Source of the DNA: an uncultured Alphaproteobacteria bacterium
Lineage (GTDB): Bacteria; Pseudomonadota; Alphaproteobacteria; JAJFIK01
Assembly (NCBI GenBank): GCA_964561475.1
Contig: CAZLPU010000005.1
Coordinates: forward strand, 4,425-68,424
Length of the DNA stretch: 64,000 nucleotides
Direction of reading: 5' to 3'
Part shown: piece by piece, positions 1 through 64,000 of the stretch
Position numbering within the stretch: position 1 is the first letter of the stretch
How the letters are laid out: each line of letters begins with the position of its first letter
The notes under the pieces: model-generated
Seen by the model: the letters and a program-made list of their open reading frames with translations, nothing else
Database searches by the model: none
What the model was told of the DNA's origin: nothing
Translations under genes and position numbers: made by a program

Positions 1-45
1 ACATGGCTTCAGTCTACACCATTCATGCCTGACGGGCAGGCCGGG

Positions 46-744
46 TCAACCCTGAGCCGCGCCGGGCAGAAGCAGACCGTTCCGGATACCGTCGAAAATG
101 AACTGGACCGACAGGGCAGCCAGGATCATGCCCATGAGCCGGGTGATCACGATGGACGCACTCTCCCCGGCCCAGTCGAGAAGACGGGCGGAAAAAATCA
201 GCAGAAAGAAGGTCAAGACCATGACCAGGGTCAGGGCGATGAGCACGACCGCCTGGGATCCGATGGCGCCGTCATTCGCGCCCATGAGGAGAACGATCGA
301 CGCCAGAGCCCCCGGCCCCGCCAAAAGCGGCAGGGCGAGGGGAAAGACGGCAATATCGTCCGGCGGGCTATCATCGGGGTGCGGATGGTGCAGTTCCTGT
401 TCGGTCATGGTGATTTCCGCCGAGCGGCTGCGCCTGCGGGTCCGCCGCTCAAACACCATTTCCAGACCGATCAGGAACAAAAGCGCGCCGCCGGCGGTCC
501 GGAATGCGGCCATGGAGATGCCCACCCGCTCCAGCAGCGCCTCACCGATCAGGGCAAAGCCCGCCAGGATCAGGCCGCCGATCACCGTTCCCTTCAAGGC
601 AATCGACACCCGTTGGGGGAACGTGCACCGGGTGGTCAGGGACGCAAAAATCGGCGTCACCCCGAGGGGATCAACAACCACGAACAGGGTGACCGTGGCC
701 GTGATCAGAAAATCGAAGCTGAATCCGAAATCACCCCCGCCCAT
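46..744 (-). CDS. MarC family (UPF0056) integral membrane protein
   Basis: 232-aa ORF with multiple hydrophobic helices. N-terminus FDFLITATVTLFVVVDPLGVTPIF is typical of the MarC/UPF0056 family. Overlapping + strand ORFs are compositional shadows. Confidence 0.7.
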   Translation of the reverse strand: MGGGDFGFSFDFLITATVTLFVVVDPLGVTPIFASLTTRCTFPQRVSIALKGTVIGGLILAGFALIGEALLERVGISMAAFRTAGGALLFLIGLEMVFERRTRRRSRSAEITMTEQELHHPHPDDSPPDDIAVFPLALPLLAGPGALASIVLLMGANDGAIGSQAVVLIALTLVMVLTFFLLIFSARLLDWAGESASIVITRLMGMILAALSVQFIFDGIRNGLLLPGAAQG

Positions 745-897
745 GGATCATGCTCCCTCGCAAGCCACGCCCGCCCGTTTCGTCCCGTTGCGGTCCATCA
801 ACGGGTTCCGTATCCGGGTCGCAGGGTGACGGGGCGCGGCGCCAAGATCAATGGACAAACGGGAACTCCGGCTCCTTCGCCCGCCCAGCGCAAACGG

Positions 898-2202
898 TTA
901 TGTCTGATCACCTTTGTGCACTCTGCCGAAACGGGTGGGGATTGCGTGGGTGTCGCGCATTTCCTCCAAGGCGTGGGAGTCGTGTCGGGCGGCGGTGCTG
1001 CGGCCATACCAGTTGGCGAAGGGCGCGGCCGTCACCCCATGGGCGATAATGCTCAACGCCACGGTGAGGATGGTCAGCATGATGATCTGCTCGGCCACGG
1101 CATTGCCCATGGTCTCCTCGACCACAAGAAGCGCGAACAGGATCGAGGCCAGCCCGCGGGGACCGAACCAGCCCAGAAACAACACGGTGCCCGGCAGAAG
1201 TTTCGCGCCGATCATACTGATGGCCACAGGCACCATGCGCATGACCGTGAGGGCCAGCACCGCATAGGCCACCATCTGCCAGGTCAGGTGGGCGAAAAGA
1301 TCCGGCACCAACACTGCGCCAAAGACCATGAACACGAACAAGGTCAGCAACTGTCCCTCCGCCTCGGCAAAGTCCAGGACGAACCGGTTGCAGTGATGGG
1401 TGGTGTTGCCCATGGTCAGACCCGCCACGAAAGCCGCAATGAACCCGTTCCCGCCGATGGCTTCCGCGCCCGCAAAGGCGAGCAGGGCCAAAGCCAGGGC
1501 ACTGACGCCCTGGAAAGACTCGCTCATCCAGTCGGCAAGGCTTGAGCGCTCGATTGCCTGGCCCCCCAGATAACCGATGACCGCCCCGGCCAGGGGACCA
1601 AGAGTCACCTGAAGGATCCCGAACAACAGGAAGTTGGTGCCGTCATCCATCTGGTGTTCCGGATTGGCGAAACACAGAAACAGCACGATGACCGGCAGGG
1701 CGATCCCGTCATTCAGGCCGCTTTCCACATTCAAGGCCTGCCGGATCCGGGTGGGCACCCGGGGGCTCGTGACCACGGACTGACCCAGGGCAGCATCGGT
1801 GGGTGTCAGGATGGCCGCCAGGAGGGCTGCTTCCCAGACGGAGAACTCGGGGAACAGGGGCACCGCCAACAGGGTCCCCATGATGATGGTCAGAGGCATT
1901 CCGTATGCAAGCATCCGGATCGGGAGATCGTGATCTGCGGACAGTCTGCGGAAATCGATTCGCGCCGCATCCGTGAAGAGCACGAGGACGAGGGTCAGCT
2001 CCGCCAGGAGGTGGATGGTCCCCTCTTCCACGTTGAGGTTCACAAGCCCAAGCCCGCCAGCACCGACCAGAAGCCCGAACCCGGCAAACACCATGGGCGG
2101 CGTGATGATCAGCCGGTCCGACCGGCCGGAAATCAAGGCAAAGCCCAGAATCACCAATGCGATGAGAACGAAACCGAATGTTTCCACAACCCACTCCCCC
2201 AA
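898..2202 (-). CDS. Na+/H+ antiporter, CPA1 (NhaP-type) family
   Basis: 434-aa polytopic membrane protein with cation:proton antiporter signatures (LTPTDAALG, SGLNDGIALPVIV...). Recognised from sequence. Confidence 0.8.
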   Translation of the reverse strand: MGEWVVETFGFVLIALVILGFALISGRSDRLIITPPMVFAGFGLLVGAGGLGLVNLNVEEGTIHLLAELTLVLVLFTDAARIDFRRLSADHDLPIRMLAYGMPLTIIMGTLLAVPLFPEFSVWEAALLAAILTPTDAALGQSVVTSPRVPTRIRQALNVESGLNDGIALPVIVLFLCFANPEHQMDDGTNFLLFGILQVTLGPLAGAVIGYLGGQAIERSSLADWMSESFQGVSALALALLAFAGAEAIGGNGFIAAFVAGLTMGNTTHHCNRFVLDFAEAEGQLLTLFVFMVFGAVLVPDLFAHLTWQMVAYAVLALTVMRMVPVAISMIGAKLLPGTVLFLGWFGPRGLASILFALLVVEETMGNAVAEQIIMLTILTVALSIIAHGVTAAPFANWYGRSTAARHDSHALEEMRDTHAIPTRFGRVHKGDQT

Positions 2203-3246
2203 CCGGTTTGATTATTGGCCCATTTCATTTTGGCCCAGTCGATTCTGGCCGACGGCCAGCCGATTCTGGACAACGAAATCTGATCCGCCCGGCCCTGGCC
2301 CGCGTAAAAGCCACGCATGAGAAAAAATTCTATGTCAGGCGATCGAAATCAACGCCTTGCGCATACCCTGCGGGTGAATAAAACCCCAAGCAAATACGCG
2401 TGATCGGCATCCCAAGGCCCTCCGGAGTTAAGGGCCGGCGCCAAGGAGCCAACCGGGGTGGCGGGTTCCTGCGCCAGATCCCGAAAAACGTTCACGGATC
2501 GTTGTTCAGCGGATTGTCCGTATGCTGGTGCGATAGAGGGGCCTCCGGTTGCCAGGCGATCGCGTTATCGCAATTGATCCGCATTCTCCCTATGGTCGGC
2601 GTTGGGACTGTGGACCGCCTGACATGTCCGTAAAAGACAACGATTTCAGTCTGATGCAGGCACCCTTGCCTGGAGTTATTTATGCAAAATCAAAATATCG
2701 TCACTGAATTTCTTTCCTGGCTATAAGATCTAGGCGGCAATCCGGCGTTGAGTATTTGGTGTAACGGCAACGAAAAAAGCCGCTTCGGTATTTGGACTTT
2801 ACCCCTATACAATTGATCGAGATCAATCAGTCATCCGCCGATGGGTCTATGGTCCACGGCAGACTGTCATGTCCGGATGCGGTCGGGCCTGCATCGTGCC
2901 CGGCTGCCATCCCGCCCGGCGTTCGTTCCGCCCGGCCCTCGCCCCAATGGGCGCATGTGACCCTGTTGCTCTGTGTATCCAGGTTCCCTGTGTATCCAGG
3001 GTGACCGCGTATCCAGGACACTGCGCTTCGCGATGGCTGATGGAAGAAAGTCAGGGTGCCGGACTTTCCGGGACCAGACCGGCCCCAGACCTGATCAGGG
3101 GCGGTGATCGTGTCCCGACCATGCATTAGTCGGTCTGCAGCGGGCTTGGCGCTGGACTGCCGGTTTCCTGTCCCTGTCAGCCAACGGATAAATGTATCCA
3201 TGGCTCTCGGGGGCAATCGCCGCATAGCCCCAGGGATACCGCAACC

Positions 3247-4053
3247 ATGCGCACACTCATTGTCGACAATCAGCCCTTGTTCGCTCAGGCCCTGAGCCGG
3301 CTCGTGACCGAAACGCGGGTTGGCCACAACAGTCCGGGCCAAAGTGGTTCGGGCCAAAGTGGGTCGGGCCAAAGTGGGTCGGGCCAGAGTGGGTCGGGAG
3401 AGGCCGTGATTGCGGGCAGCATCGACGAAGCCCTGGCCATCCCCCAAAGCGCCAATGACCTTGCCTTTCTCAATGTGGAACGGCCCGTGTCGAATACACC
3501 GAAAGCAGTCGGGGAAGTGATCGCCCGGCATCCGGGCATTCGGGTCATCGCGCTGATGACCGAACTGGATATCCGGCTCCTGCGGGAAGCCATGCGGGCC
3601 GGAGCCCACGGCGCAATCACCCGCACCAGCGATCCGGCAACCTTCCGAATCGCCATCGACAAAGTCATGGCCGGGGGACGGTATGTGCCCGACGACCTGC
3701 CGGACGGTCCGGTTTCCGGGTTCCAGGACATGGATGGCGCCGCGGACAGCGAAAAAGGACGCACCCTGCTGTCAGAGAGCGGATTTTCCAATCTCACCCC
3801 CCGTCAGCAGGAAGTGCTCAAGCTTCTGGCACTGGGTCAGGCAAACCAGGAAATCGCCGCCCAGCTCGGCATCGCCCTGGCTACCGTGAAATTGCATGTG
3901 AACGCCATTCTGCGGGCCCTTAATGTGCGCAACCGCACGGAGGCTGCGGCCATGGCGATTGTCGGCGGCCTGACGGAGCAGGCGTCCACCAGGCGCCCGG
4001 CGCCCCATAGCCTGACTTTCACCACCCAGATGACCACGCCCGCCGTGGACTGA
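3247..4053 (+). CDS. LuxR/NarL-family response regulator with atypical (likely non-phosphorylatable) receiver domain
   Basis: N-terminal REC-like fold (MRTLIVDNQPLF...) plus C-terminal LuxR HTH (LTPRQQEVLKLLALGQANQEIAAQLGIALATVKLHV). The canonical phospho-acceptor Asp is Asn (DLAFLNVERP) and the conserved Lys is Arg. A (GQSGS)4 insertion sits in the receiver. Confidence 0.8.
   Translation: MRTLIVDNQPLFAQALSRLVTETRVGHNSPGQSGSGQSGSGQSGSGQSGSGEAVIAGSIDEALAIPQSANDLAFLNVERPVSNTPKAVGEVIARHPGIRVIALMTELDIRLLREAMRAGAHGAITRTSDPATFRIAIDKVMAGGRYVPDDLPDGPVSGFQDMDGAADSEKGRTLLSESGFSNLTPRQQEVLKLLALGQANQEIAAQLGIALATVKLHVNAILRALNVRNRTEAAAMAIVGGLTEQASTRRPAPHSLTFTTQMTTPAVD
3336..3397 (+). repeat. 15-bp in-frame tandem repeat x4 (gggccaaagtgggtc) encoding (GQSGS)n inside the response regulator gene
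   Basis: Four direct tandem copies, read from the sequence, with only one or two substitutions. Confidence 0.85.
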
Positions 4054-4192
4054 GTGGCTTGGGGGGCGGAGGGCGCTGACGGAACGCAATCCCGCACTTG
4101 TTCAGCCCGTTTTTCCTTTTGGACGGTGAAAAAATAGGCCGCGCCCCGGGGGCACGGCCTTTTTCTGTGTGCTTATCCGTAATGGGCTGCGA

Positions 4193-5584
4193 TCAGCCCG
4201 GAAGGATCCAGCTCAGGTTCGAAGCAATGAGCACCACGATGATCGCGACCGGGATCACGTAACGGGTCAGAACCTGCCAGATCTGGAAGAACAGCGGCGA
4301 AAGGCCGATTTCCTCGCGCATGATCGATTCCGACACGGCCCAGCCCGCAAACAGGGACACCGCGAGACCGCTCAAAGGCAGCATGATGTTGCCGGTCAGC
4401 ACATCGAGGACGCCGAAGAAGGTCTGGCCCGCGAAGGGTCCGAAATCCAGGGGATAGAAGCCCGACCAGACCCCGAAGGACAGCAACGAGCCGATCCCGA
4501 TGAACCAGGCAATCAGACCCCAACGCAGGGCCGCCTGACCCCGCTGCCAACCGAGTTGATCCTCGGACCAGGCAATGATCACCTCGAACAGGGAGATGGA
4601 CGAGGTCAGGGCCGCAAAGAAGGCCAGGGTGAAGAACACCCCGCCCACAAGGGACCCATAGGGCAATTCACCGATCGCCGCCGGCAAGGTGGCGAACAGC
4701 AGGCCAGGACCCGCATTGGGCTCCAGCCCCTGAACCACGAACACCATGGGGAAAATGGCAAAGCCCGCCAGAATGGCGATGAACGTGTCCGACAGGGCCA
4801 CGGTGCGCGCTGAGCCTGCAATGGGCTCGTCCCGGGTCATATAGGCCCCATAGGTGATCATGATTGCCGAGCCCACACCCACGGAGAAGAACGCCTGACC
4901 GATCGCTGAGACCACGACGTCGAAGGAGATCTTGGAGAAATCCGGCGAGAACAGGAAAGTCGCGGCGGCGGCCACGTCGCCCACATAGGCGCCGTAGATC
5001 ACCATCGCGACCACCATGACGAAGAACATGGGCATGAGGATATTGGCCGCGACCTCGATGCCGCCCTTCAGACCCCTGGCCACGATAAAGGCGGTAAGCC
5101 CCATGAAGGCCGTATGCCAGCCCAGGGCCCAGGAGGTGTTGGTGTTCAAATCGGAAAAAAGCACCTGGGCGCCTTCGAAACCGACATTGGTCAGTTCACC
5201 GGATAGGAAAATGGGCACATAGGCCATCACCCAGCCTGCGATCACGCTGTAATAGGTGAGGATGAGGAACCCGGCGATCATGCCGATCCAGCCCACTGCC
5301 CCCCATAGCGGCGACCTGTTGCTGTCCTTGGCCAGGGCCACGGTCGCGCCCACCGCCGAAAGCCCTGTGCGCCGGCCAATGGCGTATTCGGCGATCAGCA
5401 CCGGAAAAGCGATGGCCAGGACCGCGACGAGATACACAACCACGAAAACCGCGCCGCCGTTCTGACCCGCCTCATAGGGAAAGCGCCAGAAATTGCCCAG
5501 ACCCACAGCCGATCCCACGGCCGCCATGACGAAAGTGAACTGAGATGACCAAGTCTCATGCACGGTCGATTTCTGGCTGGCCAC
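4193..5584 (-). CDS. Sodium-dependent transporter, neurotransmitter:sodium symporter (NSS/SNF) family
   Basis: 463 aa. The N-terminal motif WSSQFTFVMAAVGSAVGLGNFWRFPY is diagnostic of NSS transporters, and the protein has 11-12 predicted TM helices. Confidence 0.85.
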   Translation of the reverse strand: MASQKSTVHETWSSQFTFVMAAVGSAVGLGNFWRFPYEAGQNGGAVFVVVYLVAVLAIAFPVLIAEYAIGRRTGLSAVGATVALAKDSNRSPLWGAVGWIGMIAGFLILTYYSVIAGWVMAYVPIFLSGELTNVGFEGAQVLFSDLNTNTSWALGWHTAFMGLTAFIVARGLKGGIEVAANILMPMFFVMVVAMVIYGAYVGDVAAAATFLFSPDFSKISFDVVVSAIGQAFFSVGVGSAIMITYGAYMTRDEPIAGSARTVALSDTFIAILAGFAIFPMVFVVQGLEPNAGPGLLFATLPAAIGELPYGSLVGGVFFTLAFFAALTSSISLFEVIIAWSEDQLGWQRGQAALRWGLIAWFIGIGSLLSFGVWSGFYPLDFGPFAGQTFFGVLDVLTGNIMLPLSGLAVSLFAGWAVSESIMREEIGLSPLFFQIWQVLTRYVIPVAIIVVLIASNLSWILPG

Positions 5585-6104
5585 GGGCTACCCCCTCAAT
5601 CGGCGACAGACAATTTTAGATGAACTGTGGCCCAAATTAGTCTGATGCTTCGTTGACGGCAACCTTGCCCCAACCCGGGCCATTGCGGGCAGAGAGGCAC
5701 GACCACTCGTGGTCCCGGCCCAAAAGGCGCTCCGTCCAGATGCGTCATGGACACCCCCATCCGCAAGAAAAGCACTGCCGGGTTGCATCCTGTCCGGTCA
5801 TCACGGCCCTTTGACGGGGGGGCTGGAACATGGGACCTTCACCAAACGGACAGGAACGGGCTGAATAGTGAGGGCGGTCGCGTGACTTGGCTCCGTGGTC
5901 CGGCCCTGTGGCCCGGCTCTGTGGGGGGGGCGTGCCGGGGACCGGCTGGAAACGCGGTTGAACGCGCTTTCAGGGAATACGCTTTCAGGGCAGGTCCTGG
6001 TGTGTTTGCCCTTCGTTTCGCAGCCCGTCTCATTGACTGTACCGGGCGGTTCAGGTGAACCGTCCAATTCGTGTTTCAGCCGTTTGGGGGATCAGCACCC
6101 GGCC

Positions 6105-7028
6105 ATGCTCGCTTTCGGTATCAGACGGATCATTTTCGCCATCCCGACGCTTTTCATCGTTGTGGCCGTTGCGTTTTTCATGATGCGGCTCGCCCCCGGC
6201 GGTCCCTTCGACAAGGAACGGGCGGTGCCGCCGGAAATCGAGCGCAACCTGCTGGCTGCCTATGATCTGGACAAGCCGATCCACGAACAGTTCTTCATCT
6301 ATCTCAGCAAGGCCGTGCGGGGTGATCTGGGTCCCTCGTTCACCTACAAGGACTTTTCGGTCAGCGAACTGATCGCCCAGGGCGCTCCGGTGAGCATCCG
6401 GCTCGGCCTGACCGCCCTGACCCTCGCCCTGGTTATCGGTCTGCTGCTGGGCACCCTGGCGGCGCTCAACCAGAATTCCCCCCTCGACTACATGGTCATG
6501 GGCACCGCGATGATTGGGATCACCATCCCGAACTACGTCATCGGGCCGGTTCTGACCCTGATTTTCGGGGTGTGGTTCAGCCTGCTGCCCACGGCCGGTT
6601 GGGGCGGCGGCGCGCTCGCGAACATGATCCTGCCGGTCACCGCCCTTGCCCTGCCCCAGATCGCCATCGTGTCCAGGCTGACCCGGGGCGGCATGATCGA
6701 GGTGCTGCGCTCTAACTTTGTGCGCACGGCCCGGGCGAAAGGCCTGCCGGAGCGCCAGGTGATCTTCCGCCACGCCCTTCAGGCAGGCGTTCTGCCGCTT
6801 GTGGCCTATCTCGGACCGGCGGCGGCGGCCCTGGTCACCGGTTCCCTGGTGATCGAGCAGATCTTTCAGCTTCCCGGAATCGGACGGTTCTTCGTGGTCG
6901 GGGCCATTCAGCGGGACTACACCCTGGTGATGGGTGTCGTGATCCTGTTTGCCAGCCTGATCATTATTCTCAACATGGTCGCGGATCTGATTGTCGCCTG
7001 GCTCGATCCGCGGGTGCGTCTGAAATGA
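6105..7028 (+). CDS. oppB: Oligopeptide/dipeptide ABC transporter permease (OppB/DppB-like)
   Basis: Begins MLAFGIRRIIFAIPTLFIVVAVAFFMMRLAPGGPF, the canonical OppB N-terminus, with an EAA-like region downstream. The track ORF starts at 5895 but the family start is the internal ATG at 6105. Confidence 0.8.
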   Translation: MLAFGIRRIIFAIPTLFIVVAVAFFMMRLAPGGPFDKERAVPPEIERNLLAAYDLDKPIHEQFFIYLSKAVRGDLGPSFTYKDFSVSELIAQGAPVSIRLGLTALTLALVIGLLLGTLAALNQNSPLDYMVMGTAMIGITIPNYVIGPVLTLIFGVWFSLLPTAGWGGGALANMILPVTALALPQIAIVSRLTRGGMIEVLRSNFVRTARAKGLPERQVIFRHALQAGVLPLVAYLGPAAAALVTGSLVIEQIFQLPGIGRFFVVGAIQRDYTLVMGVVILFASLIIILNMVADLIVAWLDPRVRLK

Positions 7029-7086
7029 TTGGAGCACTGGGGCCACAGCCCGCCCCGCGTTCCCGACCGAGTGCCGCGACAAGAGG

Positions 7087-8040
7087 ATGCCCGAAATGGC
7101 GACAGCTCAGATGAGCCCCCCCTCCAATCCCTCCCGGCCCGGCCAGACCCCGGGCCGCAACGAGGACATTCTGACCCTTGCCGCCGAGGTCAAAGGACGC
7201 AGCCTGTGGGACGACGCCCGGGCCCGCCTGCTGCGCAACCGCGCCGCCGTGGGCAGCATGATCGTGCTGGGCATCATCACCTTCCTGGCCCTGTTCGGTC
7301 CCTATCTCAGCCCCTACACCCTTGAGGGGCAGAACTTCAACTACATCCAGCAGGGCCCCAACCTGGCCAACGGCCATATCTTCGGCACCGACGGGAACGG
7401 GCGGGATATTTTCGTGCGCACCATGTGGGGTGCCCGGATCTCCCTGCTGATCGGCGTGGTGGCCACGGGGGTCAGCCTGCTCATCGGCGTGCTTTACGGG
7501 GCCACCGCGGGCTTCGTGGGCGGGCGCGTGGATGAGTTGATGATGCGCTTTGTGGACATCCTCTATTCCCTGCCTTTCGTTTTTTTCGTGATCATCCTCA
7601 TCACCGTGTTCGGCCGGAACTTCATTCTGATTTTCGTCGCGATCGGCGCGGTGGAATGGCTGACCATGGCCAGGATCGTCCGCAGCCAGACCCTTTCCAT
7701 CCGTCAGAAGGAATTCATCGAGGCGGCCAGGGCCACGGGCGTGGACACCTTCACCACGGTGCGCCGCCATATCATTCCCAATGTGGTGGGTGTCGTGGTG
7801 ATCTATGCCACCCTGACCATTCCCACGGTGATCCTGCTGGAAAGCTTCCTCAGCTTCCTGGGTCTTGGGGTTCAGGAACCCCTCACCTCCTGGGGGCGGT
7901 TGATCTCCGAGGGCGCCCAGGGCATGGAATTCGCCTGGTGGACGCTGATCTTCCCCGCCGCCTTTATGGCCGTGACCCTGTTCTGCTTCAACTTTATCGG
8001 GGATGGTCTGCGCGACGCCCTCGACCCGAAAGACCGCTGA
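7087..8040 (+). CDS. oppC: Oligopeptide/dipeptide ABC transporter permease (OppC/DppC-like)
   Basis: 317 aa with the OppC-type N-terminal region (SLWDDARARLLRNRAAVGSMIVLGII) and a BPD_transp_1 core. Lies immediately downstream of oppB. Confidence 0.8.
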   Translation: MPEMATAQMSPPSNPSRPGQTPGRNEDILTLAAEVKGRSLWDDARARLLRNRAAVGSMIVLGIITFLALFGPYLSPYTLEGQNFNYIQQGPNLANGHIFGTDGNGRDIFVRTMWGARISLLIGVVATGVSLLIGVLYGATAGFVGGRVDELMMRFVDILYSLPFVFFVIILITVFGRNFILIFVAIGAVEWLTMARIVRSQTLSIRQKEFIEAARATGVDTFTTVRRHIIPNVVGVVVIYATLTIPTVILLESFLSFLGLGVQEPLTSWGRLISEGAQGMEFAWWTLIFPAAFMAVTLFCFNFIGDGLRDALDPKDR

Positions 8041-8059
8041 TCACCCGGAGGATCTGACC

Positions 8060-8242
8060 ATGGGCAACGGTTTCCCCCTCCCCGACCTCTTGTTCGGCGT
8101 GGCATCGGTGCTGTGGGCCATGGCCCTGATCGGCAACCGGGCGCTGGGCAACAAAGCGTCCGTCCGCGCAGTGCTGTACCTCGTGGGCCTCGTGCTGGTG
8201 GGATATGGCGTGCTGAGGATAACGGGTGTGGTGATCTTGTGA
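8060..8242 (+). CDS. Small (60 aa) two-helix membrane protein, hypothetical
   Basis: ATG preceded by a GGAGGA Shine-Dalgarno at -8, 20 bp after the oppC stop. Predicted product MGNGFPLPDLLFGVASVLWAMALIG...VGLVLVGYGVLRI has two hydrophobic helices. Confidence 0.4.
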   Translation: MGNGFPLPDLLFGVASVLWAMALIGNRALGNKASVRAVLYLVGLVLVGYGVLRITGVVIL

Positions 8243-8359
8243 TCCCTCTCGGGCACGGAGTGAAATCGGTCGCTGTGCCGCGAAAATGATCCGTGCCGCA
8301 AGAAAGATCCCGACAGAAATGGTGCACCGCGGCCGACCCCCGATGCACCCTCTGTGCTT

Positions 8360-10273
8360 TTACTCCGCGTACAGACCGGGCAGATCGCCTACCGGGTCGA
8401 ACTCCGCCACGAAATGGCCGGGGGCGACCTGGATGTAGCGGGGGACATACTGCTCCGCGTCGGGATCGTCGATGACCCTGGATTTCAGGAACGACAGGGA
8501 CGCCCTCGTATCCAGGGGCGAGGGCAGGTCGCCGGTGAGCTTTTCCACCTTCTTCGAGCGTTCCACCTTGGGATCGGGCACGGGCACCGCCGAGATCAAA
8601 GCCCGTGTATAGGGGTGACGCGGATCTTCGTAGATGGCGTTCCGGTCCGCCAGTTCCACCACCCGGCCCAGATAGAGCACCATGATCCGGTGGCACACCT
8701 GCCGGACCACGGACAGGTCATGGCTGATGAACAGCATGGCCATGCCGAACTCCCGCTGGAGTTCCAGAATGAGGTCGATGATCTGGGCCTGGATGGATAC
8801 GTCAAGGGCGCTGGTGGCCTCATCACAGACAATCAGCTTGGGACGGATGATCATGGCCCGGGCCAGGCCGGCGCGCTGGTTCTGGCCCCCGGAAAATTCG
8901 TGGGGATAGCGATTGATCCAGGCCGGATCCAGACCGACCCGTTCCATCATGGCCTTGACTTCCGCCTTCACCTCGTCACGGGACAGATCCCGGCGGTGGG
9001 TCCGCAGGGGTTCGGCGATGCTTTCCCCGATGGTCATCCGCGGATCGAGACTGGCGAGGGGATCCTGGAAGACGATCTGGAAGTCCGCGCGCACACCGCG
9101 CATGGCCTCGTCCGACAGATCCAGAAGATCCCGCCCGAACCAGACCGCTTCCCCGCCCTGGGCCTGCACCAGCCGCAGGACGCCACGGGCCAGGGTGGAT
9201 TTTCCGCACCCGGACTCACCCACAATGCCCAGGGTTTCCCCGGCGCGCAGATCGAAACTGATCCCGTCCACCGCCCTCAGGGGCTTGGTTTTCGGAAACA
9301 GTCCTTTGCCGATCCGGACCGGGAAATGCACCTTGAGATCCCGCACATCCAGAATGGTGCGGGCTTCCTGTTCCTCAGACAGGGCGCGCAGCCCCACGCC
9401 CAACCCTTGGTCCGGTTTGTCGAGGCGGGGCATGGCATCGAGAAGCGCCCGGGTATAATCCTCACGGGGAGAATAGAAGATTTCGTCCGCCGTCCCCTCT
9501 TCCACGAAGGACCCGTAGCGCATCACCTGGATCCGATCACACATCCCCGCGACCACCCCCATGTCGTGGGTGATCAGACAGATGGCCGTATCCAACTCCC
9601 GCCGGAGATCCTTCATCAGATCGAGAATCTGGGCCTGGACCGTCACATCAAGGGCGGTGGTCGGTTCATCGGCAATTAGAAGGTCCGGTTCGCACAAGGT
9701 GGACATGGCGATCATCACCCGCTGGCGCATGCCGCCGGACAGTTCGTGGGGGTATTGTCCCATCCGCCTCGCCGCTTCAGGAATGCGCACGAGGTCGAGC
9801 ATGGAGACCGCGCGTTTGTGGGCATCCTGGTGGCTCATATTCATGTGCCGACGCAGAACTTCCGTAAGCTGATCTCCGATCTTCATGTGGGGCGTGAGCG
9901 AGGTGAGCGGATCCTGGAAGATCATGGTCATCCGCTTGCCGCGCACGGTGTTGAGATCCCGGCTGCTCATCGTGAGCAGATCCTGGCCCCGGTAGCGCAC
10001 CGCCCCTTCCGTTTGGCCGTTGGAGGCCAGAAGCCCCATGGCCGCGAGGAAGGTCTGGCTCTTGCCGGAACCGGACTCGCCGACAATGCCCACCACTTCG
10101 CCGGGCTGGACCGCCAGGGAAATGCCCCGGACCGCATGCACATCACCGTCCGGCGTCTCGAAACGCACATGAAGGCCATCCACGTCGAGAATGGGACCAC
10201 TCTGGAGCGGCTCGGCTTGGGCGGTCTGGGTCAAGGTTGGTCCTCCCTTGAGGTCATTTGGCATTGAGGTCAT
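8360..10273 (-). CDS. ABC transporter ATP-binding protein with two fused ATPase domains (OppD/OppF-type)
   Basis: Two Walker A motifs (GESGSGKS, GESGCGKS), two LSGGQ/LSGGM signatures and the C-terminal oligopeptide-ABC-type extension. Start chosen at the MTSMPND methionine, but the precise start is uncertain. Confidence 0.8.
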   Translation of the reverse strand: MTSMPNDLKGGPTLTQTAQAEPLQSGPILDVDGLHVRFETPDGDVHAVRGISLAVQPGEVVGIVGESGSGKSQTFLAAMGLLASNGQTEGAVRYRGQDLLTMSSRDLNTVRGKRMTMIFQDPLTSLTPHMKIGDQLTEVLRRHMNMSHQDAHKRAVSMLDLVRIPEAARRMGQYPHELSGGMRQRVMIAMSTLCEPDLLIADEPTTALDVTVQAQILDLMKDLRRELDTAICLITHDMGVVAGMCDRIQVMRYGSFVEEGTADEIFYSPREDYTRALLDAMPRLDKPDQGLGVGLRALSEEQEARTILDVRDLKVHFPVRIGKGLFPKTKPLRAVDGISFDLRAGETLGIVGESGCGKSTLARGVLRLVQAQGGEAVWFGRDLLDLSDEAMRGVRADFQIVFQDPLASLDPRMTIGESIAEPLRTHRRDLSRDEVKAEVKAMMERVGLDPAWINRYPHEFSGGQNQRAGLARAMIIRPKLIVCDEATSALDVSIQAQIIDLILELQREFGMAMLFISHDLSVVRQVCHRIMVLYLGRVVELADRNAIYEDPRHPYTRALISAVPVPDPKVERSKKVEKLTGDLPSPLDTRASLSFLKSRVIDDPDAEQYVPRYIQVAPGHFVAEFDPVGDLPGLYAE

Positions 10274-10602
10274 CTGAGGGTTGGGCGCATCAAAATCGGC
10301 GCGTTCATCTGGGACCGGGCGCCGCCATGGTGCCCTCAGTTTCGACAGGGACCGATCGCAGGACCGGTCCGCAAACCACAGCCATGTCCGGCACGCGCCG
10401 ACCGGCCGGTCCACCGGCGCGATTCATGGGTCCATGTAAATCGGTGAGAAAAGCAAACAGGCCGTTGTCGGGTCTCCGGTCTGCTTTGTGCTCCCCAGCC
10501 CGGGAGTGAAGGAGCCCCCAAACAGAAGCGCCCCGGGTTAAAGGAGCCAAGGAGCGGCGGGCGGACCCGATCCCCCACACGGAGCCAGGGTCCACCCGGA
10601 CC

Positions 10603-11340
10603 TCAGCGCAGACGCTCAACCTTGATCGCCTTGCCCCGCCCTTCCAGGCGCAGCCGGTATCCGCCCACCAGACCGCGCTTGATCTCGACGCTGGACAGGC
10701 TGTCGCCGGGCACGTTCACCCGACCGGACCCAAGCTGGCGCCAGAGCTGGCCGTTCTCCAGCACCACATAGAACTTGCCGAAATTATTGTAGCCGTAGCG
10801 ATCCACACCCACGGTGACCTTGCGCAGACGCTCCTGCTTGGCGGGCTCCACGGGCTTGGAGGTCAGATCATCCTGGGACACGGTGGCGTCGCCAAAGGTC
10901 TCGGCGGATGTGTCCGGAGCGGCGGGCTGGGCGGGAGCGGCAGGTTGCGCGGGAGCAGCCGGTTTGGCCGGAGTTTCAGGCGCTGCGGCAGGTGTTACGG
11001 GTGCGGGCATGGCTTCCCGGCGCGCAATCTCGGCTTCCCGGCGGGCGATTTCTGCTTCCCGGCGCGCGATCTCCGCCTCCCGGAGGCGGATTTCCTCGGC
11101 GGCCTGAGCGTCCAGGACTTCGTCCGCCCGGGGCGGGACTTCGGCGGGATTTGCCGGCACCGGCTTGCCGGCCGCGCGCAGGGCCATGGTCACGGCGTCG
11201 AAACAGGTGAGCCGGGCGCTGTCGTCCTTGATCTCGGCACACCGGGCCAGAGGATCCTTTGCGGTCTTGTCGTCCGCGCTCGCTGGCGCTCCCATCACGG
11301 ACATGCTGCCAATGACCGCAGTCAGTACAGCCGCACGCAT
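10603..11340 (-). CDS. Secreted hypothetical protein with (REAEIAR)3 heptad repeat and Pro/Ala-rich linker
   Basis: Signal peptide MRAAVLTAVIGSMSVMGAPASA. Three perfect 21-bp repeats encode REAEIAR, followed by a PAxPAAPAQ low-complexity linker and a C-terminal globular region with no recognised family. Confidence 0.55.
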   Translation of the reverse strand: MRAAVLTAVIGSMSVMGAPASADDKTAKDPLARCAEIKDDSARLTCFDAVTMALRAAGKPVPANPAEVPPRADEVLDAQAAEEIRLREAEIARREAEIARREAEIARREAMPAPVTPAAAPETPAKPAAPAQPAAPAQPAAPDTSAETFGDATVSQDDLTSKPVEPAKQERLRKVTVGVDRYGYNNFGKFYVVLENGQLWRQLGSGRVNVPGDSLSSVEIKRGLVGGYRLRLEGRGKAIKVERLR

Positions 11341-11808
11341 GGTGGCCACCCCGGCCAGGGATCTCGTTTCACCGCTCGCCATCGTCTTAATCCTTCCCCC
11401 GATACACCGCTCCCTGCCCCGTATCCCTCAAGCCAAGCCTTGGAGAGTTGGCCAGACCTTCGGGAATTGGACCGAGCGGGCCAACGACCCGTGCGGGCTG
11501 GGGGCCAGTGTGTGTGCCAGACCGTCCCGCCCTGAAATCACAATTGTGCCAGCCCCTTCCGTCGGCACGCCCCACCTGATCCTTACGGATCAAGGATGCC
11601 CGATCCTTCCGGATCAGGGACGAATGGTGCACCATGCTGACGTAAAACACCATCCAACCGCGTCGTGAGATCGGCGGAGGATGGTGCGCAGGCAGACTTC
11701 GACGGCATGGTGGGGACCGGAGCAATGCGCGTCAACCGGCGCGATACGCGACCCGAGCGGAATAGATTTGCAAGAGGCAGGGGCCTAACCTCAGGAAAGG
11801 ATGCATTC

Positions 11809-13476
11809 ATGACGGCATTTTGGACCAAACTCCCCAAATGGACGGGGCGGGGAGCGGCAGCCTTGCTGCTCGCCGGCACATTGAGTGCGTGTGGTGACAA
11901 CACGGATACGGGCGAAACCCAGCAGACCGGGGCCGATGCGGCGCCCCAGGAAGTGGTGCTGCACCGGGGCAATTCCGGCGAGCCCTCCTCCCTCGATCCC
12001 CACCGGATCGCCGGAACCTGGGAAAGCAGCATCGCCCGGGACCTCTATCTGGGGCTGATGACCGACGCCGCCGACGCAACGCCCATTTACGGCGCCGCGG
12101 AAAGCCACACGGTGAGCGAAGACGGCCTGACCTACACATTCACCATGCGCGACGGCCACACCTGGTCCGACGGCACGCCGGTGACCGCCCAGGACTTCGT
12201 CTATTCCTGGCGCCGGATCCTGAACCCGGAGACCGCGGCGGAATACGCCTCTCTTATGTACGTGCTCAAGAATGGTCTAGGCATCAACACCCAGGGCGAG
12301 CCCTTGGACACCCTCGGCGCCCGGGCCATCGACGATCGCACCCTTGAGGTGACCCTCGAATATCCGGCCCCCTATTTCCTCCAGCTTCTGACCCACCAGG
12401 CCGCCTATCCGGTGCCCCCCCATGTGGTGGAAGCGGAAGGCGACGGCTGGATCACCTCGGAAGCGGCGACCACCAACGGGGCTTATGTCATCGATGAATG
12501 GCGTCCGAACGATTTTGTCCGCCTGAAGAAGAACGAGCGCTTCTATGATGCCGAAAACGTCGCCATCGACACGGTGATTTTCTATCCCACCGATGACCGC
12601 CCCGCCGCCGTGCGCCGGTTCCGGGCGGGCGAGCTGGACATGAACGACGACTTCCCCTCCCAGAACTATGAGCGGCTGAAGGAACTGCTGCCGGGCGAGG
12701 TGCTGGTCACCGAGTTCATGCTGTCCAACTGTTACTTCATCAATGTGGAGCAGGAGCCCTTCAACAATCCGGACATCCGCCTGGCCATGGGCATGGCCAT
12801 CGACCGGAACGTGCTCACCGACGACATCCTGCGCACGGGCCAGACCCCGTCCTATGCCTTCGTGCCCCCCAGCATCATGAACTACCCCCACACGGCCCAG
12901 GCCCCGTTCAAGGACCAGCCCATGGAGGAGCGGATCGCCCAGGCCCGCGCCATGATGGAAGAAGCGGGCTTCAGCGAAGAAACCCCCCTGCGCTTCACCC
13001 TGCGCTACCGTGAAGGGGTGGACAATCGCCGGGTGGCCATCGCCATCGCCGGGATGTGGCGCCAGATCCACATCAATGCGGAGCTGCTGAACACCGAGGC
13101 CAAGACTCACTACAATGACCTGCGTTCAGGCAATTATGTCGTGGCCGACGGCGGCTGGGTCGCCGACTACAATGACGCGACCAACTACCTGTTTCTGCTG
13201 GAAACCGACACGGGCTTCCTGAACTACGCCAACTACTCCAATCCGGACTTTGACCGGATGATGAAGGAGGCCCGGAACATGGTGGATGTCGAGGCCCGCG
13301 GCGCCCTCCTCGCCGAGGCCGAGCAGCTCATGCTCAATGAGATGCCCGTGATCCCCACCCTGATCGGCACCCGCCGCCACCTGGTGGGCGCCCATGTGAA
13401 AGGTTTCGTCGACAATCCCGAGGACAAGCATCCGACCCGGTTCCTGTCCATCGACGAAAGCGCCCGGCGCCGCTGA
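11809..13476 (+). CDS. oppA: Peptide ABC transporter substrate-binding lipoprotein (SBP family 5, OppA/DppA-like)
   Basis: AGGAAAGG Shine-Dalgarno 8 nt upstream. Lipoprotein signal with lipobox LSAC. Family-5 SBP motifs (SSLDPHR, DFVYSWRRILNPETAAEYA). Confidence 0.85.
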   Translation: MTAFWTKLPKWTGRGAAALLLAGTLSACGDNTDTGETQQTGADAAPQEVVLHRGNSGEPSSLDPHRIAGTWESSIARDLYLGLMTDAADATPIYGAAESHTVSEDGLTYTFTMRDGHTWSDGTPVTAQDFVYSWRRILNPETAAEYASLMYVLKNGLGINTQGEPLDTLGARAIDDRTLEVTLEYPAPYFLQLLTHQAAYPVPPHVVEAEGDGWITSEAATTNGAYVIDEWRPNDFVRLKKNERFYDAENVAIDTVIFYPTDDRPAAVRRFRAGELDMNDDFPSQNYERLKELLPGEVLVTEFMLSNCYFINVEQEPFNNPDIRLAMGMAIDRNVLTDDILRTGQTPSYAFVPPSIMNYPHTAQAPFKDQPMEERIAQARAMMEEAGFSEETPLRFTLRYREGVDNRRVAIAIAGMWRQIHINAELLNTEAKTHYNDLRSGNYVVADGGWVADYNDATNYLFLLETDTGFLNYANYSNPDFDRMMKEARNMVDVEARGALLAEAEQLMLNEMPVIPTLIGTRRHLVGAHVKGFVDNPEDKHPTRFLSIDESARRR

Positions 13477-13500
13477 GGCAAGCTGACGCGAATGGCAATC

Positions 13501-13538
13501 CCCTGCGTCCCCTTACCCGGGACGCAGGGTCACTTTTG
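13501..13538 (+). terminator. Rho-independent terminator after oppA
   Basis: GC-rich hairpin CCCTGCGTCCCC...GGGACGCAGGG followed by a T-run. Confidence 0.6.
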
Positions 13539-14194
13539 AAGATTTGCAACTGAACTTGATTTGCGCCTTGATGAATTGGTCTATGAATTACAGTGCGGCG
13601 TTTCGAATATGTCTCAAGATTACGCTGCACGCTCTTTTTGATAACCGGAATACCGGGACAGTCTTCAATCATGATGCGGCTGACGGCCATACTGCCGAAC
13701 ACGTAGGCATGTCCTGAACCCGCGATCAGGGCGCCACTGGGATTGCGGACAACCCCATGCTTTCATCCGGTCTTCGATTGCCGGGCCATGACAGGCTTTT
13801 GCCGCGCCGGACCGCCGATTTCACATCTCAAAAGGGATAATTTCCCCTCGGAACACGCCAATGCTGAAAAAGCTGTGACGGTTTTGTGTGTCCCAAACGT
13901 CACGAGGTCCGAGCGTGGCGAAAGTGTGTCGAAAGAAGGTTAAAACAAAATTGACGTTATGGCGGAGCGGCCCTACCCTGTCTTTCGAGGGTATGGAGGG
14001 GTGCGATCGAGATGTGAGTGCTCCGGACCGGCAGGGATGAGCGATAGGTGCCGGTCGAGAAGGGTTTCGTTCCCTCCTTAAGAACAGCTGCAACCGCTTT
14101 AAACGTCCGATCCTGGCACCTGCCGGAGACCGGAACCATCAGAACGAATGGCGGGTGCACCCGAGTGTGGATGCTAGAAATGGGGTTGGACACT

Positions 14195-17100
14195 ATGATG
14201 GACTCACTGCTCAAGGAGCGGCTCCTTGGCTCGACCATGGTAGCGGGCGTTGCGGCTGCTGCCATGATTGTCACCTTGCCTCTCTCGGCCCTGGCCCAGG
14301 ATGCCGATGACGAGCCTACCGTTGTCGCCGAGGAAGACGAAGCGGCGATGGATGATGAAGCGGACGAGCGGATGACCGTCGTCGGCTCCCGCCTGCGTCG
14401 GAGCACGGCCACCAGCATCAAGCCGATCCAGATCATCTCTGGTGAAATTTCCCGGGACCTGGGTCTCGTGGATGCCGGTGCAGCCCTTCAGGACTCCACT
14501 GCTGCTTCCGGTCAGCAGATCGATGAAACCTTCACCGGCTTCGTGCTGGATAACGGTCCGGGTGCCGCACAGGTGTCCCTGCGCTCCCTCGGCGCCGACC
14601 GGACCCTGGTGCTGCTGAACGGCCGCCGCCTGGCTCCGTCCGGTGTGGAAGGCGCTCCGGTGAGCCCGGACATCAACCTGATCCCCGGCCTGTTGACTGA
14701 CCGGATCGAACTCCTCCTCGACGGCGCGTCCTCCGTTTACGGTTCCGACGCCATCGCCGGTGTGGTGGACGTGCGCCTGCGCCGGGACTTTGACGGCCTG
14801 GAACTCGAAGGCTTCCGTACCTTCACCGAGGCCGGCGGCGGTGAAGAGACCACCGTGGCTGCATCCTGGGGCTTCAACACCGACCGGGGCTTTGCCGGTT
14901 TCGGCGTGGAATACTCCCGGATTTCCGAGATCAAGCGGAACCAGCGGGATTTTGCTGAATGTGTGCGCGACATCGAAATCACCGAAGACGGTGAGCGCCG
15001 CACCCGGAGCAAGACCGACGCCTTCGACTTCGGCATGGTCGAAACCGATTGTGCGCGGACCAACCTGTCCAGCCGTTACTTCATCACCGGCGTGCCTTAC
15101 GGCGTGATTTATCCGGTGAGCGGAGCCGGCAACTCCGGCATTCCCGGTTTCTCCGAAACCAACCAGTTCGGTATCGGTGTTGACGCTGACGGCGACGGCA
15201 TCACCGACATCAACTTCTCGGACTACAGCCAGAACGTTCAGCAGTCCTACATCGACACCCAGGACATTCTGGCCCGCACGAGCCAGCTCGTCGCACTCAG
15301 CTACGGTGAGTACAATATCGGTGGTGTGAACAACATCACGGCCTTCTACGAAGCCATGTACTCCCGCCGGAGCACTCTGATCGAAGGCGACACGCTCTTC
15401 GCCAGTGTGGACGTGGCTGCCACCAACCCGTTCAACCCTTGTAATCCAGACGGTGTCCGGGGCGTGGATTGCGGCGCGGCCTATGACTCCCTGCTCAACG
15501 ATCCGGAATTTGCCCAGCAGGTGGCCGATACCTTCGGCCTGACCCCGGCTGAATTCCGCGACTTCGGCATTGTCGACCTGTTCCTCGGCAATATCGGCGC
15601 CATTCCCGCCGGTGCCTTCCTCTCCTTCGACGAAGGCAGCGATGAAACAGAGGTTGAAATTGCTCAGCTGCGCCTGGTCGGTGGCCTGAAAGGCGACCTT
15701 CCCCAGCTGCAATTCGGTCCGATCAAGAACCTGAGCTGGGAAGCCTTCGCCAGCTACAGCCGGTCCGACGGTAACTCCCGCCGCTTCGGTGTTCTGGAAG
15801 ACAACCTGGTTCTGTCCGCCCAGACCACCATCGAAGACCCGAACAATCCGGGTAACTTCGTCTGCGGCCTTGACGTGGACGGTGACGGGATCCCCGATCC
15901 GGATGGCGCCACCCAGCAGGGCAACAACAACGCCCCTGAATGTGTGCCCGTCGACTTCTTCAACCCGTCTCTCTACGTGCCCGGCGCCTCCGGCAGCTTC
16001 CTCACCAAGGAAGAGCGGGATTACATTGTCGGCACCCGGACCTTCAACACCATCTACGAACAGACCATCTTCAACGCCTTCCTGACCGGTGACGTCTATG
16101 AGCTGCCCGCCGGTAATGTGGGCGCCGTGGTCGGTGTCGAATACCGGAAGGACGAACTGAACTCTCAGCCGGACATCGTGGCCGGTCGGGGTCTGTTCGC
16201 AGGCTTCTTCTCCGATGCTGGCGGTGTCGGCTCCAAGGAGATTTTCGAAGCCTTTGGTGAGGTGGAAATTCCCATTCTCGCCAACCTGCCCTTCGCGGAA
16301 GAGTGGACGGTGAATGCCTCCGCACGTTGGACGGAAGAAGAGTTCTACGGCTCCGCCTGGACCTACAGCGTGTCCTCGGGCTACCGCCCGGTTGACTGGC
16401 TGCTGCTGCGCGGCAGCTACGGCACCTCCTTCCGTGCACCGAACCTGCGGGAGAACTTCCTGCGCGGCGCGACGGGCTTCCTTGCCTTCGAAGATCCCTG
16501 CGTGGTCCCGCCGGATGCCTATGACACTCTGAACCAGGCTTATCTGCCCCAGTTCGACGACCGGGATCCGATCGTGCTCGAGAACTGCCAGCTGGACGGT
16601 CTCGACCCGACATCCCTGGGCACCCAGGACAACCCGGGGCAGCAGCCTGATCCGACCACCTCTGTGGAACTGAGCCGGGGCGGCTCCCTGGATCTGGAAG
16701 CAGAAGAATCCCGGTCCTTCACGGCTGGTTTCGCTTTCGAGCAGCCCTGGACCGACTTCTTCGACCTGACCGTTTCCGTGTCCTACTACAACATCGAGAT
16801 TGAGAACTCGATCGCGGAACCCAACGGCCAGTTCGTCATCAATGACTGCTACGCGCTCAACCCGAACCTGTCTTCCGCCTTCTGTTCGCGGATCAATCGC
16901 GGTAGCGACGGTCGCATCAACCTGATGGATCTGAGCTTCCAGAACATCAACAGCGACAACGCCTCCGGTGTCGATATCGACGTCGTGATGATCAAGGAGT
17001 TCCGGCTGTTCGACCGGGTGTTCGATGTGACCCTGGATCTGGAAACCGCCTACACCGCACAGCGTGAGATCGGCATCATCGGTTCCGACGGGACCGAGCA

Positions 17101-17521
17101 GATCGACGACAATGTGGGTGAATTCGGACTTCCGGAGTGGCAAGGCCGCTACAGCATGTTCATCGATTACGATGACTTCCGCTTCACCTGGTCCACCCGC
17201 TGGCTCGGCGCCGTCTCCCAGGACAACGAATTCGTCGATGATTTCGATGACACCAGCGGCATTGGTGACACCTGTCTGCCCGGTGAGTGTCTGGCTCGTG
17301 ACGTTGGCTTCGCGGACAGCTACTTCCGTCACGACCTGTCCTTCCGGTACTCCAGCGACACCTGGGTGTTCCGCTTCGGTGTGAACAACGTCTTCGACGT
17401 GCCTCCGCCGCTGGTGGATACGGACGAGATCCAGGGTATCCCGGGGACCAACGTGCCCCTGGGCGCCGGTTACGACATCATCGGCCGCCGGTACTTCCTG
17501 AACGTCAGCAAGACGTTCTGA
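14195..17521 (+). CDS. TonB-dependent outer-membrane receptor
   Basis: Signal peptide then plug-domain motifs (MTVVGSRL TonB-box-like, IQIISGEEI, SLRSLGADRTLVLLNGRR) and a long beta-barrel ending in the aromatic C-terminal RYFLNVSKTF. The start is uncertain, with candidate ATGs at 14171-14237. Confidence 0.8.
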   Translation: MMDSLLKERLLGSTMVAGVAAAAMIVTLPLSALAQDADDEPTVVAEEDEAAMDDEADERMTVVGSRLRRSTATSIKPIQIISGEISRDLGLVDAGAALQDSTAASGQQIDETFTGFVLDNGPGAAQVSLRSLGADRTLVLLNGRRLAPSGVEGAPVSPDINLIPGLLTDRIELLLDGASSVYGSDAIAGVVDVRLRRDFDGLELEGFRTFTEAGGGEETTVAASWGFNTDRGFAGFGVEYSRISEIKRNQRDFAECVRDIEITEDGERRTRSKTDAFDFGMVETDCARTNLSSRYFITGVPYGVIYPVSGAGNSGIPGFSETNQFGIGVDADGDGITDINFSDYSQNVQQSYIDTQDILARTSQLVALSYGEYNIGGVNNITAFYEAMYSRRSTLIEGDTLFASVDVAATNPFNPCNPDGVRGVDCGAAYDSLLNDPEFAQQVADTFGLTPAEFRDFGIVDLFLGNIGAIPAGAFLSFDEGSDETEVEIAQLRLVGGLKGDLPQLQFGPIKNLSWEAFASYSRSDGNSRRFGVLEDNLVLSAQTTIEDPNNPGNFVCGLDVDGDGIPDPDGATQQGNNNAPECVPVDFFNPSLYVPGASGSFLTKEERDYIVGTRTFNTIYEQTIFNAFLTGDVYELPAGNVGAVVGVEYRKDELNSQPDIVAGRGLFAGFFSDAGGVGSKEIFEAFGEVEIPILANLPFAEEWTVNASARWTEEEFYGSAWTYSVSSGYRPVDWLLLRGSYGTSFRAPNLRENFLRGATGFLAFEDPCVVPPDAYDTLNQAYLPQFDDRDPIVLENCQLDGLDPTSLGTQDNPGQQPDPTTSVELSRGGSLDLEAEESRSFTAGFAFEQPWTDFFDLTVSVSYYNIEIENSIAEPNGQFVINDCYALNPNLSSAFCSRINRGSDGRINLMDLSFQNINSDNASGVDIDVVMIKEFRLFDRVFDVTLDLETAYTAQREIGIIGSDGTEQIDDNVGEFGLPEWQGRYSMFIDYDDFRFTWSTRWLGAVSQDNEFVDDFDDTSGIGDTCLPGECLARDVGFADSYFRHDLSFRYSSDTWVFRFGVNNVFDVPPPLVDTDEIQGIPGTNVPLGAGYDIIGRRYFLNVSKTF

Positions 17522-17553
17522 TCCGGACGGATCGCTCCAACGCACTTCACGAT

Positions 17554-17588
17554 CAGCCCGGCACACCAGTGCCGGGCTGATTTTTTTT
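17554..17588 (+). terminator. Rho-independent terminator after the TonB-dependent receptor
   Basis: CAGCCCGGCAC...GTGCCGGGCTG hairpin followed by T8. Confidence 0.75.
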
Positions 17589-17822
17589 GTCGGCCCCCTG
17601 CCCTGTGGGGCATACTACGAAAGGTCTGGCCTGAGGCTGGGGATCGCGCCGTCAATGAATGCGGTCGATCAGGCAAGGGCGGCATGGCGCTGGCGGACCA
17701 TACTCTGCCCATGGCTTCAGCCTTGAGACAGGAGACCTGTCCCGCTGACCGCCCCGGCCTCCTCGCACCTGCCCCCACCTCCAGACCGGACCCGATTGTG
17801 CTGAAAGAGGAAGGATGTCCCT

Positions 17823-19856
17823 ATGCTGAGAGTATTCGCCCTTCCCCTTGCGCTTCTTCTGTCCCAGTCGGCCGTTCATGCGGCCCTGGCGGAGGAACAG
17901 CAGGTGGACCTCGTTCCCATGAGCGGGGCGATTGAAGACTTTGAAACCAGCGAAGGCGCCCAGAGTGGTGGCCCGATTCCCCTGGAACACTTCGCTGTCC
18001 GGGAAGCGGTCACCCAGGTGGAGGTCTCCCCCAACGGCCGGTACCTCGCGCTGATGAAGATCGCATCCCGGGAAGGCAATCCGGTCATCGAGATTTATGA
18101 GACCGCCGACCTGAACAAGGAGCCCCGCCGCCTCGCCGCGGACCCGATGGAATTCATCTCCCTGACCTGGGTCAGCGACGACAACCTGTTCATCAATGCC
18201 CGTCAGAAAGTCCGTAACCGGATCGAAGGCTTCAACCGGGGCATCTACGAATTCGTGTCCGTCAATTACACGATCAGCGAACGGGATTTCGAGGAACTGG
18301 ATGAAAACACCGCCCTGGTGAACATCCTTCCCAAGGACCCGGATCACATCCTGATTTCCCAGTCCACCACCGATCTGAGCCTTCTCGGGGATGACCCCTT
18401 CGCGGCTTTCCGCCCCCGGGCCTACTACAAGCTCAACCTGAAGACCCAGAGCAAGGAACTGGTCCTCAAGGGCAACAACCGCGTGGCCACGGCGATCTTC
18501 GATCCCATGGGCAATCCCCGGTTCGCCCAGGGCTATGACGCCTCCACCCGCGAGTTTGTCTATTATGGCCGCTCACCCGGGGAAACAACCTGGCGGGAAG
18601 TTCTGCGTACGGATTCTTACGATACGTCCACCGCTTTCTTCTTCCAGGTTCAGGCCTTCGATCCGGCTGAACCCGACATCGCCTATGCCCTGGCCACCAA
18701 TGGCCACGACAAGGTGGGCCTCTGGGAACTCAACCTGGAAACAGGAGAGTTTGGCGAAGTGCTCTACCGCCGCGGCGATGCGGACGTGATCAGCATTGTT
18801 CCCCATTCGGATGTCTTCCAACGGCCCGGCGAACCGGCTGGCCTGGTGCACTACGGCGACGGTGTCCAGTTCGTCTGGTTCGATCCGGAGGAGGAAGCCC
18901 TTTATGAGGGATTGAAAGCTGCCATTCCCAACGCCTTCCGTCCCCAGGTGACCACCCGGTCCCGGGACAGCCGTGTCATGACGGTCTTCAATCAGGGCCC
19001 GAAGGACGCAGGCTCTTATTATCTGCTCAAGGATGGTCAGCTGCGGTACATCGGCGGCCACTATCCCCACATCAAGCCCGAATCCCTGAGCGACGTCCGG
19101 TTCATCCGCTACAAGGCCCGGGATGGGCTGGAGATCCCGGGCTATCTGACCATCCCGAACGCGGGCGAGGCCCCCTACCCCCTCGTGGTGGTGCCCCATG
19201 GCGGACCTTACGTCTCCGAGGCCATCGTCTATGACGAATGGTCCCAGATGCTGGCCAACAACGGCTATATGGTGCTCCAGCCCCAGTACCGGGGATCCCT
19301 GGGCTACGGCGTCAATCACCTGATGTCTTCCGTGAGCCAGCACGGGCTTGCCATGCAGGACGACAAGGACGACGGTGCGATGTATCTGGTCGAGCAGGGT
19401 CTTGCCGACCCGGATCGGATCGCCATGTTCGGGTGGAGCTACGGCGGCTATGCGGCCGCGGTGGCCGCGTCCCGGACGCCCCAGGTCTACCAGTGCGTGA
19501 TCGCGGGCGCGCCGGTGACCGACGGCACCTTCCAGCTCAACTACTACCGGGACACACTTCTTCCGGCAACGGAGCAATGGGAACTCCAGCGCCGTCAGGG
19601 CGTCAATCCCATGGACGAAGTGGCCAAGATCAATGTTCCCGTCCTGCTCATCCACGGCCGCCAGGACCAGCGGGTGCCCTATCCCCATGCCACCCGTTGG
19701 GCAAATGCCATGGAATCCGCCGGCAAGGAGCACAAATTCGTCACCCTGGAGGGGGCAGACCACTTCTCCAACACCCTCTTCTACAACCACCAGCTGACCC
19801 TCTACCGGGCACTGACGACTTTCCTGAAGAACGACTGCGGCCCCGGCGGTCTTTGA
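17823..19856 (+). CDS. S9 family serine peptidase (prolyl oligopeptidase / dipeptidyl-aminopeptidase-like), secreted
   Basis: Signal peptide. N-terminal beta-propeller-like region and a C-terminal alpha/beta hydrolase with the GWSYGGY (GxSxGG) nucleophile motif and downstream D/H residues. Confidence 0.85.
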   Translation: MLRVFALPLALLLSQSAVHAALAEEQQVDLVPMSGAIEDFETSEGAQSGGPIPLEHFAVREAVTQVEVSPNGRYLALMKIASREGNPVIEIYETADLNKEPRRLAADPMEFISLTWVSDDNLFINARQKVRNRIEGFNRGIYEFVSVNYTISERDFEELDENTALVNILPKDPDHILISQSTTDLSLLGDDPFAAFRPRAYYKLNLKTQSKELVLKGNNRVATAIFDPMGNPRFAQGYDASTREFVYYGRSPGETTWREVLRTDSYDTSTAFFFQVQAFDPAEPDIAYALATNGHDKVGLWELNLETGEFGEVLYRRGDADVISIVPHSDVFQRPGEPAGLVHYGDGVQFVWFDPEEEALYEGLKAAIPNAFRPQVTTRSRDSRVMTVFNQGPKDAGSYYLLKDGQLRYIGGHYPHIKPESLSDVRFIRYKARDGLEIPGYLTIPNAGEAPYPLVVVPHGGPYVSEAIVYDEWSQMLANNGYMVLQPQYRGSLGYGVNHLMSSVSQHGLAMQDDKDDGAMYLVEQGLADPDRIAMFGWSYGGYAAAVAASRTPQVYQCVIAGAPVTDGTFQLNYYRDTLLPATEQWELQRRQGVNPMDEVAKINVPVLLIHGRQDQRVPYPHATRWANAMESAGKEHKFVTLEGADHFSNTLFYNHQLTLYRALTTFLKNDCGPGGL

Positions 19857-19894
19857 GATCCTCGAAAGAGGTCACTTTGGTGATCTGACCAACA

Positions 19895-19927
19895 GGCCGG
19901 CACACCCGTTGCCGGCCTGTTTTTTTG
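19895..19927 (+). terminator. Rho-independent terminator (for the S9 peptidase gene)
   Basis: GGCCGGCACACCCGTTGCCGGCC hairpin followed by T7. Confidence 0.75.
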
Positions 19928-19964
19928 TGGGTTGCTCTGAAATGCCCAATCCCGTCGTGGATCA

Positions 19965-19997
19965 AGAAAAAAGCCCCCGGCCCTGGGCCGGAGGCTT
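19965..19997 (-). terminator. Rho-independent terminator (for sppA, minus strand)
   Basis: On the minus strand, GCCTCCGGCCCAGGGCCGGGGGC hairpin followed by T6. Together with the previous feature this forms a bidirectional terminator pair between convergent genes. Confidence 0.7.
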
Positions 19998-20024
19998 TAT
20001 CGGTCATGGCGATGCGGGGGACGC

Positions 20025-21824
20025 TCAGCGTACGGGCTGTGTCTCCTCATAGGCAGCCGGTCCCTGGTCCACCGGCGCATCCAGCTTGTGCAGGATGCGG
20101 GACACATCCGGATGATCCAGCAGTGCCTCGATTTTCTGCCCGGCCCGGATCGATGCGCCGGACGAACTCATCATGGCATCAAACAGCTCGAAAAAGGACG
20201 GCGGCGCCGGGTAGAGCTTGACGCGTAAATCCGCACCCTCTTCAAGGCCGAGTTTCTCCCGGACAACGTCCATCGCATGGCGGTAGCCGCCGGTGCTGTC
20301 GATCAGACCGCGCTCCAGGGCATCGGCACCGGACCAGATCCGCCCCTGGGCAAAGGCTTCCAGAGCGTCCGGATCCACGGTCTCACCGGTCGCGGCAGAG
20401 CGTCCGGCGGCGGCCTTGTCGACAAACTCCGTATAGATCGCATTCAGGGACCGATCCAGCCGCTGCCATTCGTCCTCGGAAAACCCGCGTTGGCTGGAAA
20501 AGAACAACGCACCGTCATTGGTGGGGATTTCCCCGAGATTGGCGCCGATCTTGTCGAAGAGACCCGCAGTGATGAACTTGCCGGTGATCACGCCGATCGA
20601 ACCGGTGATGGTCGCCGGATGGGCTGCGATGTGATCGGAGGACATGGAAATCCAGTACCCGCCCGACGCGGCGACACTGGACATGGACACCACCACCGGC
20701 TTGCCGGCCTCCCGGGCCTGGGCCACGGCGTAGCGCACCTGTTCGGAGGCCACTGCGGAGCCGCCGGGGCTGTCCACACGCAGCAGGATGGCCTTGACCT
20801 CAGCATTGGCCGCCGCGTCCGTAATGGCCTTGGCCAGGGAGTCGCCGCCGATCACATCACTGCCGCCGAAGGGGGAACTGTTGGACGACCGGCCTTCATT
20901 GATCGGCCCCACCGCATGGACAAGGGCCACCATGGTGCCGGACTTTTTCGGGCGCCGAGGCTCTTCCGCGTAAGTGTCGACACTGAGCATGGCCGCACCG
21001 GCCCCCGCCTCGGCGAGCAAGGCGGCCCGGACATTCTGGTGATAGTCGAACCGGTCCACAAGACCGGCGTCCAGGGCGTTCCGCGCCAGGATGGGCACGT
21101 CGTTGAAGACCCGCTGAAGGGATTGGACGGTGACGGACTTTCCTGCAGCGGAGCGGGCTGCTGCAATGTCCTCCAGCACGCCTCCATGGATCGAGGTGAT
21201 CAGGGCGGTGCGGGCCTCGCGCTGTTCATCGGTATAGTCATCATTGAGGAACGTGTTGGCCGCATTCTTATAGTCCTTGTAGCGGCCGAATTGGGCTTCG
21301 ACGCCAATCTCGTCCAGCAGTTCGCGCATGAACAGGCTGGAGGTCACCATGCCGGAGCTGAACAGCTGACCGCTCTCCTGCATCACCACCTCATCGGCGG
21401 CGGAGGCCACATAGACCGGGCCCAGCCCCGCCGTGAAGGAAGACTGCACATGGGCCACGACTTTCTTGCCTGTGGCTCGGAACCGGTCGATGGCTTCCCG
21501 CAATTCCTGGGCTTGTGCGACGGGCAGACCAATGCCGCCCACGCGCAGATAGAGCGATTTAACCCTTGGGTCCTGCTCGGCAATCTCCAGGGTACGGACG
21601 ACCCCCAGCAGGGAGTCGCCATCGATGCCTTGCTGATTGCTGTCGAAGGACACCCCATCGCGTTCCGGCAGACCTGAGCGCAGGTCAAGGGTCAGAACCA
21701 CTGACGGCGCCAGCGGCTTCACATTCGCCGCAATAATCCCGATTACGATCAGCGGTACAATGATGAATAGAATGATCAGGCCGCCAAGGATGCTTGCCAG
21801 GAGCTGTGAGAGAAATTTCAGCAT
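20025..21824 (-). CDS. sppA: Signal peptide peptidase SppA (protease IV), 67K type
   Basis: 599 aa with an N-terminal TM anchor and tandem ClpP/crotonase-like S49 domains. Length and motifs match the 67K SppA form. Confidence 0.85.
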   Translation of the reverse strand: MLKFLSQLLASILGGLIILFIIVPLIVIGIIAANVKPLAPSVVLTLDLRSGLPERDGVSFDSNQQGIDGDSLLGVVRTLEIAEQDPRVKSLYLRVGGIGLPVAQAQELREAIDRFRATGKKVVAHVQSSFTAGLGPVYVASAADEVVMQESGQLFSSGMVTSSLFMRELLDEIGVEAQFGRYKDYKNAANTFLNDDYTDEQREARTALITSIHGGVLEDIAAARSAAGKSVTVQSLQRVFNDVPILARNALDAGLVDRFDYHQNVRAALLAEAGAGAAMLSVDTYAEEPRRPKKSGTMVALVHAVGPINEGRSSNSSPFGGSDVIGGDSLAKAITDAAANAEVKAILLRVDSPGGSAVASEQVRYAVAQAREAGKPVVVSMSSVAASGGYWISMSSDHIAAHPATITGSIGVITGKFITAGLFDKIGANLGEIPTNDGALFFSSQRGFSEDEWQRLDRSLNAIYTEFVDKAAAGRSAATGETVDPDALEAFAQGRIWSGADALERGLIDSTGGYRHAMDVVREKLGLEEGADLRVKLYPAPPSFFELFDAMMSSSGASIRAGQKIEALLDHPDVSRILHKLDAPVDQGPAAYEETQPVR

Positions 21825-22042
21825 GTATCAGTTCCCCTTGGAGAGCCGGCCCCTCGGGAGCCGGTTCATGCGCGATCGGCTGGCGCGCGCGCCGATCACT
21901 TGTCACATTTGTGGATCACCAGACGGCAGGACCCATTCGCTACATTCTCGCCTTAATCCATGGCGACCAAGTGGCAGGATAACGGGCCAGAGCGCAGATC
22001 GTCCCCTGGTTTATGGCGGGCTCCATTCACGGAGGCTCCCAT

Positions 22043-23707
22043 TTATGGCAGCCAAAGCGTGAAAATCGTGCCGCCGTCCTGCCCCGGGGAAAGATCAATA
22101 CCCCCGCCATGGGCGGTCATGATCTGCTTGGTGAGGCTCAGCCCGACGCCGCTGCCTCCCTCTTTTGTCGTAAAGAACGGGACGAAGATCCGATCCGCCT
22201 GGTCTGCCGGCACCCCCGGACCGGTATCATGAATTTGAATATGGATCCCCCCGTTCGGACTTGAACCCGGATCGGTCAACGAACGTGACTCTGTGCGGGG
22301 AGATGAGCCACAGAATGAGCCAGGGAATGGGGTTGAGTGTGGGCTGGGACCGGCTGTGACAGAGAGTCCCCGCTCCCCTTCAGCCATGCCGGCCAGCGCT
22401 TCCGCCCCGTTGCGCAAGACATTGATCAGGGCCTGCTCCAGCAGGTCCGGATCGGCCCGGACCTCCAGGTCTTTGGGCTCCACCGTCAGCGCAAAGTCAA
22501 TGCCTGCCTCGGCAAAATCAGGACCCATGAGCCGTGCAATCCGGTTCAGCAGCGGGGCCAGGACAACGGTCTGATAGACCGGGGCGGGCATCCGGGTGAA
22601 TTTGCGGTAACTGTCGATGAAGTGCATCAGCCCGGCACTGCGCCGTTTGATGGCCTCCAGCCCGGTCCGAATTTCGGCGATGTCACTCTCCACCGGGGGC
22701 GCTTCCCCTTCTCCCTCGTGCCTGCTCGTCTCTTTGACCCGGTGCGCCAGGTCTTCCAGCATCCCATCGGCGGTCTCCGCCAGGGACGCGACCGGGGTGA
22801 GGGAATTCATCATCTCATGAGTCAGCACCCGGACAAGATCGTGCCAGGCGGTCAGTTCGGTGGCATCGAGTTCCCCCTGGATGTTTTCAACGGCCACCAG
22901 GCGCCGGATGGTCGGATCTTCTCCTGTCTCCGGTGCGCCGGTGCGGTCCACAATGTCCCTGACAGTCAGCTTGACCCGCCGCTCCACCCCATCCCGCAGC
23001 ATACGGACGACTTTTGCCTCGCCCGGTGCCATTCCGGTCAGGGCCGCGTGAAAGGCCTCGCCATAGGGGGCGTGTTTCAGCTTTGCGGACCCATGGCGAT
23101 TTTCGAAATCACCGGCGGGGTCTCCAGTGCCGTCCCCAGTGCCGTCCTCAGCATAGTCTCCAGGACGATCCGGGGCAGTCTCCTTGCCCCATGCCCCGTC
23201 CTTGAAGAGCCTGCGGGCCGCGTCGTTCAGGAGCACCGCCCGGCCATCGGCTTCCAGGGCCAGCAAGGCAACGGGGGCGTGTTCGATCAGCGTCCGGTCC
23301 GCCGCTGCCCGGGCCTCCGACGCAGCCCTGTCCCGGCGCAATCGCTCAAGACTGGCCTGAATCCGGGGCAGATCCGCCGCGAGCTTCCCGCCTGCGGCCA
23401 GATCTCCCGCGGCGACAGCCTCCAGGGTCAACACGGCCCCATCCGCTGCCTGGCGGACGCGTATACAAAGCAATGCAATCTGTATAAGGATGAGTGCGGC
23501 GGTCACCGCCATGGCCGCGAAGGCTTGGGTGTGGACCAGCAACACCACGAACACGATCGTGCTTGCCACAATCCCCCCCACCCGGAGACCGCACTCCAGG
23601 GACAAGGGATCAACACCCAGAAACCGCATGAGATCATGAGCCAGCCCCTTCACGCCGCCAACAGCCGGCCGGGAAGCGGATCCGGGCTCTGTCGCGCTAG
23701 AGGCCAT
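22043..23707 (-). CDS. Sensor histidine kinase (partner of the sigma54-type regulator)
   Basis: N-terminal TM segments, an H-box (LTHEMMNSLTPV) and a C-terminal HATPase_c (IHIQIHDTGPGVP...GGSGVGLSL). Its start overlaps the upstream regulator gene's stop by 11 bp. Confidence 0.8.
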   Translation of the reverse strand: MASSATEPGSASRPAVGGVKGLAHDLMRFLGVDPLSLECGLRVGGIVASTIVFVVLLVHTQAFAAMAVTAALILIQIALLCIRVRQAADGAVLTLEAVAAGDLAAGGKLAADLPRIQASLERLRRDRAASEARAAADRTLIEHAPVALLALEADGRAVLLNDAARRLFKDGAWGKETAPDRPGDYAEDGTGDGTGDPAGDFENRHGSAKLKHAPYGEAFHAALTGMAPGEAKVVRMLRDGVERRVKLTVRDIVDRTGAPETGEDPTIRRLVAVENIQGELDATELTAWHDLVRVLTHEMMNSLTPVASLAETADGMLEDLAHRVKETSRHEGEGEAPPVESDIAEIRTGLEAIKRRSAGLMHFIDSYRKFTRMPAPVYQTVVLAPLLNRIARLMGPDFAEAGIDFALTVEPKDLEVRADPDLLEQALINVLRNGAEALAGMAEGERGLSVTAGPSPHSTPFPGSFCGSSPRTESRSLTDPGSSPNGGIHIQIHDTGPGVPADQADRIFVPFFTTKEGGSGVGLSLTKQIMTAHGGGIDLSPGQDGGTIFTLWLP

Positions 23708-25148
23708 ATTTTTCCATACGCCGGTAAAGGGACGCGCGGGTGAGACCTAGGTCCCGGGCCGTTCGCGACACGTTGCCACCATTCTTTTTCAGGGCCTGCT
23801 GGACTGCGGTGCGTTCCATGGCATCGAGGCGCACAGTGATCTCGGGATCCGGCATGGAAGCCAGGGGAGACCGGGGTCCAGGCGCTTGTCCGTCCCGTCT
23901 CTCAAAAGGAAAATCCTCAGGCTCCAGACGCACGCCTTCGTTCAGGATGACCGCCCGTTCCACCGCATGGCGCAGTTCACGGACATTGCCGGGCCAGTCA
24001 TGGGCCATCAGATGGTTGATGGCCCTGGGGCTCAGACCTTCCGTAGGCCGCTTATAGCTGTGGGCAAAAGCCTTTCGGAAATGATCCGCCAACAGGGGAA
24101 TGTCTTCCCGGCGCTCCCGCAGGGCCGGCAGGCGGATCTCGACGGTATTGATGCGGTACAGCAGGTCCTGGCGGAACCGAGCCTCGTCATGGAGTTCGGC
24201 GGAAGAGGCGTTGGTCGCGCTGAGCAGCCGGACCGTCATGGGGATCGCCGAGTCCGCGCCGACCGGGCGCACCTCCCGGCGTTCGATGACACTGAGCAGC
24301 TTGGCCTGGAGATGAAGGGGCACATTGGCGATTTCATCCAGAAACAGGGTGCCCCCATTGGCGGCCTGGAACCGTCCCGTCCGGTCCTCCTTGGCGCCCG
24401 TGAAAGCGCCCTTCCGGTGACCGAACAGCTCGCTTTCAAAAAGGGTCTCGGGCACCTCGCCCAGATCGACGGGGACGAATGGCGCATCCTTGAGATGGGA
24501 GCGGGCATGGATTTCCCGGGCCACCAGTTCCTTGCCCGTGCCGTTCTCTCCCAGGATCAGCACATTGGCCTGGGTGGGCGCGGCCCGTTCGATCAGTTCC
24601 CAGACCCGGTCCATGGCCGGGCTGGTACCGATCATGGCCCCCCGGGTCCGTTCAGCCACCGCCCTGGATTTGGCGGCAGGGGGCGGTGAAACCGGTGCCG
24701 GATCAGATTTGGTTGGATCGGGTTTGGTTGGATGAGCTTGAAGCGGCGCCGGCCCGGTGTCAGAGCGTTCCAGGGCCCCGGATACAGCCGCGAGCAGCTT
24801 TTCATTCTCCCAGGGCTTGACCACGAAATCCGCCGCCCCCCGGCGCATGGCCTCCACAGCAATCTCCACATCCCCATACGCCGTGATGAGAATGACCGGG
24901 GTTCCAGGGGCCGTGGCCAGGATCCGGTCGAGCCAGTGCAGCCCCTCCTCGCCGCTCGCGGCCCCGATGGCATAGTTCATATCGAGAAGCACCGCGTCAT
25001 AGGCCCGGTCCTCCAGGAGACCGGGAATCTGAGCAGGGTCGCTTTCAGTCCGGATGACGGGGTAATGACGCTTGAGCAGGAGCCGCAGGGCCGTCAACAC
25101 GTCATGGTCGTCGTCAATCACCAATATGCGGCCAGATCCGCCGCCCAT
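23697..25148 (-). CDS. Sigma-54-dependent response regulator (NtrC/Fis family: REC + AAA+ sigma54-activator + Fis HTH)
   Basis: GGGAGG Shine-Dalgarno 5 nt upstream of the MGGGSGRILVIDDD start. Receiver with DDD...D...K. AAA+ motifs GENGTGKE, GAFTGA and ESELFGH (GAFTGA loop). C-terminal Fis-type HTH. Confidence 0.85.
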   Translation of the reverse strand: MGGGSGRILVIDDDHDVLTALRLLLKRHYPVIRTESDPAQIPGLLEDRAYDAVLLDMNYAIGAASGEEGLHWLDRILATAPGTPVILITAYGDVEIAVEAMRRGAADFVVKPWENEKLLAAVSGALERSDTGPAPLQAHPTKPDPTKSDPAPVSPPPAAKSRAVAERTRGAMIGTSPAMDRVWELIERAAPTQANVLILGENGTGKELVAREIHARSHLKDAPFVPVDLGEVPETLFESELFGHRKGAFTGAKEDRTGRFQAANGGTLFLDEIANVPLHLQAKLLSVIERREVRPVGADSAIPMTVRLLSATNASSAELHDEARFRQDLLYRINTVEIRLPALRERREDIPLLADHFRKAFAHSYKRPTEGLSPRAINHLMAHDWPGNVRELRHAVERAVILNEGVRLEPEDFPFERRDGQAPGPRSPLASMPDPEITVRLDAMERTAVQQALKKNGGNVSRTARDLGLTRASLYRRMEKYGL

Positions 25149-25325
25149 ATCTGCCTCCCGTACCTGCCAGCCCCGTTCGGTTCCGGACATCTTACTGTCC
25201 GGATGCGGACACCGGACACCCCCAGTTTATCCGCTCGCAACCCCTTTGAGGTCTGGTCATCCCTGGAAAGGCCGCCCGTCCCCGGGTACCTTCCTATCCT
25301 CTCGTAGCAAGCATAGGGCCGAAGG

Positions 25326-26156
25326 GTGGACACCACACAGCACCAGTCAGCGGGTTCCGGCGCTGATGACTCCGGCACTGGAGAAACCGGCACCGAGAAA
25401 ACTGGCACTGGGGAAACTGGCGCTGGGGAAACTGGCACTGGAAAAACTGGCGCCGGGGACAAGACACCGCTCGTGGCGATGGCGGGGATCGGCAAGGCCT
25501 TCGGCCGGGGCGCCGGAGCCGCCATTGCCCTTGATGGTATCGACCTGGAGCTTGATTGCGGGGAATTCGTTGCCGTGATGGGTCCCTCAGGCTGTGGGAA
25601 ATCCACCCTTTTAAGCCTGATCGGCCTGCTCGATGCCCCCACCAGCGGCATGTACCGGTTTGCGGGCAAAGACATCACCGGCCTGGGCGAGAACGGCCGG
25701 GCCCACCTGCGCCGGGGCCGGATCGGCTTTGTCTTCCAGAGCTTCAACCTGATCAGCGACCTCACGGTGGCTGAAAATGTCGGTGTCGCCGTGCGTTATC
25801 TGGGCCTGGGTCCGACCCGGCGCCAATCGCTGGTCGATGACGCCCTGGAACGCCTGGGCCTGACCCATCGCCGCAATGACCGTCCCCATCAACTCTCCGG
25901 CGGCCAGCAGCAACGGGTGGCCATCGCCCGCGCCATCGCCGCCAAGCCTGACCTGATCCTGGCGGACGAACCCACAGGCAATCTGGACAGCCGCAATGGC
26001 GACGCCGTGATGGAAATGCTGCTCGATCTCCACGGCGAGGGCACGACGGTGGTCATGGCAACCCATAACGAAGCCCACGCCGAGGCGGCCTCAAGGGTGG
26101 TGCACCTGTCGGACGGCAAAGTGGCCAGCCAGACCGTGCACCGGCAAGCCTCGTAA
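25326..26156 (+). CDS. ABC transporter ATP-binding protein (MacB/LolD-type) with N-terminal (TGETGx)5 repeat extension
   Basis: Walker A GPSGCGKST, signature LSGGQQQRVAIARA, Walker B LILADEPTGNLD. A ~55-aa low-complexity N-terminal extension is encoded by 18-bp tandem repeats. GTG start as in the ORF track. Confidence 0.75.
   Translation: MDTTQHQSAGSGADDSGTGETGTEKTGTGETGAGETGTGKTGAGDKTPLVAMAGIGKAFGRGAGAAIALDGIDLELDCGEFVAVMGPSGCGKSTLLSLIGLLDAPTSGMYRFAGKDITGLGENGRAHLRRGRIGFVFQSFNLISDLTVAENVGVAVRYLGLGPTRRQSLVDDALERLGLTHRRNDRPHQLSGGQQQRVAIARAIAAKPDLILADEPTGNLDSRNGDAVMEMLLDLHGEGTTVVMATHNEAHAEAASRVVHLSDGKVASQTVHRQAS
25372..25458 (+). repeat. 18-bp in-frame tandem repeat (actggcactggggaaact-like) x~5 encoding TG(E/K)TG(T/A)
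   Basis: Read directly from the sequence; periodic 18-bp units with few substitutions. Confidence 0.8.
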
Positions 26157-26185
26157 AGGTGCCATGATAAGGACTCCGAACGCTG

Positions 26186-28747
26186 ATGGGTGCTCACTCC
26201 GCCACCACCGTCAATGCTGCGTCCATGACAGCCAACGCCGTCTGGATGATCTGGCGGCTCGTCCGCCGTCCGGACCTGACCACGGCACTGACCCTGGCCG
26301 GGCTCGCCGCCTGCCTCTGTGCTGCGATGGTGATCGGGATCTTCGTGGCGCATAAGTTCAGTTATGACCGGCATTTCCCGGGCTACGAGGACATCTACCG
26401 GATCTCCGTGACCTACCGGCTGCCCGGGCGCGACCCCATCCACCTGGCCAGTGCGCCCGCCGTCGCCGCACCGGTCCTGGAACGCCATGTGGAAGACATC
26501 AGTCATGTCAGCCGCGTGATCTATCAGCGCGAAACACTGTTTCCGGACCAACGCAAATTGGGCCTGACGCAGGATCGCAACCACAAGACAGCGCCCGCCG
26601 CCATGGGCGTGGCCTATGTCGACCCTGGTTTTCTGGATATTTTCGTGCTGCCCTTTGTGGAAGGCACCCGAGAAAGCGCACTGAACACCAGCGACAGCCT
26701 GGTGCTGACCCGGTCCAAGGCCGCTCTCCTGTTCGGCGATGCGCCCGCCCTGGGTCAGAATGTTCAGGTGGCCGGAGATCCGAACCGGGACGACTTTGAC
26801 GGCCCCCACACCATGACCGTGACCGGTGTGGTGGAGGACCTCCCCTCCACCAGCCATTTCAGCCTTGCAGCCCTGGCCCTCATCACCGCGCCGGCCAATG
26901 ACTGGCCCGACCGTCTTTACGAAGCCTGGGGTACCGCGTCCGCCAGAACCTATGTCCGCACACGTCCGGGTATCGGGGTTCAGGCCCTCCAGGACCGGCT
27001 TGTGGCCTGGCGGGATGCCCATGTGCCTGCCTTCACTCTCGACAACCAGTCCTATCCCGCGCCCTCCTATGTGGACTATCTGGCCCAGCCGGTGGCGGAT
27101 ATCGCCGTCACGCCGGGCCGGAAGGGAGAAATCAATCCCCCCGTCAGCCGCACGCTTTTGTTGAGCCTGCTTGGCGTGTGCGGTGTGCTTGTGGTGATGG
27201 CCGCCTTGAACACCGCCCACCTGATGACCGCCCGGACGGGGGCACGGGCCCAGGATATCGCCATGCGCAAGGCGGCAGGGGCAGACCGGGGCGCTGTGTT
27301 CGGTCTGGTGATTGGCGAGGGGCTGATCCTGGCGGCCATCGCACTGGTGCTGGCCCTGGCGGGCGCGGAACTGCTCCTGCCCGTGATCAATGCCGGTACC
27401 GGCCTCACCCTCGCAATGCCCTATGCCACCAACCCGGTCCTGTTGCTGATTTTTGCCGGTGCCGCCCTTTTTGCAGGAGCCCTGGGTGCGGCCCCCCCGG
27501 CCCTGATGCTCGCGGGCCTCTCACCGGCCCGGATCCTCAAGGGTGCGAACCCCCATCTGACCGGGCCCGTCCACAACGGCACTGACCGTCTCCGCACCCT
27601 CCTGGTCGCCCTCCAGTTTGCACCGGCCATTGCCCTGGCCATGTGGGCCTGTATCGCCGCCGCCCAGTCGCTTCACGCCTGGCACTTCGACACGGGCTGG
27701 GAGCGCAGGGGCGTGGCGGTCCTTTCGGGCCTGGCCCACGGACAGGCGAGGCCCCGCATCCCGGACCTGCGGGCCGCCCTGGAAGCCCACCCTTCCGTGG
27801 AAGGAACCGCCCTTTCCCTGACCGTGCCCACCGGCCAGTGGGAAGGCAACCAGTTCCTTCAGCGTCTTGATGATCCGGACACGCCGCCACACCTCGTGCG
27901 CCAGTACCTGACTGGTCCCGGCTTTTTCGGCCTGTACCGCATTCCCTTCCTGGCCGGTCAGGACCTGAGCAGCCCCTCCGTCGATATGGGGAAACTGGAG
28001 GATGCGGAACTGGTCATCAACGAAAGCGCCCTGACCCTGCTTGGCTACCGGAATGCCGAGGAGGCCCTTGGCTCTGCCCTGCGCATTGGGACCCGCACGA
28101 ATGATGAAGCCTCCCAGGGCCGGATCATCGGGGTTGTGGCGGATTTCCACCCCATGTCCGTCCATGAGCCGGTGCTGCCGGCGGTGTTTCTTTATGATCC
28201 GGAACCTCTGTGGGATTTATCCATCCGCTTCGACCCTGACAAAAGCCGGAACATTCTCGCCGCCCTGGAAACGATCTGGCGGGATCACCTGCCTGCCCAG
28301 CCCTTCAGAGGGGCTTTGCTGGAGGACCGGTTTGCGGAACTGCACCAGGAAGAAACCCGGCTTGGCCTGATCCTGGGGGGATGCGCCCTGCTGGCCATGG
28401 GTGTGGCCTGCCTGGGTCTTGTCGGTCTGGCCAGCGCCACCGTTGCGCGCCGGAGAACCGAAATTGCCCTGCGCAAAGCCCTGGGCGCGCGGCCCAAAGA
28501 CATCCTCGCCATGCTGTTATGGCAGATTTCCAAACCGGTCCTGGCGGCCGGGGTCCTGGGTGGTGCGGTCGCCTATCCCTTTGCTCAAGACTGGCTCGCG
28601 GGCTTTGCCCATCCGGTCAGTTTGACGCCTGTGCATTTCCTGCTGCCCCTGGTGCTGGCCCTGGTGCTCGCCTGGCTGACAACAGCCGCCCATGCCCTCC
28701 AAGTGGCCCGCAAGCCCCCTGCCCCGGACCTGCGCCACAGTCTCTGA
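26186..28747 (+). CDS. ABC transporter permease with duplicated FtsX/MacB-type domains
   Basis: 853 aa. Two large periplasmic loops, each followed by four-helix FtsX-like bundles. Immediately downstream of the ATPase. Confidence 0.8.
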   Translation: MGAHSATTVNAASMTANAVWMIWRLVRRPDLTTALTLAGLAACLCAAMVIGIFVAHKFSYDRHFPGYEDIYRISVTYRLPGRDPIHLASAPAVAAPVLERHVEDISHVSRVIYQRETLFPDQRKLGLTQDRNHKTAPAAMGVAYVDPGFLDIFVLPFVEGTRESALNTSDSLVLTRSKAALLFGDAPALGQNVQVAGDPNRDDFDGPHTMTVTGVVEDLPSTSHFSLAALALITAPANDWPDRLYEAWGTASARTYVRTRPGIGVQALQDRLVAWRDAHVPAFTLDNQSYPAPSYVDYLAQPVADIAVTPGRKGEINPPVSRTLLLSLLGVCGVLVVMAALNTAHLMTARTGARAQDIAMRKAAGADRGAVFGLVIGEGLILAAIALVLALAGAELLLPVINAGTGLTLAMPYATNPVLLLIFAGAALFAGALGAAPPALMLAGLSPARILKGANPHLTGPVHNGTDRLRTLLVALQFAPAIALAMWACIAAAQSLHAWHFDTGWERRGVAVLSGLAHGQARPRIPDLRAALEAHPSVEGTALSLTVPTGQWEGNQFLQRLDDPDTPPHLVRQYLTGPGFFGLYRIPFLAGQDLSSPSVDMGKLEDAELVINESALTLLGYRNAEEALGSALRIGTRTNDEASQGRIIGVVADFHPMSVHEPVLPAVFLYDPEPLWDLSIRFDPDKSRNILAALETIWRDHLPAQPFRGALLEDRFAELHQEETRLGLILGGCALLAMGVACLGLVGLASATVARRRTEIALRKALGARPKDILAMLLWQISKPVLAAGVLGGAVAYPFAQDWLAGFAHPVSLTPVHFLLPLVLALVLAWLTTAAHALQVARKPPAPDLRHSL

Positions 28748-28876
28748 AGCGCATTCAGGCTCTCCCGCGCGAAGCCACTTGCTCCCGTGGGGCAGGCCCA
28801 CAAGAAAGCCGGCCGCCCCGAAGGACAGCCGGCCCAAAACACACACCCAGCATGCGGCGCATACTGAGGTGGCAGA

Positions 28877-29668
28877 TTACTGAACCCGGGGAGCGTTCGG
28901 CGGGAACGGTGCGCCCAGAATGGTCTGGCGCCGCTGGGACAGGGTCTGCCAGTTGGAAAGAGAGCTCAGGTGCATGTAGATGAACGGCAGTGCGCCGGAC
29001 TTCTTCAGCAGGATGAAGGCTTCATCCTTCAGCTCATTGAACTTCTTCTCTTCGATGGCGAGATAAGTCCCCACCACATGCTGGTCACCGTTCTGGTCCT
29101 TCATGGTGACCTGCTGGCTGGCAAACAGATCCAGTTCCTTGATGATGGTTCCGAACTTCTGGGTCGCCAGGTGATGCTGGTGGAAGGTCTTGCAGAACTC
29201 CAGTGCCTTGTTGCCGGTATCCGTGAGCTGATCACCGTCAAAGAAGGCAAAGTCCGGCTGATCGCCGACCAGGGAGGAATCCCGGTCGATGCACAGGGTC
29301 AGCTGGGATTGATCCTGGTTCTGACCGAAAATGAAGGGATAGCGGCGGATATAGGCGGGAACATAGGCGTTTTCGAGCCACTTGCCGTCCGCATCAACGA
29401 AAAGGTTTTCCTTTTCCTGCATGCCCAGAACGGCAACGGGCATCGGCGTTTCCGTACCTGCAAAGACAATCGGATAGCTCTTCAGGGCGAAATTGAACTC
29501 GATGGTGTTCAGGGGCACGGCGTGGGCGTCCCGGGCGAACATCAGGGGCTTGTCCGCGCGCTTGAGACCCAGGGCACCGTGAAGGCTTGGGGTCAGCGGC
29601 TCGACCTTTTTGTAGAGAATGGCTTGGTTTGCTGCCGCGTCCGTGGCGGCTTGAGTGGCGTCGGTCAT
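28877..29668 (-). CDS. SapC family protein
   Basis: 263 aa. The region PLNTIEFNFALKSYPIVFAG....YVPAYIRRYPFIF matches the SapC (PF07277) family. Confidence 0.7.
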   Translation of the reverse strand: MTDATQAATDAAANQAILYKKVEPLTPSLHGALGLKRADKPLMFARDAHAVPLNTIEFNFALKSYPIVFAGTETPMPVAVLGMQEKENLFVDADGKWLENAYVPAYIRRYPFIFGQNQDQSQLTLCIDRDSSLVGDQPDFAFFDGDQLTDTGNKALEFCKTFHQHHLATQKFGTIIKELDLFASQQVTMKDQNGDQHVVGTYLAIEEKKFNELKDEAFILLKKSGALPFIYMHLSSLSNWQTLSQRRQTILGAPFPPNAPRVQ

Positions 29669-30432
29669 AGCTTCCTCTTTGTGTCTGTCCTGTGTGGACG
29701 AAAGTCGAACATCAGAGACTGGTCATTGGTGACGCTGTCTCAAGAACTGTGATCCGGGAACGCCGCGTCCGGAGCTTTGGCCGGTTCGGTCACCCCCATG
29801 CCGCATACGGCTGCCCGCTATGGGCGGACAATGCGCGCGGCACGCCCAGAGTGCCCCGGTAAGCCTGCGCGGCCCCGGTCGAAACAGCTCTGGAGGACGA
29901 GACCCGGCTGAAAGGCCCCTACCTGCTCCGGTAACGGCCTGCTCTGCTAACGGCCCGCTCCGCTAAGGCGCTGGGCTTGCGGGTCAGGCAAAACCCCTTG
30001 GAATGATAACCCCCAAGGTATTGCGCCTTGCTTGTCCGGTCGGCTGCGTTTGGGCGTTGCTGACGGATGCAGCCAAGCCTTGCCGGCGGCATCGGCTAGA
30101 TCCTGGGCAATCCGTTTCTGCCCGGCCTCTCGACCTGTTCGCTGGCTTATTCCGGCCTGTGGACCCATCCCCGGCACCCTGTTGCGGGGCACCATATCCG
30201 AACGCTCAGGGGAGAAAAGCCCTTTCGGATCGGCGGTCTGAGTTTTTAGCCAAACTTAGCGATGTTTGCGAACTTCGAAACGAAGTTAAGAGCGTTTCCA
30301 TAACAGAGCCGCGCATTCTTAAAATAAACACATGACCACACTTTACAACGCGCGCATATTGGGTCAAAAGTTTCCCCAAAGAATAGAGTAACGGGTGTAT
30401 GTCCCCCGCTGTTTTCTGGCGCGAGCATCGGT

Positions 30433-30843
30433 ATGTCTGAGTCCGAATTGACGTCTGGTCTCATTGATAAGCATGTTGGCAACCGCATGCGTGTGCGAAG
30501 ACTGAGTCTTGGGATCAGCCAACAGGATTTAGCTGGCCGGCTCGGGCTGACATTTCAACAGATCCAGAAATACGAAAAGGGCGCCAATCGTATTGGCGCC
30601 TCCCGCCTTTACGAGTTGGCTGGCTTTCTACAGGTTGATGTCAATTTCTTTTTCGAAGGTCTCGACCAGGAGACCGAAATTGCTCATGAGCATTTGATCG
30701 ATGCCTTCAAGGCGGCGTCACCCCGATTTGGAACCCGGGAGTTTGTGGAACTCAACCGCGCGTTCCAACGGATTGCCGACCCCTTGCTGCGCACCCACAT
30801 TTTGGCGCTTATCGACCGCATCGCCGAAAAACAAAGCGCCTGA
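30433..30843 (+). CDS. XRE-family helix-turn-helix transcriptional regulator
   Basis: HTH_3-like N-terminus (RMRVRRLSLGISQQDLAGRLGLTFQQIQKYEKGANRI) plus a conserved C-terminal extension. Confidence 0.8.
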   Translation: MSESELTSGLIDKHVGNRMRVRRLSLGISQQDLAGRLGLTFQQIQKYEKGANRIGASRLYELAGFLQVDVNFFFEGLDQETEIAHEHLIDAFKAASPRFGTREFVELNRAFQRIADPLLRTHILALIDRIAEKQSA

Positions 30844-31177
30844 CCCGCGAGCACTCGTTGGCAAACCGCGGGGTTTACCGCCCCCAACCGGGTACCTTAA
30901 TCCCGGTGTCTTACCCCCGGTGTCTTACACCAGGAGTTTGGCCTTTACTGTCTCACCCCAATCACCTTGCCCAATGATCAGGTTTCATTCATCGCGGTTC
31001 GGACACGACATCCGAGAATAATGAACACCATTGAATTACTTGGAACCACCAAGAGAATCCTAAGAAGTCCCCGGGCTGAGCTTTACCCCGACATGCCGAT
31101 GTCGGGGCAGCCGTTGCCGGGGTCGAGCTTTGCCGAAACCTCGCATAAGCGGGGCCTCGCACTAACGGGGCCTCCCT

Positions 31178-32389
31178 TTAGCGGGGCTGGGGGCTCTTGA
31201 GCTGATCGGCCAGGGGGCTGTCCGCCTCCTTGATCCAATCTTCAAGGGACACTTCGCCATTGAGGCGACGGAGGTTCTCGGCCGCATCCGCTGCATTCGT
31301 CACTGGCGTCAGACCGTCCGCACCAGCAGCCGCCGGCCAAGCCAGATCCAGATAGATCGGGCAGTGATCGGAGATCCGCCGGTAGTGGGATGCCAGGGAC
31401 TTGTCATAGGGCACTTCACCGAAACTGCCGGGCACCGCCCATTCAGAGGCCCGGGGATCAAGCAGAATGAAATCGATGGGCTTTTCATGATAAGGCGCAG
31501 GCGGAGCATTCTTCCAGCAGGTGCTTGTCTCGCCATCGGGGAAGCGGGTGAAAGTGGACCGGCCGGGCAGGGCCTCGTTCAGCGCGCGCCAGAGATGGTC
31601 CTTGTCCCCATGGACATCGAATGCCCGATTGAAATCACCCAGAATGATGAAGGGCAGATCCCCTTCGCTCTTCTCCCGGATCCAGGCCTGGAGAGGCGCC
31701 ACCTGCCGGGCCGCCGTCGTGCAGTCCGCATCATAGGGGTGTTCGAAAGTGTCGGGACCGTTCTTGTCATCCATGATCTGGCCGGTGAAGCACCCGGATT
31801 TCAGGTGCACGGCAAGCACCAGCAGATGATGGCCGTTGCGGGCCACTTCCACTTCCTTGGCCCAGCGTGTGGGCCGGGCAATGCCCGTGCGCGGATCCAC
31901 ATGGGTCACTTCCAGGCTCGGCACATCTTCAGCCCGGATGATCTCAAGACCCCGGCGCACACCGACACCCGTGTAGATCGACCCGGACGACCATTCTCCC
32001 GACAGATCGAAGGTCTCAAAATCCTTGAAGCGGCGCCCGGAGATTTCCACGGTCCAAAGACCGCGCCGAAGCACGGAGTGACCCGCTGCCCGGCTGTTGA
32101 TTTCCTGAAGGGCAATCAAATCCGCGTTCAGTTGTCCCGCATAGAATTGAAGCCAAGTGTAATCTTCCGGCGCCCGCACCACATCGCGGCCCGGAACCGA
32201 CTGGCCCGGTTCGTGGTGCAGATTGGAGAGGTTCCAGCTGGCAATCCGGACGTGGTCCTTGCCCTTCTCAAGAGCCGATTCTGCCAGCGCGCCATCGACG
32301 GCAAACACGGACGCGGCCAGCGCAAACGCGCCTAATGCCAAACCCATGGCCCTGCCTGCACGGACGGGCGCGGTGAACTTCGCGATCAT
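31178..32389 (-). CDS. Endonuclease/exonuclease/phosphatase (EEP) family protein, secreted
   Basis: GGAAGGA Shine-Dalgarno 8 nt upstream of MIAKFTAPV. Signal peptide. EEP motifs (ADLIALQEI, ILGDFN, SDHCPI). Confidence 0.75.
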   Translation of the reverse strand: MIAKFTAPVRAGRAMGLALGAFALAASVFAVDGALAESALEKGKDHVRIASWNLSNLHHEPGQSVPGRDVVRAPEDYTWLQFYAGQLNADLIALQEINSRAAGHSVLRRGLWTVEISGRRFKDFETFDLSGEWSSGSIYTGVGVRRGLEIIRAEDVPSLEVTHVDPRTGIARPTRWAKEVEVARNGHHLLVLAVHLKSGCFTGQIMDDKNGPDTFEHPYDADCTTAARQVAPLQAWIREKSEGDLPFIILGDFNRAFDVHGDKDHLWRALNEALPGRSTFTRFPDGETSTCWKNAPPAPYHEKPIDFILLDPRASEWAVPGSFGEVPYDKSLASHYRRISDHCPIYLDLAWPAAAGADGLTPVTNAADAAENLRRLNGEVSLEDWIKEADSPLADQLKSPQPR

Positions 32390-32653
32390 GTCGGTTATCC
32401 TTCCGCCGGACTGCGGCCCCGGTGACGGACTACACGTTATCCGCGAGACCGATGACCCATACCCCACTTTGTGAGGAGGTCGCGTTCTTGAGTAGCAGGC
32501 CCAAAGACCAGACACCCAAACCAAGACGCCGTCCTCATACCGGGTTTGCGAGATGAATTCGAGTGAAAAGATGCTTCTCGCGCAAAAGGAGCAGGACAGC
32601 GTGATAAACTACCCAGCTTATCGGCAGTCGGAACGACAACAAGGAACCGCCCC

Positions 32654-34033
32654 ATGACCGACATCATCCAGGACCTTCAAAACCTCCTCCCCGCCGGCGG
32701 CGTCCTCACCGGCGATGATGTGACCCAGCGCTCCGCCCAGTGGTTGGGCAACCGGCCCAACCTGGCGCGGGCCATCGTGCGGCCCCGGACGACCGAAGAA
32801 GTCTCGGCCGTGCTCAAGCTCCTCGACAGCCGGGGGCAGCCCGTCGTTCCCCTCGGAGGCGCCACCGGGCTGGTCCAGGGAGGCGTTGCCGCCCCGACGG
32901 AGATCAACCTGTCCATGGAGCTGATGACCGCCCTGGAAGAAGTCGACCCGGCAAACCGGATCTGCATCGCCCAGGCCGGTGCACCGGTCCAGACGGTTCA
33001 GGAGGCGGTGGAGGCCCAGGGCCTTTTCCTGCCGCTCGATCTGGGGTCCCGGGGCAGCGCCACCATCGGGGGCACCATTTCCACCAATGCCGGCGGCAAC
33101 CGGGTCATCCGGTTCGGCATGATGCGGGATATGGTGCTGGGCCTGGAGGCCGTGCTGGCCGACGGGACGATTGTCAGTTCCATGAGCCGGGTTCTGAAAG
33201 ACAATGCGGGCTATGACCTGAAACAGCTGTTCATTGGCACCGAGGGCACCCTCGGTGTGGTCACCAGGGCCGTTCTGCGCCTGCGGGAGGCACCGGTCAG
33301 CGTGGTCACCGCCGTCGCCGCTACGGAAAGCCTCGCCCAGGTCCAGGCCCTGCTCAAGCGGGTGGATGCGGGCCTCGGCGGCACCCTGAGCGCATTCGAG
33401 GTCATGTGGAATGACTTCTACCGGCTGGTCACCACGCCGCCAGCGGCCTCCCGGCCCATTCTCGGCCAGAGCTACCCTTATTATGTGATCGTTGAAGCCA
33501 TGGGCGGTGATCAGGCCGGAGATCAGGAGCGTTTCGAGACCTTGCTCGGGCGTTGCCTTGAGGACGGGATCCTCTCCGACGCGGTGATCGCCAAGAGCGG
33601 GACCGAACGGGGAGAGATCTGGGCCATGCGGGATGACGTGGGCCAGATGTTCCAGTTTGCGCCGGTTTTCACCTTCGACATTTCCATGCCCATCACCGAG
33701 ATCGAGGGATATGTGGACGACCTGCGGACCACCCTCAAAGCGCGTTGGCCGGAAAACCGGCACGTGATTTTCGGTCATCTGGGGGATGGCAATATTCACG
33801 TGGTGGTCGGCGTCGGCGATGGCAGCCCCGATGCCCGGGAAAGCGTCGAGGATATTGTCTACGGCACCCTGAAAGGCCGCCATGGCAGCGTTTCCGCCGA
33901 GCACGGGGTGGGCATGGAAAAGAAGGCTTATCTGGGCATGACCCGCACGCCGGAGGAAATGGGCCTGATGCGCCGCCTCAAGAACAGCCTGGATCCCAAT
34001 GGCATCCTGAACCCAGGCCGCATTTTCGACTGA
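32654..34033 (+). CDS. FAD-linked oxidase (GlcD / D-2-hydroxyacid dehydrogenase-like)
   Basis: FAD_binding_4 N-terminal domain (VVPLGGATGLVQGGVA, GGTISTNAGGNRVIRFGMMRDMVLGLEAVLADG) and a FAD-oxidase C-terminal domain. Confidence 0.85.
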   Translation: MTDIIQDLQNLLPAGGVLTGDDVTQRSAQWLGNRPNLARAIVRPRTTEEVSAVLKLLDSRGQPVVPLGGATGLVQGGVAAPTEINLSMELMTALEEVDPANRICIAQAGAPVQTVQEAVEAQGLFLPLDLGSRGSATIGGTISTNAGGNRVIRFGMMRDMVLGLEAVLADGTIVSSMSRVLKDNAGYDLKQLFIGTEGTLGVVTRAVLRLREAPVSVVTAVAATESLAQVQALLKRVDAGLGGTLSAFEVMWNDFYRLVTTPPAASRPILGQSYPYYVIVEAMGGDQAGDQERFETLLGRCLEDGILSDAVIAKSGTERGEIWAMRDDVGQMFQFAPVFTFDISMPITEIEGYVDDLRTTLKARWPENRHVIFGHLGDGNIHVVVGVGDGSPDARESVEDIVYGTLKGRHGSVSAEHGVGMEKKAYLGMTRTPEEMGLMRRLKNSLDPNGILNPGRIFD

Positions 34034-34122
34034 CATCATTATCTACTGAGATCGGCGTGGGCACTGCGGATCGATATCTGCGCAGCCCACCCCGGCCCAG
34101 GTGAGGCCAACCCGGTCCAATT

Positions 34123-34686
34123 TCAGGCGAGCGTTGCCTGCCGGTCGGCGGCAATCGCCTCCTGGGCGGCGGTCACGGCGGCCTTGAATTCATTCTCGAG
34201 GTTGCGGTTCACCCCGGCCAGACCTTCCGCCACCTGTTCGGACCAGGCCACGTATTCCGCGCGGCGCTCCACCGACCAGCCTGCGGGCGGGCTGGCTGCG
34301 ATCGAGCGCAGATTGCTGATCTTGTCCGCCAGCTTCATGATCTTGGCCCGATTGGACTTGGACGCGGCATTTTCCACCTGGAGGCGCTTGCGCTCCTCCT
34401 TGGGTAGGGATTTATCGTCGGTCACTTCCTGGACAAGGGCCGCGACTTCCTCACCGAACTGCCCGGCCAATTCCTCATAGGTGGTCGGCGTGTCCTCCAG
34501 AATGTCGTGGAGGAGAGCCGCGATCACGAGGCTTGAATCCCGTCCGCCCGTGGCCTGGGCGACGAGAAGGGCCACTTCGGCAAGGTGGTTGATATAGGGT
34601 TCCTGGGCAGCGCCCTTGCGGCGCTGATCCACGTGGCGCCCGGCAGCAAACTCCAGGGCCTGGGCGAATTGAAGAACGATGCTCAT
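34123..34686 (-). CDS. HD-domain (p)ppGpp hydrolase-like protein (small alarmone hydrolase / RelA-SpoT HD domain)
   Basis: HD motifs H...HD...D (YINHLAEVA...ALLHDILEDT...KLADKISNLRS) match the RelA/SpoT hydrolase domain. No synthetase domain is present. Start chosen at MSIVLQF. Confidence 0.7.
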   Translation of the reverse strand: MSIVLQFAQALEFAAGRHVDQRRKGAAQEPYINHLAEVALLVAQATGGRDSSLVIAALLHDILEDTPTTYEELAGQFGEEVAALVQEVTDDKSLPKEERKRLQVENAASKSNRAKIMKLADKISNLRSIAASPPAGWSVERRAEYVAWSEQVAEGLAGVNRNLENEFKAAVTAAQEAIAADRQATLA

Positions 34687-35049
34687 GGGTTCCCGGACAG
34701 GGCTGTTGACGCGGCCCGCAGGCCGGCAGGGATCGGGAGGACGGCAGCGCTCGGCGTCCGTCCCGCCCAAATCACCATCAATTGGCGTCGTGATCAAGCT
34801 GGACGCGCCTATGCGTGCATTTCTCTCTCCCAGTGTAGCCTGTTTGGACCCTCTACAAGTCAGGGCTTGCCTTTCGGGCCACTGCTTTTGCGCACACGCC
34901 CCCTGCTGATGCGCACATGGGGGGAGGAGCCCCGCCCATGCTTTACCCTTGATCGCCGATGAGGGCTGGTTTAACGACCATTAATGAATGTTGCGAAGTC
35001 CCGCTCCTGGCTGGAACAGCCTGGAATGGAGAGTTTGAAGGGAAGTTCC

Positions 35050-35376
35050 ATGTACCGTCGTCTTGTCACCGGCTTTTGTGCTGGCGTGGCCCTGATCGCC
35101 ACACTCGGCGCCTGCACCCTCACCACCCCCACCAGCCTCGGGCTGGCCGTGGTGACCGACAGCAGGCAGCCGGTGACCGTGACCAGCGTGGATGTCTCCA
35201 CCAAGCGGGGCGAGGCCTGCGGTACCAATGTGCTCGGCCTTTACGCCGAGGGCGATTTTTCCGTGGAAGCCGCGCGTCTGGCAGGCGGCATCACCCAGGT
35301 CACCAGCGTGGATACGAGCATCTATCAGGTGCTGGGCGTCTACGCGAAAGTGTGCACCATCGTCCACGGGAACTGA
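35050..35376 (+). CDS. TRL-domain lipoprotein
   Basis: Lipoprotein signal (LIATLGAC). The C-terminal region (GEACGTNVLGLYAEGDFSVEAARLAGGITQVTSVDTS..LGVYAKVCTIVHG) matches the TRL-like family as I remember it. Confidence 0.6.
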   Translation: MYRRLVTGFCAGVALIATLGACTLTTPTSLGLAVVTDSRQPVTVTSVDVSTKRGEACGTNVLGLYAEGDFSVEAARLAGGITQVTSVDTSIYQVLGVYAKVCTIVHGN

Positions 35377-35475
35377 TCACTGCGCGCGGGTAGACCGTCC
35401 CGGGGCAGCGTGTTGCCAATCAATCAGCCCCCGTCGATTTGTCTCGATCAAGCTGTTCCAATCAAGCTGGCCCCA

Positions 35476-36102
35476 TCAATCTGTGACCGGCACCCAGAGG
35501 GTGAACGCGCCGCGCATTTCACCTTGCTGAAAGCCTGTCGCCTGATCCTCGGGGTAATCCCTGGCCAGGGCGTCGCGCACCTCCGGCGCAATCTCGCTGC
35601 CGTGACAGGCAAGGCATAGCCCGCCTGTGGGGATCGGCGTGATGTAACGCAGGGCCGTCGCCCCCTCCTTGCTCACTTCAAGGGTCTGGACCAGGGTGCC
35701 GGGTTCGGCGCCCTGCGCCATGTCTTTTTGAAACGCCAGCATGGCTTCCCGCTCCCAATAGTCCGGAGCATTGGCCGGATTGCGCAGGCGCAGGGCCGTG
35801 CGGCCAATGGCCAGCCGGTGAGCCTGGGATGTCGCCTTGCCGATCTCCGGAGCGGCGTCCTTGCACACACCGATCGCGCCCGCGGGCCCGCCCTCGGCCA
35901 TGGCCTCCCGAAGCCTCGACTGAAGGGCACTCCGATAGGCCGCAATGGCCGTCCGCGCCTTGGCCTGGGCCTCTTCACTGGTGATGGACACCGGCGCGCC
36001 CGGATCGCTACAGCCGACCAGCAGACCGATCAGGCCGGCGACCAAGAGCCAAGGACCCAGGACCTTGGGGGCATCCCGCCGGATCAATACTCTGCGTTCC
36101 AT
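35476..36102 (-). CDS. DUF3365 (Tll0287-like) c-type haem-binding lipoprotein
   Basis: Lipobox LLVGC, a DUF3365-like periplasmic domain and a C-terminal CLACHG (CxxCH) haem-attachment motif. The start at MERRV lies 30 bp after the upstream ICMT-like gene. Confidence 0.6.
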   Translation of the reverse strand: MERRVLIRRDAPKVLGPWLLVAGLIGLLVGCSDPGAPVSITSEEAQAKARTAIAAYRSALQSRLREAMAEGGPAGAIGVCKDAAPEIGKATSQAHRLAIGRTALRLRNPANAPDYWEREAMLAFQKDMAQGAEPGTLVQTLEVSKEGATALRYITPIPTGGLCLACHGSEIAPEVRDALARDYPEDQATGFQQGEMRGAFTLWVPVTD

Positions 36103-36131
36103 GGCCAGACCTCTCCCAACTCCTGAAGCTC

Positions 36132-36584
36132 CTAAAGCCACCGCCGGACCCGGCGCCGGTAATTCTCGAAGGACGGCCCGAATTTTTTGGCCAGCGCCTC
36201 CTCCTCGGGCTTGATCTGAAAAACGGTGATGTAGACGACAAAAAGCACCAGCAGCCCCCCGTTGAGCGGGTGCCCGAGCCACACCGCCCAGCCCATGAGC
36301 ATCAACAAAAGCCCGAGATACATGGGATTGCGGCTGACCTGATAGATGCCCGTCACCACCAGCGTGCTGGCAGCCGCGGGCGCGAGAGGACTCACAGTCG
36401 TTTTCCGGCGTACAAACGCGGCAAAGGCCACCATGGCGATGGCAAAACCGGCGACAGTCAAAACGACCGCCATGAGGCCCTGGCCGGGAAAACTGAACAC
36501 CCAGCCGGGCAGAACCATGGTCACAAGCCACATCAAAATGCCGACGGCCAGGGCCTGGGCAGGCGCCGGTACTTTCAAGTGCAT
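36132..36584 (-). CDS. Isoprenylcysteine carboxyl methyltransferase (ICMT)/phospholipid methyltransferase family membrane protein
   Basis: 150 aa with four TM helices. The conserved C-terminal RNPMYLG...FQIKPEEEALAKKFGPSFENYRRRVRRW is typical of the ICMT/PEMT family. Confidence 0.65.
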   Translation of the reverse strand: MHLKVPAPAQALAVGILMWLVTMVLPGWVFSFPGQGLMAVVLTVAGFAIAMVAFAAFVRRKTTVSPLAPAAASTLVVTGIYQVSRNPMYLGLLLMLMGWAVWLGHPLNGGLLVLFVVYITVFQIKPEEEALAKKFGPSFENYRRRVRRWL

Positions 36585-36753
36585 TTTTGCTCTTTCTTCA
36601 GGAGCCAGCCCCCGGCTGAATCCTGTTCCACAATGGGCGGGCGCGCAATAGCCCGGCCCATGGGGCGTCATGGCGCGGGTCCGTGCCATCCTGATGCGGC
36701 CCCACCGGTCCCGGCGCCCCATGGATCTCTGCCCAATGAGAGGAGTGCTCCCC

Positions 36754-38676
36754 ATGCTCGATCTTGCCATTGTCCTCCTGTTTGTCGCGGTGACGATCGG
36801 GTCAGGATTTCGAGCGCGCAAGGCGGCCTCCCGGAATTTGGATGAGTATTTTCTGGCGGGCCGCACTGTGAGCGGCTGGCGGGCGGGACTGAGCATGGCG
36901 GCCACCCAGTTTGCCGCCGACACCCCCCTGATCGTCATGGGGCTGATTGCCACCGGCGGGATCTTCCTGTTCTGGCAGTTCTGGGTCTATGGCATCGCTT
37001 TTCTGATGATGGGTTTCCTGTTCGGGGCATCCTGGCGCAGGGCAGGGGTTCTGACCGATGCGGAACTGGCGGAGGTGCGCTACAGCGGGCGGGGCCGCCT
37101 GGCTCTGCGTGTACTGAAGGCTTTCTATTACGGAACCCTCATCAACTGCATTGTCATGGCTTTCGTTCTGGCGGCCACGGTGCAGATCGCCGAGGTGTTC
37201 CTGGTCTGGCACCAGTGGCTGCCGGCAGGGCTCTATGATCCTCTGCGCGACATGATCGCCGCCCTTGATGTGCAACTCACCCGGACGGTCCCGCCCCCCA
37301 ACTCCGGCTCTGGCCCTGGCTCCGGCCTGGATCCCCTCACCGCGACCACCAACAACATGGTCAGCATCGGGTTGCTGCTGGCCTTCATCGCCGTTTATTC
37401 AACCACCGGCGGCTTGCGCAGCGTCATCTTCACGGATGTCTTCCAGCTCGGCATCGCACTCTTCGGCACACTGATCTATGCGGTGATCGTTGTGGTGGAA
37501 TGCGGCGGATTGGGGGCCATGGTGAACCGGCTTGTGGACATCTACGGGGACGACGCCGCCCGGCGCACCCTTTCCTTCGCTCCGGACACCCTGGACATGA
37601 TCGCCCCGTTCCTTGTGCTGATGGGTCTCCAATGGCTCTATCAGGTCAACAGCGACGGCACCGGCTATCTGGCCCAGCGGACCATGGCCTGCCGCACCGA
37701 CCGGGAGGCGCGCATCGCCGCCGTGGTGTTCACCTGGACCCAGATCTTTCTGCGCAGCGTCCTGTGGATCGTCATCGGCATCGCGCTGCTGGTGCTCTAT
37801 CCGCTCACCACGGATATGACGGATGGTACCCTCAGCGCCAGCCGGGAAGCGACCTTCATTACGGGAATTAAGGACTACCTCCCCGCCGGGATCAGCGGAC
37901 TGATGCTCACGGGGCTTTTGGCCGCCCTCGCGTCCACCATCGATACCCACCTCAATCTGGGTGCGGCCTATTGGAGCAATGATCTCTACAAGCGTCTGGT
38001 GAACGAGGCCTGGCTGAAGCGGGAGCCCGGGGAGCGGGAACTGGTCTGGGTGGCCCGGGCCTCGACCCTGGTGGTTCTCGGGCTTGCGCTCCTGGTCATG
38101 GGCCACCTCAGCTCCATCGCCCAGGGATGGAAGATTTCTCTTCTGTTCGGGGCGGGCGTGGGATCGGTGCTGATTCTGCGCTGGCTCTGGGAGCGGATCA
38201 ATGTCACGGCGGAACTCTCCGCCATCGCCGTATCCCTGGTGGCGGGTGTGGTGCTTCTCATGCTCCTGCCCGACGATGATCAGGAATGGCTGCGTCTCGG
38301 GCTGATGGCGCTCCTTTCCACCGCAACGGTGGTGACCGCCGCCCTGCTTGCTCCGCCCACGGACCAGGACACCCTGAAATCCTTCTACAAGAAAGCCCGT
38401 CCCGTAGGTTTCTGGGGCAGCACCGCCCGCGCCCTGGGGGAGGATCCTTCCGTCCCCTTGCGCCGTTTCACCGGCGGGCTGACCCACACCGTGACCTGCG
38501 CCCTCGCGGTCTTCCTTGCCATTTACGGCACCACCCGCCTGCTCCTCCCCCTACCGGACACCCCCTCCTGGCCCGCCTGGACAGCCCTCATCACCAGCCT
38601 CGCCCTCACCCCCATCTGGCTGGGCGGCATTATTGGTCCCGACACAGATCAAGAGAGTGTCACGCCGATGAAGTAG
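36754..38676 (+). CDS. Sodium:solute symporter (SSF) family transporter
   Basis: AGAGGAG Shine-Dalgarno upstream of MLDLAIVLLFVAVTIGSGF. An SSF N-terminus, about 13 TM helices and a long C-terminal extension. Confidence 0.8.
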   Translation: MLDLAIVLLFVAVTIGSGFRARKAASRNLDEYFLAGRTVSGWRAGLSMAATQFAADTPLIVMGLIATGGIFLFWQFWVYGIAFLMMGFLFGASWRRAGVLTDAELAEVRYSGRGRLALRVLKAFYYGTLINCIVMAFVLAATVQIAEVFLVWHQWLPAGLYDPLRDMIAALDVQLTRTVPPPNSGSGPGSGLDPLTATTNNMVSIGLLLAFIAVYSTTGGLRSVIFTDVFQLGIALFGTLIYAVIVVVECGGLGAMVNRLVDIYGDDAARRTLSFAPDTLDMIAPFLVLMGLQWLYQVNSDGTGYLAQRTMACRTDREARIAAVVFTWTQIFLRSVLWIVIGIALLVLYPLTTDMTDGTLSASREATFITGIKDYLPAGISGLMLTGLLAALASTIDTHLNLGAAYWSNDLYKRLVNEAWLKREPGERELVWVARASTLVVLGLALLVMGHLSSIAQGWKISLLFGAGVGSVLILRWLWERINVTAELSAIAVSLVAGVVLLMLLPDDDQEWLRLGLMALLSTATVVTAALLAPPTDQDTLKSFYKKARPVGFWGSTARALGEDPSVPLRRFTGGLTHTVTCALAVFLAIYGTTRLLLPLPDTPSWPAWTALITSLALTPIWLGGIIGPDTDQESVTPMK

Positions 38677-38924
38677 CGGCCCTGCATCGCCAAGTGCTCG
38701 CAGGGGAGGTACCCCCTCAAGTCACCCGGGAAATCCGACAAAACAATGAATGGCTGAGTGCCCCAGAAAGCCCGGCCAAATATACGGACCGAAGCACCAT
38801 GGCCCATGAAGGTGAAAGCGGCGACCTGATGGCAGGAACTTGCACTGATCTTACAATCAGAACATTGAATTCCCATTCGGATCGGAACCTCAACGCTGAC
38901 AGGCAAACCAATACGATCCCAGAT

Positions 38925-39524
38925 CTATTCCACAGACAGCTTCCGCGCTCTTTCAAGCAACTCCAATTCTTCTTGCCCTAAATAACCCTGTATGCATTCC
39001 AAGGCCAACACAACCAGGCTGTGGTATCCCAAATCGAAGCCCAAGAATGAAAGCTTTGCAATGCGCTTTACATATTCCCGCTTATAAAAATCATCTGAAA
39101 TCCTGAAATTATAATGGAGATGAAGAACTTCCGAATAGAAACTTAAACGCCTGAAACACTCAATATCACCCATGACATAGTGTAGCAACGCATCACTGAA
39201 CAAGCGCAAACATTTTTCCAAAGTGATTCTTAAGGCACCCGCGCCATCAATGACGAAACTCCAGTCATTAACCTTCTTCAGGTTTTCCAGAGCCGCAATA
39301 TCGATAAGAGAGAATGTTCGATAGGATCCAAAATACTCGATAGCCGGATCGAGAAGACCGAATTCGATCCAGAGCTCCTCATCCCAAGTCGAAAACGTGA
39401 TGGAAACACGATCGGACGCAAAAACCTGACCGTGGTCCGTGGCTTCCGCACCGGAAAAGCCGAGTGCAGACAACCTGACCGTACAGACCTCTTTGACAAT
39501 TTCACGAAACCTGCGTGTTTCCAT
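38925..39524 (-). CDS. Hypothetical protein (199 aa) encoded in a low-GC islet next to tRNA-His
   Basis: The only clean ORF in a ~40% GC segment flanked by ~65% GC DNA. No recognisable domain. Soluble and acidic. Confidence 0.5.
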   Translation of the reverse strand: METRRFREIVKEVCTVRLSALGFSGAEATDHGQVFASDRVSITFSTWDEELWIEFGLLDPAIEYFGSYRTFSLIDIAALENLKKVNDWSFVIDGAGALRITLEKCLRLFSDALLHYVMGDIECFRRLSFYSEVLHLHYNFRISDDFYKREYVKRIAKLSFLGFDLGYHSLVVLALECIQGYLGQEELELLERARKLSVE

Positions 39525-39908
39525 GTCTCCGCAAAGCTACACCTTGTTGCAAGTTCAACCCGTACTGCTTATCCGAACGGGACCATCTATCGGTGCCCGC
39601 CATTTCAACATACTTTCATCCATGGCTCGATCGGGAGTAAACCGGGGTGGTCCCACTTTGTCGGCACGACCGTGATTTGAAATCTCATCCGACATCCCCT
39701 TTGTGAAGTCCAAAACCGGGCCGCAGGGCGCCATCTGAACGGCCGAAGCTGCGGGTTCTGGGCTTCAAGCCGTCGGCGCTCGGTACATTGGCGTGTAGAA
39801 GGACACGAGCCACCCCCTTTGCACCAGGGGCAAGTCATCGGATGCGACCCCCAAATAGAGATCCAGAGGCAAACTGCAACGGCTGACGATTTAACTGAGT
39901 GATTGAAA

Positions 39909-39985
39909 TGGTACAGCTGCCCCGGTTCGAACGGGGGACCTCTAGATCCACAATCTAGCGCTCTAACCGACTGAGCTACAGCTGC
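39909..39985 (-). tRNA. tRNA-His (anticodon GTG), alphaproteobacterial type (no encoded G-1, A73, G1·U72)
   Basis: Manual fold of the reverse complement: acceptor GCAGCUG/CAGCUGU, D-arm GCUC-AGUCGGUUA-GAGC, anticodon arm CUAGA-UUGUGGA-UCUAG, variable loop AGGUC, T-arm CCCCG-UUCGAAC-CGGGG, then A-CCA encoded. Confidence 0.85.
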
Positions 39986-40335
39986 ACTGGGAGGCGGGCC
40001 CGCAGGCCTGCGAGACCCGTACACATACCGTCACAGCCGGGCGGTTGCAAGGCCTGGAAATCGAAGGATCTCCCCTGCCCCGATCCATTATGGAACGGGG
40101 CCGCCCTTGGCATGGGATTACCCTGCCCATGGGGCAAGGATGCCACAGCCGCCCGTCCTTGGACATTTACGGGAAAACATGGCCGGTTTGTAACTGGCCA
40201 AAGCCTCCCCCAGAGCCGATGCCCGAATGATCATGTATTGAAGGTCCGGCATACGGCAACGCGCCGGTTGGGACAGGGCCGGAACGGCCGGAGCCATCAA
40301 GCCAGGCCCGGACCGGCCCCCTTGGGAGCCTTGCG

Positions 40336-41772
40336 GTGACCGATATCGTCTTTGAAGACGAAAAGATGCTCATTATCGGAGCGGGTCCCATGGGCCTTGC
40401 CGCGGCCCGGGCGTTGTGGGCCCGGGAGATCCCTTATGTGCATGTGGAAGCCGACGCGGGCCCCGGCGGGATCTGGCGCCACGGGATGCGCCCGCGCACC
40501 CGGGCCACCACCCCCCGCCATCAAATGGCCTTCCCCGGGTTTCCCATGGACCCGTCCCTGCCCCTGTTTCCCCTGCCCCATCAGGTGCGCGCCTATCTGG
40601 AGCACTACGCCGCGGCCCACGGCCTGACCGATGCCATCCAGTTCGGGACCAAGGTGGTATGGGTCCGCCCGGCTGAGGACAATTTGTGGGAAGTCACCTT
40701 CGACGACGGGCGCCGAGCCCTCTACAAGGGCGTGCTTGTGTGTTCCGGTCAGGCCTGGGCCGCCCGCTGGCCCCTGATCGCGGGCACCTTCACGGGGGAT
40801 TACCTCCATGCCCGGGATTTCGCCGACCCGACCCAGCTCCGGGACAAACGGGTGCTGGTGATCGGCGGGGGCACCACCGGCTGCGATGTGGTCTGCGAGG
40901 CGGCCCGGGTTGCCCAGGCCACCACCTGGAGCCTGCGCGGTGCCAGCCACATCCTGCCCCGTTTTCTGCTGGGCCAGCCCATTCACGACTGGATGAACCT
41001 GCCCCTGCCCCTCACGGTCCGGCGCATGCTGATCAAGAGTGTGGTGCGGGTGATCAACGGGCCCTACAGCCGTTATGGCCTGCCTGCTCCGGAGACGGAT
41101 CTGTTCGACCGGGACCCGGTGATCGGCGGAGAGGTTCTGGAGCATATCTCCGCGGGCCGTGTCACGGTGAAGCGGGAAGTACGCGGGTTTGAAGGCAGTT
41201 ACGCCAATTTTGAAGGGGCGGACCGGCTGGGCGGCGCCTGCGCTTTCGACGTGGTGATCTGCGCGACGGGCTACAATCTGGCCTTCCCGTTTCTGCCCGA
41301 TGACCTGTGTCCGCAGATCGGCCAGGTCATGCAGCTCCAGAGCCATGCGGTGCTGCCCGGCTACCGGCACTTCTACCTGTTGGGCGGCGGGCGTCCCTGG
41401 ACCGGTTTCGGCCCCATGGCCCAGCCCATGGCGGATCTGGTGGCCCAATGGATTGGCCTTCAGGACCGGCTCGACCATCCCCTCGGCCTGTGCCTTCAGG
41501 CTCTGCGCAACCGTCCGCCCCAGCGCCCGGTCTCCGATCCCCGACGCACGGCTCAGCATGTACGGGCCTGGAAGAACCGGGACTGGCTGATCCGGTTCGC
41601 CGACCACTCTTTGATCGACGGTCCGGGCGAGCCCAATGTCCCCCTGGATCCCCCGGCACATCTGCCGAGCCCGCCACCGCCCACAGATCCCGCCGGTACG
41701 GAGGAAACCTCTTCACCGGATAAAGCGCCCGCCCGCTCCTCCCACAAAGGCCGTCCCCTGAAAGTGTTCTGA
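40336..41772 (+). CDS. Flavin-containing monooxygenase-like NAD(P)/FAD-binding oxidoreductase
   Basis: Two Rossmann dinucleotide motifs (IIGAGPMGLAAA near the N-terminus, VIGGGTTGCD mid-protein) and an FMO-like spacing. The proline-rich C-terminal tail is low complexity. Confidence 0.7.
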   Translation: MTDIVFEDEKMLIIGAGPMGLAAARALWAREIPYVHVEADAGPGGIWRHGMRPRTRATTPRHQMAFPGFPMDPSLPLFPLPHQVRAYLEHYAAAHGLTDAIQFGTKVVWVRPAEDNLWEVTFDDGRRALYKGVLVCSGQAWAARWPLIAGTFTGDYLHARDFADPTQLRDKRVLVIGGGTTGCDVVCEAARVAQATTWSLRGASHILPRFLLGQPIHDWMNLPLPLTVRRMLIKSVVRVINGPYSRYGLPAPETDLFDRDPVIGGEVLEHISAGRVTVKREVRGFEGSYANFEGADRLGGACAFDVVICATGYNLAFPFLPDDLCPQIGQVMQLQSHAVLPGYRHFYLLGGGRPWTGFGPMAQPMADLVAQWIGLQDRLDHPLGLCLQALRNRPPQRPVSDPRRTAQHVRAWKNRDWLIRFADHSLIDGPGEPNVPLDPPAHLPSPPPPTDPAGTEETSSPDKAPARSSHKGRPLKVF

Positions 41773-41829
41773 TCGGGTACTCTCCCGGACGCATCAGAGT
41801 GGCCTCAGACACTGGGAAGGAGTGGGACC

Positions 41830-42018
41830 ATGGGATTGAACGACCCGAGCGACATTGCCGCCGATCTGCAAATCGGCGCGACGGATCAGGGGATGGTGCG
41901 CATTTATGTCAGTGCACCGGGGGTGGACCTGCCGATGGATTTCACCCCGGAAGAGGCCCTGGACATCGCCGAAGATCTCCAGGCTGCCGCCCAGGCCATC
42001 CAGGCGGCGCGGAAATAG
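41830..42018 (+). CDS. Small hypothetical protein (62 aa)
   Basis: GGAAGGAG Shine-Dalgarno 7 nt upstream. Acidic, non-repetitive composition. Convergent with the downstream LOG-like gene. Confidence 0.45.
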   Translation: MGLNDPSDIAADLQIGATDQGMVRIYVSAPGVDLPMDFTPEEALDIAEDLQAAAQAIQAARK

Positions 42019-42021
42019 CTT

Positions 42022-42582
42022 TCACAAGCCCAGAATGGTCTTGCACAGGATGAAACGGGCGCCGGGCCAGTCATCGCAGAAAATCGCGCCGGGCACCTGG
42101 GGGGCGCTGGGCAGGGACAAAACCGTCCGGTTGAATTGAAGTCCCAGGGCGATTTCCGACAGGGTGCCATAGCCCCCGGCAATGGCGATCAGGGCGAATG
42201 CGGATCGGGCGATGATGGCATTACGCGCCGGGCCCAGGCCGCTCGCCAAAGGCACCCCCACATGGCCGTTGGCCCCGCTCCAATGGTCGTCCGGCAGCAG
42301 GCCGATGGACAGTCCCCCGGCGTCTTCCACGCCCCGGCTTGCGGCTTCCATCACACCGCCTTTGCCGCCGGTGAGGACCACAAGCCCCAGCTTTGCCAGG
42401 TCATGGCCCACCTGTTCCGCGATCTGGAGGTCCCCAGGTGCTGCATCCCGGGCACCGATCACCGCAACGGGCGCACGTAACCGGTAGCCGCTGTTGCGCT
42501 GGAGCCAGACCACGGCGGTTTCCGGTGAAACCGCTTCCGCGCCCTTGCCCGCCGGCTCCCCATCCCGCCAGGTCCGGGTCAT
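42022..42582 (-). CDS. TIGR00725/LOG-family Rossmann-fold nucleotide-binding protein
   Basis: The core VAVIGARDA....LVVLTGGKGGVMEAASRGVEDAGGLSIGLLP....IIARSAFALIAIAGGYGTLSEI matches the LOG/TIGR00725 family. Start uncertain; the ORF extends upstream to 42714. Confidence 0.6.
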   Translation of the reverse strand: MTRTWRDGEPAGKGAEAVSPETAVVWLQRNSGYRLRAPVAVIGARDAAPGDLQIAEQVGHDLAKLGLVVLTGGKGGVMEAASRGVEDAGGLSIGLLPDDHWSGANGHVGVPLASGLGPARNAIIARSAFALIAIAGGYGTLSEIALGLQFNRTVLSLPSAPQVPGAIFCDDWPGARFILCKTILGL

Positions 42583-42973
42583 GGGATCGAACCGCTTCGG
42601 GCCCGGACGCCAGAGGCTCAGGCTGGAGCCGGGCATGAAGTAAAGCCCGGGATCCGCGAACTGGCCACCATGTCCGCCCCCCTCCGGCCGTCCCGATGAT
42701 CTATGCCCCATCACTCCCCTCCATCCCCATCACTCCCCTCCAGATCTTCTCAAGAGCGCCCCTGCCCTTGGGGGGTGCCGAGGCTCCCGCCCTCTTTTTG
42801 CTCGCGGTTTCTGTTTCGGTCAGCCCCGTTTTATTCAACGGTGCGTGCCATTTACGCCCATTCCATGATGACGCCCCTGGGGACATGGTATGCCCCTTGC
42901 TGCCCAGGTGGTGAGCGTAAAGTGCCCCCCTGAGACACCCGGCACCGGCATGGGCTGATCTGAACCATTAACC

Positions 42974-44734
42974 ATGCAAGATTGGCGCCGGGCCATGTGT
43001 CATACCGGGACCGTCCCGGAATGGGGCGCCAAAGAATTCCGGCAGGGGATTGGGGCCCGGCTGAAAGGGGAAAACGTGACCGTGCACGAACCAGACTTGG
43101 ACAGATCCGGCGCCCTCGGCCCGGCCATGGCCACCCATGAGCCGGACAGTTACGCAGGCATTGCCCCGGACACATCCTCCCACGGGACGCAACGCTCCCA
43201 GGCCGCCACAGCCGCCGGGGCGACCCCAGGCCGGCAGGCGGATCAGGACGCCGCTACACCCCTGGCCGGTTCCTGGCTTCTCGACCCGGAAAGCCAGGCC
43301 ATTCTCTGGGCTGATCCCCAGGCCATCCGGTCCTGGCAGGCCGACAATCTCGGCGATCTGCTCGACGCCAGATTCAATCCCCATGATCCGATGCTCCTCG
43401 CCCTGAAAGCCCTGAGCAGGCGGATGAAACCCGGTGACAGTCTCGTGGAGGGACTGCGGCTCATGGCGGGCAACCGGCTGGGCATCCATGCGCTCTGCCG
43501 CATCAGGGCCCAGGAGATCCGGAAAGGGCGCATGGGCCTTCTGGTGGAGATGCTGGGGGCAGCACCGGATTACACCGCACCGGCCGGAGACGGAGCGCCG
43601 AGGCGGAAAGGCGCGCCCTTGAGCGCCCTGATCACCGCCATTGGGCTTCCCTTGCTCATTGTCGATTCCGCCGGGCGCATCTCGGCGGCCAACCCAAGCG
43701 CCCAGCGGCTGTTGCGGCGGGACCAGGAGGCGCTTCAGGGACTGGCACTGGCTGAACTGGTCATGCCCGAGGACCGGGACGGGCTTTCCCGGATTTTGGG
43801 CAACCCGGGCCCGACCGGCGGTGTGAGCACCCTTCACCTCGCGCCCTTCACCGCCGACGAACCGCCTTTGCCCGTGGAACTGCGGGGAGGACCCATTGAA
43901 GGGTCAACGCCGCCGCGTCACTGCGTCCTTGTCCGGGACCTCTCCGAGGCCCACAAGACCCAGGCCGACCTGACCGACGCGAAAGAGCAGGCCGAGGCCC
44001 AGAACCGGCGCAAGACCGATTTCATCGCCCGGGTCAGCCACGAGCTTCGCACCCCCCTGACCGCCGTCATCGGCTTTGCGGAATTGATGCTCAAGGGCGG
44101 TCTCGGGCCCGTGGGCAATCCCCGCTACGAGGCCTATGCCCGCCATGTCTTCGAAGCGGGCCACCATGCCCTTTCCCTGGTGGAGGACCTGTTGGACCTG
44201 TCCCGGATCGAGACCGGCCGCATGGTGCTGGATCCCGGACCCGTGGATGTGGCGGGGCTGATCACAAGCTGCACCACCATGGTGGAGCCCCTGGCCGCCA
44301 ACAGTGCCGTGATCCTGGAGGCCGGCCCGCCGGAAGACCTGCCCCTCGTGCACGGGGATGGCCGGTCCCTGCGCCAGGTGCTGCTCAACATCCTGACCAA
44401 TGGGATCCGCCACACCCCGCCCGGCGGCAAGGTCAGCGTCACCGCCCATGTCACAGCCGACGGTCAGGTTCTGGTGCGGGTCAGTGACACAGGGGACGGT
44501 ATGAGCCGGGAAACCCTGGAGCAGGTTCTGTCCCTGACCGGCACCCGCCGGGACGGTCCCGACCAGGGTCCTTCCGCCGGCCCGGGGCTTGTGGAAAGCA
44601 AGGGCCTGGGTCTCGGACTGCCCCTGGCCAAGGCCCTGGCCGAAGCCAATGGGGCACAGTTGAGCTTGCGGAGTGTCCAGGGCGAGGGCACCATTGTGGA
44701 GGTCCAGCTTCCACGGGAGGAAGCGCCGGTCTGA
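42974..44734 (+). CDS. Cytoplasmic PAS-domain sensor histidine kinase (orphan)
   Basis: HisKA H-box (FIARVSHELRTPLTAVIGFAELM) and HATPase_c (N, G1, G2 boxes). No TM segments and no adjacent response regulator. Start uncertain (42974-43127). Confidence 0.75.
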   Translation: MQDWRRAMCHTGTVPEWGAKEFRQGIGARLKGENVTVHEPDLDRSGALGPAMATHEPDSYAGIAPDTSSHGTQRSQAATAAGATPGRQADQDAATPLAGSWLLDPESQAILWADPQAIRSWQADNLGDLLDARFNPHDPMLLALKALSRRMKPGDSLVEGLRLMAGNRLGIHALCRIRAQEIRKGRMGLLVEMLGAAPDYTAPAGDGAPRRKGAPLSALITAIGLPLLIVDSAGRISAANPSAQRLLRRDQEALQGLALAELVMPEDRDGLSRILGNPGPTGGVSTLHLAPFTADEPPLPVELRGGPIEGSTPPRHCVLVRDLSEAHKTQADLTDAKEQAEAQNRRKTDFIARVSHELRTPLTAVIGFAELMLKGGLGPVGNPRYEAYARHVFEAGHHALSLVEDLLDLSRIETGRMVLDPGPVDVAGLITSCTTMVEPLAANSAVILEAGPPEDLPLVHGDGRSLRQVLLNILTNGIRHTPPGGKVSVTAHVTADGQVLVRVSDTGDGMSRETLEQVLSLTGTRRDGPDQGPSAGPGLVESKGLGLGLPLAKALAEANGAQLSLRSVQGEGTIVEVQLPREEAPV

Positions 44735-44866
44735 TCCGATGAGGATCCGGGAGGGGCGGCACTAAGAATGACTTGCAAAAACAATCCATCGTGGTCAAAT
44801 ACATCCCACAAAGGCGAGGGCCCGCTCGGGGCAGACCTGCGCCTCGGCAGTGGGAGAACCGGACCC

Positions 44867-45055
44867 ATGTATGTTTGTATTTGCCATGCCTTGCGTGAGA
44901 AGGATGTGCGCCGGGTTGTCAATGACGGCGAGACAAGCATTGTGAAGGTGTATCAGAGCCTGGGCTGCAAGCCGCGCTGCGGAAAATGCCTGGGCATGGT
45001 GGCAGAGATTGTTGCTGCGGGAAGCCGTGACGGCACCCAGCAGGGCGGCGCCTGA
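44867..45055 (+). CDS. bfd: Bacterioferritin-associated ferredoxin (Bfd, 2Fe-2S)
   Basis: MYVCICHALREKDV....CGKC cysteine pattern of BFD-like [2Fe-2S] domains. Directly upstream of bfr. Confidence 0.7.
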   Translation: MYVCICHALREKDVRRVVNDGETSIVKVYQSLGCKPRCGKCLGMVAEIVAAGSRDGTQQGGA

Positions 45056-45492
45056 CCTTCAGACTCACCCCTCAAAATCCCGGCCCCGGCCAAGCCTCCG
45101 ACAGGACCAAATCGCGGACCGGCAATGGTCCGGCCGGGCGGATGTCACGGCCACCAGTGCCACGGTCGGACCGGCTGATGAGCGGGGCTTGCGACGTTCC
45201 TGGTGCAAATTACTTTCAGAGGCGGCGCCTTTGCCGCGCATTCGCAAAGAACCTCGTGTTTTCGTGGGCGGATGAGACATATCCTGCGTTGCCAAGCCAC
45301 GGTATCCTGGCCTAACCATGGCGCGTTGAAGGCTGCTGGCGCCCTCGATCCCGTCCCATCCCCGCCCCTCTCAGCCTGCCGGTCAGGTCGAGGGCGAGGA
45401 CACGGAAGATCCGGCCCGCAGCCCCGTCATTGTTTCCTTTGGTCAGGACCCGTCATGGGCAGCCTGCCCCTTTTCAGCAAGGACCGAGCACC

Positions 45493-45984
45493 ATGAAAGG
45501 CGATCCCAAAGTCATTGAGTATCTCAACCTGGCCCTGAAACAGGAGCTGACCGCCATCAACCAGTATTTCCTCCATGCCCGCATGCTGAAGGACTGGGGC
45601 GTGATGAAGCTGGCGGACAAGGTCTATCACGAATCCATCGACGAAATGAAGCATGCGGATGTTCTCATCGAACGCATCCTGTTTCTGGACGCCCTGCCGA
45701 ACCTGCAGGACCTGGACAAGCTCATGATCGGTGAGGATGTGAAGGATTGCCTGGAATGCGATCTGAAACTCGAGCAGCGCGCTCACCCGCTCTACAAGGA
45801 AGCGGTGGAGTACTGCGAGCAGTCGAAAGATTACGTCAGCCGGGAAATCTTTGTGCGGATCCTCGAGTCCGAGGAAGAGCACATTGACTGGATCGAGACC
45901 CAGCTTGACCTGATCGACCGCATCGGCCTTGCAAGCTACACCCAGGGTCTCATGGGCGACGCAGGCGCCAGCGAAGAAGACTGA
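45493..45984 (+). CDS. bfr: Bacterioferritin
   Basis: MKGDPKVIEYLNLALKQELTAINQYFLHARM... matches bacterioferritin, including the haem-ligand Met and di-iron ligands (E, ExxH). Confidence 0.9.
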   Translation: MKGDPKVIEYLNLALKQELTAINQYFLHARMLKDWGVMKLADKVYHESIDEMKHADVLIERILFLDALPNLQDLDKLMIGEDVKDCLECDLKLEQRAHPLYKEAVEYCEQSKDYVSREIFVRILESEEEHIDWIETQLDLIDRIGLASYTQGLMGDAGASEED

Positions 45985-46051
45985 TCCTCACGGAACAGCG
46001 TCAATCTGGTCATAAGGCCAGAAACAGGGACCACATGAGGGGAGCGCCAGG

Positions 46052-47833
46052 ATGACCGACACAGCGCGCCCTTTTGGCCCCTCCCCGGATCGCGCCGGTT
46101 CCGCCAACCGGGCGGCTCCCCTCCCCGCCACCGCGCCTCGATCCGTGCCCCCAGGGGCACTCAGTGCGCGGAAGGGACAGCTTCGCTGGTTGTCCGGGGC
46201 GGCTCTGGTTCTGGGCGGGCTCATCGCCCTGCCCATTCTGGGCATTCTCGCAAGTCTGCTCGCGCCCGTTTTCGGTGTCAGTAGCGGTCCCGACGGGGCA
46301 TGGCCCCATGTCCGGGACACGCTTCTTGGGGAAATGGCCCTCAACTCCCTCTTGCTGGCTCTGGGCACCGGAACCGGTGTCACGGTCATCGGCGTCGGTA
46401 CCGCATGGCTCGTCACCATGTGCGCCTTTCCAGGACGGCGGCTGTTTGAATGGGCCCTTGTCCTGCCCCTGGCGGTTCCGGCCTATGTGCTCGCCTATAT
46501 GTACACGGATTTTCTGCACCACCCGGGAGCGGTCCAGACGGCTTTGCGGGCGGTCACCGGCTGGGGACCCCGGGACTATTGGTTCCCGGAAATCCGTTCC
46601 CGGGAAGGGGCCATCCTGATTTTCAGCGCCGCATTCTATCCTTACGTCTATCTCCTGACCCGGGCGGCCTTTCTCCACCAGTCTGTGTCGATCCTGGAAG
46701 CCAGCCGGTCGCTCGGTGCCACGCCGTGGGCAAGTTTCACCCGGGTGGCCCTGCCCATGGCCCGGCCGGCGATCGTGGCGGGTCTGGCCCTGGCGCTGAT
46801 GGAAACCCTTGCGGATTTCGGAGCCGTGGCCCATTTCGGCGTGCCGACCCTCACCACGGGAATCGACCGGGTCTGGGTGTCCATGGGGGACCGGCTTCTG
46901 GCGGTTCAACTCTCGGCGGCCCTGCTGAGCGTGATGATCCTGCTTCTGGTGCTGGAGCGGCGTAACCGGGGCAAGGCCCGGTATGACGACACAAGAGGGC
47001 GCTACACCACCCTGTCCCGCTACCGCCTCTCTCCCCTCGCCCAGGCGGGGGCCTTCACCGCATGTGCCCTGCCGGTGGCCATCGGGTTTGTAATCCCGCT
47101 GTGCCTGTTGATCTCGCTCAATGCGACGGCGGGCCATGACCTGTTTGCCCCCCGCTATCTCACCCTGACCTGGAACACCATGACCCTGGCGGGCCTGAGC
47201 GCGGTGATCACCACCGGGGTCGCGCTGATCCTGGCCTATGCACGGCGGCTGCAAGGGGGCCCGATCGGCACATGGACCGGACGGCTGGCCGGTCTGGGTT
47301 ACGCGCTTCCGGGCACGGTGATCGCGGTGGGCATCCTCTGGCCCCTGGCCACCTTCGACAATGCCATTGATGCGGCTTTCCGGGACCTGTTCGGCGTCTC
47401 GACGGGACTGGTGCTGACCGGGAGCATCGCCGCCCTGCTTTATGCCTATACGGTCCGTTTCCTGACCATTCCGCTCCAGTCCGTGGAGGCGGGGTTGACC
47501 CAGATCACCCCCAATATGGAAGCCGCCGCCCGGACCCTGGGGGCGCGCCCCGGGGAAACCCTCCGGCGTGTTCATGTACCCATTCTGAGCACGGGACTGC
47601 TCACCGCCGCGATGATCACATTCGTTGAGGTGATGAAGGAGCTTCCGGCCACGAAAATCCTGCGGCCCTTCGATTTCGACACGCTCGCCACCCAGGCCTA
47701 CCGGTTCGCCTCCGACGAACGGCTGGCGGAAGCCTCCACGGCGTGCCTGGTGATTGTCGCCGCCGGCATCGGCCCGGTGATCATCCTGTCCCGGACCATT
47801 GCCCGGTCCCGTCCCGGCGCAACCATCATCTGA
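46052..47833 (+). CDS. Iron(III)/thiamine-type ABC transporter permease with duplicated transmembrane domains (FbpB-like)
   Basis: 593 aa. Two BPD_transp_1-type halves, each with an EAA-like loop. Architecture is typical of FbpB/AfuB. Confidence 0.8.
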   Translation: MTDTARPFGPSPDRAGSANRAAPLPATAPRSVPPGALSARKGQLRWLSGAALVLGGLIALPILGILASLLAPVFGVSSGPDGAWPHVRDTLLGEMALNSLLLALGTGTGVTVIGVGTAWLVTMCAFPGRRLFEWALVLPLAVPAYVLAYMYTDFLHHPGAVQTALRAVTGWGPRDYWFPEIRSREGAILIFSAAFYPYVYLLTRAAFLHQSVSILEASRSLGATPWASFTRVALPMARPAIVAGLALALMETLADFGAVAHFGVPTLTTGIDRVWVSMGDRLLAVQLSAALLSVMILLLVLERRNRGKARYDDTRGRYTTLSRYRLSPLAQAGAFTACALPVAIGFVIPLCLLISLNATAGHDLFAPRYLTLTWNTMTLAGLSAVITTGVALILAYARRLQGGPIGTWTGRLAGLGYALPGTVIAVGILWPLATFDNAIDAAFRDLFGVSTGLVLTGSIAALLYAYTVRFLTIPLQSVEAGLTQITPNMEAAARTLGARPGETLRRVHVPILSTGLLTAAMITFVEVMKELPATKILRPFDFDTLATQAYRFASDERLAEASTACLVIVAAGIGPVIILSRTIARSRPGATII

Positions 47834-47860
47834 GGCTGATCGCCTACCTTATGATCAGGT

Positions 47861-48754
47861 TCAATCCGCCGGTTGAAAGACAATGATGATATCCGACTGG
47901 GCCATCAGCTTGTGCCGTTCGACGGCGGTTTCCTGGGTTTCCCCGTCCTTGTCCCGGTATTTGAGTTGGATGGTCTGTTCCACCGGCTCCCTGGTCTCGC
48001 CATGCTCCGAAGTCTGCTTTTTCACTTTCGGATCCAGATAGAGAATGACGCCCCCTTGATGGCGGGGAAAGGAGCGGACCGTTGCCCCGTCCACCAGAAC
48101 ATGGGCCCAATCGTCACTGGAATGGAGGGGCGGAAACTTGGACGGGGGCATCTCGATGCGCACTTTGGCCATGGTGCGCTGCTGCTGTTTGACGAAAGCG
48201 CGGCCTTCGGACGGTTTGCGCAGATTCACTGCACTGAAAATCCGGTAGACCGCATCATTGCCTCCGGCCAGCACCAGCCCTGTCAGCAGGAAGCCCAGGC
48301 CGGTCGGGAAGGTGCCATCGGGGAAGGGTTCCCCGAAGCCTTCCATCACACTGGCCAGAATGTTGATCTCGACCACATTGGTCACCACAAGGGCCGAGAT
48401 GATGATGAAGGGGGTCTTGAAGGCCTGTCCTTCCAGGAAGGCGGCAAAACGGCGGGAATTGAACAGGGTGGTGTAGGCCTGCTCCAGGATCAGGGTGATC
48501 AGGGCAAGCATCAAAAGATCGTCGATCAGTTGCTCATATTTGCCGTGATGATCCTCATCGCCGGGATTTTTAGTGCGCTGATCACCGGCCGCATCCGTCG
48601 CCTGCCCTGTTTCAGCAGAGGACGGAGCACCGCCGTTATCGCCTGGCTGAGCGCTCTGCCCACCGTCACCCTGGGCAAAAGCATCGACACTTTCGCCGGT
48701 CACCCCTGCCAGGAGCAGAACCAGCAGAAAGAAAACACGCGTCAGTCCAACCAT
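47861..48754 (-). CDS. Hypothetical membrane protein (signal peptide, Gly/Asp-rich segment, 3-4 TM helices, soluble C-terminal domain)
   Basis: Chosen over the overlapping + strand ORF (47873-48787) because it has a signal peptide and coherent hydrophobic helices. No recognised family. Confidence 0.5.
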   Translation of the reverse strand: MVGLTRVFFLLVLLLAGVTGESVDAFAQGDGGQSAQPGDNGGAPSSAETGQATDAAGDQRTKNPGDEDHHGKYEQLIDDLLMLALITLILEQAYTTLFNSRRFAAFLEGQAFKTPFIIISALVVTNVVEINILASVMEGFGEPFPDGTFPTGLGFLLTGLVLAGGNDAVYRIFSAVNLRKPSEGRAFVKQQQRTMAKVRIEMPPSKFPPLHSSDDWAHVLVDGATVRSFPRHQGGVILYLDPKVKKQTSEHGETREPVEQTIQLKYRDKDGETQETAVERHKLMAQSDIIIVFQPAD

Positions 48755-48959
48755 GACCACCTCCGCCGGTTTCAATGCCTGACTTGATGAACATCAAGCT
48801 ATAGGCCCGGCACGGAAGTCTGCCAAGACGGCGGCCCCGGCGCATAAGAGGTTGGTCTTATTGAGTACTGATCCGCGTCCCTGCCCTCTTTGCGGCGGGA
48901 ACGCGGACACTTCCGGGAGGAGGCCGGGCCAATCGATGAGGCCCGGCCGCAGGCTGGTT

Positions 48960-50066
48960 TTACTTGTAGCCCGCAGCGTCAAAGGTCCGTTGGGCTTCGG
49001 CCTGCTTCTCGCCGAGAACGGAGAGATTGAGGGTATCGGCCTTGAAGGCGCCCAGTTGGGAGACCGTGGCGCTGAGGGCCACGCCCTCCACCACCGGGTA
49101 TTCGTCATTGCCGCTGGCGAAATAGGTCTGGGCCTGGTCCGTGGCCAGATATTCCAGGAACTTCACGGCATTTTCCCGGTTGGGGGCGTTCCGCAGCACG
49201 CCGCCGCCGGAAATGTTCACATGGGTGCCGGTGGTTTCCTGATTGGGGAAGATGATCCCGATCTGGCCGGTCTGGTCCGGGTGCGCGAGGCCACGCACAT
49301 CAAGGCGGAAAGCACGGGCGAGGTAATAGGTGTTGCCGATGGCCAGATCGCATTCGCCGGAGACAATGCCCCGCAACTGATCCGTGTCACCGCCCTGGGG
49401 TTCCCGGGCCCGGTTCGCCCAGACCCCCTTCGCCCAGTCCAGGGCTGCCTCGGAACCGCGATTGGCAATCACCGATGCCATCAGGGAGAGCATGTAGATG
49501 TTGCTGCTGCTCCGGGTGCAGACTTTGCCCTTGTAGTCGGGCCGGGCCAGATCCGCGTAGGTCTTCACCGGCGCAGGATCCACCCGGTCCTTGGCGTAGA
49601 AGATCACCCGGGCCCGCTGGGAAAAGCCGTACCAGAGATCGTCAGGGTGCCGCAGGGCTTCGGGCACCCGGGCCTTGAGGGCCTCGGAATCCACGGGCTG
49701 GAGCAGATCCGCTTCGACCGCCGCCCACAGACGGCCCGCATCGGTGGTCAGCAGCACATCCGCCGGAGAATTGCGCCCCTCCGCCTTCAGACGGGCGAGC
49801 AGCACATCCGCCCGATCCTCGATCCGGCGCACCTGGATCCCGGTGGCTTCGGTGAAATCCGTGTAGAGCCGTTCGTCGGTGTCGTAATGGCGGGAGGAGT
49901 AGAGATTGACCACCCCTTCCGCGCTGGCGGTTGTCGTGTCCGCCAGTCCGGCCCAGAGCCCGAGCGCACCCGCCGCGATGACCGAGAACGCGCGCCCGGC
50001 AGTCAGCCGCCGCCCGAAATCCCTGAGACGCCCAAAGGCTTTCAATTTCCGTATCCCACCCGCCAT
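48960..50066 (-). CDS. fbpA: Fe(3+) ABC transporter substrate-binding protein (FbpA/AfuA-like)
   Basis: GGAAGGAG Shine-Dalgarno upstream of MAGGIRKL. Signal peptide. NLYSSRHYDTDE and CTRSSSNIYM regions are typical of ferric-binding SBPs. Confidence 0.85.
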   Translation of the reverse strand: MAGGIRKLKAFGRLRDFGRRLTAGRAFSVIAAGALGLWAGLADTTTASAEGVVNLYSSRHYDTDERLYTDFTEATGIQVRRIEDRADVLLARLKAEGRNSPADVLLTTDAGRLWAAVEADLLQPVDSEALKARVPEALRHPDDLWYGFSQRARVIFYAKDRVDPAPVKTYADLARPDYKGKVCTRSSSNIYMLSLMASVIANRGSEAALDWAKGVWANRAREPQGGDTDQLRGIVSGECDLAIGNTYYLARAFRLDVRGLAHPDQTGQIGIIFPNQETTGTHVNISGGGVLRNAPNRENAVKFLEYLATDQAQTYFASGNDEYPVVEGVALSATVSQLGAFKADTLNLSVLGEKQAEAQRTFDAAGYK

Positions 50067-50343
50067 GACGGTACTCCTTCCCGAATTCGGCCCGGATCCG
50101 AGGCCTTCAATTATGACTTTGCAAATCATTATCAGAAATGGGCCCGAACGCAAGGGATGATGGGTGCGCAGATAATGGAGAGCCACGTCCTCTGGGTTTG
50201 TTGGCGCATCAAGACGCGGCGCATGGCAACACACCATCAGAGAGAAGGGTCCCGCTCAGAAGCGGGCTGTCATTGTGCGGCAATCTTGATAGGGTGCGGG
50301 CAAAATACAGAATTCCCTGACCGTCAATTCGGAGGACACCGTC

Positions 50344-52407
50344 ATGGTCGGCCGTATTCTACTTTTTCTTTTGGGATTGATCGTTCTGCTGGTCGCAGCC
50401 GCAGTGATCATCCCGTTCTTCATCCCCGGCGAAGTGTACCGCACCCAGATCACCAACGCCGCCCGGGACGCAACGGGCCGGGAATTGACCATCCGCGGCG
50501 ACATCAACCTGTCCCTGCTGCCGCCGATTTCTCTTAAGGTCTCCGATGTTCAGCTCAGCAACGCGGAGTGGGGCGAGGCGGAGCACCTGGCGACCGTGCA
50601 AACCCTGTCCGTTGGCATCGAGGTGCTGCCCTTCATCTTCGGTCAGCAGGTCAAGATCTCGAGTTTTGTTCTGGAAGAGCCCCAGATCAATCTGGAGACG
50701 GACCGCAACGGCAAGGGCAACTGGGAATTCGAACCCCAGGGCGGCGCCGACGCCTCGGTACGGGACGTATCGAATGAGCAAGGCGGCTCCGGCCAGGAAG
50801 CCAGCCAGCCCGCATCCGGCGGGCAGGATCAGGGCATAAACGATATCAGCCTGGGCGATGTGCGGCTGGTGAACGGCCGGATCAGCTATCTGGACGGCGC
50901 CACCAACGAGCGCCAGACCGCGGAGAACATCAATCTCTCTATCGGTCTGCCGAGCCTGGACGGTCCCCTCACCATGAATGGCGGCGCCACTTACAATGGC
51001 GAGGCCCTTTCCGTGGATGCCCGGATCGACAGCCCGCGCCAGTTCATGGACGGCACGAATACGGGTGTGCGTTTCGATCTGTCCTCTGAGCTGATCAATG
51101 CCCAATTCGCCGGTAACGCGGCGAGCGACAATAACGAGGATCTGCCGGTGCGGGCCGCGGGGGATGCCTCCGTAACCATTCCCTCGCTCCGCCGCCTGAG
51201 CGCCTGGGCGGGCCAGCCCATGGAAGACGGGGAAGGCTTTGAGGAACTGGCGGTCTCCGGCACCCTTGAGGCGGCCAATGCCGTGGTGGCGTTCAACAAT
51301 GCCAATGTCACCTTCGACGACATCAAGGGTGAGGGCGAAGTGGCCGCCAATCTCGGCGGCCGGGTGCCGAAAGTCACCGGCGACCTCAAGCTCAACAAGG
51401 TCGATACCCGTCCCTATGAGGGCGCTTCGGAACAGCAGGCCAATGCCGCCCCGCAAGTGCGGCAGGTGAGCAATACCCAGAATGCCCCCCAGGGCTGGAG
51501 CGACGAGCCTATCGATTTCTCCGGTCTGCGGGACTTCGAAGCCGACATCACCATGTCCATGGACGGGCTGGAGACCTCCACCCTGCGCATGGGCCCAAGC
51601 GCCGGGGACCTGAAGGTTCAGGGCGGCGTTCTGACCCTCAATCTCAGTGAGATGGACATTTACGAAGGCGGCGGCCGCATCTTCACGGAAGTGGACGCCA
51701 CCCAGGCCCAGGCCCGGATCACCAACCGGATGAACCTCAACGCCATCCAGGCCCGCCCCATGTTCGCGGACCTCATCGGCAGCGGCATCATCACCGGTCT
51801 GGGCGACATGGAACTGGACATCACCACCCGGGGCGCCTCCCAGGCCTCCTTCGTCCGGGGCCTGAACGGAAAGACGGAACTGTCCTTCAATGACGGCAAG
51901 CTGTTCGGCAGCCTGGACCAGGTGGACGAAGCCAACCGGCTTGGCCGCGCCATTGCGGTCATCGCCAACGGTCTTGTGCTGGCCTCCCAGCTCAATGCGA
52001 TCAAGGACGATCAGATCCAGGGCGTGTCCCAGTTCCTGTCCCGTCCGAAAGAGCTGAGCACGGATTTCGCGAGCATCACCGGTGCCTTCAACACCGTGAA
52101 CGGTGTTGCGGACACGAACATCAACTTCGTGACCCCGGTTCAGGGCCTGGCAATTACCGGCGAGATCAACATGGTCAACCAGACCCTGGATTTGCTGATC
52201 AAACCGAACCAGTGCTCCGGCGATATGAGCCGGATCACGAAATTCCTGTGCAGCTCCGGCATTCCCGTGCGCGGACCCTGGGTCAGTGTCCGGCCTGCTC
52301 TGCCCACCCCTGAAGCCATTCTGTCGGGTGCGGTCAAAGACCAGATCCGCGACCGCATTCCCGGCGGTCTTGGGGACCTGATCCCGGGCCGTGGCGGCGG
52401 CAACTGA
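50344..52407 (+). CDS. AsmA-family protein
   Basis: N-terminal membrane anchor (ILLFLLGLIVLLVAAAVIIPFFIPGEVYRTQI) and a long beta-rich periplasmic domain with an AsmA-like C-terminal region. Confidence 0.75.
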   Translation: MVGRILLFLLGLIVLLVAAAVIIPFFIPGEVYRTQITNAARDATGRELTIRGDINLSLLPPISLKVSDVQLSNAEWGEAEHLATVQTLSVGIEVLPFIFGQQVKISSFVLEEPQINLETDRNGKGNWEFEPQGGADASVRDVSNEQGGSGQEASQPASGGQDQGINDISLGDVRLVNGRISYLDGATNERQTAENINLSIGLPSLDGPLTMNGGATYNGEALSVDARIDSPRQFMDGTNTGVRFDLSSELINAQFAGNAASDNNEDLPVRAAGDASVTIPSLRRLSAWAGQPMEDGEGFEELAVSGTLEAANAVVAFNNANVTFDDIKGEGEVAANLGGRVPKVTGDLKLNKVDTRPYEGASEQQANAAPQVRQVSNTQNAPQGWSDEPIDFSGLRDFEADITMSMDGLETSTLRMGPSAGDLKVQGGVLTLNLSEMDIYEGGGRIFTEVDATQAQARITNRMNLNAIQARPMFADLIGSGIITGLGDMELDITTRGASQASFVRGLNGKTELSFNDGKLFGSLDQVDEANRLGRAIAVIANGLVLASQLNAIKDDQIQGVSQFLSRPKELSTDFASITGAFNTVNGVADTNINFVTPVQGLAITGEINMVNQTLDLLIKPNQCSGDMSRITKFLCSSGIPVRGPWVSVRPALPTPEAILSGAVKDQIRDRIPGGLGDLIPGRGGGN

Positions 52408-52443
52408 GGCACGCCCGCCATCTGCCCTAAAGCCATTCAACGA

Positions 52444-52476
52444 AACGCCCCCGGTTCTGCCGGGGGCGTTTTTGTC
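52444..52476 (+). terminator. Rho-independent terminator after asmA-like gene
   Basis: CGCCCCCGG-ttctg-CCGGGGGCG hairpin followed by T5. Confidence 0.7.
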
Positions 52477-52525
52477 TCTTGGCGTGGGTGGCTGAAACAC
52501 CGACGCGAGCCGGAACCGGCAGTCC

Positions 52526-52969
52526 TCAAGCCTCTTCGATCTCATCAAGGGCGCCCGTGACCGCATCGAACACCAGCATGACCGAGGCGTGGCGGGCGGG
52601 ATAATCCCGCACTGCCGCCAGAAGCCCCAGATCCGCCCAGGCCCCCTCCGGTGCCGGGCCGCTGGATTTCAACAAGGTTTCCATGGTGTCCCGCAGTCGG
52701 CGCAGGTCCTTGGGGGTCTTGCCGACGATTTCCCTGGCCATGATCGATGCCGCGCACTGCCCGAGGGCACAGGCTTCCACTTCCTGGGCATAATCCGCCA
52801 CGACGCCGTCCTTCAGTTTCAGATCCACCTGGACCCGGCTGCCGCAGACCCGGCTGACACGGCTTGCCCGCGCATCCCTGTTCTCCAACACACCCAGGCG
52901 CCCGAGAGCCGCCGTATGGCGCAGGATTTCCCGGCTGTAGAGATCATTGATCGGCTGGCTGTCGCCCAT
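52526..52969 (-). CDS. NifU/IscU N-terminal-domain-like Fe-S cluster scaffold protein
   Basis: LYSREILRH....RVSRVCGSRVQVDLKLKDGVVADYAQEVEACALGQCAASIMAREIVGKT resembles the NifU_N/IscU core. The third conserved Cys appears absent. Confidence 0.6.
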   Translation of the reverse strand: MGDSQPINDLYSREILRHTAALGRLGVLENRDARASRVSRVCGSRVQVDLKLKDGVVADYAQEVEACALGQCAASIMAREIVGKTPKDLRRLRDTMETLLKSSGPAPEGAWADLGLLAAVRDYPARHASVMLVFDAVTGALDEIEEA

Positions 52970-53376
52970 GATTGCCTCCCGCCCGGTCAGGCAAACTGCC
53001 GGACACTCCTGAATTCCAACTGTGGGAGAGATGGCACCAGGTGCCGCCTTGCTCAAGCGCCGGGCCGCACACGCTGGCACCCGCCAGGGCAGAAGGCCGA
53101 TGCGTGTTGCCCGTCATGAACGGTTTGTCGGGCAGGGCCAGGGCTGAGAAGGTAAACAGATAACCCGCCAGCCATGGCCGGGCCTGCCTCCTTGGAGGTA
53201 TAGTCGTGCGAATGGTGATTCCCCCGATGCGACAATGGGCGTTTCGGGCAGGAGGTCGCCCAAGGCCCGGTCCGGCAGCGGAGACAGACCGGAGCGGCAG
53301 GGAGATCACGCGCAGTATCCAAGGGCCCTCCCGGGATGAGGGCCTTTTGAATTGGAGCGCCCGCTTTTGGGCTGGG

Positions 53377-53454
53377 GATCAGGCGGGCAGGAGATCAGGC
53401 CCGCAGTAGATCAGGCCCGCAGGGGATCAGGTCCGCAGGGGATCAGGGTGATGG
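53377..53454. repeat. Non-coding 16-bp tandem repeat (GATCAGGCCCGCAGGG) x4-5
   Basis: Read from the sequence at 53377-53454. The period is not a multiple of three. It lies in the region upstream of, or at the uncertain 5' end of, the DUF418 gene. Confidence 0.8.
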
Positions 53455-53492
53455 CGTCAGCGCCCGCGGATGCAGGCATACAGGGTTCAGGC

Positions 53493-54758
53493 ATGCAGGT
53501 TTCGGACATGCAGACGGTTTCCGGCGGTGCAGCGGGGCAATCCCGCCCCGTGGGTCCCTCTGGCCGCCTTGAGAGCCTGGATGTGCTGCGCGGTTTTGCC
53601 GTTTTGGGCATTTTCGCGATCAATATCTGGTTCTTCGCCCTGCCGGAGACCTTCTATTTGAACCCCACCGCCCTGGACCCGATCCGAGGACCGCTGGAGG
53701 GGGCGGAATGGGTGGTCTGGTACGCCACCCATGTTCTGGTCGCCTACAAATTCGTCACCCTGTTCAGCATGCTTTTCGGCGCGGGGATCGTCCTCATGGC
53801 CGAGCGGTCCGAACGGGGCCGCCATACCCGCCGCATGCTGTGGCTGCTGGTGTTCGGGCTGATCCACGCCTACCTGATCTGGCCCGGAGACATTCTTGTC
53901 ACCTACGCCTTGTGCGGGCTGATTGTGGGCGGCATGCGGGAATGGCGCGCGAGCACCCTCTGGATCACTGGCTTGGTGCTCATTGCGGTCGGCGGCCTGA
54001 TCAACACCTTGTTCATCGAGGCCTTACGGTTTGCGCCGCCCGCCCAGCAGGCGGACATCATCGCCCAGGCGTGGCAGCCCGATGCCCAGGCCTTGCAGGC
54101 CCAGATCGCCCTGCGCGCTGAAGGCAGCATCTTCGATCAAATTTCTGAGAACATCATCACGGCAGTGGGGATGCAGACCGGCGGTTTTCTGACCTCCGTG
54201 GGCTGGCGCACGGCGGGGGTGATGGCGATCGGCATGGCGCTTTACAAAACCGGGGTTTTGACCGGAGCACGTTCCGCCGCTTTCTATGCCATCCTCGCCG
54301 TGGCCGGTTTCGCACTGGGGCTGCCTGTGGTCATGGCGGGGGTGGATTACAGCGCGGCCCGCGATTGGTCCATGATTGACAGTCTCGGCATGGGGTTCTT
54401 GTTCAATTACGTGGGCAGCCTCGCGGTCGCGGCAGGCTGGATGGGGCTGGTTCTGTTGATCGTGCGTCTCGGGTGGCTTGGCTCTGCCCGCCGGGCTCTG
54501 GCGGCGGCGGGGCGCATGGCCTTCACCAACTACATCGCCCAATCTGTCATCGCGACGATCCTGATGTACGGCTTCGACCTGTTCGGAGCTTTGACCCTGG
54601 TGGAACTGGCCCTTCTGGTTGCAGGAGTGTGGGCCGTGCAGTTGATCTGGTCCCCTTTATGGCTGAGCCGCTTTTCCCAGGGGCCCCTGGAGTGGTTGTG
54701 GCGCCGGGCAACCTATGGACCCGCGCCCCCCTCCCAAATGGGGCGAAGCACGCTATGA
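53493..54758 (+). CDS. DUF418 (YeiB-like) family membrane protein
   Basis: RLESLDVLRGFAVLGIFAINI near the N-terminus and a DUF418 C-terminal region (MAFTNYIAQSVIATILMYGFDLFG). Start uncertain (53493 or 53508). Confidence 0.7.
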   Translation: MQVSDMQTVSGGAAGQSRPVGPSGRLESLDVLRGFAVLGIFAINIWFFALPETFYLNPTALDPIRGPLEGAEWVVWYATHVLVAYKFVTLFSMLFGAGIVLMAERSERGRHTRRMLWLLVFGLIHAYLIWPGDILVTYALCGLIVGGMREWRASTLWITGLVLIAVGGLINTLFIEALRFAPPAQQADIIAQAWQPDAQALQAQIALRAEGSIFDQISENIITAVGMQTGGFLTSVGWRTAGVMAIGMALYKTGVLTGARSAAFYAILAVAGFALGLPVVMAGVDYSAARDWSMIDSLGMGFLFNYVGSLAVAAGWMGLVLLIVRLGWLGSARRALAAAGRMAFTNYIAQSVIATILMYGFDLFGALTLVELALLVAGVWAVQLIWSPLWLSRFSQGPLEWLWRRATYGPAPPSQMGRSTL

Positions 54759-54912
54759 GTGACCCTGCCCATCATAAGACCAGGGGGTCGAGTGGAGGCA
54801 GGATCCGGAATGGGCCAGGGAGCACCGTCCGGAGGCCGGATCGGGTGCCGGGTTTGGGCCAGGGCCTTTCCGGCGATCAGGATCTTGCAGGGGATTGGAG
54901 GGAAACCGCGCA

Positions 54913-56955
54913 ATGAGCGTGACCGACATTACAGCCCCGGACGGCGCTGCAGACCGGCGGGCCGGGCAGCCGGCCAGGGGCCAACGCCGCCCCCAAAGCC
55001 GACCTGAAGGCCAGGCGAAAAGTCATGCCAAGTCTCAGGATAGAGACCGGGATCAAAGCGGAGAAGCGAGCAGCCCTCCCACCCGGGATGAGATGCTCAA
55101 GGCTCGCAGGCGTGCCGCTGGCCAATGGCTCAAGCGGGCAGCCAGCGCCGGGCGGATCCATATCTGGATGGCAGCCATTGCCGGGACCCTGAAGGGTGCG
55201 GCCCTCATCATCCAGGCCTGGGCCCTCTCCACGATCGTCTATCTAGCGGTGGCGGAAAAACAGTCCCTGACCGAGCTGACCCAATGGCTCACCATTCTCG
55301 GCGCCGCCATCCTCGCCCGGGCCGTCCTGGTCTACCTCCAGGAAGCTGCCGGTGCCGGTGCGGCCCGCCGGGTGGCGGGCAGGGTCCATGAACGGATGAT
55401 GCACCAGATCCTCACCGCCGGTCCCGCCTTCACCCGCACACGGGACACCGGCTCCGTGGCGACGGCGGCTATCGACCATGTTCTGGCGCTTGAAAACTAC
55501 ATTGCCCGGTATCGGCCCCAGCAGATCATTGCCCTCACCGTGCCCCTCCTGATCCTGGCGGCCACGGTCCAGGTCAATTGGCTGGTGGCGATCCTGTTTG
55601 CGGTCACCGGTCCCCTGGTGCCTTTCTTCATGGCCCTGATCGGCATGAAAGCCGCCACCGCGAGTGCCCGCCAGTTTGAGACCCTGGAGCGCATGGGCGC
55701 CCATTTCCTGGACCGGCTCCGGGGGCTGACGACCCTGAAACTCTTCGGTCAGGCGGAACTGGAGCGCGACGGTATCGCGGAAGTGGCCGAAGGGTTCCGG
55801 AAGCGGACCATGCGGGTGCTGCGCATCGCCTTCCTGTCCTCCACGGTGCTCGAGTTTTTCAGCACGATCGCCGTGGCCCTGGTGGCTCTTTACATCGGCT
55901 TTGGCCTGATGGGGATCATCACTTTCGGTCCCGTGGCCAGTGTCACCCTCCAGACCGGTCTGTTCGTGCTCCTTCTGGCTCCGGAGTTTTTCCAGCCCCT
56001 GCGCCAGCTGGGCGCGTTCTATCATGACCGGGCGGCGGCCATCGGCGCGGCCGAGTCCCTCATGACCATCCTGCCGCCAGAGGCCTGGCAGGCCCGGCGC
56101 AAGAAGGGCGAGACCCCGTCCCGGCCCCGCCTCGCCTCCTCCCCGGAAATCCGGTTCGAGAATGTGGCCCTGCGCTATCCCAATGGCCGGCAGGCCCTGG
56201 CCAAGGTGAACCTGACTGTCGAACGGGGCGAGACCCTGGTCATTGCTGGTCCCAGCGGCGCGGGCAAGAGCAGCCTGATCGATCTTGCGCTCGGATTTCA
56301 GGCGCCCACGGACGGCCAGGTGATGATCGCCGGACAGCCCGTCACGCCCGAGGACCGGGAATGGCTCCAGGCGTCTGTGGCCTGGGCCAGTCAGCGGCCC
56401 CACCTGTTCCATGGCACTCTGGCCGAGAACATCGCCCTGGGCCTTTGCGATCCCACCAGCCCCGCGGTCATCAAGGCGGCCGAGGCCGCCCGGGTCATGG
56501 ATTTCGCCAAGGACCTGCCTTTGGGGCTCGATACGGAAGTGGGCGAACGGGGCTTCGGCCTGTCCGGCGGCCAGGCGCGGCGCGTGGCCATTGCCCGGGC
56601 CTTCCTGAAGGATGCGCCCATCGTGCTGCTGGATGAGCCAACCGCCAATCTGGACCGGGAAACCGAAGACATGGTGATCCAGGCCCTGCGCCAGCTTGTC
56701 TCCGGACGCACCGCCATTCTGGTCACCCATTCCGAGGCCCTGATGGCCCTTGGACGCCGGGTGGTGCGCATCCAGAACGGCCACCTGGACGCGCCCTCGC
56801 CCCGGGAAAAAGAGGCGAGACTGAAAGAGACCAAAGACAAGGAAGCGGCGGGCGCACCATTGCGGTCCGCACCGGGAATGTTGGGGGAAGACGGCTCAAA
56901 GCCGGACAGTTCGAATGAAGACGGCTCGAATGAAGACGGGGGCAGCGCCGCGTAA
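54913..56955 (+). CDS. cydD: Thiol-reductant ABC exporter subunit CydD (fused permease-ATPase)
   Basis: Six-helix TMD plus an NBD (GPSGAGKSS, LSGGQARRVAIARA, VLLDEPTANLD). Arg/Gln-rich N-terminal extension. Paired with cydC downstream via an overlapping TAATG. Confidence 0.8.
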   Translation: MSVTDITAPDGAADRRAGQPARGQRRPQSRPEGQAKSHAKSQDRDRDQSGEASSPPTRDEMLKARRRAAGQWLKRAASAGRIHIWMAAIAGTLKGAALIIQAWALSTIVYLAVAEKQSLTELTQWLTILGAAILARAVLVYLQEAAGAGAARRVAGRVHERMMHQILTAGPAFTRTRDTGSVATAAIDHVLALENYIARYRPQQIIALTVPLLILAATVQVNWLVAILFAVTGPLVPFFMALIGMKAATASARQFETLERMGAHFLDRLRGLTTLKLFGQAELERDGIAEVAEGFRKRTMRVLRIAFLSSTVLEFFSTIAVALVALYIGFGLMGIITFGPVASVTLQTGLFVLLLAPEFFQPLRQLGAFYHDRAAAIGAAESLMTILPPEAWQARRKKGETPSRPRLASSPEIRFENVALRYPNGRQALAKVNLTVERGETLVIAGPSGAGKSSLIDLALGFQAPTDGQVMIAGQPVTPEDREWLQASVAWASQRPHLFHGTLAENIALGLCDPTSPAVIKAAEAARVMDFAKDLPLGLDTEVGERGFGLSGGQARRVAIARAFLKDAPIVLLDEPTANLDRETEDMVIQALRQLVSGRTAILVTHSEALMALGRRVVRIQNGHLDAPSPREKEARLKETKDKEAAGAPLRSAPGMLGEDGSKPDSSNEDGSNEDGGSAA

Positions 56956-58694
56956 TGGGCGATCTGATCTTTTTCCTGCGGCTGATGGGCCGCCACAAGG
57001 GCTGGATGGTGCTGGGCGGTCTGCTGACCCTCATCACACTGACAGCCAGTATCGTTCTGCTTTCCGTGGCAGGCTGGTTCATCACCGCGTCCGCCGTGGC
57101 GGGGATCGGCGGGGCCGGAGCGCTCCTGGTGTTCAATTACGTCACCCCCAGCGCCGCGATCCGGGCTGCTGCCGTGACCCGGATCCTGTCGCGCTATGGG
57201 GAGCGGATCACCACCCATGAAGCGACGTTCCGCATCCTGGCCCGGGTCCGCTGCTGGTTTTTCGCCAAAGCCCTGCCCCTCTCTCCCTCCCAGCTTGCGG
57301 GCATGCGGTCCGGGGACATGCTCAACCGGATGACCTCGGACATCGATGCCCTGGATACCCTTTATCTGCGCATCCTGGTCCCGACCCTGGTGGCCCTGAT
57401 CACCGCCGTGGCCGTGACGGCCCTGATCGGACAGATCGCGCCTACGATTGCCCTGGCCGTCGCCGGTCTGCTGGCCTTTGCCGGGATCCTGGTTCCCTTC
57501 TGGGCAGCCCGCCAGGGCCGGCCCATGGGCACCGCCATCGCCGTGGAGACCGCCGCAACCCGTTCGGTTCTGGTGGATGCGGTCCAGGGTCTGGCGGATC
57601 TGATTTGCGGACGGGCGGACACGGCCCGCCGGGACGATATTCACGCCAGCATGGGCCGTCTCCTGGATGAGCGCCGGTCCGTGGGGCGGCTGCGGGGCTT
57701 TACGTCGGCTCTGACGGGTTTGACGGCGGATGCGGCCATCGTGGTGGTTCTGGTGTTGGCCCTGCCCCTCCTGGCCCAGGGCGACCTCAACGGCCCGGCG
57801 GTGGCCCTGATGGCCTTTTGCGCCCTGGCCAGTTTCGAGGCCGTTGCCCCCTTGGCCCTGGCCTTCCAGGATCTGGGACGTACCCGGGAAGCGGCCAGAC
57901 GGCTGCTCGGCGTGGCCCGGGCCCGGCCCAGCGTCGTGGACCCGTCCCCGGACGAGGAAGCCTATCCGCCGGGGCGCAATGATCTGCGCCTGGAGGCGGT
58001 GACCTTCTCCTACCCGGCCATGGCGGGAGAGGAAGAACGCACACGGCCCCGGCCACCGGCCATTGAGCGGGTGACCCTGTCGATTTCCGCCGGCCGGAAA
58101 GTGGCCCTGGTCGGCCCCAGCGGCGGCGGCAAATCCACCATTCTGGCCTTGCTCATGCGCCTTTATGACCCGGATCTGGGCAAGGTCTACCTTGGCGGCA
58201 TTGATGTGCGCCGCCTGCCCCAGGCGGATCTGTGGGCCCGGATCGGCTTTCTGTCCCAACATACGGAACTGTTTTCCGCCTCGATCCGGGGCAATATTCT
58301 TCTGGGACGCCCGGATGCGAGCGACAGCGATGTCTGGGATGCGGTACGGGCTGCGGGCCTGGAAGAGTTTGTGCGCGCCCAGCCCATGGGGCTTGATACC
58401 TGGGTCGGCGAAACCGGCGCCCAGGTCTCCGGCGGAGAGGCCCGGCGGATCGCCCTGGCCCGGGTTCTGCTGAAAAACCCGCCCGTCCTCCTCCTGGATG
58501 AGCCCACGGAAGGCCTCGACCGGGATACGGCGGAAGACGTGATGAAGGCGTTGAACCGCTTGAGCGACGGCAAAACCGTCGTCATGGTAACCCACAGGGG
58601 TGGTTTTCTGGAGGGCATGCGGGAAATCTGGCTTGTGGAGCAGGGCCGCCTGGTCACCGCCGAGCGCCCGGGACCCTCCGGGAAAGCCAAATAG
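56955..58694 (+). CDS. cydC: Thiol-reductant ABC exporter subunit CydC
   Basis: TMD plus NBD (GPSGGGKST, VSGGEARRIALARV, LLLDEPTEGLD). Its start overlaps the cydD stop. Confidence 0.8.
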   Translation: MGDLIFFLRLMGRHKGWMVLGGLLTLITLTASIVLLSVAGWFITASAVAGIGGAGALLVFNYVTPSAAIRAAAVTRILSRYGERITTHEATFRILARVRCWFFAKALPLSPSQLAGMRSGDMLNRMTSDIDALDTLYLRILVPTLVALITAVAVTALIGQIAPTIALAVAGLLAFAGILVPFWAARQGRPMGTAIAVETAATRSVLVDAVQGLADLICGRADTARRDDIHASMGRLLDERRSVGRLRGFTSALTGLTADAAIVVVLVLALPLLAQGDLNGPAVALMAFCALASFEAVAPLALAFQDLGRTREAARRLLGVARARPSVVDPSPDEEAYPPGRNDLRLEAVTFSYPAMAGEEERTRPRPPAIERVTLSISAGRKVALVGPSGGGKSTILALLMRLYDPDLGKVYLGGIDVRRLPQADLWARIGFLSQHTELFSASIRGNILLGRPDASDSDVWDAVRAAGLEEFVRAQPMGLDTWVGETGAQVSGGEARRIALARVLLKNPPVLLLDEPTEGLDRDTAEDVMKALNRLSDGKTVVMVTHRGGFLEGMREIWLVEQGRLVTAERPGPSGKAK

Positions 58695-58730
58695 AGCGCC
58701 GAGGCCACGTGCTGCGGTCGGGAGCAACGG

Positions 58731-59663
58731 ATGACGGTAAACCTGTACGAGGTTCTGGGCCTGCGCCCTTCGGCGAGTGAAGGTGAAATCCGTGCAGCCT
58801 ACCGGGAACTGGCCAAGAAATACCACCCCGACCTGAACCCCAACGACACAGACGCGGAGGTCCGCTTCAAGGACATCTCTGCGGCCTACGCCATCCTGGG
58901 CGATCCGGAGAAACGCCAGCGCTACGACAATGGCGAGATCGACGGCACCGGGGAGCGCCAGCGGGCCTATTACCGGGGCCAGGCCGAGGGCACGGAAGGC
59001 GGCAAGTACAGCCGCTGGAACCGGGTCACTGCCTTTGAGGATTTTGCGGACCTGTTTGCCGACCTGTTCACCGGCCCCGCGTCCATGGGTCCGAAGGCCA
59101 AGGCCGGCCAGGATGTCCGCTATGCCATGGACATCCCCTTTATCGACGCCGCCAAGGGGGCCGCCCGCAAGATCACCCTGAATGACGGCCGGTCCCTGGA
59201 TGTAAAGATCCCGGCGGGTGTCCAGGATGGTCAGGTGCTGCGTCTCAAGGGTCTTGGAAACGCGAGCAAGGCGGGCACCCTGGGGGATGCCCTTCTGCGC
59301 ATTCGCATTCAGCCCCACCCCTATTTCGGTCGGGAGGGGTCGAATATCCGCCTTGATCTGCCGCTAACGCTTTACGAAGCGGTGCTGGGCGCGGAACTTC
59401 AGATGCCCACGGTGCATGGATCCATTCCCGTGCGTATCCCTCCAGGGATCAATAGCGGCGCGGTCATGCGGCTCAAGGGCAAGGGCATTCACGCCACTTC
59501 GGGCCAGGACGCGGGCGAGACCGGCGACCAGATCGTGACAATACGGATCATGCTGCCGGAGACCGTGGACGAGGAGCTCTACACCTTCATAAGCCGCTGG
59601 AAGAAGCGCAACGAGTACGACCCGCGCTCCACGTGGATAGCGGCGGAGGGAGACCAGACATGA
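58731..59663 (+). CDS. cbpA: Curved-DNA-binding protein CbpA (DnaJ-like co-chaperone)
   Basis: J-domain with HPD (YRELAKKYHPDLNPND) and DnaJ-type C-terminal domains. Has no Zn-finger region, as expected for CbpA. Confidence 0.85.
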   Translation: MTVNLYEVLGLRPSASEGEIRAAYRELAKKYHPDLNPNDTDAEVRFKDISAAYAILGDPEKRQRYDNGEIDGTGERQRAYYRGQAEGTEGGKYSRWNRVTAFEDFADLFADLFTGPASMGPKAKAGQDVRYAMDIPFIDAAKGAARKITLNDGRSLDVKIPAGVQDGQVLRLKGLGNASKAGTLGDALLRIRIQPHPYFGREGSNIRLDLPLTLYEAVLGAELQMPTVHGSIPVRIPPGINSGAVMRLKGKGIHATSGQDAGETGDQIVTIRIMLPETVDEELYTFISRWKKRNEYDPRSTWIAAEGDQT

Positions 59664-60016
59664 TCCAGCCCGAGACCTTCATGACCATCATTGACGGTGT
59701 GGATCAGGCCCATGTGGAGGCTTATGTCTGCAAAGGCTGGGTCACCCCGTCCCACCGCAATGGCGTGCCCATGTTCCAGGACATCGACATTGCCCGGGTG
59801 CGCCTGATCCACGAACTCCAGCAGGACATGGGCGTGAATGACGAGTCCGTGCCGATCATTCTGGCTTTGATCGACCAGGTCCACGACATGCGCGTGCTCC
59901 TGCGCCAGATTGCCGACCAGTTCGACAAGTCGCCCGGCTCGACCGCCCAGACCGCGCGCCGCCGGGTCTCCATCCCCGCCGCCAAGGACACCCCGCTCAG
60001 CCCGATATTAAAATAA
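59660..60016 (+). CDS. cbpM: Chaperone modulator CbpM (MerR-like)
   Basis: Its ATG overlaps the cbpA stop (ATGA). MIQPETFMTIIDGVDQAHVEAYVCKGWV is a CbpM-family N-terminus. Confidence 0.75.
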   Translation: MIQPETFMTIIDGVDQAHVEAYVCKGWVTPSHRNGVPMFQDIDIARVRLIHELQQDMGVNDESVPIILALIDQVHDMRVLLRQIADQFDKSPGSTAQTARRRVSIPAAKDTPLSPILK

Positions 60017-60053
60017 TGAAGTGCAAGATGACTAACTGGATCGGGAGCTTGAG

Positions 60054-60617
60054 ATGACACTTGAATGGTTCAACACGCGCAAAGCGGCACAAGTAGTGGC
60101 TTTTTTCGCCTGTAAAGAAGGTCGGCCTATCCCTGTGCTAAAGCTGGCGAAACTCATTTATCTCTCTGACCGAAAACATATGGAGCGTACAGGATTCCCG
60201 GTGCTCAATGACCGCCTTGTATCAATGCCACATGGTCCGGTAAACTCGATCACGCTTAATTATATAAGCGGCATGCAGGATGCGGACAATCATGACTGGA
60301 ATACCTTCGTAAAGCCGCGCGTAGATTACTCTGTGGGTGCCGCAAAGAAATTTGAGATCAAAGACTTTGATGAATTAAGTAATGAGGAAATAATTAGCCT
60401 TGAGGTCGTCTGGAAACTATTTGGCCACATGAAAAAGTACGAAATCCGGGACTGGACGCACGAGAACTGTCCAGAATGGGAAGATCCGCTCGGCAGTTCA
60501 ACGCCGATACCCCACGAGCGAGTAATGAAGTATCTCAGTGTCACAGATGCAGAGACTTTCGCCGATGAAATTGAAGTCGAGCGGCGCATTGATGAAGTAT
60601 TCGCATCTTTGCGCTAA
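60054..60617 (+). CDS. Panacea-domain (DUF4065) protein, SocA/PanA-like antitoxin candidate
   Basis: The core LKLAKLIYLSDRKHMERTGFPVLNDRLVSMPHGPV fits the Panacea/DUF4065 pattern (LxKL.Y....G.P......W.YGPV). ~47% GC in a 65% GC genome. Confidence 0.65.
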   Translation: MTLEWFNTRKAAQVVAFFACKEGRPIPVLKLAKLIYLSDRKHMERTGFPVLNDRLVSMPHGPVNSITLNYISGMQDADNHDWNTFVKPRVDYSVGAAKKFEIKDFDELSNEEIISLEVVWKLFGHMKKYEIRDWTHENCPEWEDPLGSSTPIPHERVMKYLSVTDAETFADEIEVERRIDEVFASLR

Positions 60618-60635
60618 TGTCGGCACGTTTGGAAG

Positions 60636-61022
60636 ATGCTGCGAAAAAAAGTAAGTCTACTCATCCCCTCGGGCACATATCACGATCCAGAACGCAAACA
60701 CCTATTTGTGATTTGCACTGATCCCTGCACCAATGGGCTCCAGGTTCTCGTGAATGTGACGACGTGGACAAATAGCCTATGCGATGCAACCTGTCGCCTC
60801 TCTCGCGGTGATCATCCGTTTATACGCCACGACAGTTACATTCTCTATCGAAAGGCGCGTATAGAGCACAATAAAACACTTTTAAGAGGTGTTGAGAATG
60901 GTGTTTTTCTGCCGCGACAACCTTTCAAGGGAGCTGTTTTTGCAAGGATCCAATCGGGGATCGTTTCCTCACCCCACACACCTGGTAGGGTGAAAAATTA
61001 CTTCCAAAACAAAACCCAATAA
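60636..61022 (+). CDS. Hypothetical 128-aa protein, candidate cognate toxin (PanT-like) of the Panacea-domain protein
   Basis: Starts 18 bp after the Panacea gene with a GGAAG Shine-Dalgarno. Same low GC. No recognisable domain. Followed by the CCTAGC-aggaaa-GCTAGG hairpin. Confidence 0.45.
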   Translation: MLRKKVSLLIPSGTYHDPERKHLFVICTDPCTNGLQVLVNVTTWTNSLCDATCRLSRGDHPFIRHDSYILYRKARIEHNKTLLRGVENGVFLPRQPFKGAVFARIQSGIVSSPHTPGRVKNYFQNKTQ

Positions 61023-61327
61023 GGTTTTTCCTAGCAGGAAAGCTAGGTCGCGGGTGGGAGGCATTTTTAGGGAACGCAATCAAGCTAGATTACGGCTCCT
61101 GGATGCTGAAGTGTTCTGATTGCTCGTGAGCCGGATATGAATGCCCTTTATCTTTCGGCTCCAATACGCCATATGGCTTTCTTCGGAAACGAACTGTGAC
61201 TCGCAAGGATCCCATACTGCTTTTCGGGCCAATCTAATGACCATGGGTCTCCGATGTCCGGAAAGTTTGTTGACCGGCCACCACATGGTTGGCCCCGCGC
61301 CCGACTGGCACAGCCGGAGGATTTTCC

Positions 61328-62833
61328 ATGGCCGTCTATGTTGAAGGCTCATCCAGGACATTCAACGAATTCCTGCTGCTGCCCAATCTGACCCGCAAGA
61401 CCGACACCCCCGCCAATGTGGATCTGTCCACGCCCCTCGACCGGTTTGCCCGGGGCGGCCAGCCGCGGATCCGGTTGAACCTGCCCATGACCTCGGCTGT
61501 GATGCAGTCGGTCTCAGGGCCGGATCTGGCGGTGGCCCTGGCCCGGTGCGGCGGGCTGTCGTTCATTTTCCATTCCCAGCCCATTGCCTCCCAGGCGGAA
61601 ATGATCCGCAAGGTGAAGTCCTTCAAGGCGGGCTTTGTGGTGAGCGATTCCAATCTGCGCCCGGATGCGACCATTGCCGACGCGGTGGCCATGTCCAAGC
61701 GCACGGGCCACTCCACCATCGCCATCACCGATGACGGGTCTGCCGGTGGCCGGTTCATGGGCCTGCTCACCCGCAACGACATTCCCATCAAACAGGACCG
61801 CCACGGCGAACCTGTGGACCAGTGGATGACCCGGCCCGAGCAGATGGTCACCGCCCCTTCCGATGTCTCCATGGAAAAGGCCCAGGATCTGATCTTTTCC
61901 TCCAAGCAGCGCTGCCTGCCCGTGATCGACCGGAACGGACGGCTGGTGCATCTGGTGTTCCGGCGGGATTTCGAGACTCAGGAGCAGTTCCCCCACGAAC
62001 TGATCGACAGCGACCGCCGTCTGATGGTCGGTGCCGGGATCAACACCCATGACTATATGGACCGCATCCCCGCCCTCATGGAGGCGGGCGCCGATGTGTT
62101 CTGCATCGACGCCTCCGACGGGTTCAGCGAATGGCAGGGCGATGCCCTGCGCCATGTGCGCAAGACCTACGGGGAAGACGTGATCATCGGCGGCGGCAAT
62201 GTGGTGGAAGAAGACGGCTTTCGCTATCTGGCCGATGCGGGTGCGGATTTCATCAAGATCGGGATCGGCGGCGGTTCCATCTGCATCACCCGGGAGCAGA
62301 AGGGCCTGGGCCGGGGGCAGGCCTCCGCGCTGATTTCCGTGGTGGAAGCCCGGGACCGGTACTACCGGGACAAGGGCATTTATATTCCTCTGTGTTCCGA
62401 TGGCGGCATTCAGCACGATTATCACATCGGTCTCGCCCTTGCGATGGGTGCGGATTTTGTCATGCAGGGCCGCTATTTCGCCCGCTTCGATGAAAGCCCT
62501 GGGCGGAAGATGCGTCTGGGGTCCCGTTACGTGAAAGAGTACTGGGCCGAAGGGTCGGACCGGGCCCGCAACTGGGCCCGCTATGACGTGGGCGGAGAGC
62601 GCAGGCTTCAATTCGAGGAAGGCGTGGACGGCTACGTGCCCTATGCGGGGGACCTCTACAGCAACGTGGCCCGCACCCGCGCGAAGATCACCTCCACCAT
62701 GTGCAATTGCGGCTCCACCTCCATCCCCGAATTCCACCAGAGCGCCCGCCTGATCAACGTCTCCCAGCAAAGCTTCCTGGAGAGCACCTACTCGATCGAG
62801 CGCAAGGAAGGCGAGGACATGCGCTTCGCGTGA
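61328..62833 (+). CDS. IMP dehydrogenase/GMP reductase-family protein (IMPDH-like with CBS pair)
   Basis: GGAGGA Shine-Dalgarno upstream of MAVYVEGSS. IMPDH barrel motifs (GIGGGSICITREQKGLGRGQ, catalytic Cys loop) with an inserted CBS-like region. Divergent from canonical GuaB. Confidence 0.75.
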   Translation: MAVYVEGSSRTFNEFLLLPNLTRKTDTPANVDLSTPLDRFARGGQPRIRLNLPMTSAVMQSVSGPDLAVALARCGGLSFIFHSQPIASQAEMIRKVKSFKAGFVVSDSNLRPDATIADAVAMSKRTGHSTIAITDDGSAGGRFMGLLTRNDIPIKQDRHGEPVDQWMTRPEQMVTAPSDVSMEKAQDLIFSSKQRCLPVIDRNGRLVHLVFRRDFETQEQFPHELIDSDRRLMVGAGINTHDYMDRIPALMEAGADVFCIDASDGFSEWQGDALRHVRKTYGEDVIIGGGNVVEEDGFRYLADAGADFIKIGIGGGSICITREQKGLGRGQASALISVVEARDRYYRDKGIYIPLCSDGGIQHDYHIGLALAMGADFVMQGRYFARFDESPGRKMRLGSRYVKEYWAEGSDRARNWARYDVGGERRLQFEEGVDGYVPYAGDLYSNVARTRAKITSTMCNCGSTSIPEFHQSARLINVSQQSFLESTYSIERKEGEDMRFA

Positions 62834-63302
62834 TCCGGGCGGCGAAAGATCCTGCACTGAGCATCTGAGTGGCCTCACTCCTGGAGTGGATCGCAAAGGT
62901 CATCCCACAATGGACCCTGGTGGCCGGCGCACCAGGGCCGTGCTGCGATCCCGCCGGTTGTCGACGGGTTCTGAGACACTCTAAGAGAGCCGTGTCAGGA
63001 CGCGTGCTCCGTTTCACGACTTTCAGAACCCATTGGAAAAACGGCGGCCATTACGCCTTTCACGAGTGAAGGTTACGCCGCCTTCCCTTCAATCTGGCTG
63101 ACCCCACCAGAAAAACCCGTCTGGGCTGTAATGAAGCTCTCAATCCGGCGTAGACGTCGCATCGGGGGCGCGAACAGCCAGCGACAATGTGGAAATTACG
63201 ATTGTTGGACATGGCCTGGCCCCGGGTCTATGTTCGTGTAGCAGTGCAGCATAATTGTAACCTATGCTGTTTTTTCCTTTCCACTTTGGGGGCATGTTCT
63301 TT

Positions 63303-64000
63303 ATGGCTCAGTTCCATCAAGGGTCTCGTCTGCGTGCTTGTCTGTTTGGCACCGCAGCTCTAGTCAGTGTTGCTCAGGTCTTTTCTGCACCGGTTCACGC
63401 CCAGGACGCGGCAGCGGGCGTAACAGAGGGCGAAGAGGACGAAGTCATCACCGTAACGGCGCGAAAGCGCGGGGCGGAATCTCTGCAGGCCATTCCCGGC
63501 AGCATCCAGGCCATCACCGGCGATGATCTGTCAGGACGGGCCTCCACAGGTTTCGACGACTATTCGCGCTTCGTACCTGGCCTGAGCGCCAACAATTCCG
63601 GCACCGGACAGACCCAGTTGACCATCCGTGGCGTGACGTCCACCCGTCTGAACCACGCCAACCCGAACATTCCGTCTACGGCAGGCATCTATTTCGATGA
63701 AACGGCGGTGACCACCTCCGGCTTCAATCCGGATGCGGGCCTGGTGGACATCGCCCGGATCGAGGTTCTGCGCGGCCCTCAGGGTACCCTGTTCGGCGCC
63801 AGCTCCATGTCCGGCGTGATCCGCGTGATCCCCAATGACCCGCAACTGGGTGAATTCACCGCGGATGCAGGCTTCACCACCTTCCTCACGGACAATGGCG
63901 ACCCGAGCTACAACGGCGATCTGACGGTCAATGTGCCCATCCACGACACTCTGGCCCTGCGGGTTTCGGGCTATGGCATCGAGCGCGGCGGGTATATCGA
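63303..64000 (+). CDS. TonB-dependent receptor (5' partial; continues beyond window end)
   Basis: ATG at 63303, signal peptide (ALVSVAQVFSAPVHAQ), TonB-box-like EDEVITVTA and plug-domain motifs (IEVLRGPQGTLFGASSMSGVIRV). The open frame runs to position 64000 and is absent from the ORF track because it has no stop. Confidence 0.75.
   Translation, partial: MAQFHQGSRLRACLFGTAALVSVAQVFSAPVHAQDAAAGVTEGEEDEVITVTARKRGAESLQAIPGSIQAITGDDLSGRASTGFDDYSRFVPGLSANNSGTGQTQLTIRGVTSTRLNHANPNIPSTAGIYFDETAVTTSGFNPDAGLVDIARIEVLRGPQGTLFGASSMSGVIRVIPNDPQLGEFTADAGFTTFLTDNGDPSYNGDLTVNVPIHDTLALRVSGYGIERGGYI

Follow-up and report, generated by a model that had tools for sequence, protein, structure and literature searches.

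Genomic islands and islets are frequently found at the 3' ends of tRNA genes and have deviant nucleotide statistics (PMC2704930). The features by which an island is recognized are atypical composition, a location at a tRNA 3' end, direct repeats of 16-20 bp, an integrase, and a presence that varies among strains (PMC2704930). Among ORFans, 39% lie in clusters of atypical genes, and these derive mostly from integrative elements (Cortez, Forterre & Gribaldo 2009, PMC2718499).

We analysed a 64-kb stretch of DNA, called the window here and throughout in the sense of the whole stretch, and followed up one interval in it that lies 3' of a tRNA-His gene. This interval probably holds a recently acquired foreign islet of about 0.8-1.2 kb that carries one real ORFan gene. 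It resembles genomic islets in that it is a discrete segment of less than 10 kb whose GC, tetranucleotides and codon usage are atypical, adjoins a tRNA 3' end, and is accessory DNA, missing from the one syntenic relative that we found. Unlike genomic islands, it has no 16-20-bp direct repeats and no integrase or other mobility gene, even as a remnant, and it contains one gene only. The gene is like the ORFans described by Cortez and colleagues (PMC2718499) insofar as it is short, AT-rich and atypical, has no database match, and occupies the type of site that integrative elements use. It differs from them in being a single gene and not a cluster, and in lacking a virus or plasmid link in IMG/VR, INPHARED and PLSDB, all of which gave null results. 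As a kind, the islet is ordinary: AT-rich ORFan islets at tRNA genes are a routine product of the gene flow that mobile elements bring about.

Table 1. Coordinates of the islet, of its surroundings in the window, and of the corresponding genes in the syntenic relative L048.
Feature	Position	Strand	Remarks
Lone HTH_3 (XRE-type) regulator gene, 136 aa	30433-30843		GC3 0.60
SSF (sodium:solute symporter) gene, 668 aa	36670-38676	+	Pfam SSF, E = 2e-33; stop codon is the left limit of the islet
Left spacer	38677-38924		From stop codon to stop codon of the SSF gene (+) and the ORFan (-), which converge
Singleton ORFan, probable gene, 199 aa	38925-39524	-	Low-GC core of the islet
Right spacer	39525-39908	-	tRNA trailer and presumed promoter/5' UTR of the ORF; GC 0.555
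tRNA-His (anticodon GTG)	39909-39985	-	ARAGORN; Rfam RF00005, 68.4 bits
Four-gene block	window 40336-44734; L048 3596-7892		Conserved in both genomes
Second low-GC islet	60054-61022	+	GC ~0.47; GC3 0.51 and 0.46
SocA-like Panacea-domain antitoxin gene, 187 aa	within 60054-61022	+	Pfam PF13274, E = 2.9e-19
L048, 382-aa protein gene	L048 1195-2343	+	No significant Pfam match; membrane-associated look, by eye
L048, 202-aa PEP-CTERM protein gene	L048 2420-3028	-	GC 0.52-0.58; 3' of tRNA-His

Position, composition and limits of the islet

The only tRNA that ARAGORN found in the window is tRNA-His(GTG), and the Rfam assignment agreed with it. Because this gene lies on the minus strand at 39909-39985, the interval 38677-39908 is its 3' flank. 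The islet thus sits directly downstream of the tRNA 3' end, where a preliminary description of this DNA had placed it, and that 3' end is its right-hand limit.

To the left of the islet, the SSF gene was called by NCBI as 640 aa (P0003), compared with 668 aa for the longest ORF. SSF homologues align from about residue 29, and the true start is therefore probably about 28 codons past 36670. The 668-aa ORF overlaps a PEMT-like gene on the opposite strand.

Base composition was followed along the whole 64-kb stretch in 600-nt windows, which have a mean GC of 0.626 (sd 0.040). The lowest of these, at 0.447 or about 4.5 sd under the mean, falls on the 199-aa ORF. In 300-nt windows GC is 0.41-0.49 over about 38800-39550, and the 100-nt minimum is 0.33 at 39050-39149. 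Comparably low GC occurs at only one other place in the window, 60.0-61.0 kb. The preliminary description had reported a drop to about 40% GC for about 1.2 kb. The sharp dip is there, but its depth and extent were overstated: the 1,232 nt of 38677-39908 average 0.503, the ORF itself has 0.453, and the strongly atypical core measures about 760 nt (approximately 38800-39560). Nor is the low GC confined to intergenic DNA, since the spacers on the two sides of the ORF, at 0.544 (left) and 0.555 (right), are richer in GC than the ORF is.

Codon and oligonucleotide statistics of the core are also atypical. The ORF has GC1/2/3 values of 0.51/0.35/0.51, its GC3 of 0.51 comparing with 0.72-0.86 in likely host genes. 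Core and host tetranucleotide profiles correlate at r = 0.11, versus 0.83 +/- 0.05 (minimum 0.60) for 200 native pieces of 760 nt. Given the trough on the ORF, the GC3 and the tetranucleotides together, the anomaly is real and strong and is centred on coding DNA.

These values bear on whether the gene could be a native one, specific to the lineage and evolving fast, whose low GC would stem from mutational or regulatory constraints acting locally and whose missing homologues would be due to poor sampling. We consider this quite unlikely. GC3 and the tetranucleotide correlation put the core far outside the native range, the adjoining native intergenic DNA (the spacer between the tRNA and the FMO, or flavin monooxygenase, gene) has a GC of 0.65, the syntenic relative has no ORFan at this position, and the other low-GC patch of the window holds a Panacea antitoxin gene, which is typically of a mobile kind. 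What speaks for a native gene is that the lineage is very poorly sampled, with best non-self identities of 61% for SSF and 45% for FMO, that mobility genes and att sites are missing, and that GC at the left edge falls gradually and not abruptly.

The left edge of the foreign DNA is somewhere in 38677-38924, a spacer in which GC drops toward the ORF. Both spacers were scanned with Rfam, which gave no RNA family, and neither contains terminator-like sites. Folding was no more stable than that of shuffled sequences for the right spacer (z = +1.48) and not unusually stable for the left (z = -0.63). Six-frame fragments of both spacers compared with Pfam gave no match above noise and hence no trace of a pseudogene, and the small ORFs of the left spacer had no Pfam match. 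On these null results from Rfam, folding and six-frame Pfam, a hidden RNA or pseudogene in the spacers was rejected. The right spacer contains a 59-aa ORF at 39555-39734 on the minus strand, with a flat GC1/2/3 profile (0.57/0.55/0.53) and no Pfam match. A toxin-antitoxin-like reading, with this ORF as one of two genes, was rejected on the flat profile and the absence of a family match.

Correct assembly of this region was examined with Logan contigs. One contig, from run SRR6462991, is 100% identical to window positions 36271-39305, and another, from SRR6462993, is 100% identical to 38558-39935, so that the low-GC DNA is physically joined to the SSF gene and to the 3' end of tRNA-His. Contigs of both runs break within tRNA-His, at 39935 and 39949, and none spans the tRNA, probably because the k-mers there are common to the tRNA-His genes of other community members. 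Given these breaks, the join across the tRNA depends on the 101-kb NCBI contig and on matching composition: in tetranucleotide usage the sequences left and right of the tRNA correlate at r = 0.98, and 8-kb chunks of the window correlate with each other at 0.91-0.96, versus 0.70-0.90 with other organisms. Faulty assembly or binning could have joined a piece of some other, low-GC organism at the conserved tRNA. An artefact of this kind would be in keeping with those breaks, with the metagenomic derivation of the contig and with the standing of tRNAs as classic points of chimeric joins. It is nevertheless highly improbable. The assemblies of two runs cover, at full identity, the path from SSF to the ORF and the path from the SSF 3' end through the ORF to the tRNA, both halves of the window share one tetranucleotide signature, and a chimera was rejected on these two grounds.

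The 199-aa reading frame and its predicted product

As the preliminary description had stated, the islet contains one clean ORF without a recognizable domain. Shuffled sequences were used to estimate how often an open frame of this length arises. Stop-free runs of 199 codons or more turned up in 18 of 5,000 sequences made by shuffling the islet and in 12 of 20,000 made by shuffling the core, which corresponds to a probability of about 6e-4 to 4e-3. Over the span of the ORF the other five frames contain 5-12 stops. At 0.34, the share of G in the first codon position exceeds that of the five other frames (0.16-0.28) and comes near the 0.35-0.42 of host genes, and GC1 exceeds GC2, which is the pattern of real genes. 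Less in favour of a gene, a Shine-Dalgarno-like GGAG stands just 2 nt before the ATG, and a scan with a sigma-70-like consensus gave no minus-strand promoter for the ORF. Judged by its sequence, the ORF probably encodes, or until recently encoded, a real protein.

The product would be a protein of 23.1 kDa with a pI of 5.2, in which Leu, Glu and Phe are abundant, proline occurs once and transmembrane segments are absent. AlphaFold (AF2) run on the single sequence gave a model of low confidence (pLDDT 48.6, pTM 0.52), in which an N-terminal helix is followed by 3-4 beta strands and by a C-terminal bundle of about five helices. We read the product as a soluble, acidic, cytoplasmic protein whose N-terminal half is alpha/beta and whose C-terminal half is helical.

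Base composition varies along the ORFan. Its opening 175 nt (39350-39524) have a GC of 0.526 and the other 425 nt have 0.424. The GC-richer part corresponds to roughly the first 58 codons, that is, to the predicted N-terminal helix and first strands. This unevenness could come from partial amelioration, from a mosaic origin or from chance.

We searched for relatives of the protein in family, structure, protein-cluster and mobile-element collections. With thresholds of E <= 10, neither Pfam, searched with the whole 199-aa protein and with each half, nor the PADLOC models gave a match. NCBIfam gave noise only, PHROGs gave no match, and phmmer against the sequences of the PDB found nothing above noise. 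A word-indexed search of 5.8 billion protein clusters returned the ORFan itself only, as did a full HMMER scan of 1.84 billion representative proteins. Foldseek against BFVD gave no match at E <= 0.001, and the viral contigs of IMG/VR contained none. In 50,697 phage records (INPHARED), tblastn gave noise at E = 8 only and blastn gave nothing. Searches of plasmids (PLSDB) with blastn and tblastn yielded no credible match. A tblastn match in a Persicobacter megaplasmid (E = 0.5) lies within an ORF for a 1,925-aa surface protein, and on that ground it was rejected as chance. By these sequence comparisons, the 199-aa protein is a true singleton ORFan. Without a relative among about 15 billion predicted proteins, it is a candidate for structure or expression screens of undescribed families.

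The lack of homologues in everything that was searched also bears on whether the frame is functional. The DNA could be foreign and low in GC while its 199-codon ORF is a chance frame, or a decaying one, in an AT-rich remnant. Such a frame would have no family, structure or fold match, as is the case here, and low AF2 confidence, a poorly spaced Shine-Dalgarno element and no minus-strand promoter match would be in line with it. In addition, 0.06-0.36% of the shuffles reach the length of the ORF, a proportion that is not negligible genome-wide. We judge a non-functional frame unlikely all the same, since the open frame spans most of the low-GC core and every other frame is interrupted repeatedly, first-position G peaks in the annotated frame, GC1 and GC2 stand in a gene-like relation, and the predicted secondary structure is regular, at the pTM given above.

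The preliminary description had further proposed that the gene might have an immunity, anti-defence or orphan toxin-related role. No model match, partner gene or neighbourhood supports this. The ORFan has no match to a defence, toxin, antitoxin or immunity family, and no phage or prophage homologue. Its neighbours are the convergent SSF gene and the tRNA, the small flanking ORFs show neither a coding signature nor a Pfam match, there is no operon partner of the toxin, effector or sensor kind, and no defence or toxin neighbourhood was found around it. Orphan immunity proteins of polymorphic-toxin systems and small anti-defence proteins share with the predicted product that they are small, acidic, soluble and stand-alone, are carried on imported DNA, and have an alpha/beta part followed by helices. 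The likeness is generic only: unlike such proteins, the ORFan matches no Imm, SUKH, DUF or PADLOC model and has no toxin, secretion or defence gene beside it. If the product does anything, its likeliest role would be that of an accessory mobile-element protein acting through protein-protein binding, for example in orphan immunity, exclusion or anti-defence, but this specific role is a guess and at the very best an unlikely one.

Gene content beside tRNA-His and in a distant relative

To one side of the islet the neighbouring genes encode SapC, an HTH regulator, an endonuclease/exonuclease/phosphatase-family protein, an FAD oxidase, an HD-domain protein, TRL-like and Tll0287-like proteins, a PEMT-like methyltransferase and SSF. 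The ORFan and tRNA-His follow, and beyond them are the genes for FMO, DUF6324, a LOG-like protein (SLOG cluster 4), a PAS histidine kinase, ferritin and an ABC permease. Pfam searches with the main ORFs of 28.9-47.8 kb, about 9 kb on each side, found no integrase, transposase or recombinase, and six-frame Pfam searches of both spacers found no remnant of a mobility gene. A copy of the tRNA-His 3' end was looked for by pattern search with 3 mismatches, with a repeat finder, and by Smith-Waterman alignment compared with shuffled sequences. None was found above chance near the distal edge or anywhere leftward. The absence of both an integrase and an att repeat, noted when the islet was first described, therefore holds within these searches.

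No close relative is present in the searched collections. The only syntenic relative found is L048 (GCA_964612085.1, contig CAZTCJ010000041.1), whose FMO gene recurs in a Logan contig of SRR6462995, from the same accession series. It is collinear with window positions 39907-51426, a stretch of about 11.5 kb lying 5' of tRNA-His, and the collinear block comprises tRNA-His (minus strand), FMO, DUF6324, LOG, the histidine kinase, BFD, ferritin, the permease, a binding protein and AsmA. The relationship is distant, with amino-acid identities of 41-82%. At the nucleotide level, blastn gives 84.7% identity over window positions 39907-39991 and nothing to the left of there, so the collinearity stops exactly at the tRNA-His 3' end.

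On the 3' side of its tRNA-His, L048 has the PEP-CTERM and 382-aa protein genes listed in Table 1, followed by a dienelactone hydrolase (DLH) gene. All three lack a match anywhere in the window, and the 202-aa protein bears no relation to the ORFan. No orthologous genome carries the ORFan, and the relative has other genes in the slot. To judge from the two gene orders, the DNA 3' of tRNA-His seems to be a site of gene turnover in this lineage. The L048 contig ends 3.2 kb past tRNA-His, and given this and the distance between the two genomes, the break may be an old rearrangement and not an insertion.

Two further observations concern the two loci. In both genomes the slot next to the tRNA is occupied by a minus-strand, lower-GC gene for a protein of about 200 aa, the ORFan in one and the PEP-CTERM gene in the other. 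On the opposite side, a four-gene block of FMO, DUF6324 (62 aa), SLOG-cluster-4/LOG and PAS histidine kinase genes adjoins tRNA-His in both.

Relatives of the flanking genes were also followed in other genomes. Relatives of the SSF gene, at 40 genome loci, have no tRNA-His nearby, and the best of them, on a TARA scaffold, is not syntenic. Four FMO relatives (P0125, P0126, P0128 and P0131) lie in an unrelated MreB/RodA context. A metagenome scan with an FMO alignment gave 7 loci, and the five FMO-like ones that were scanned (39-43% identity) had no tRNA. Apart from L048, every FMO or SSF relative that was inspected proved non-syntenic.

Origin of the islet and other low-GC patches

From this evidence we infer a horizontal origin for the islet, with an integrative element as the vector. 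Most likely, a phage, plasmid or other integrative element would have inserted 3' of tRNA-His, its integrase and att repeat would later have been lost, and the islet would be the remnant. Alternatively, illegitimate recombination may have brought in a single gene at a hotspot of gene turnover beside a tRNA. Daubin and Ochman, in 2004, are said to have attributed short, AT-rich ORFans to a phage origin. The searches of phages, plasmids and viral contigs identified no donor of the islet DNA. The preliminary description had spoken of a decayed island or a minimal acquired cargo gene. The structural half of that statement fits the composition, the absence of homologues and the break of collinearity with L048 at the tRNA; the functional half, as set out above, has no support.

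It is very unlikely that the ORFan is the first representative seen of an undescribed family of stand-alone conflict proteins, such as anti-defence, exclusion or orphan immunity factors, brought by an unsampled mobile element of a poorly sampled alphaproteobacteria-like lineage. The tRNA-His 3' flank would then be a cassette-like slot that swaps single genes for proteins of about 200 aa without leaving integrase footprints. The idea of such a slot comes from L048, where the same position holds a different lower-GC gene of about this length in the same orientation.

The second low-GC islet of the window lies between a DnaJ-like/MerR-like gene pair and an IMPDH-like gene, these names having been read from the translations. 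A 128-aa ORF without a Pfam match starts 18 nt downstream of its Panacea gene, and the two are arranged like a PanA-type toxin-antitoxin pair whose toxin is unclassified. No mobility gene was found in this islet. The tRNA-His islet is like it in being about 1 kb long, with a similar composition and no mobility genes. The tetranucleotide correlation between the two islets is r = 0.51, and each has about 0.1 with the host. The Panacea islet differs in having two genes and a Pfam domain and in not adjoining a tRNA, as against a single gene without a partner at tRNA-His. Taken together, the two islets suggest that low GC is a mark of imported DNA in this 63%-GC genome.

A further patch of moderately low GC is located at 29669-31177, around the lone HTH_3 gene. 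The gene is flanked by spacers of about 760 nt and 330 nt that have no ORF with a host-like coding signature. GC in this patch is 0.545 over 30001-31000.
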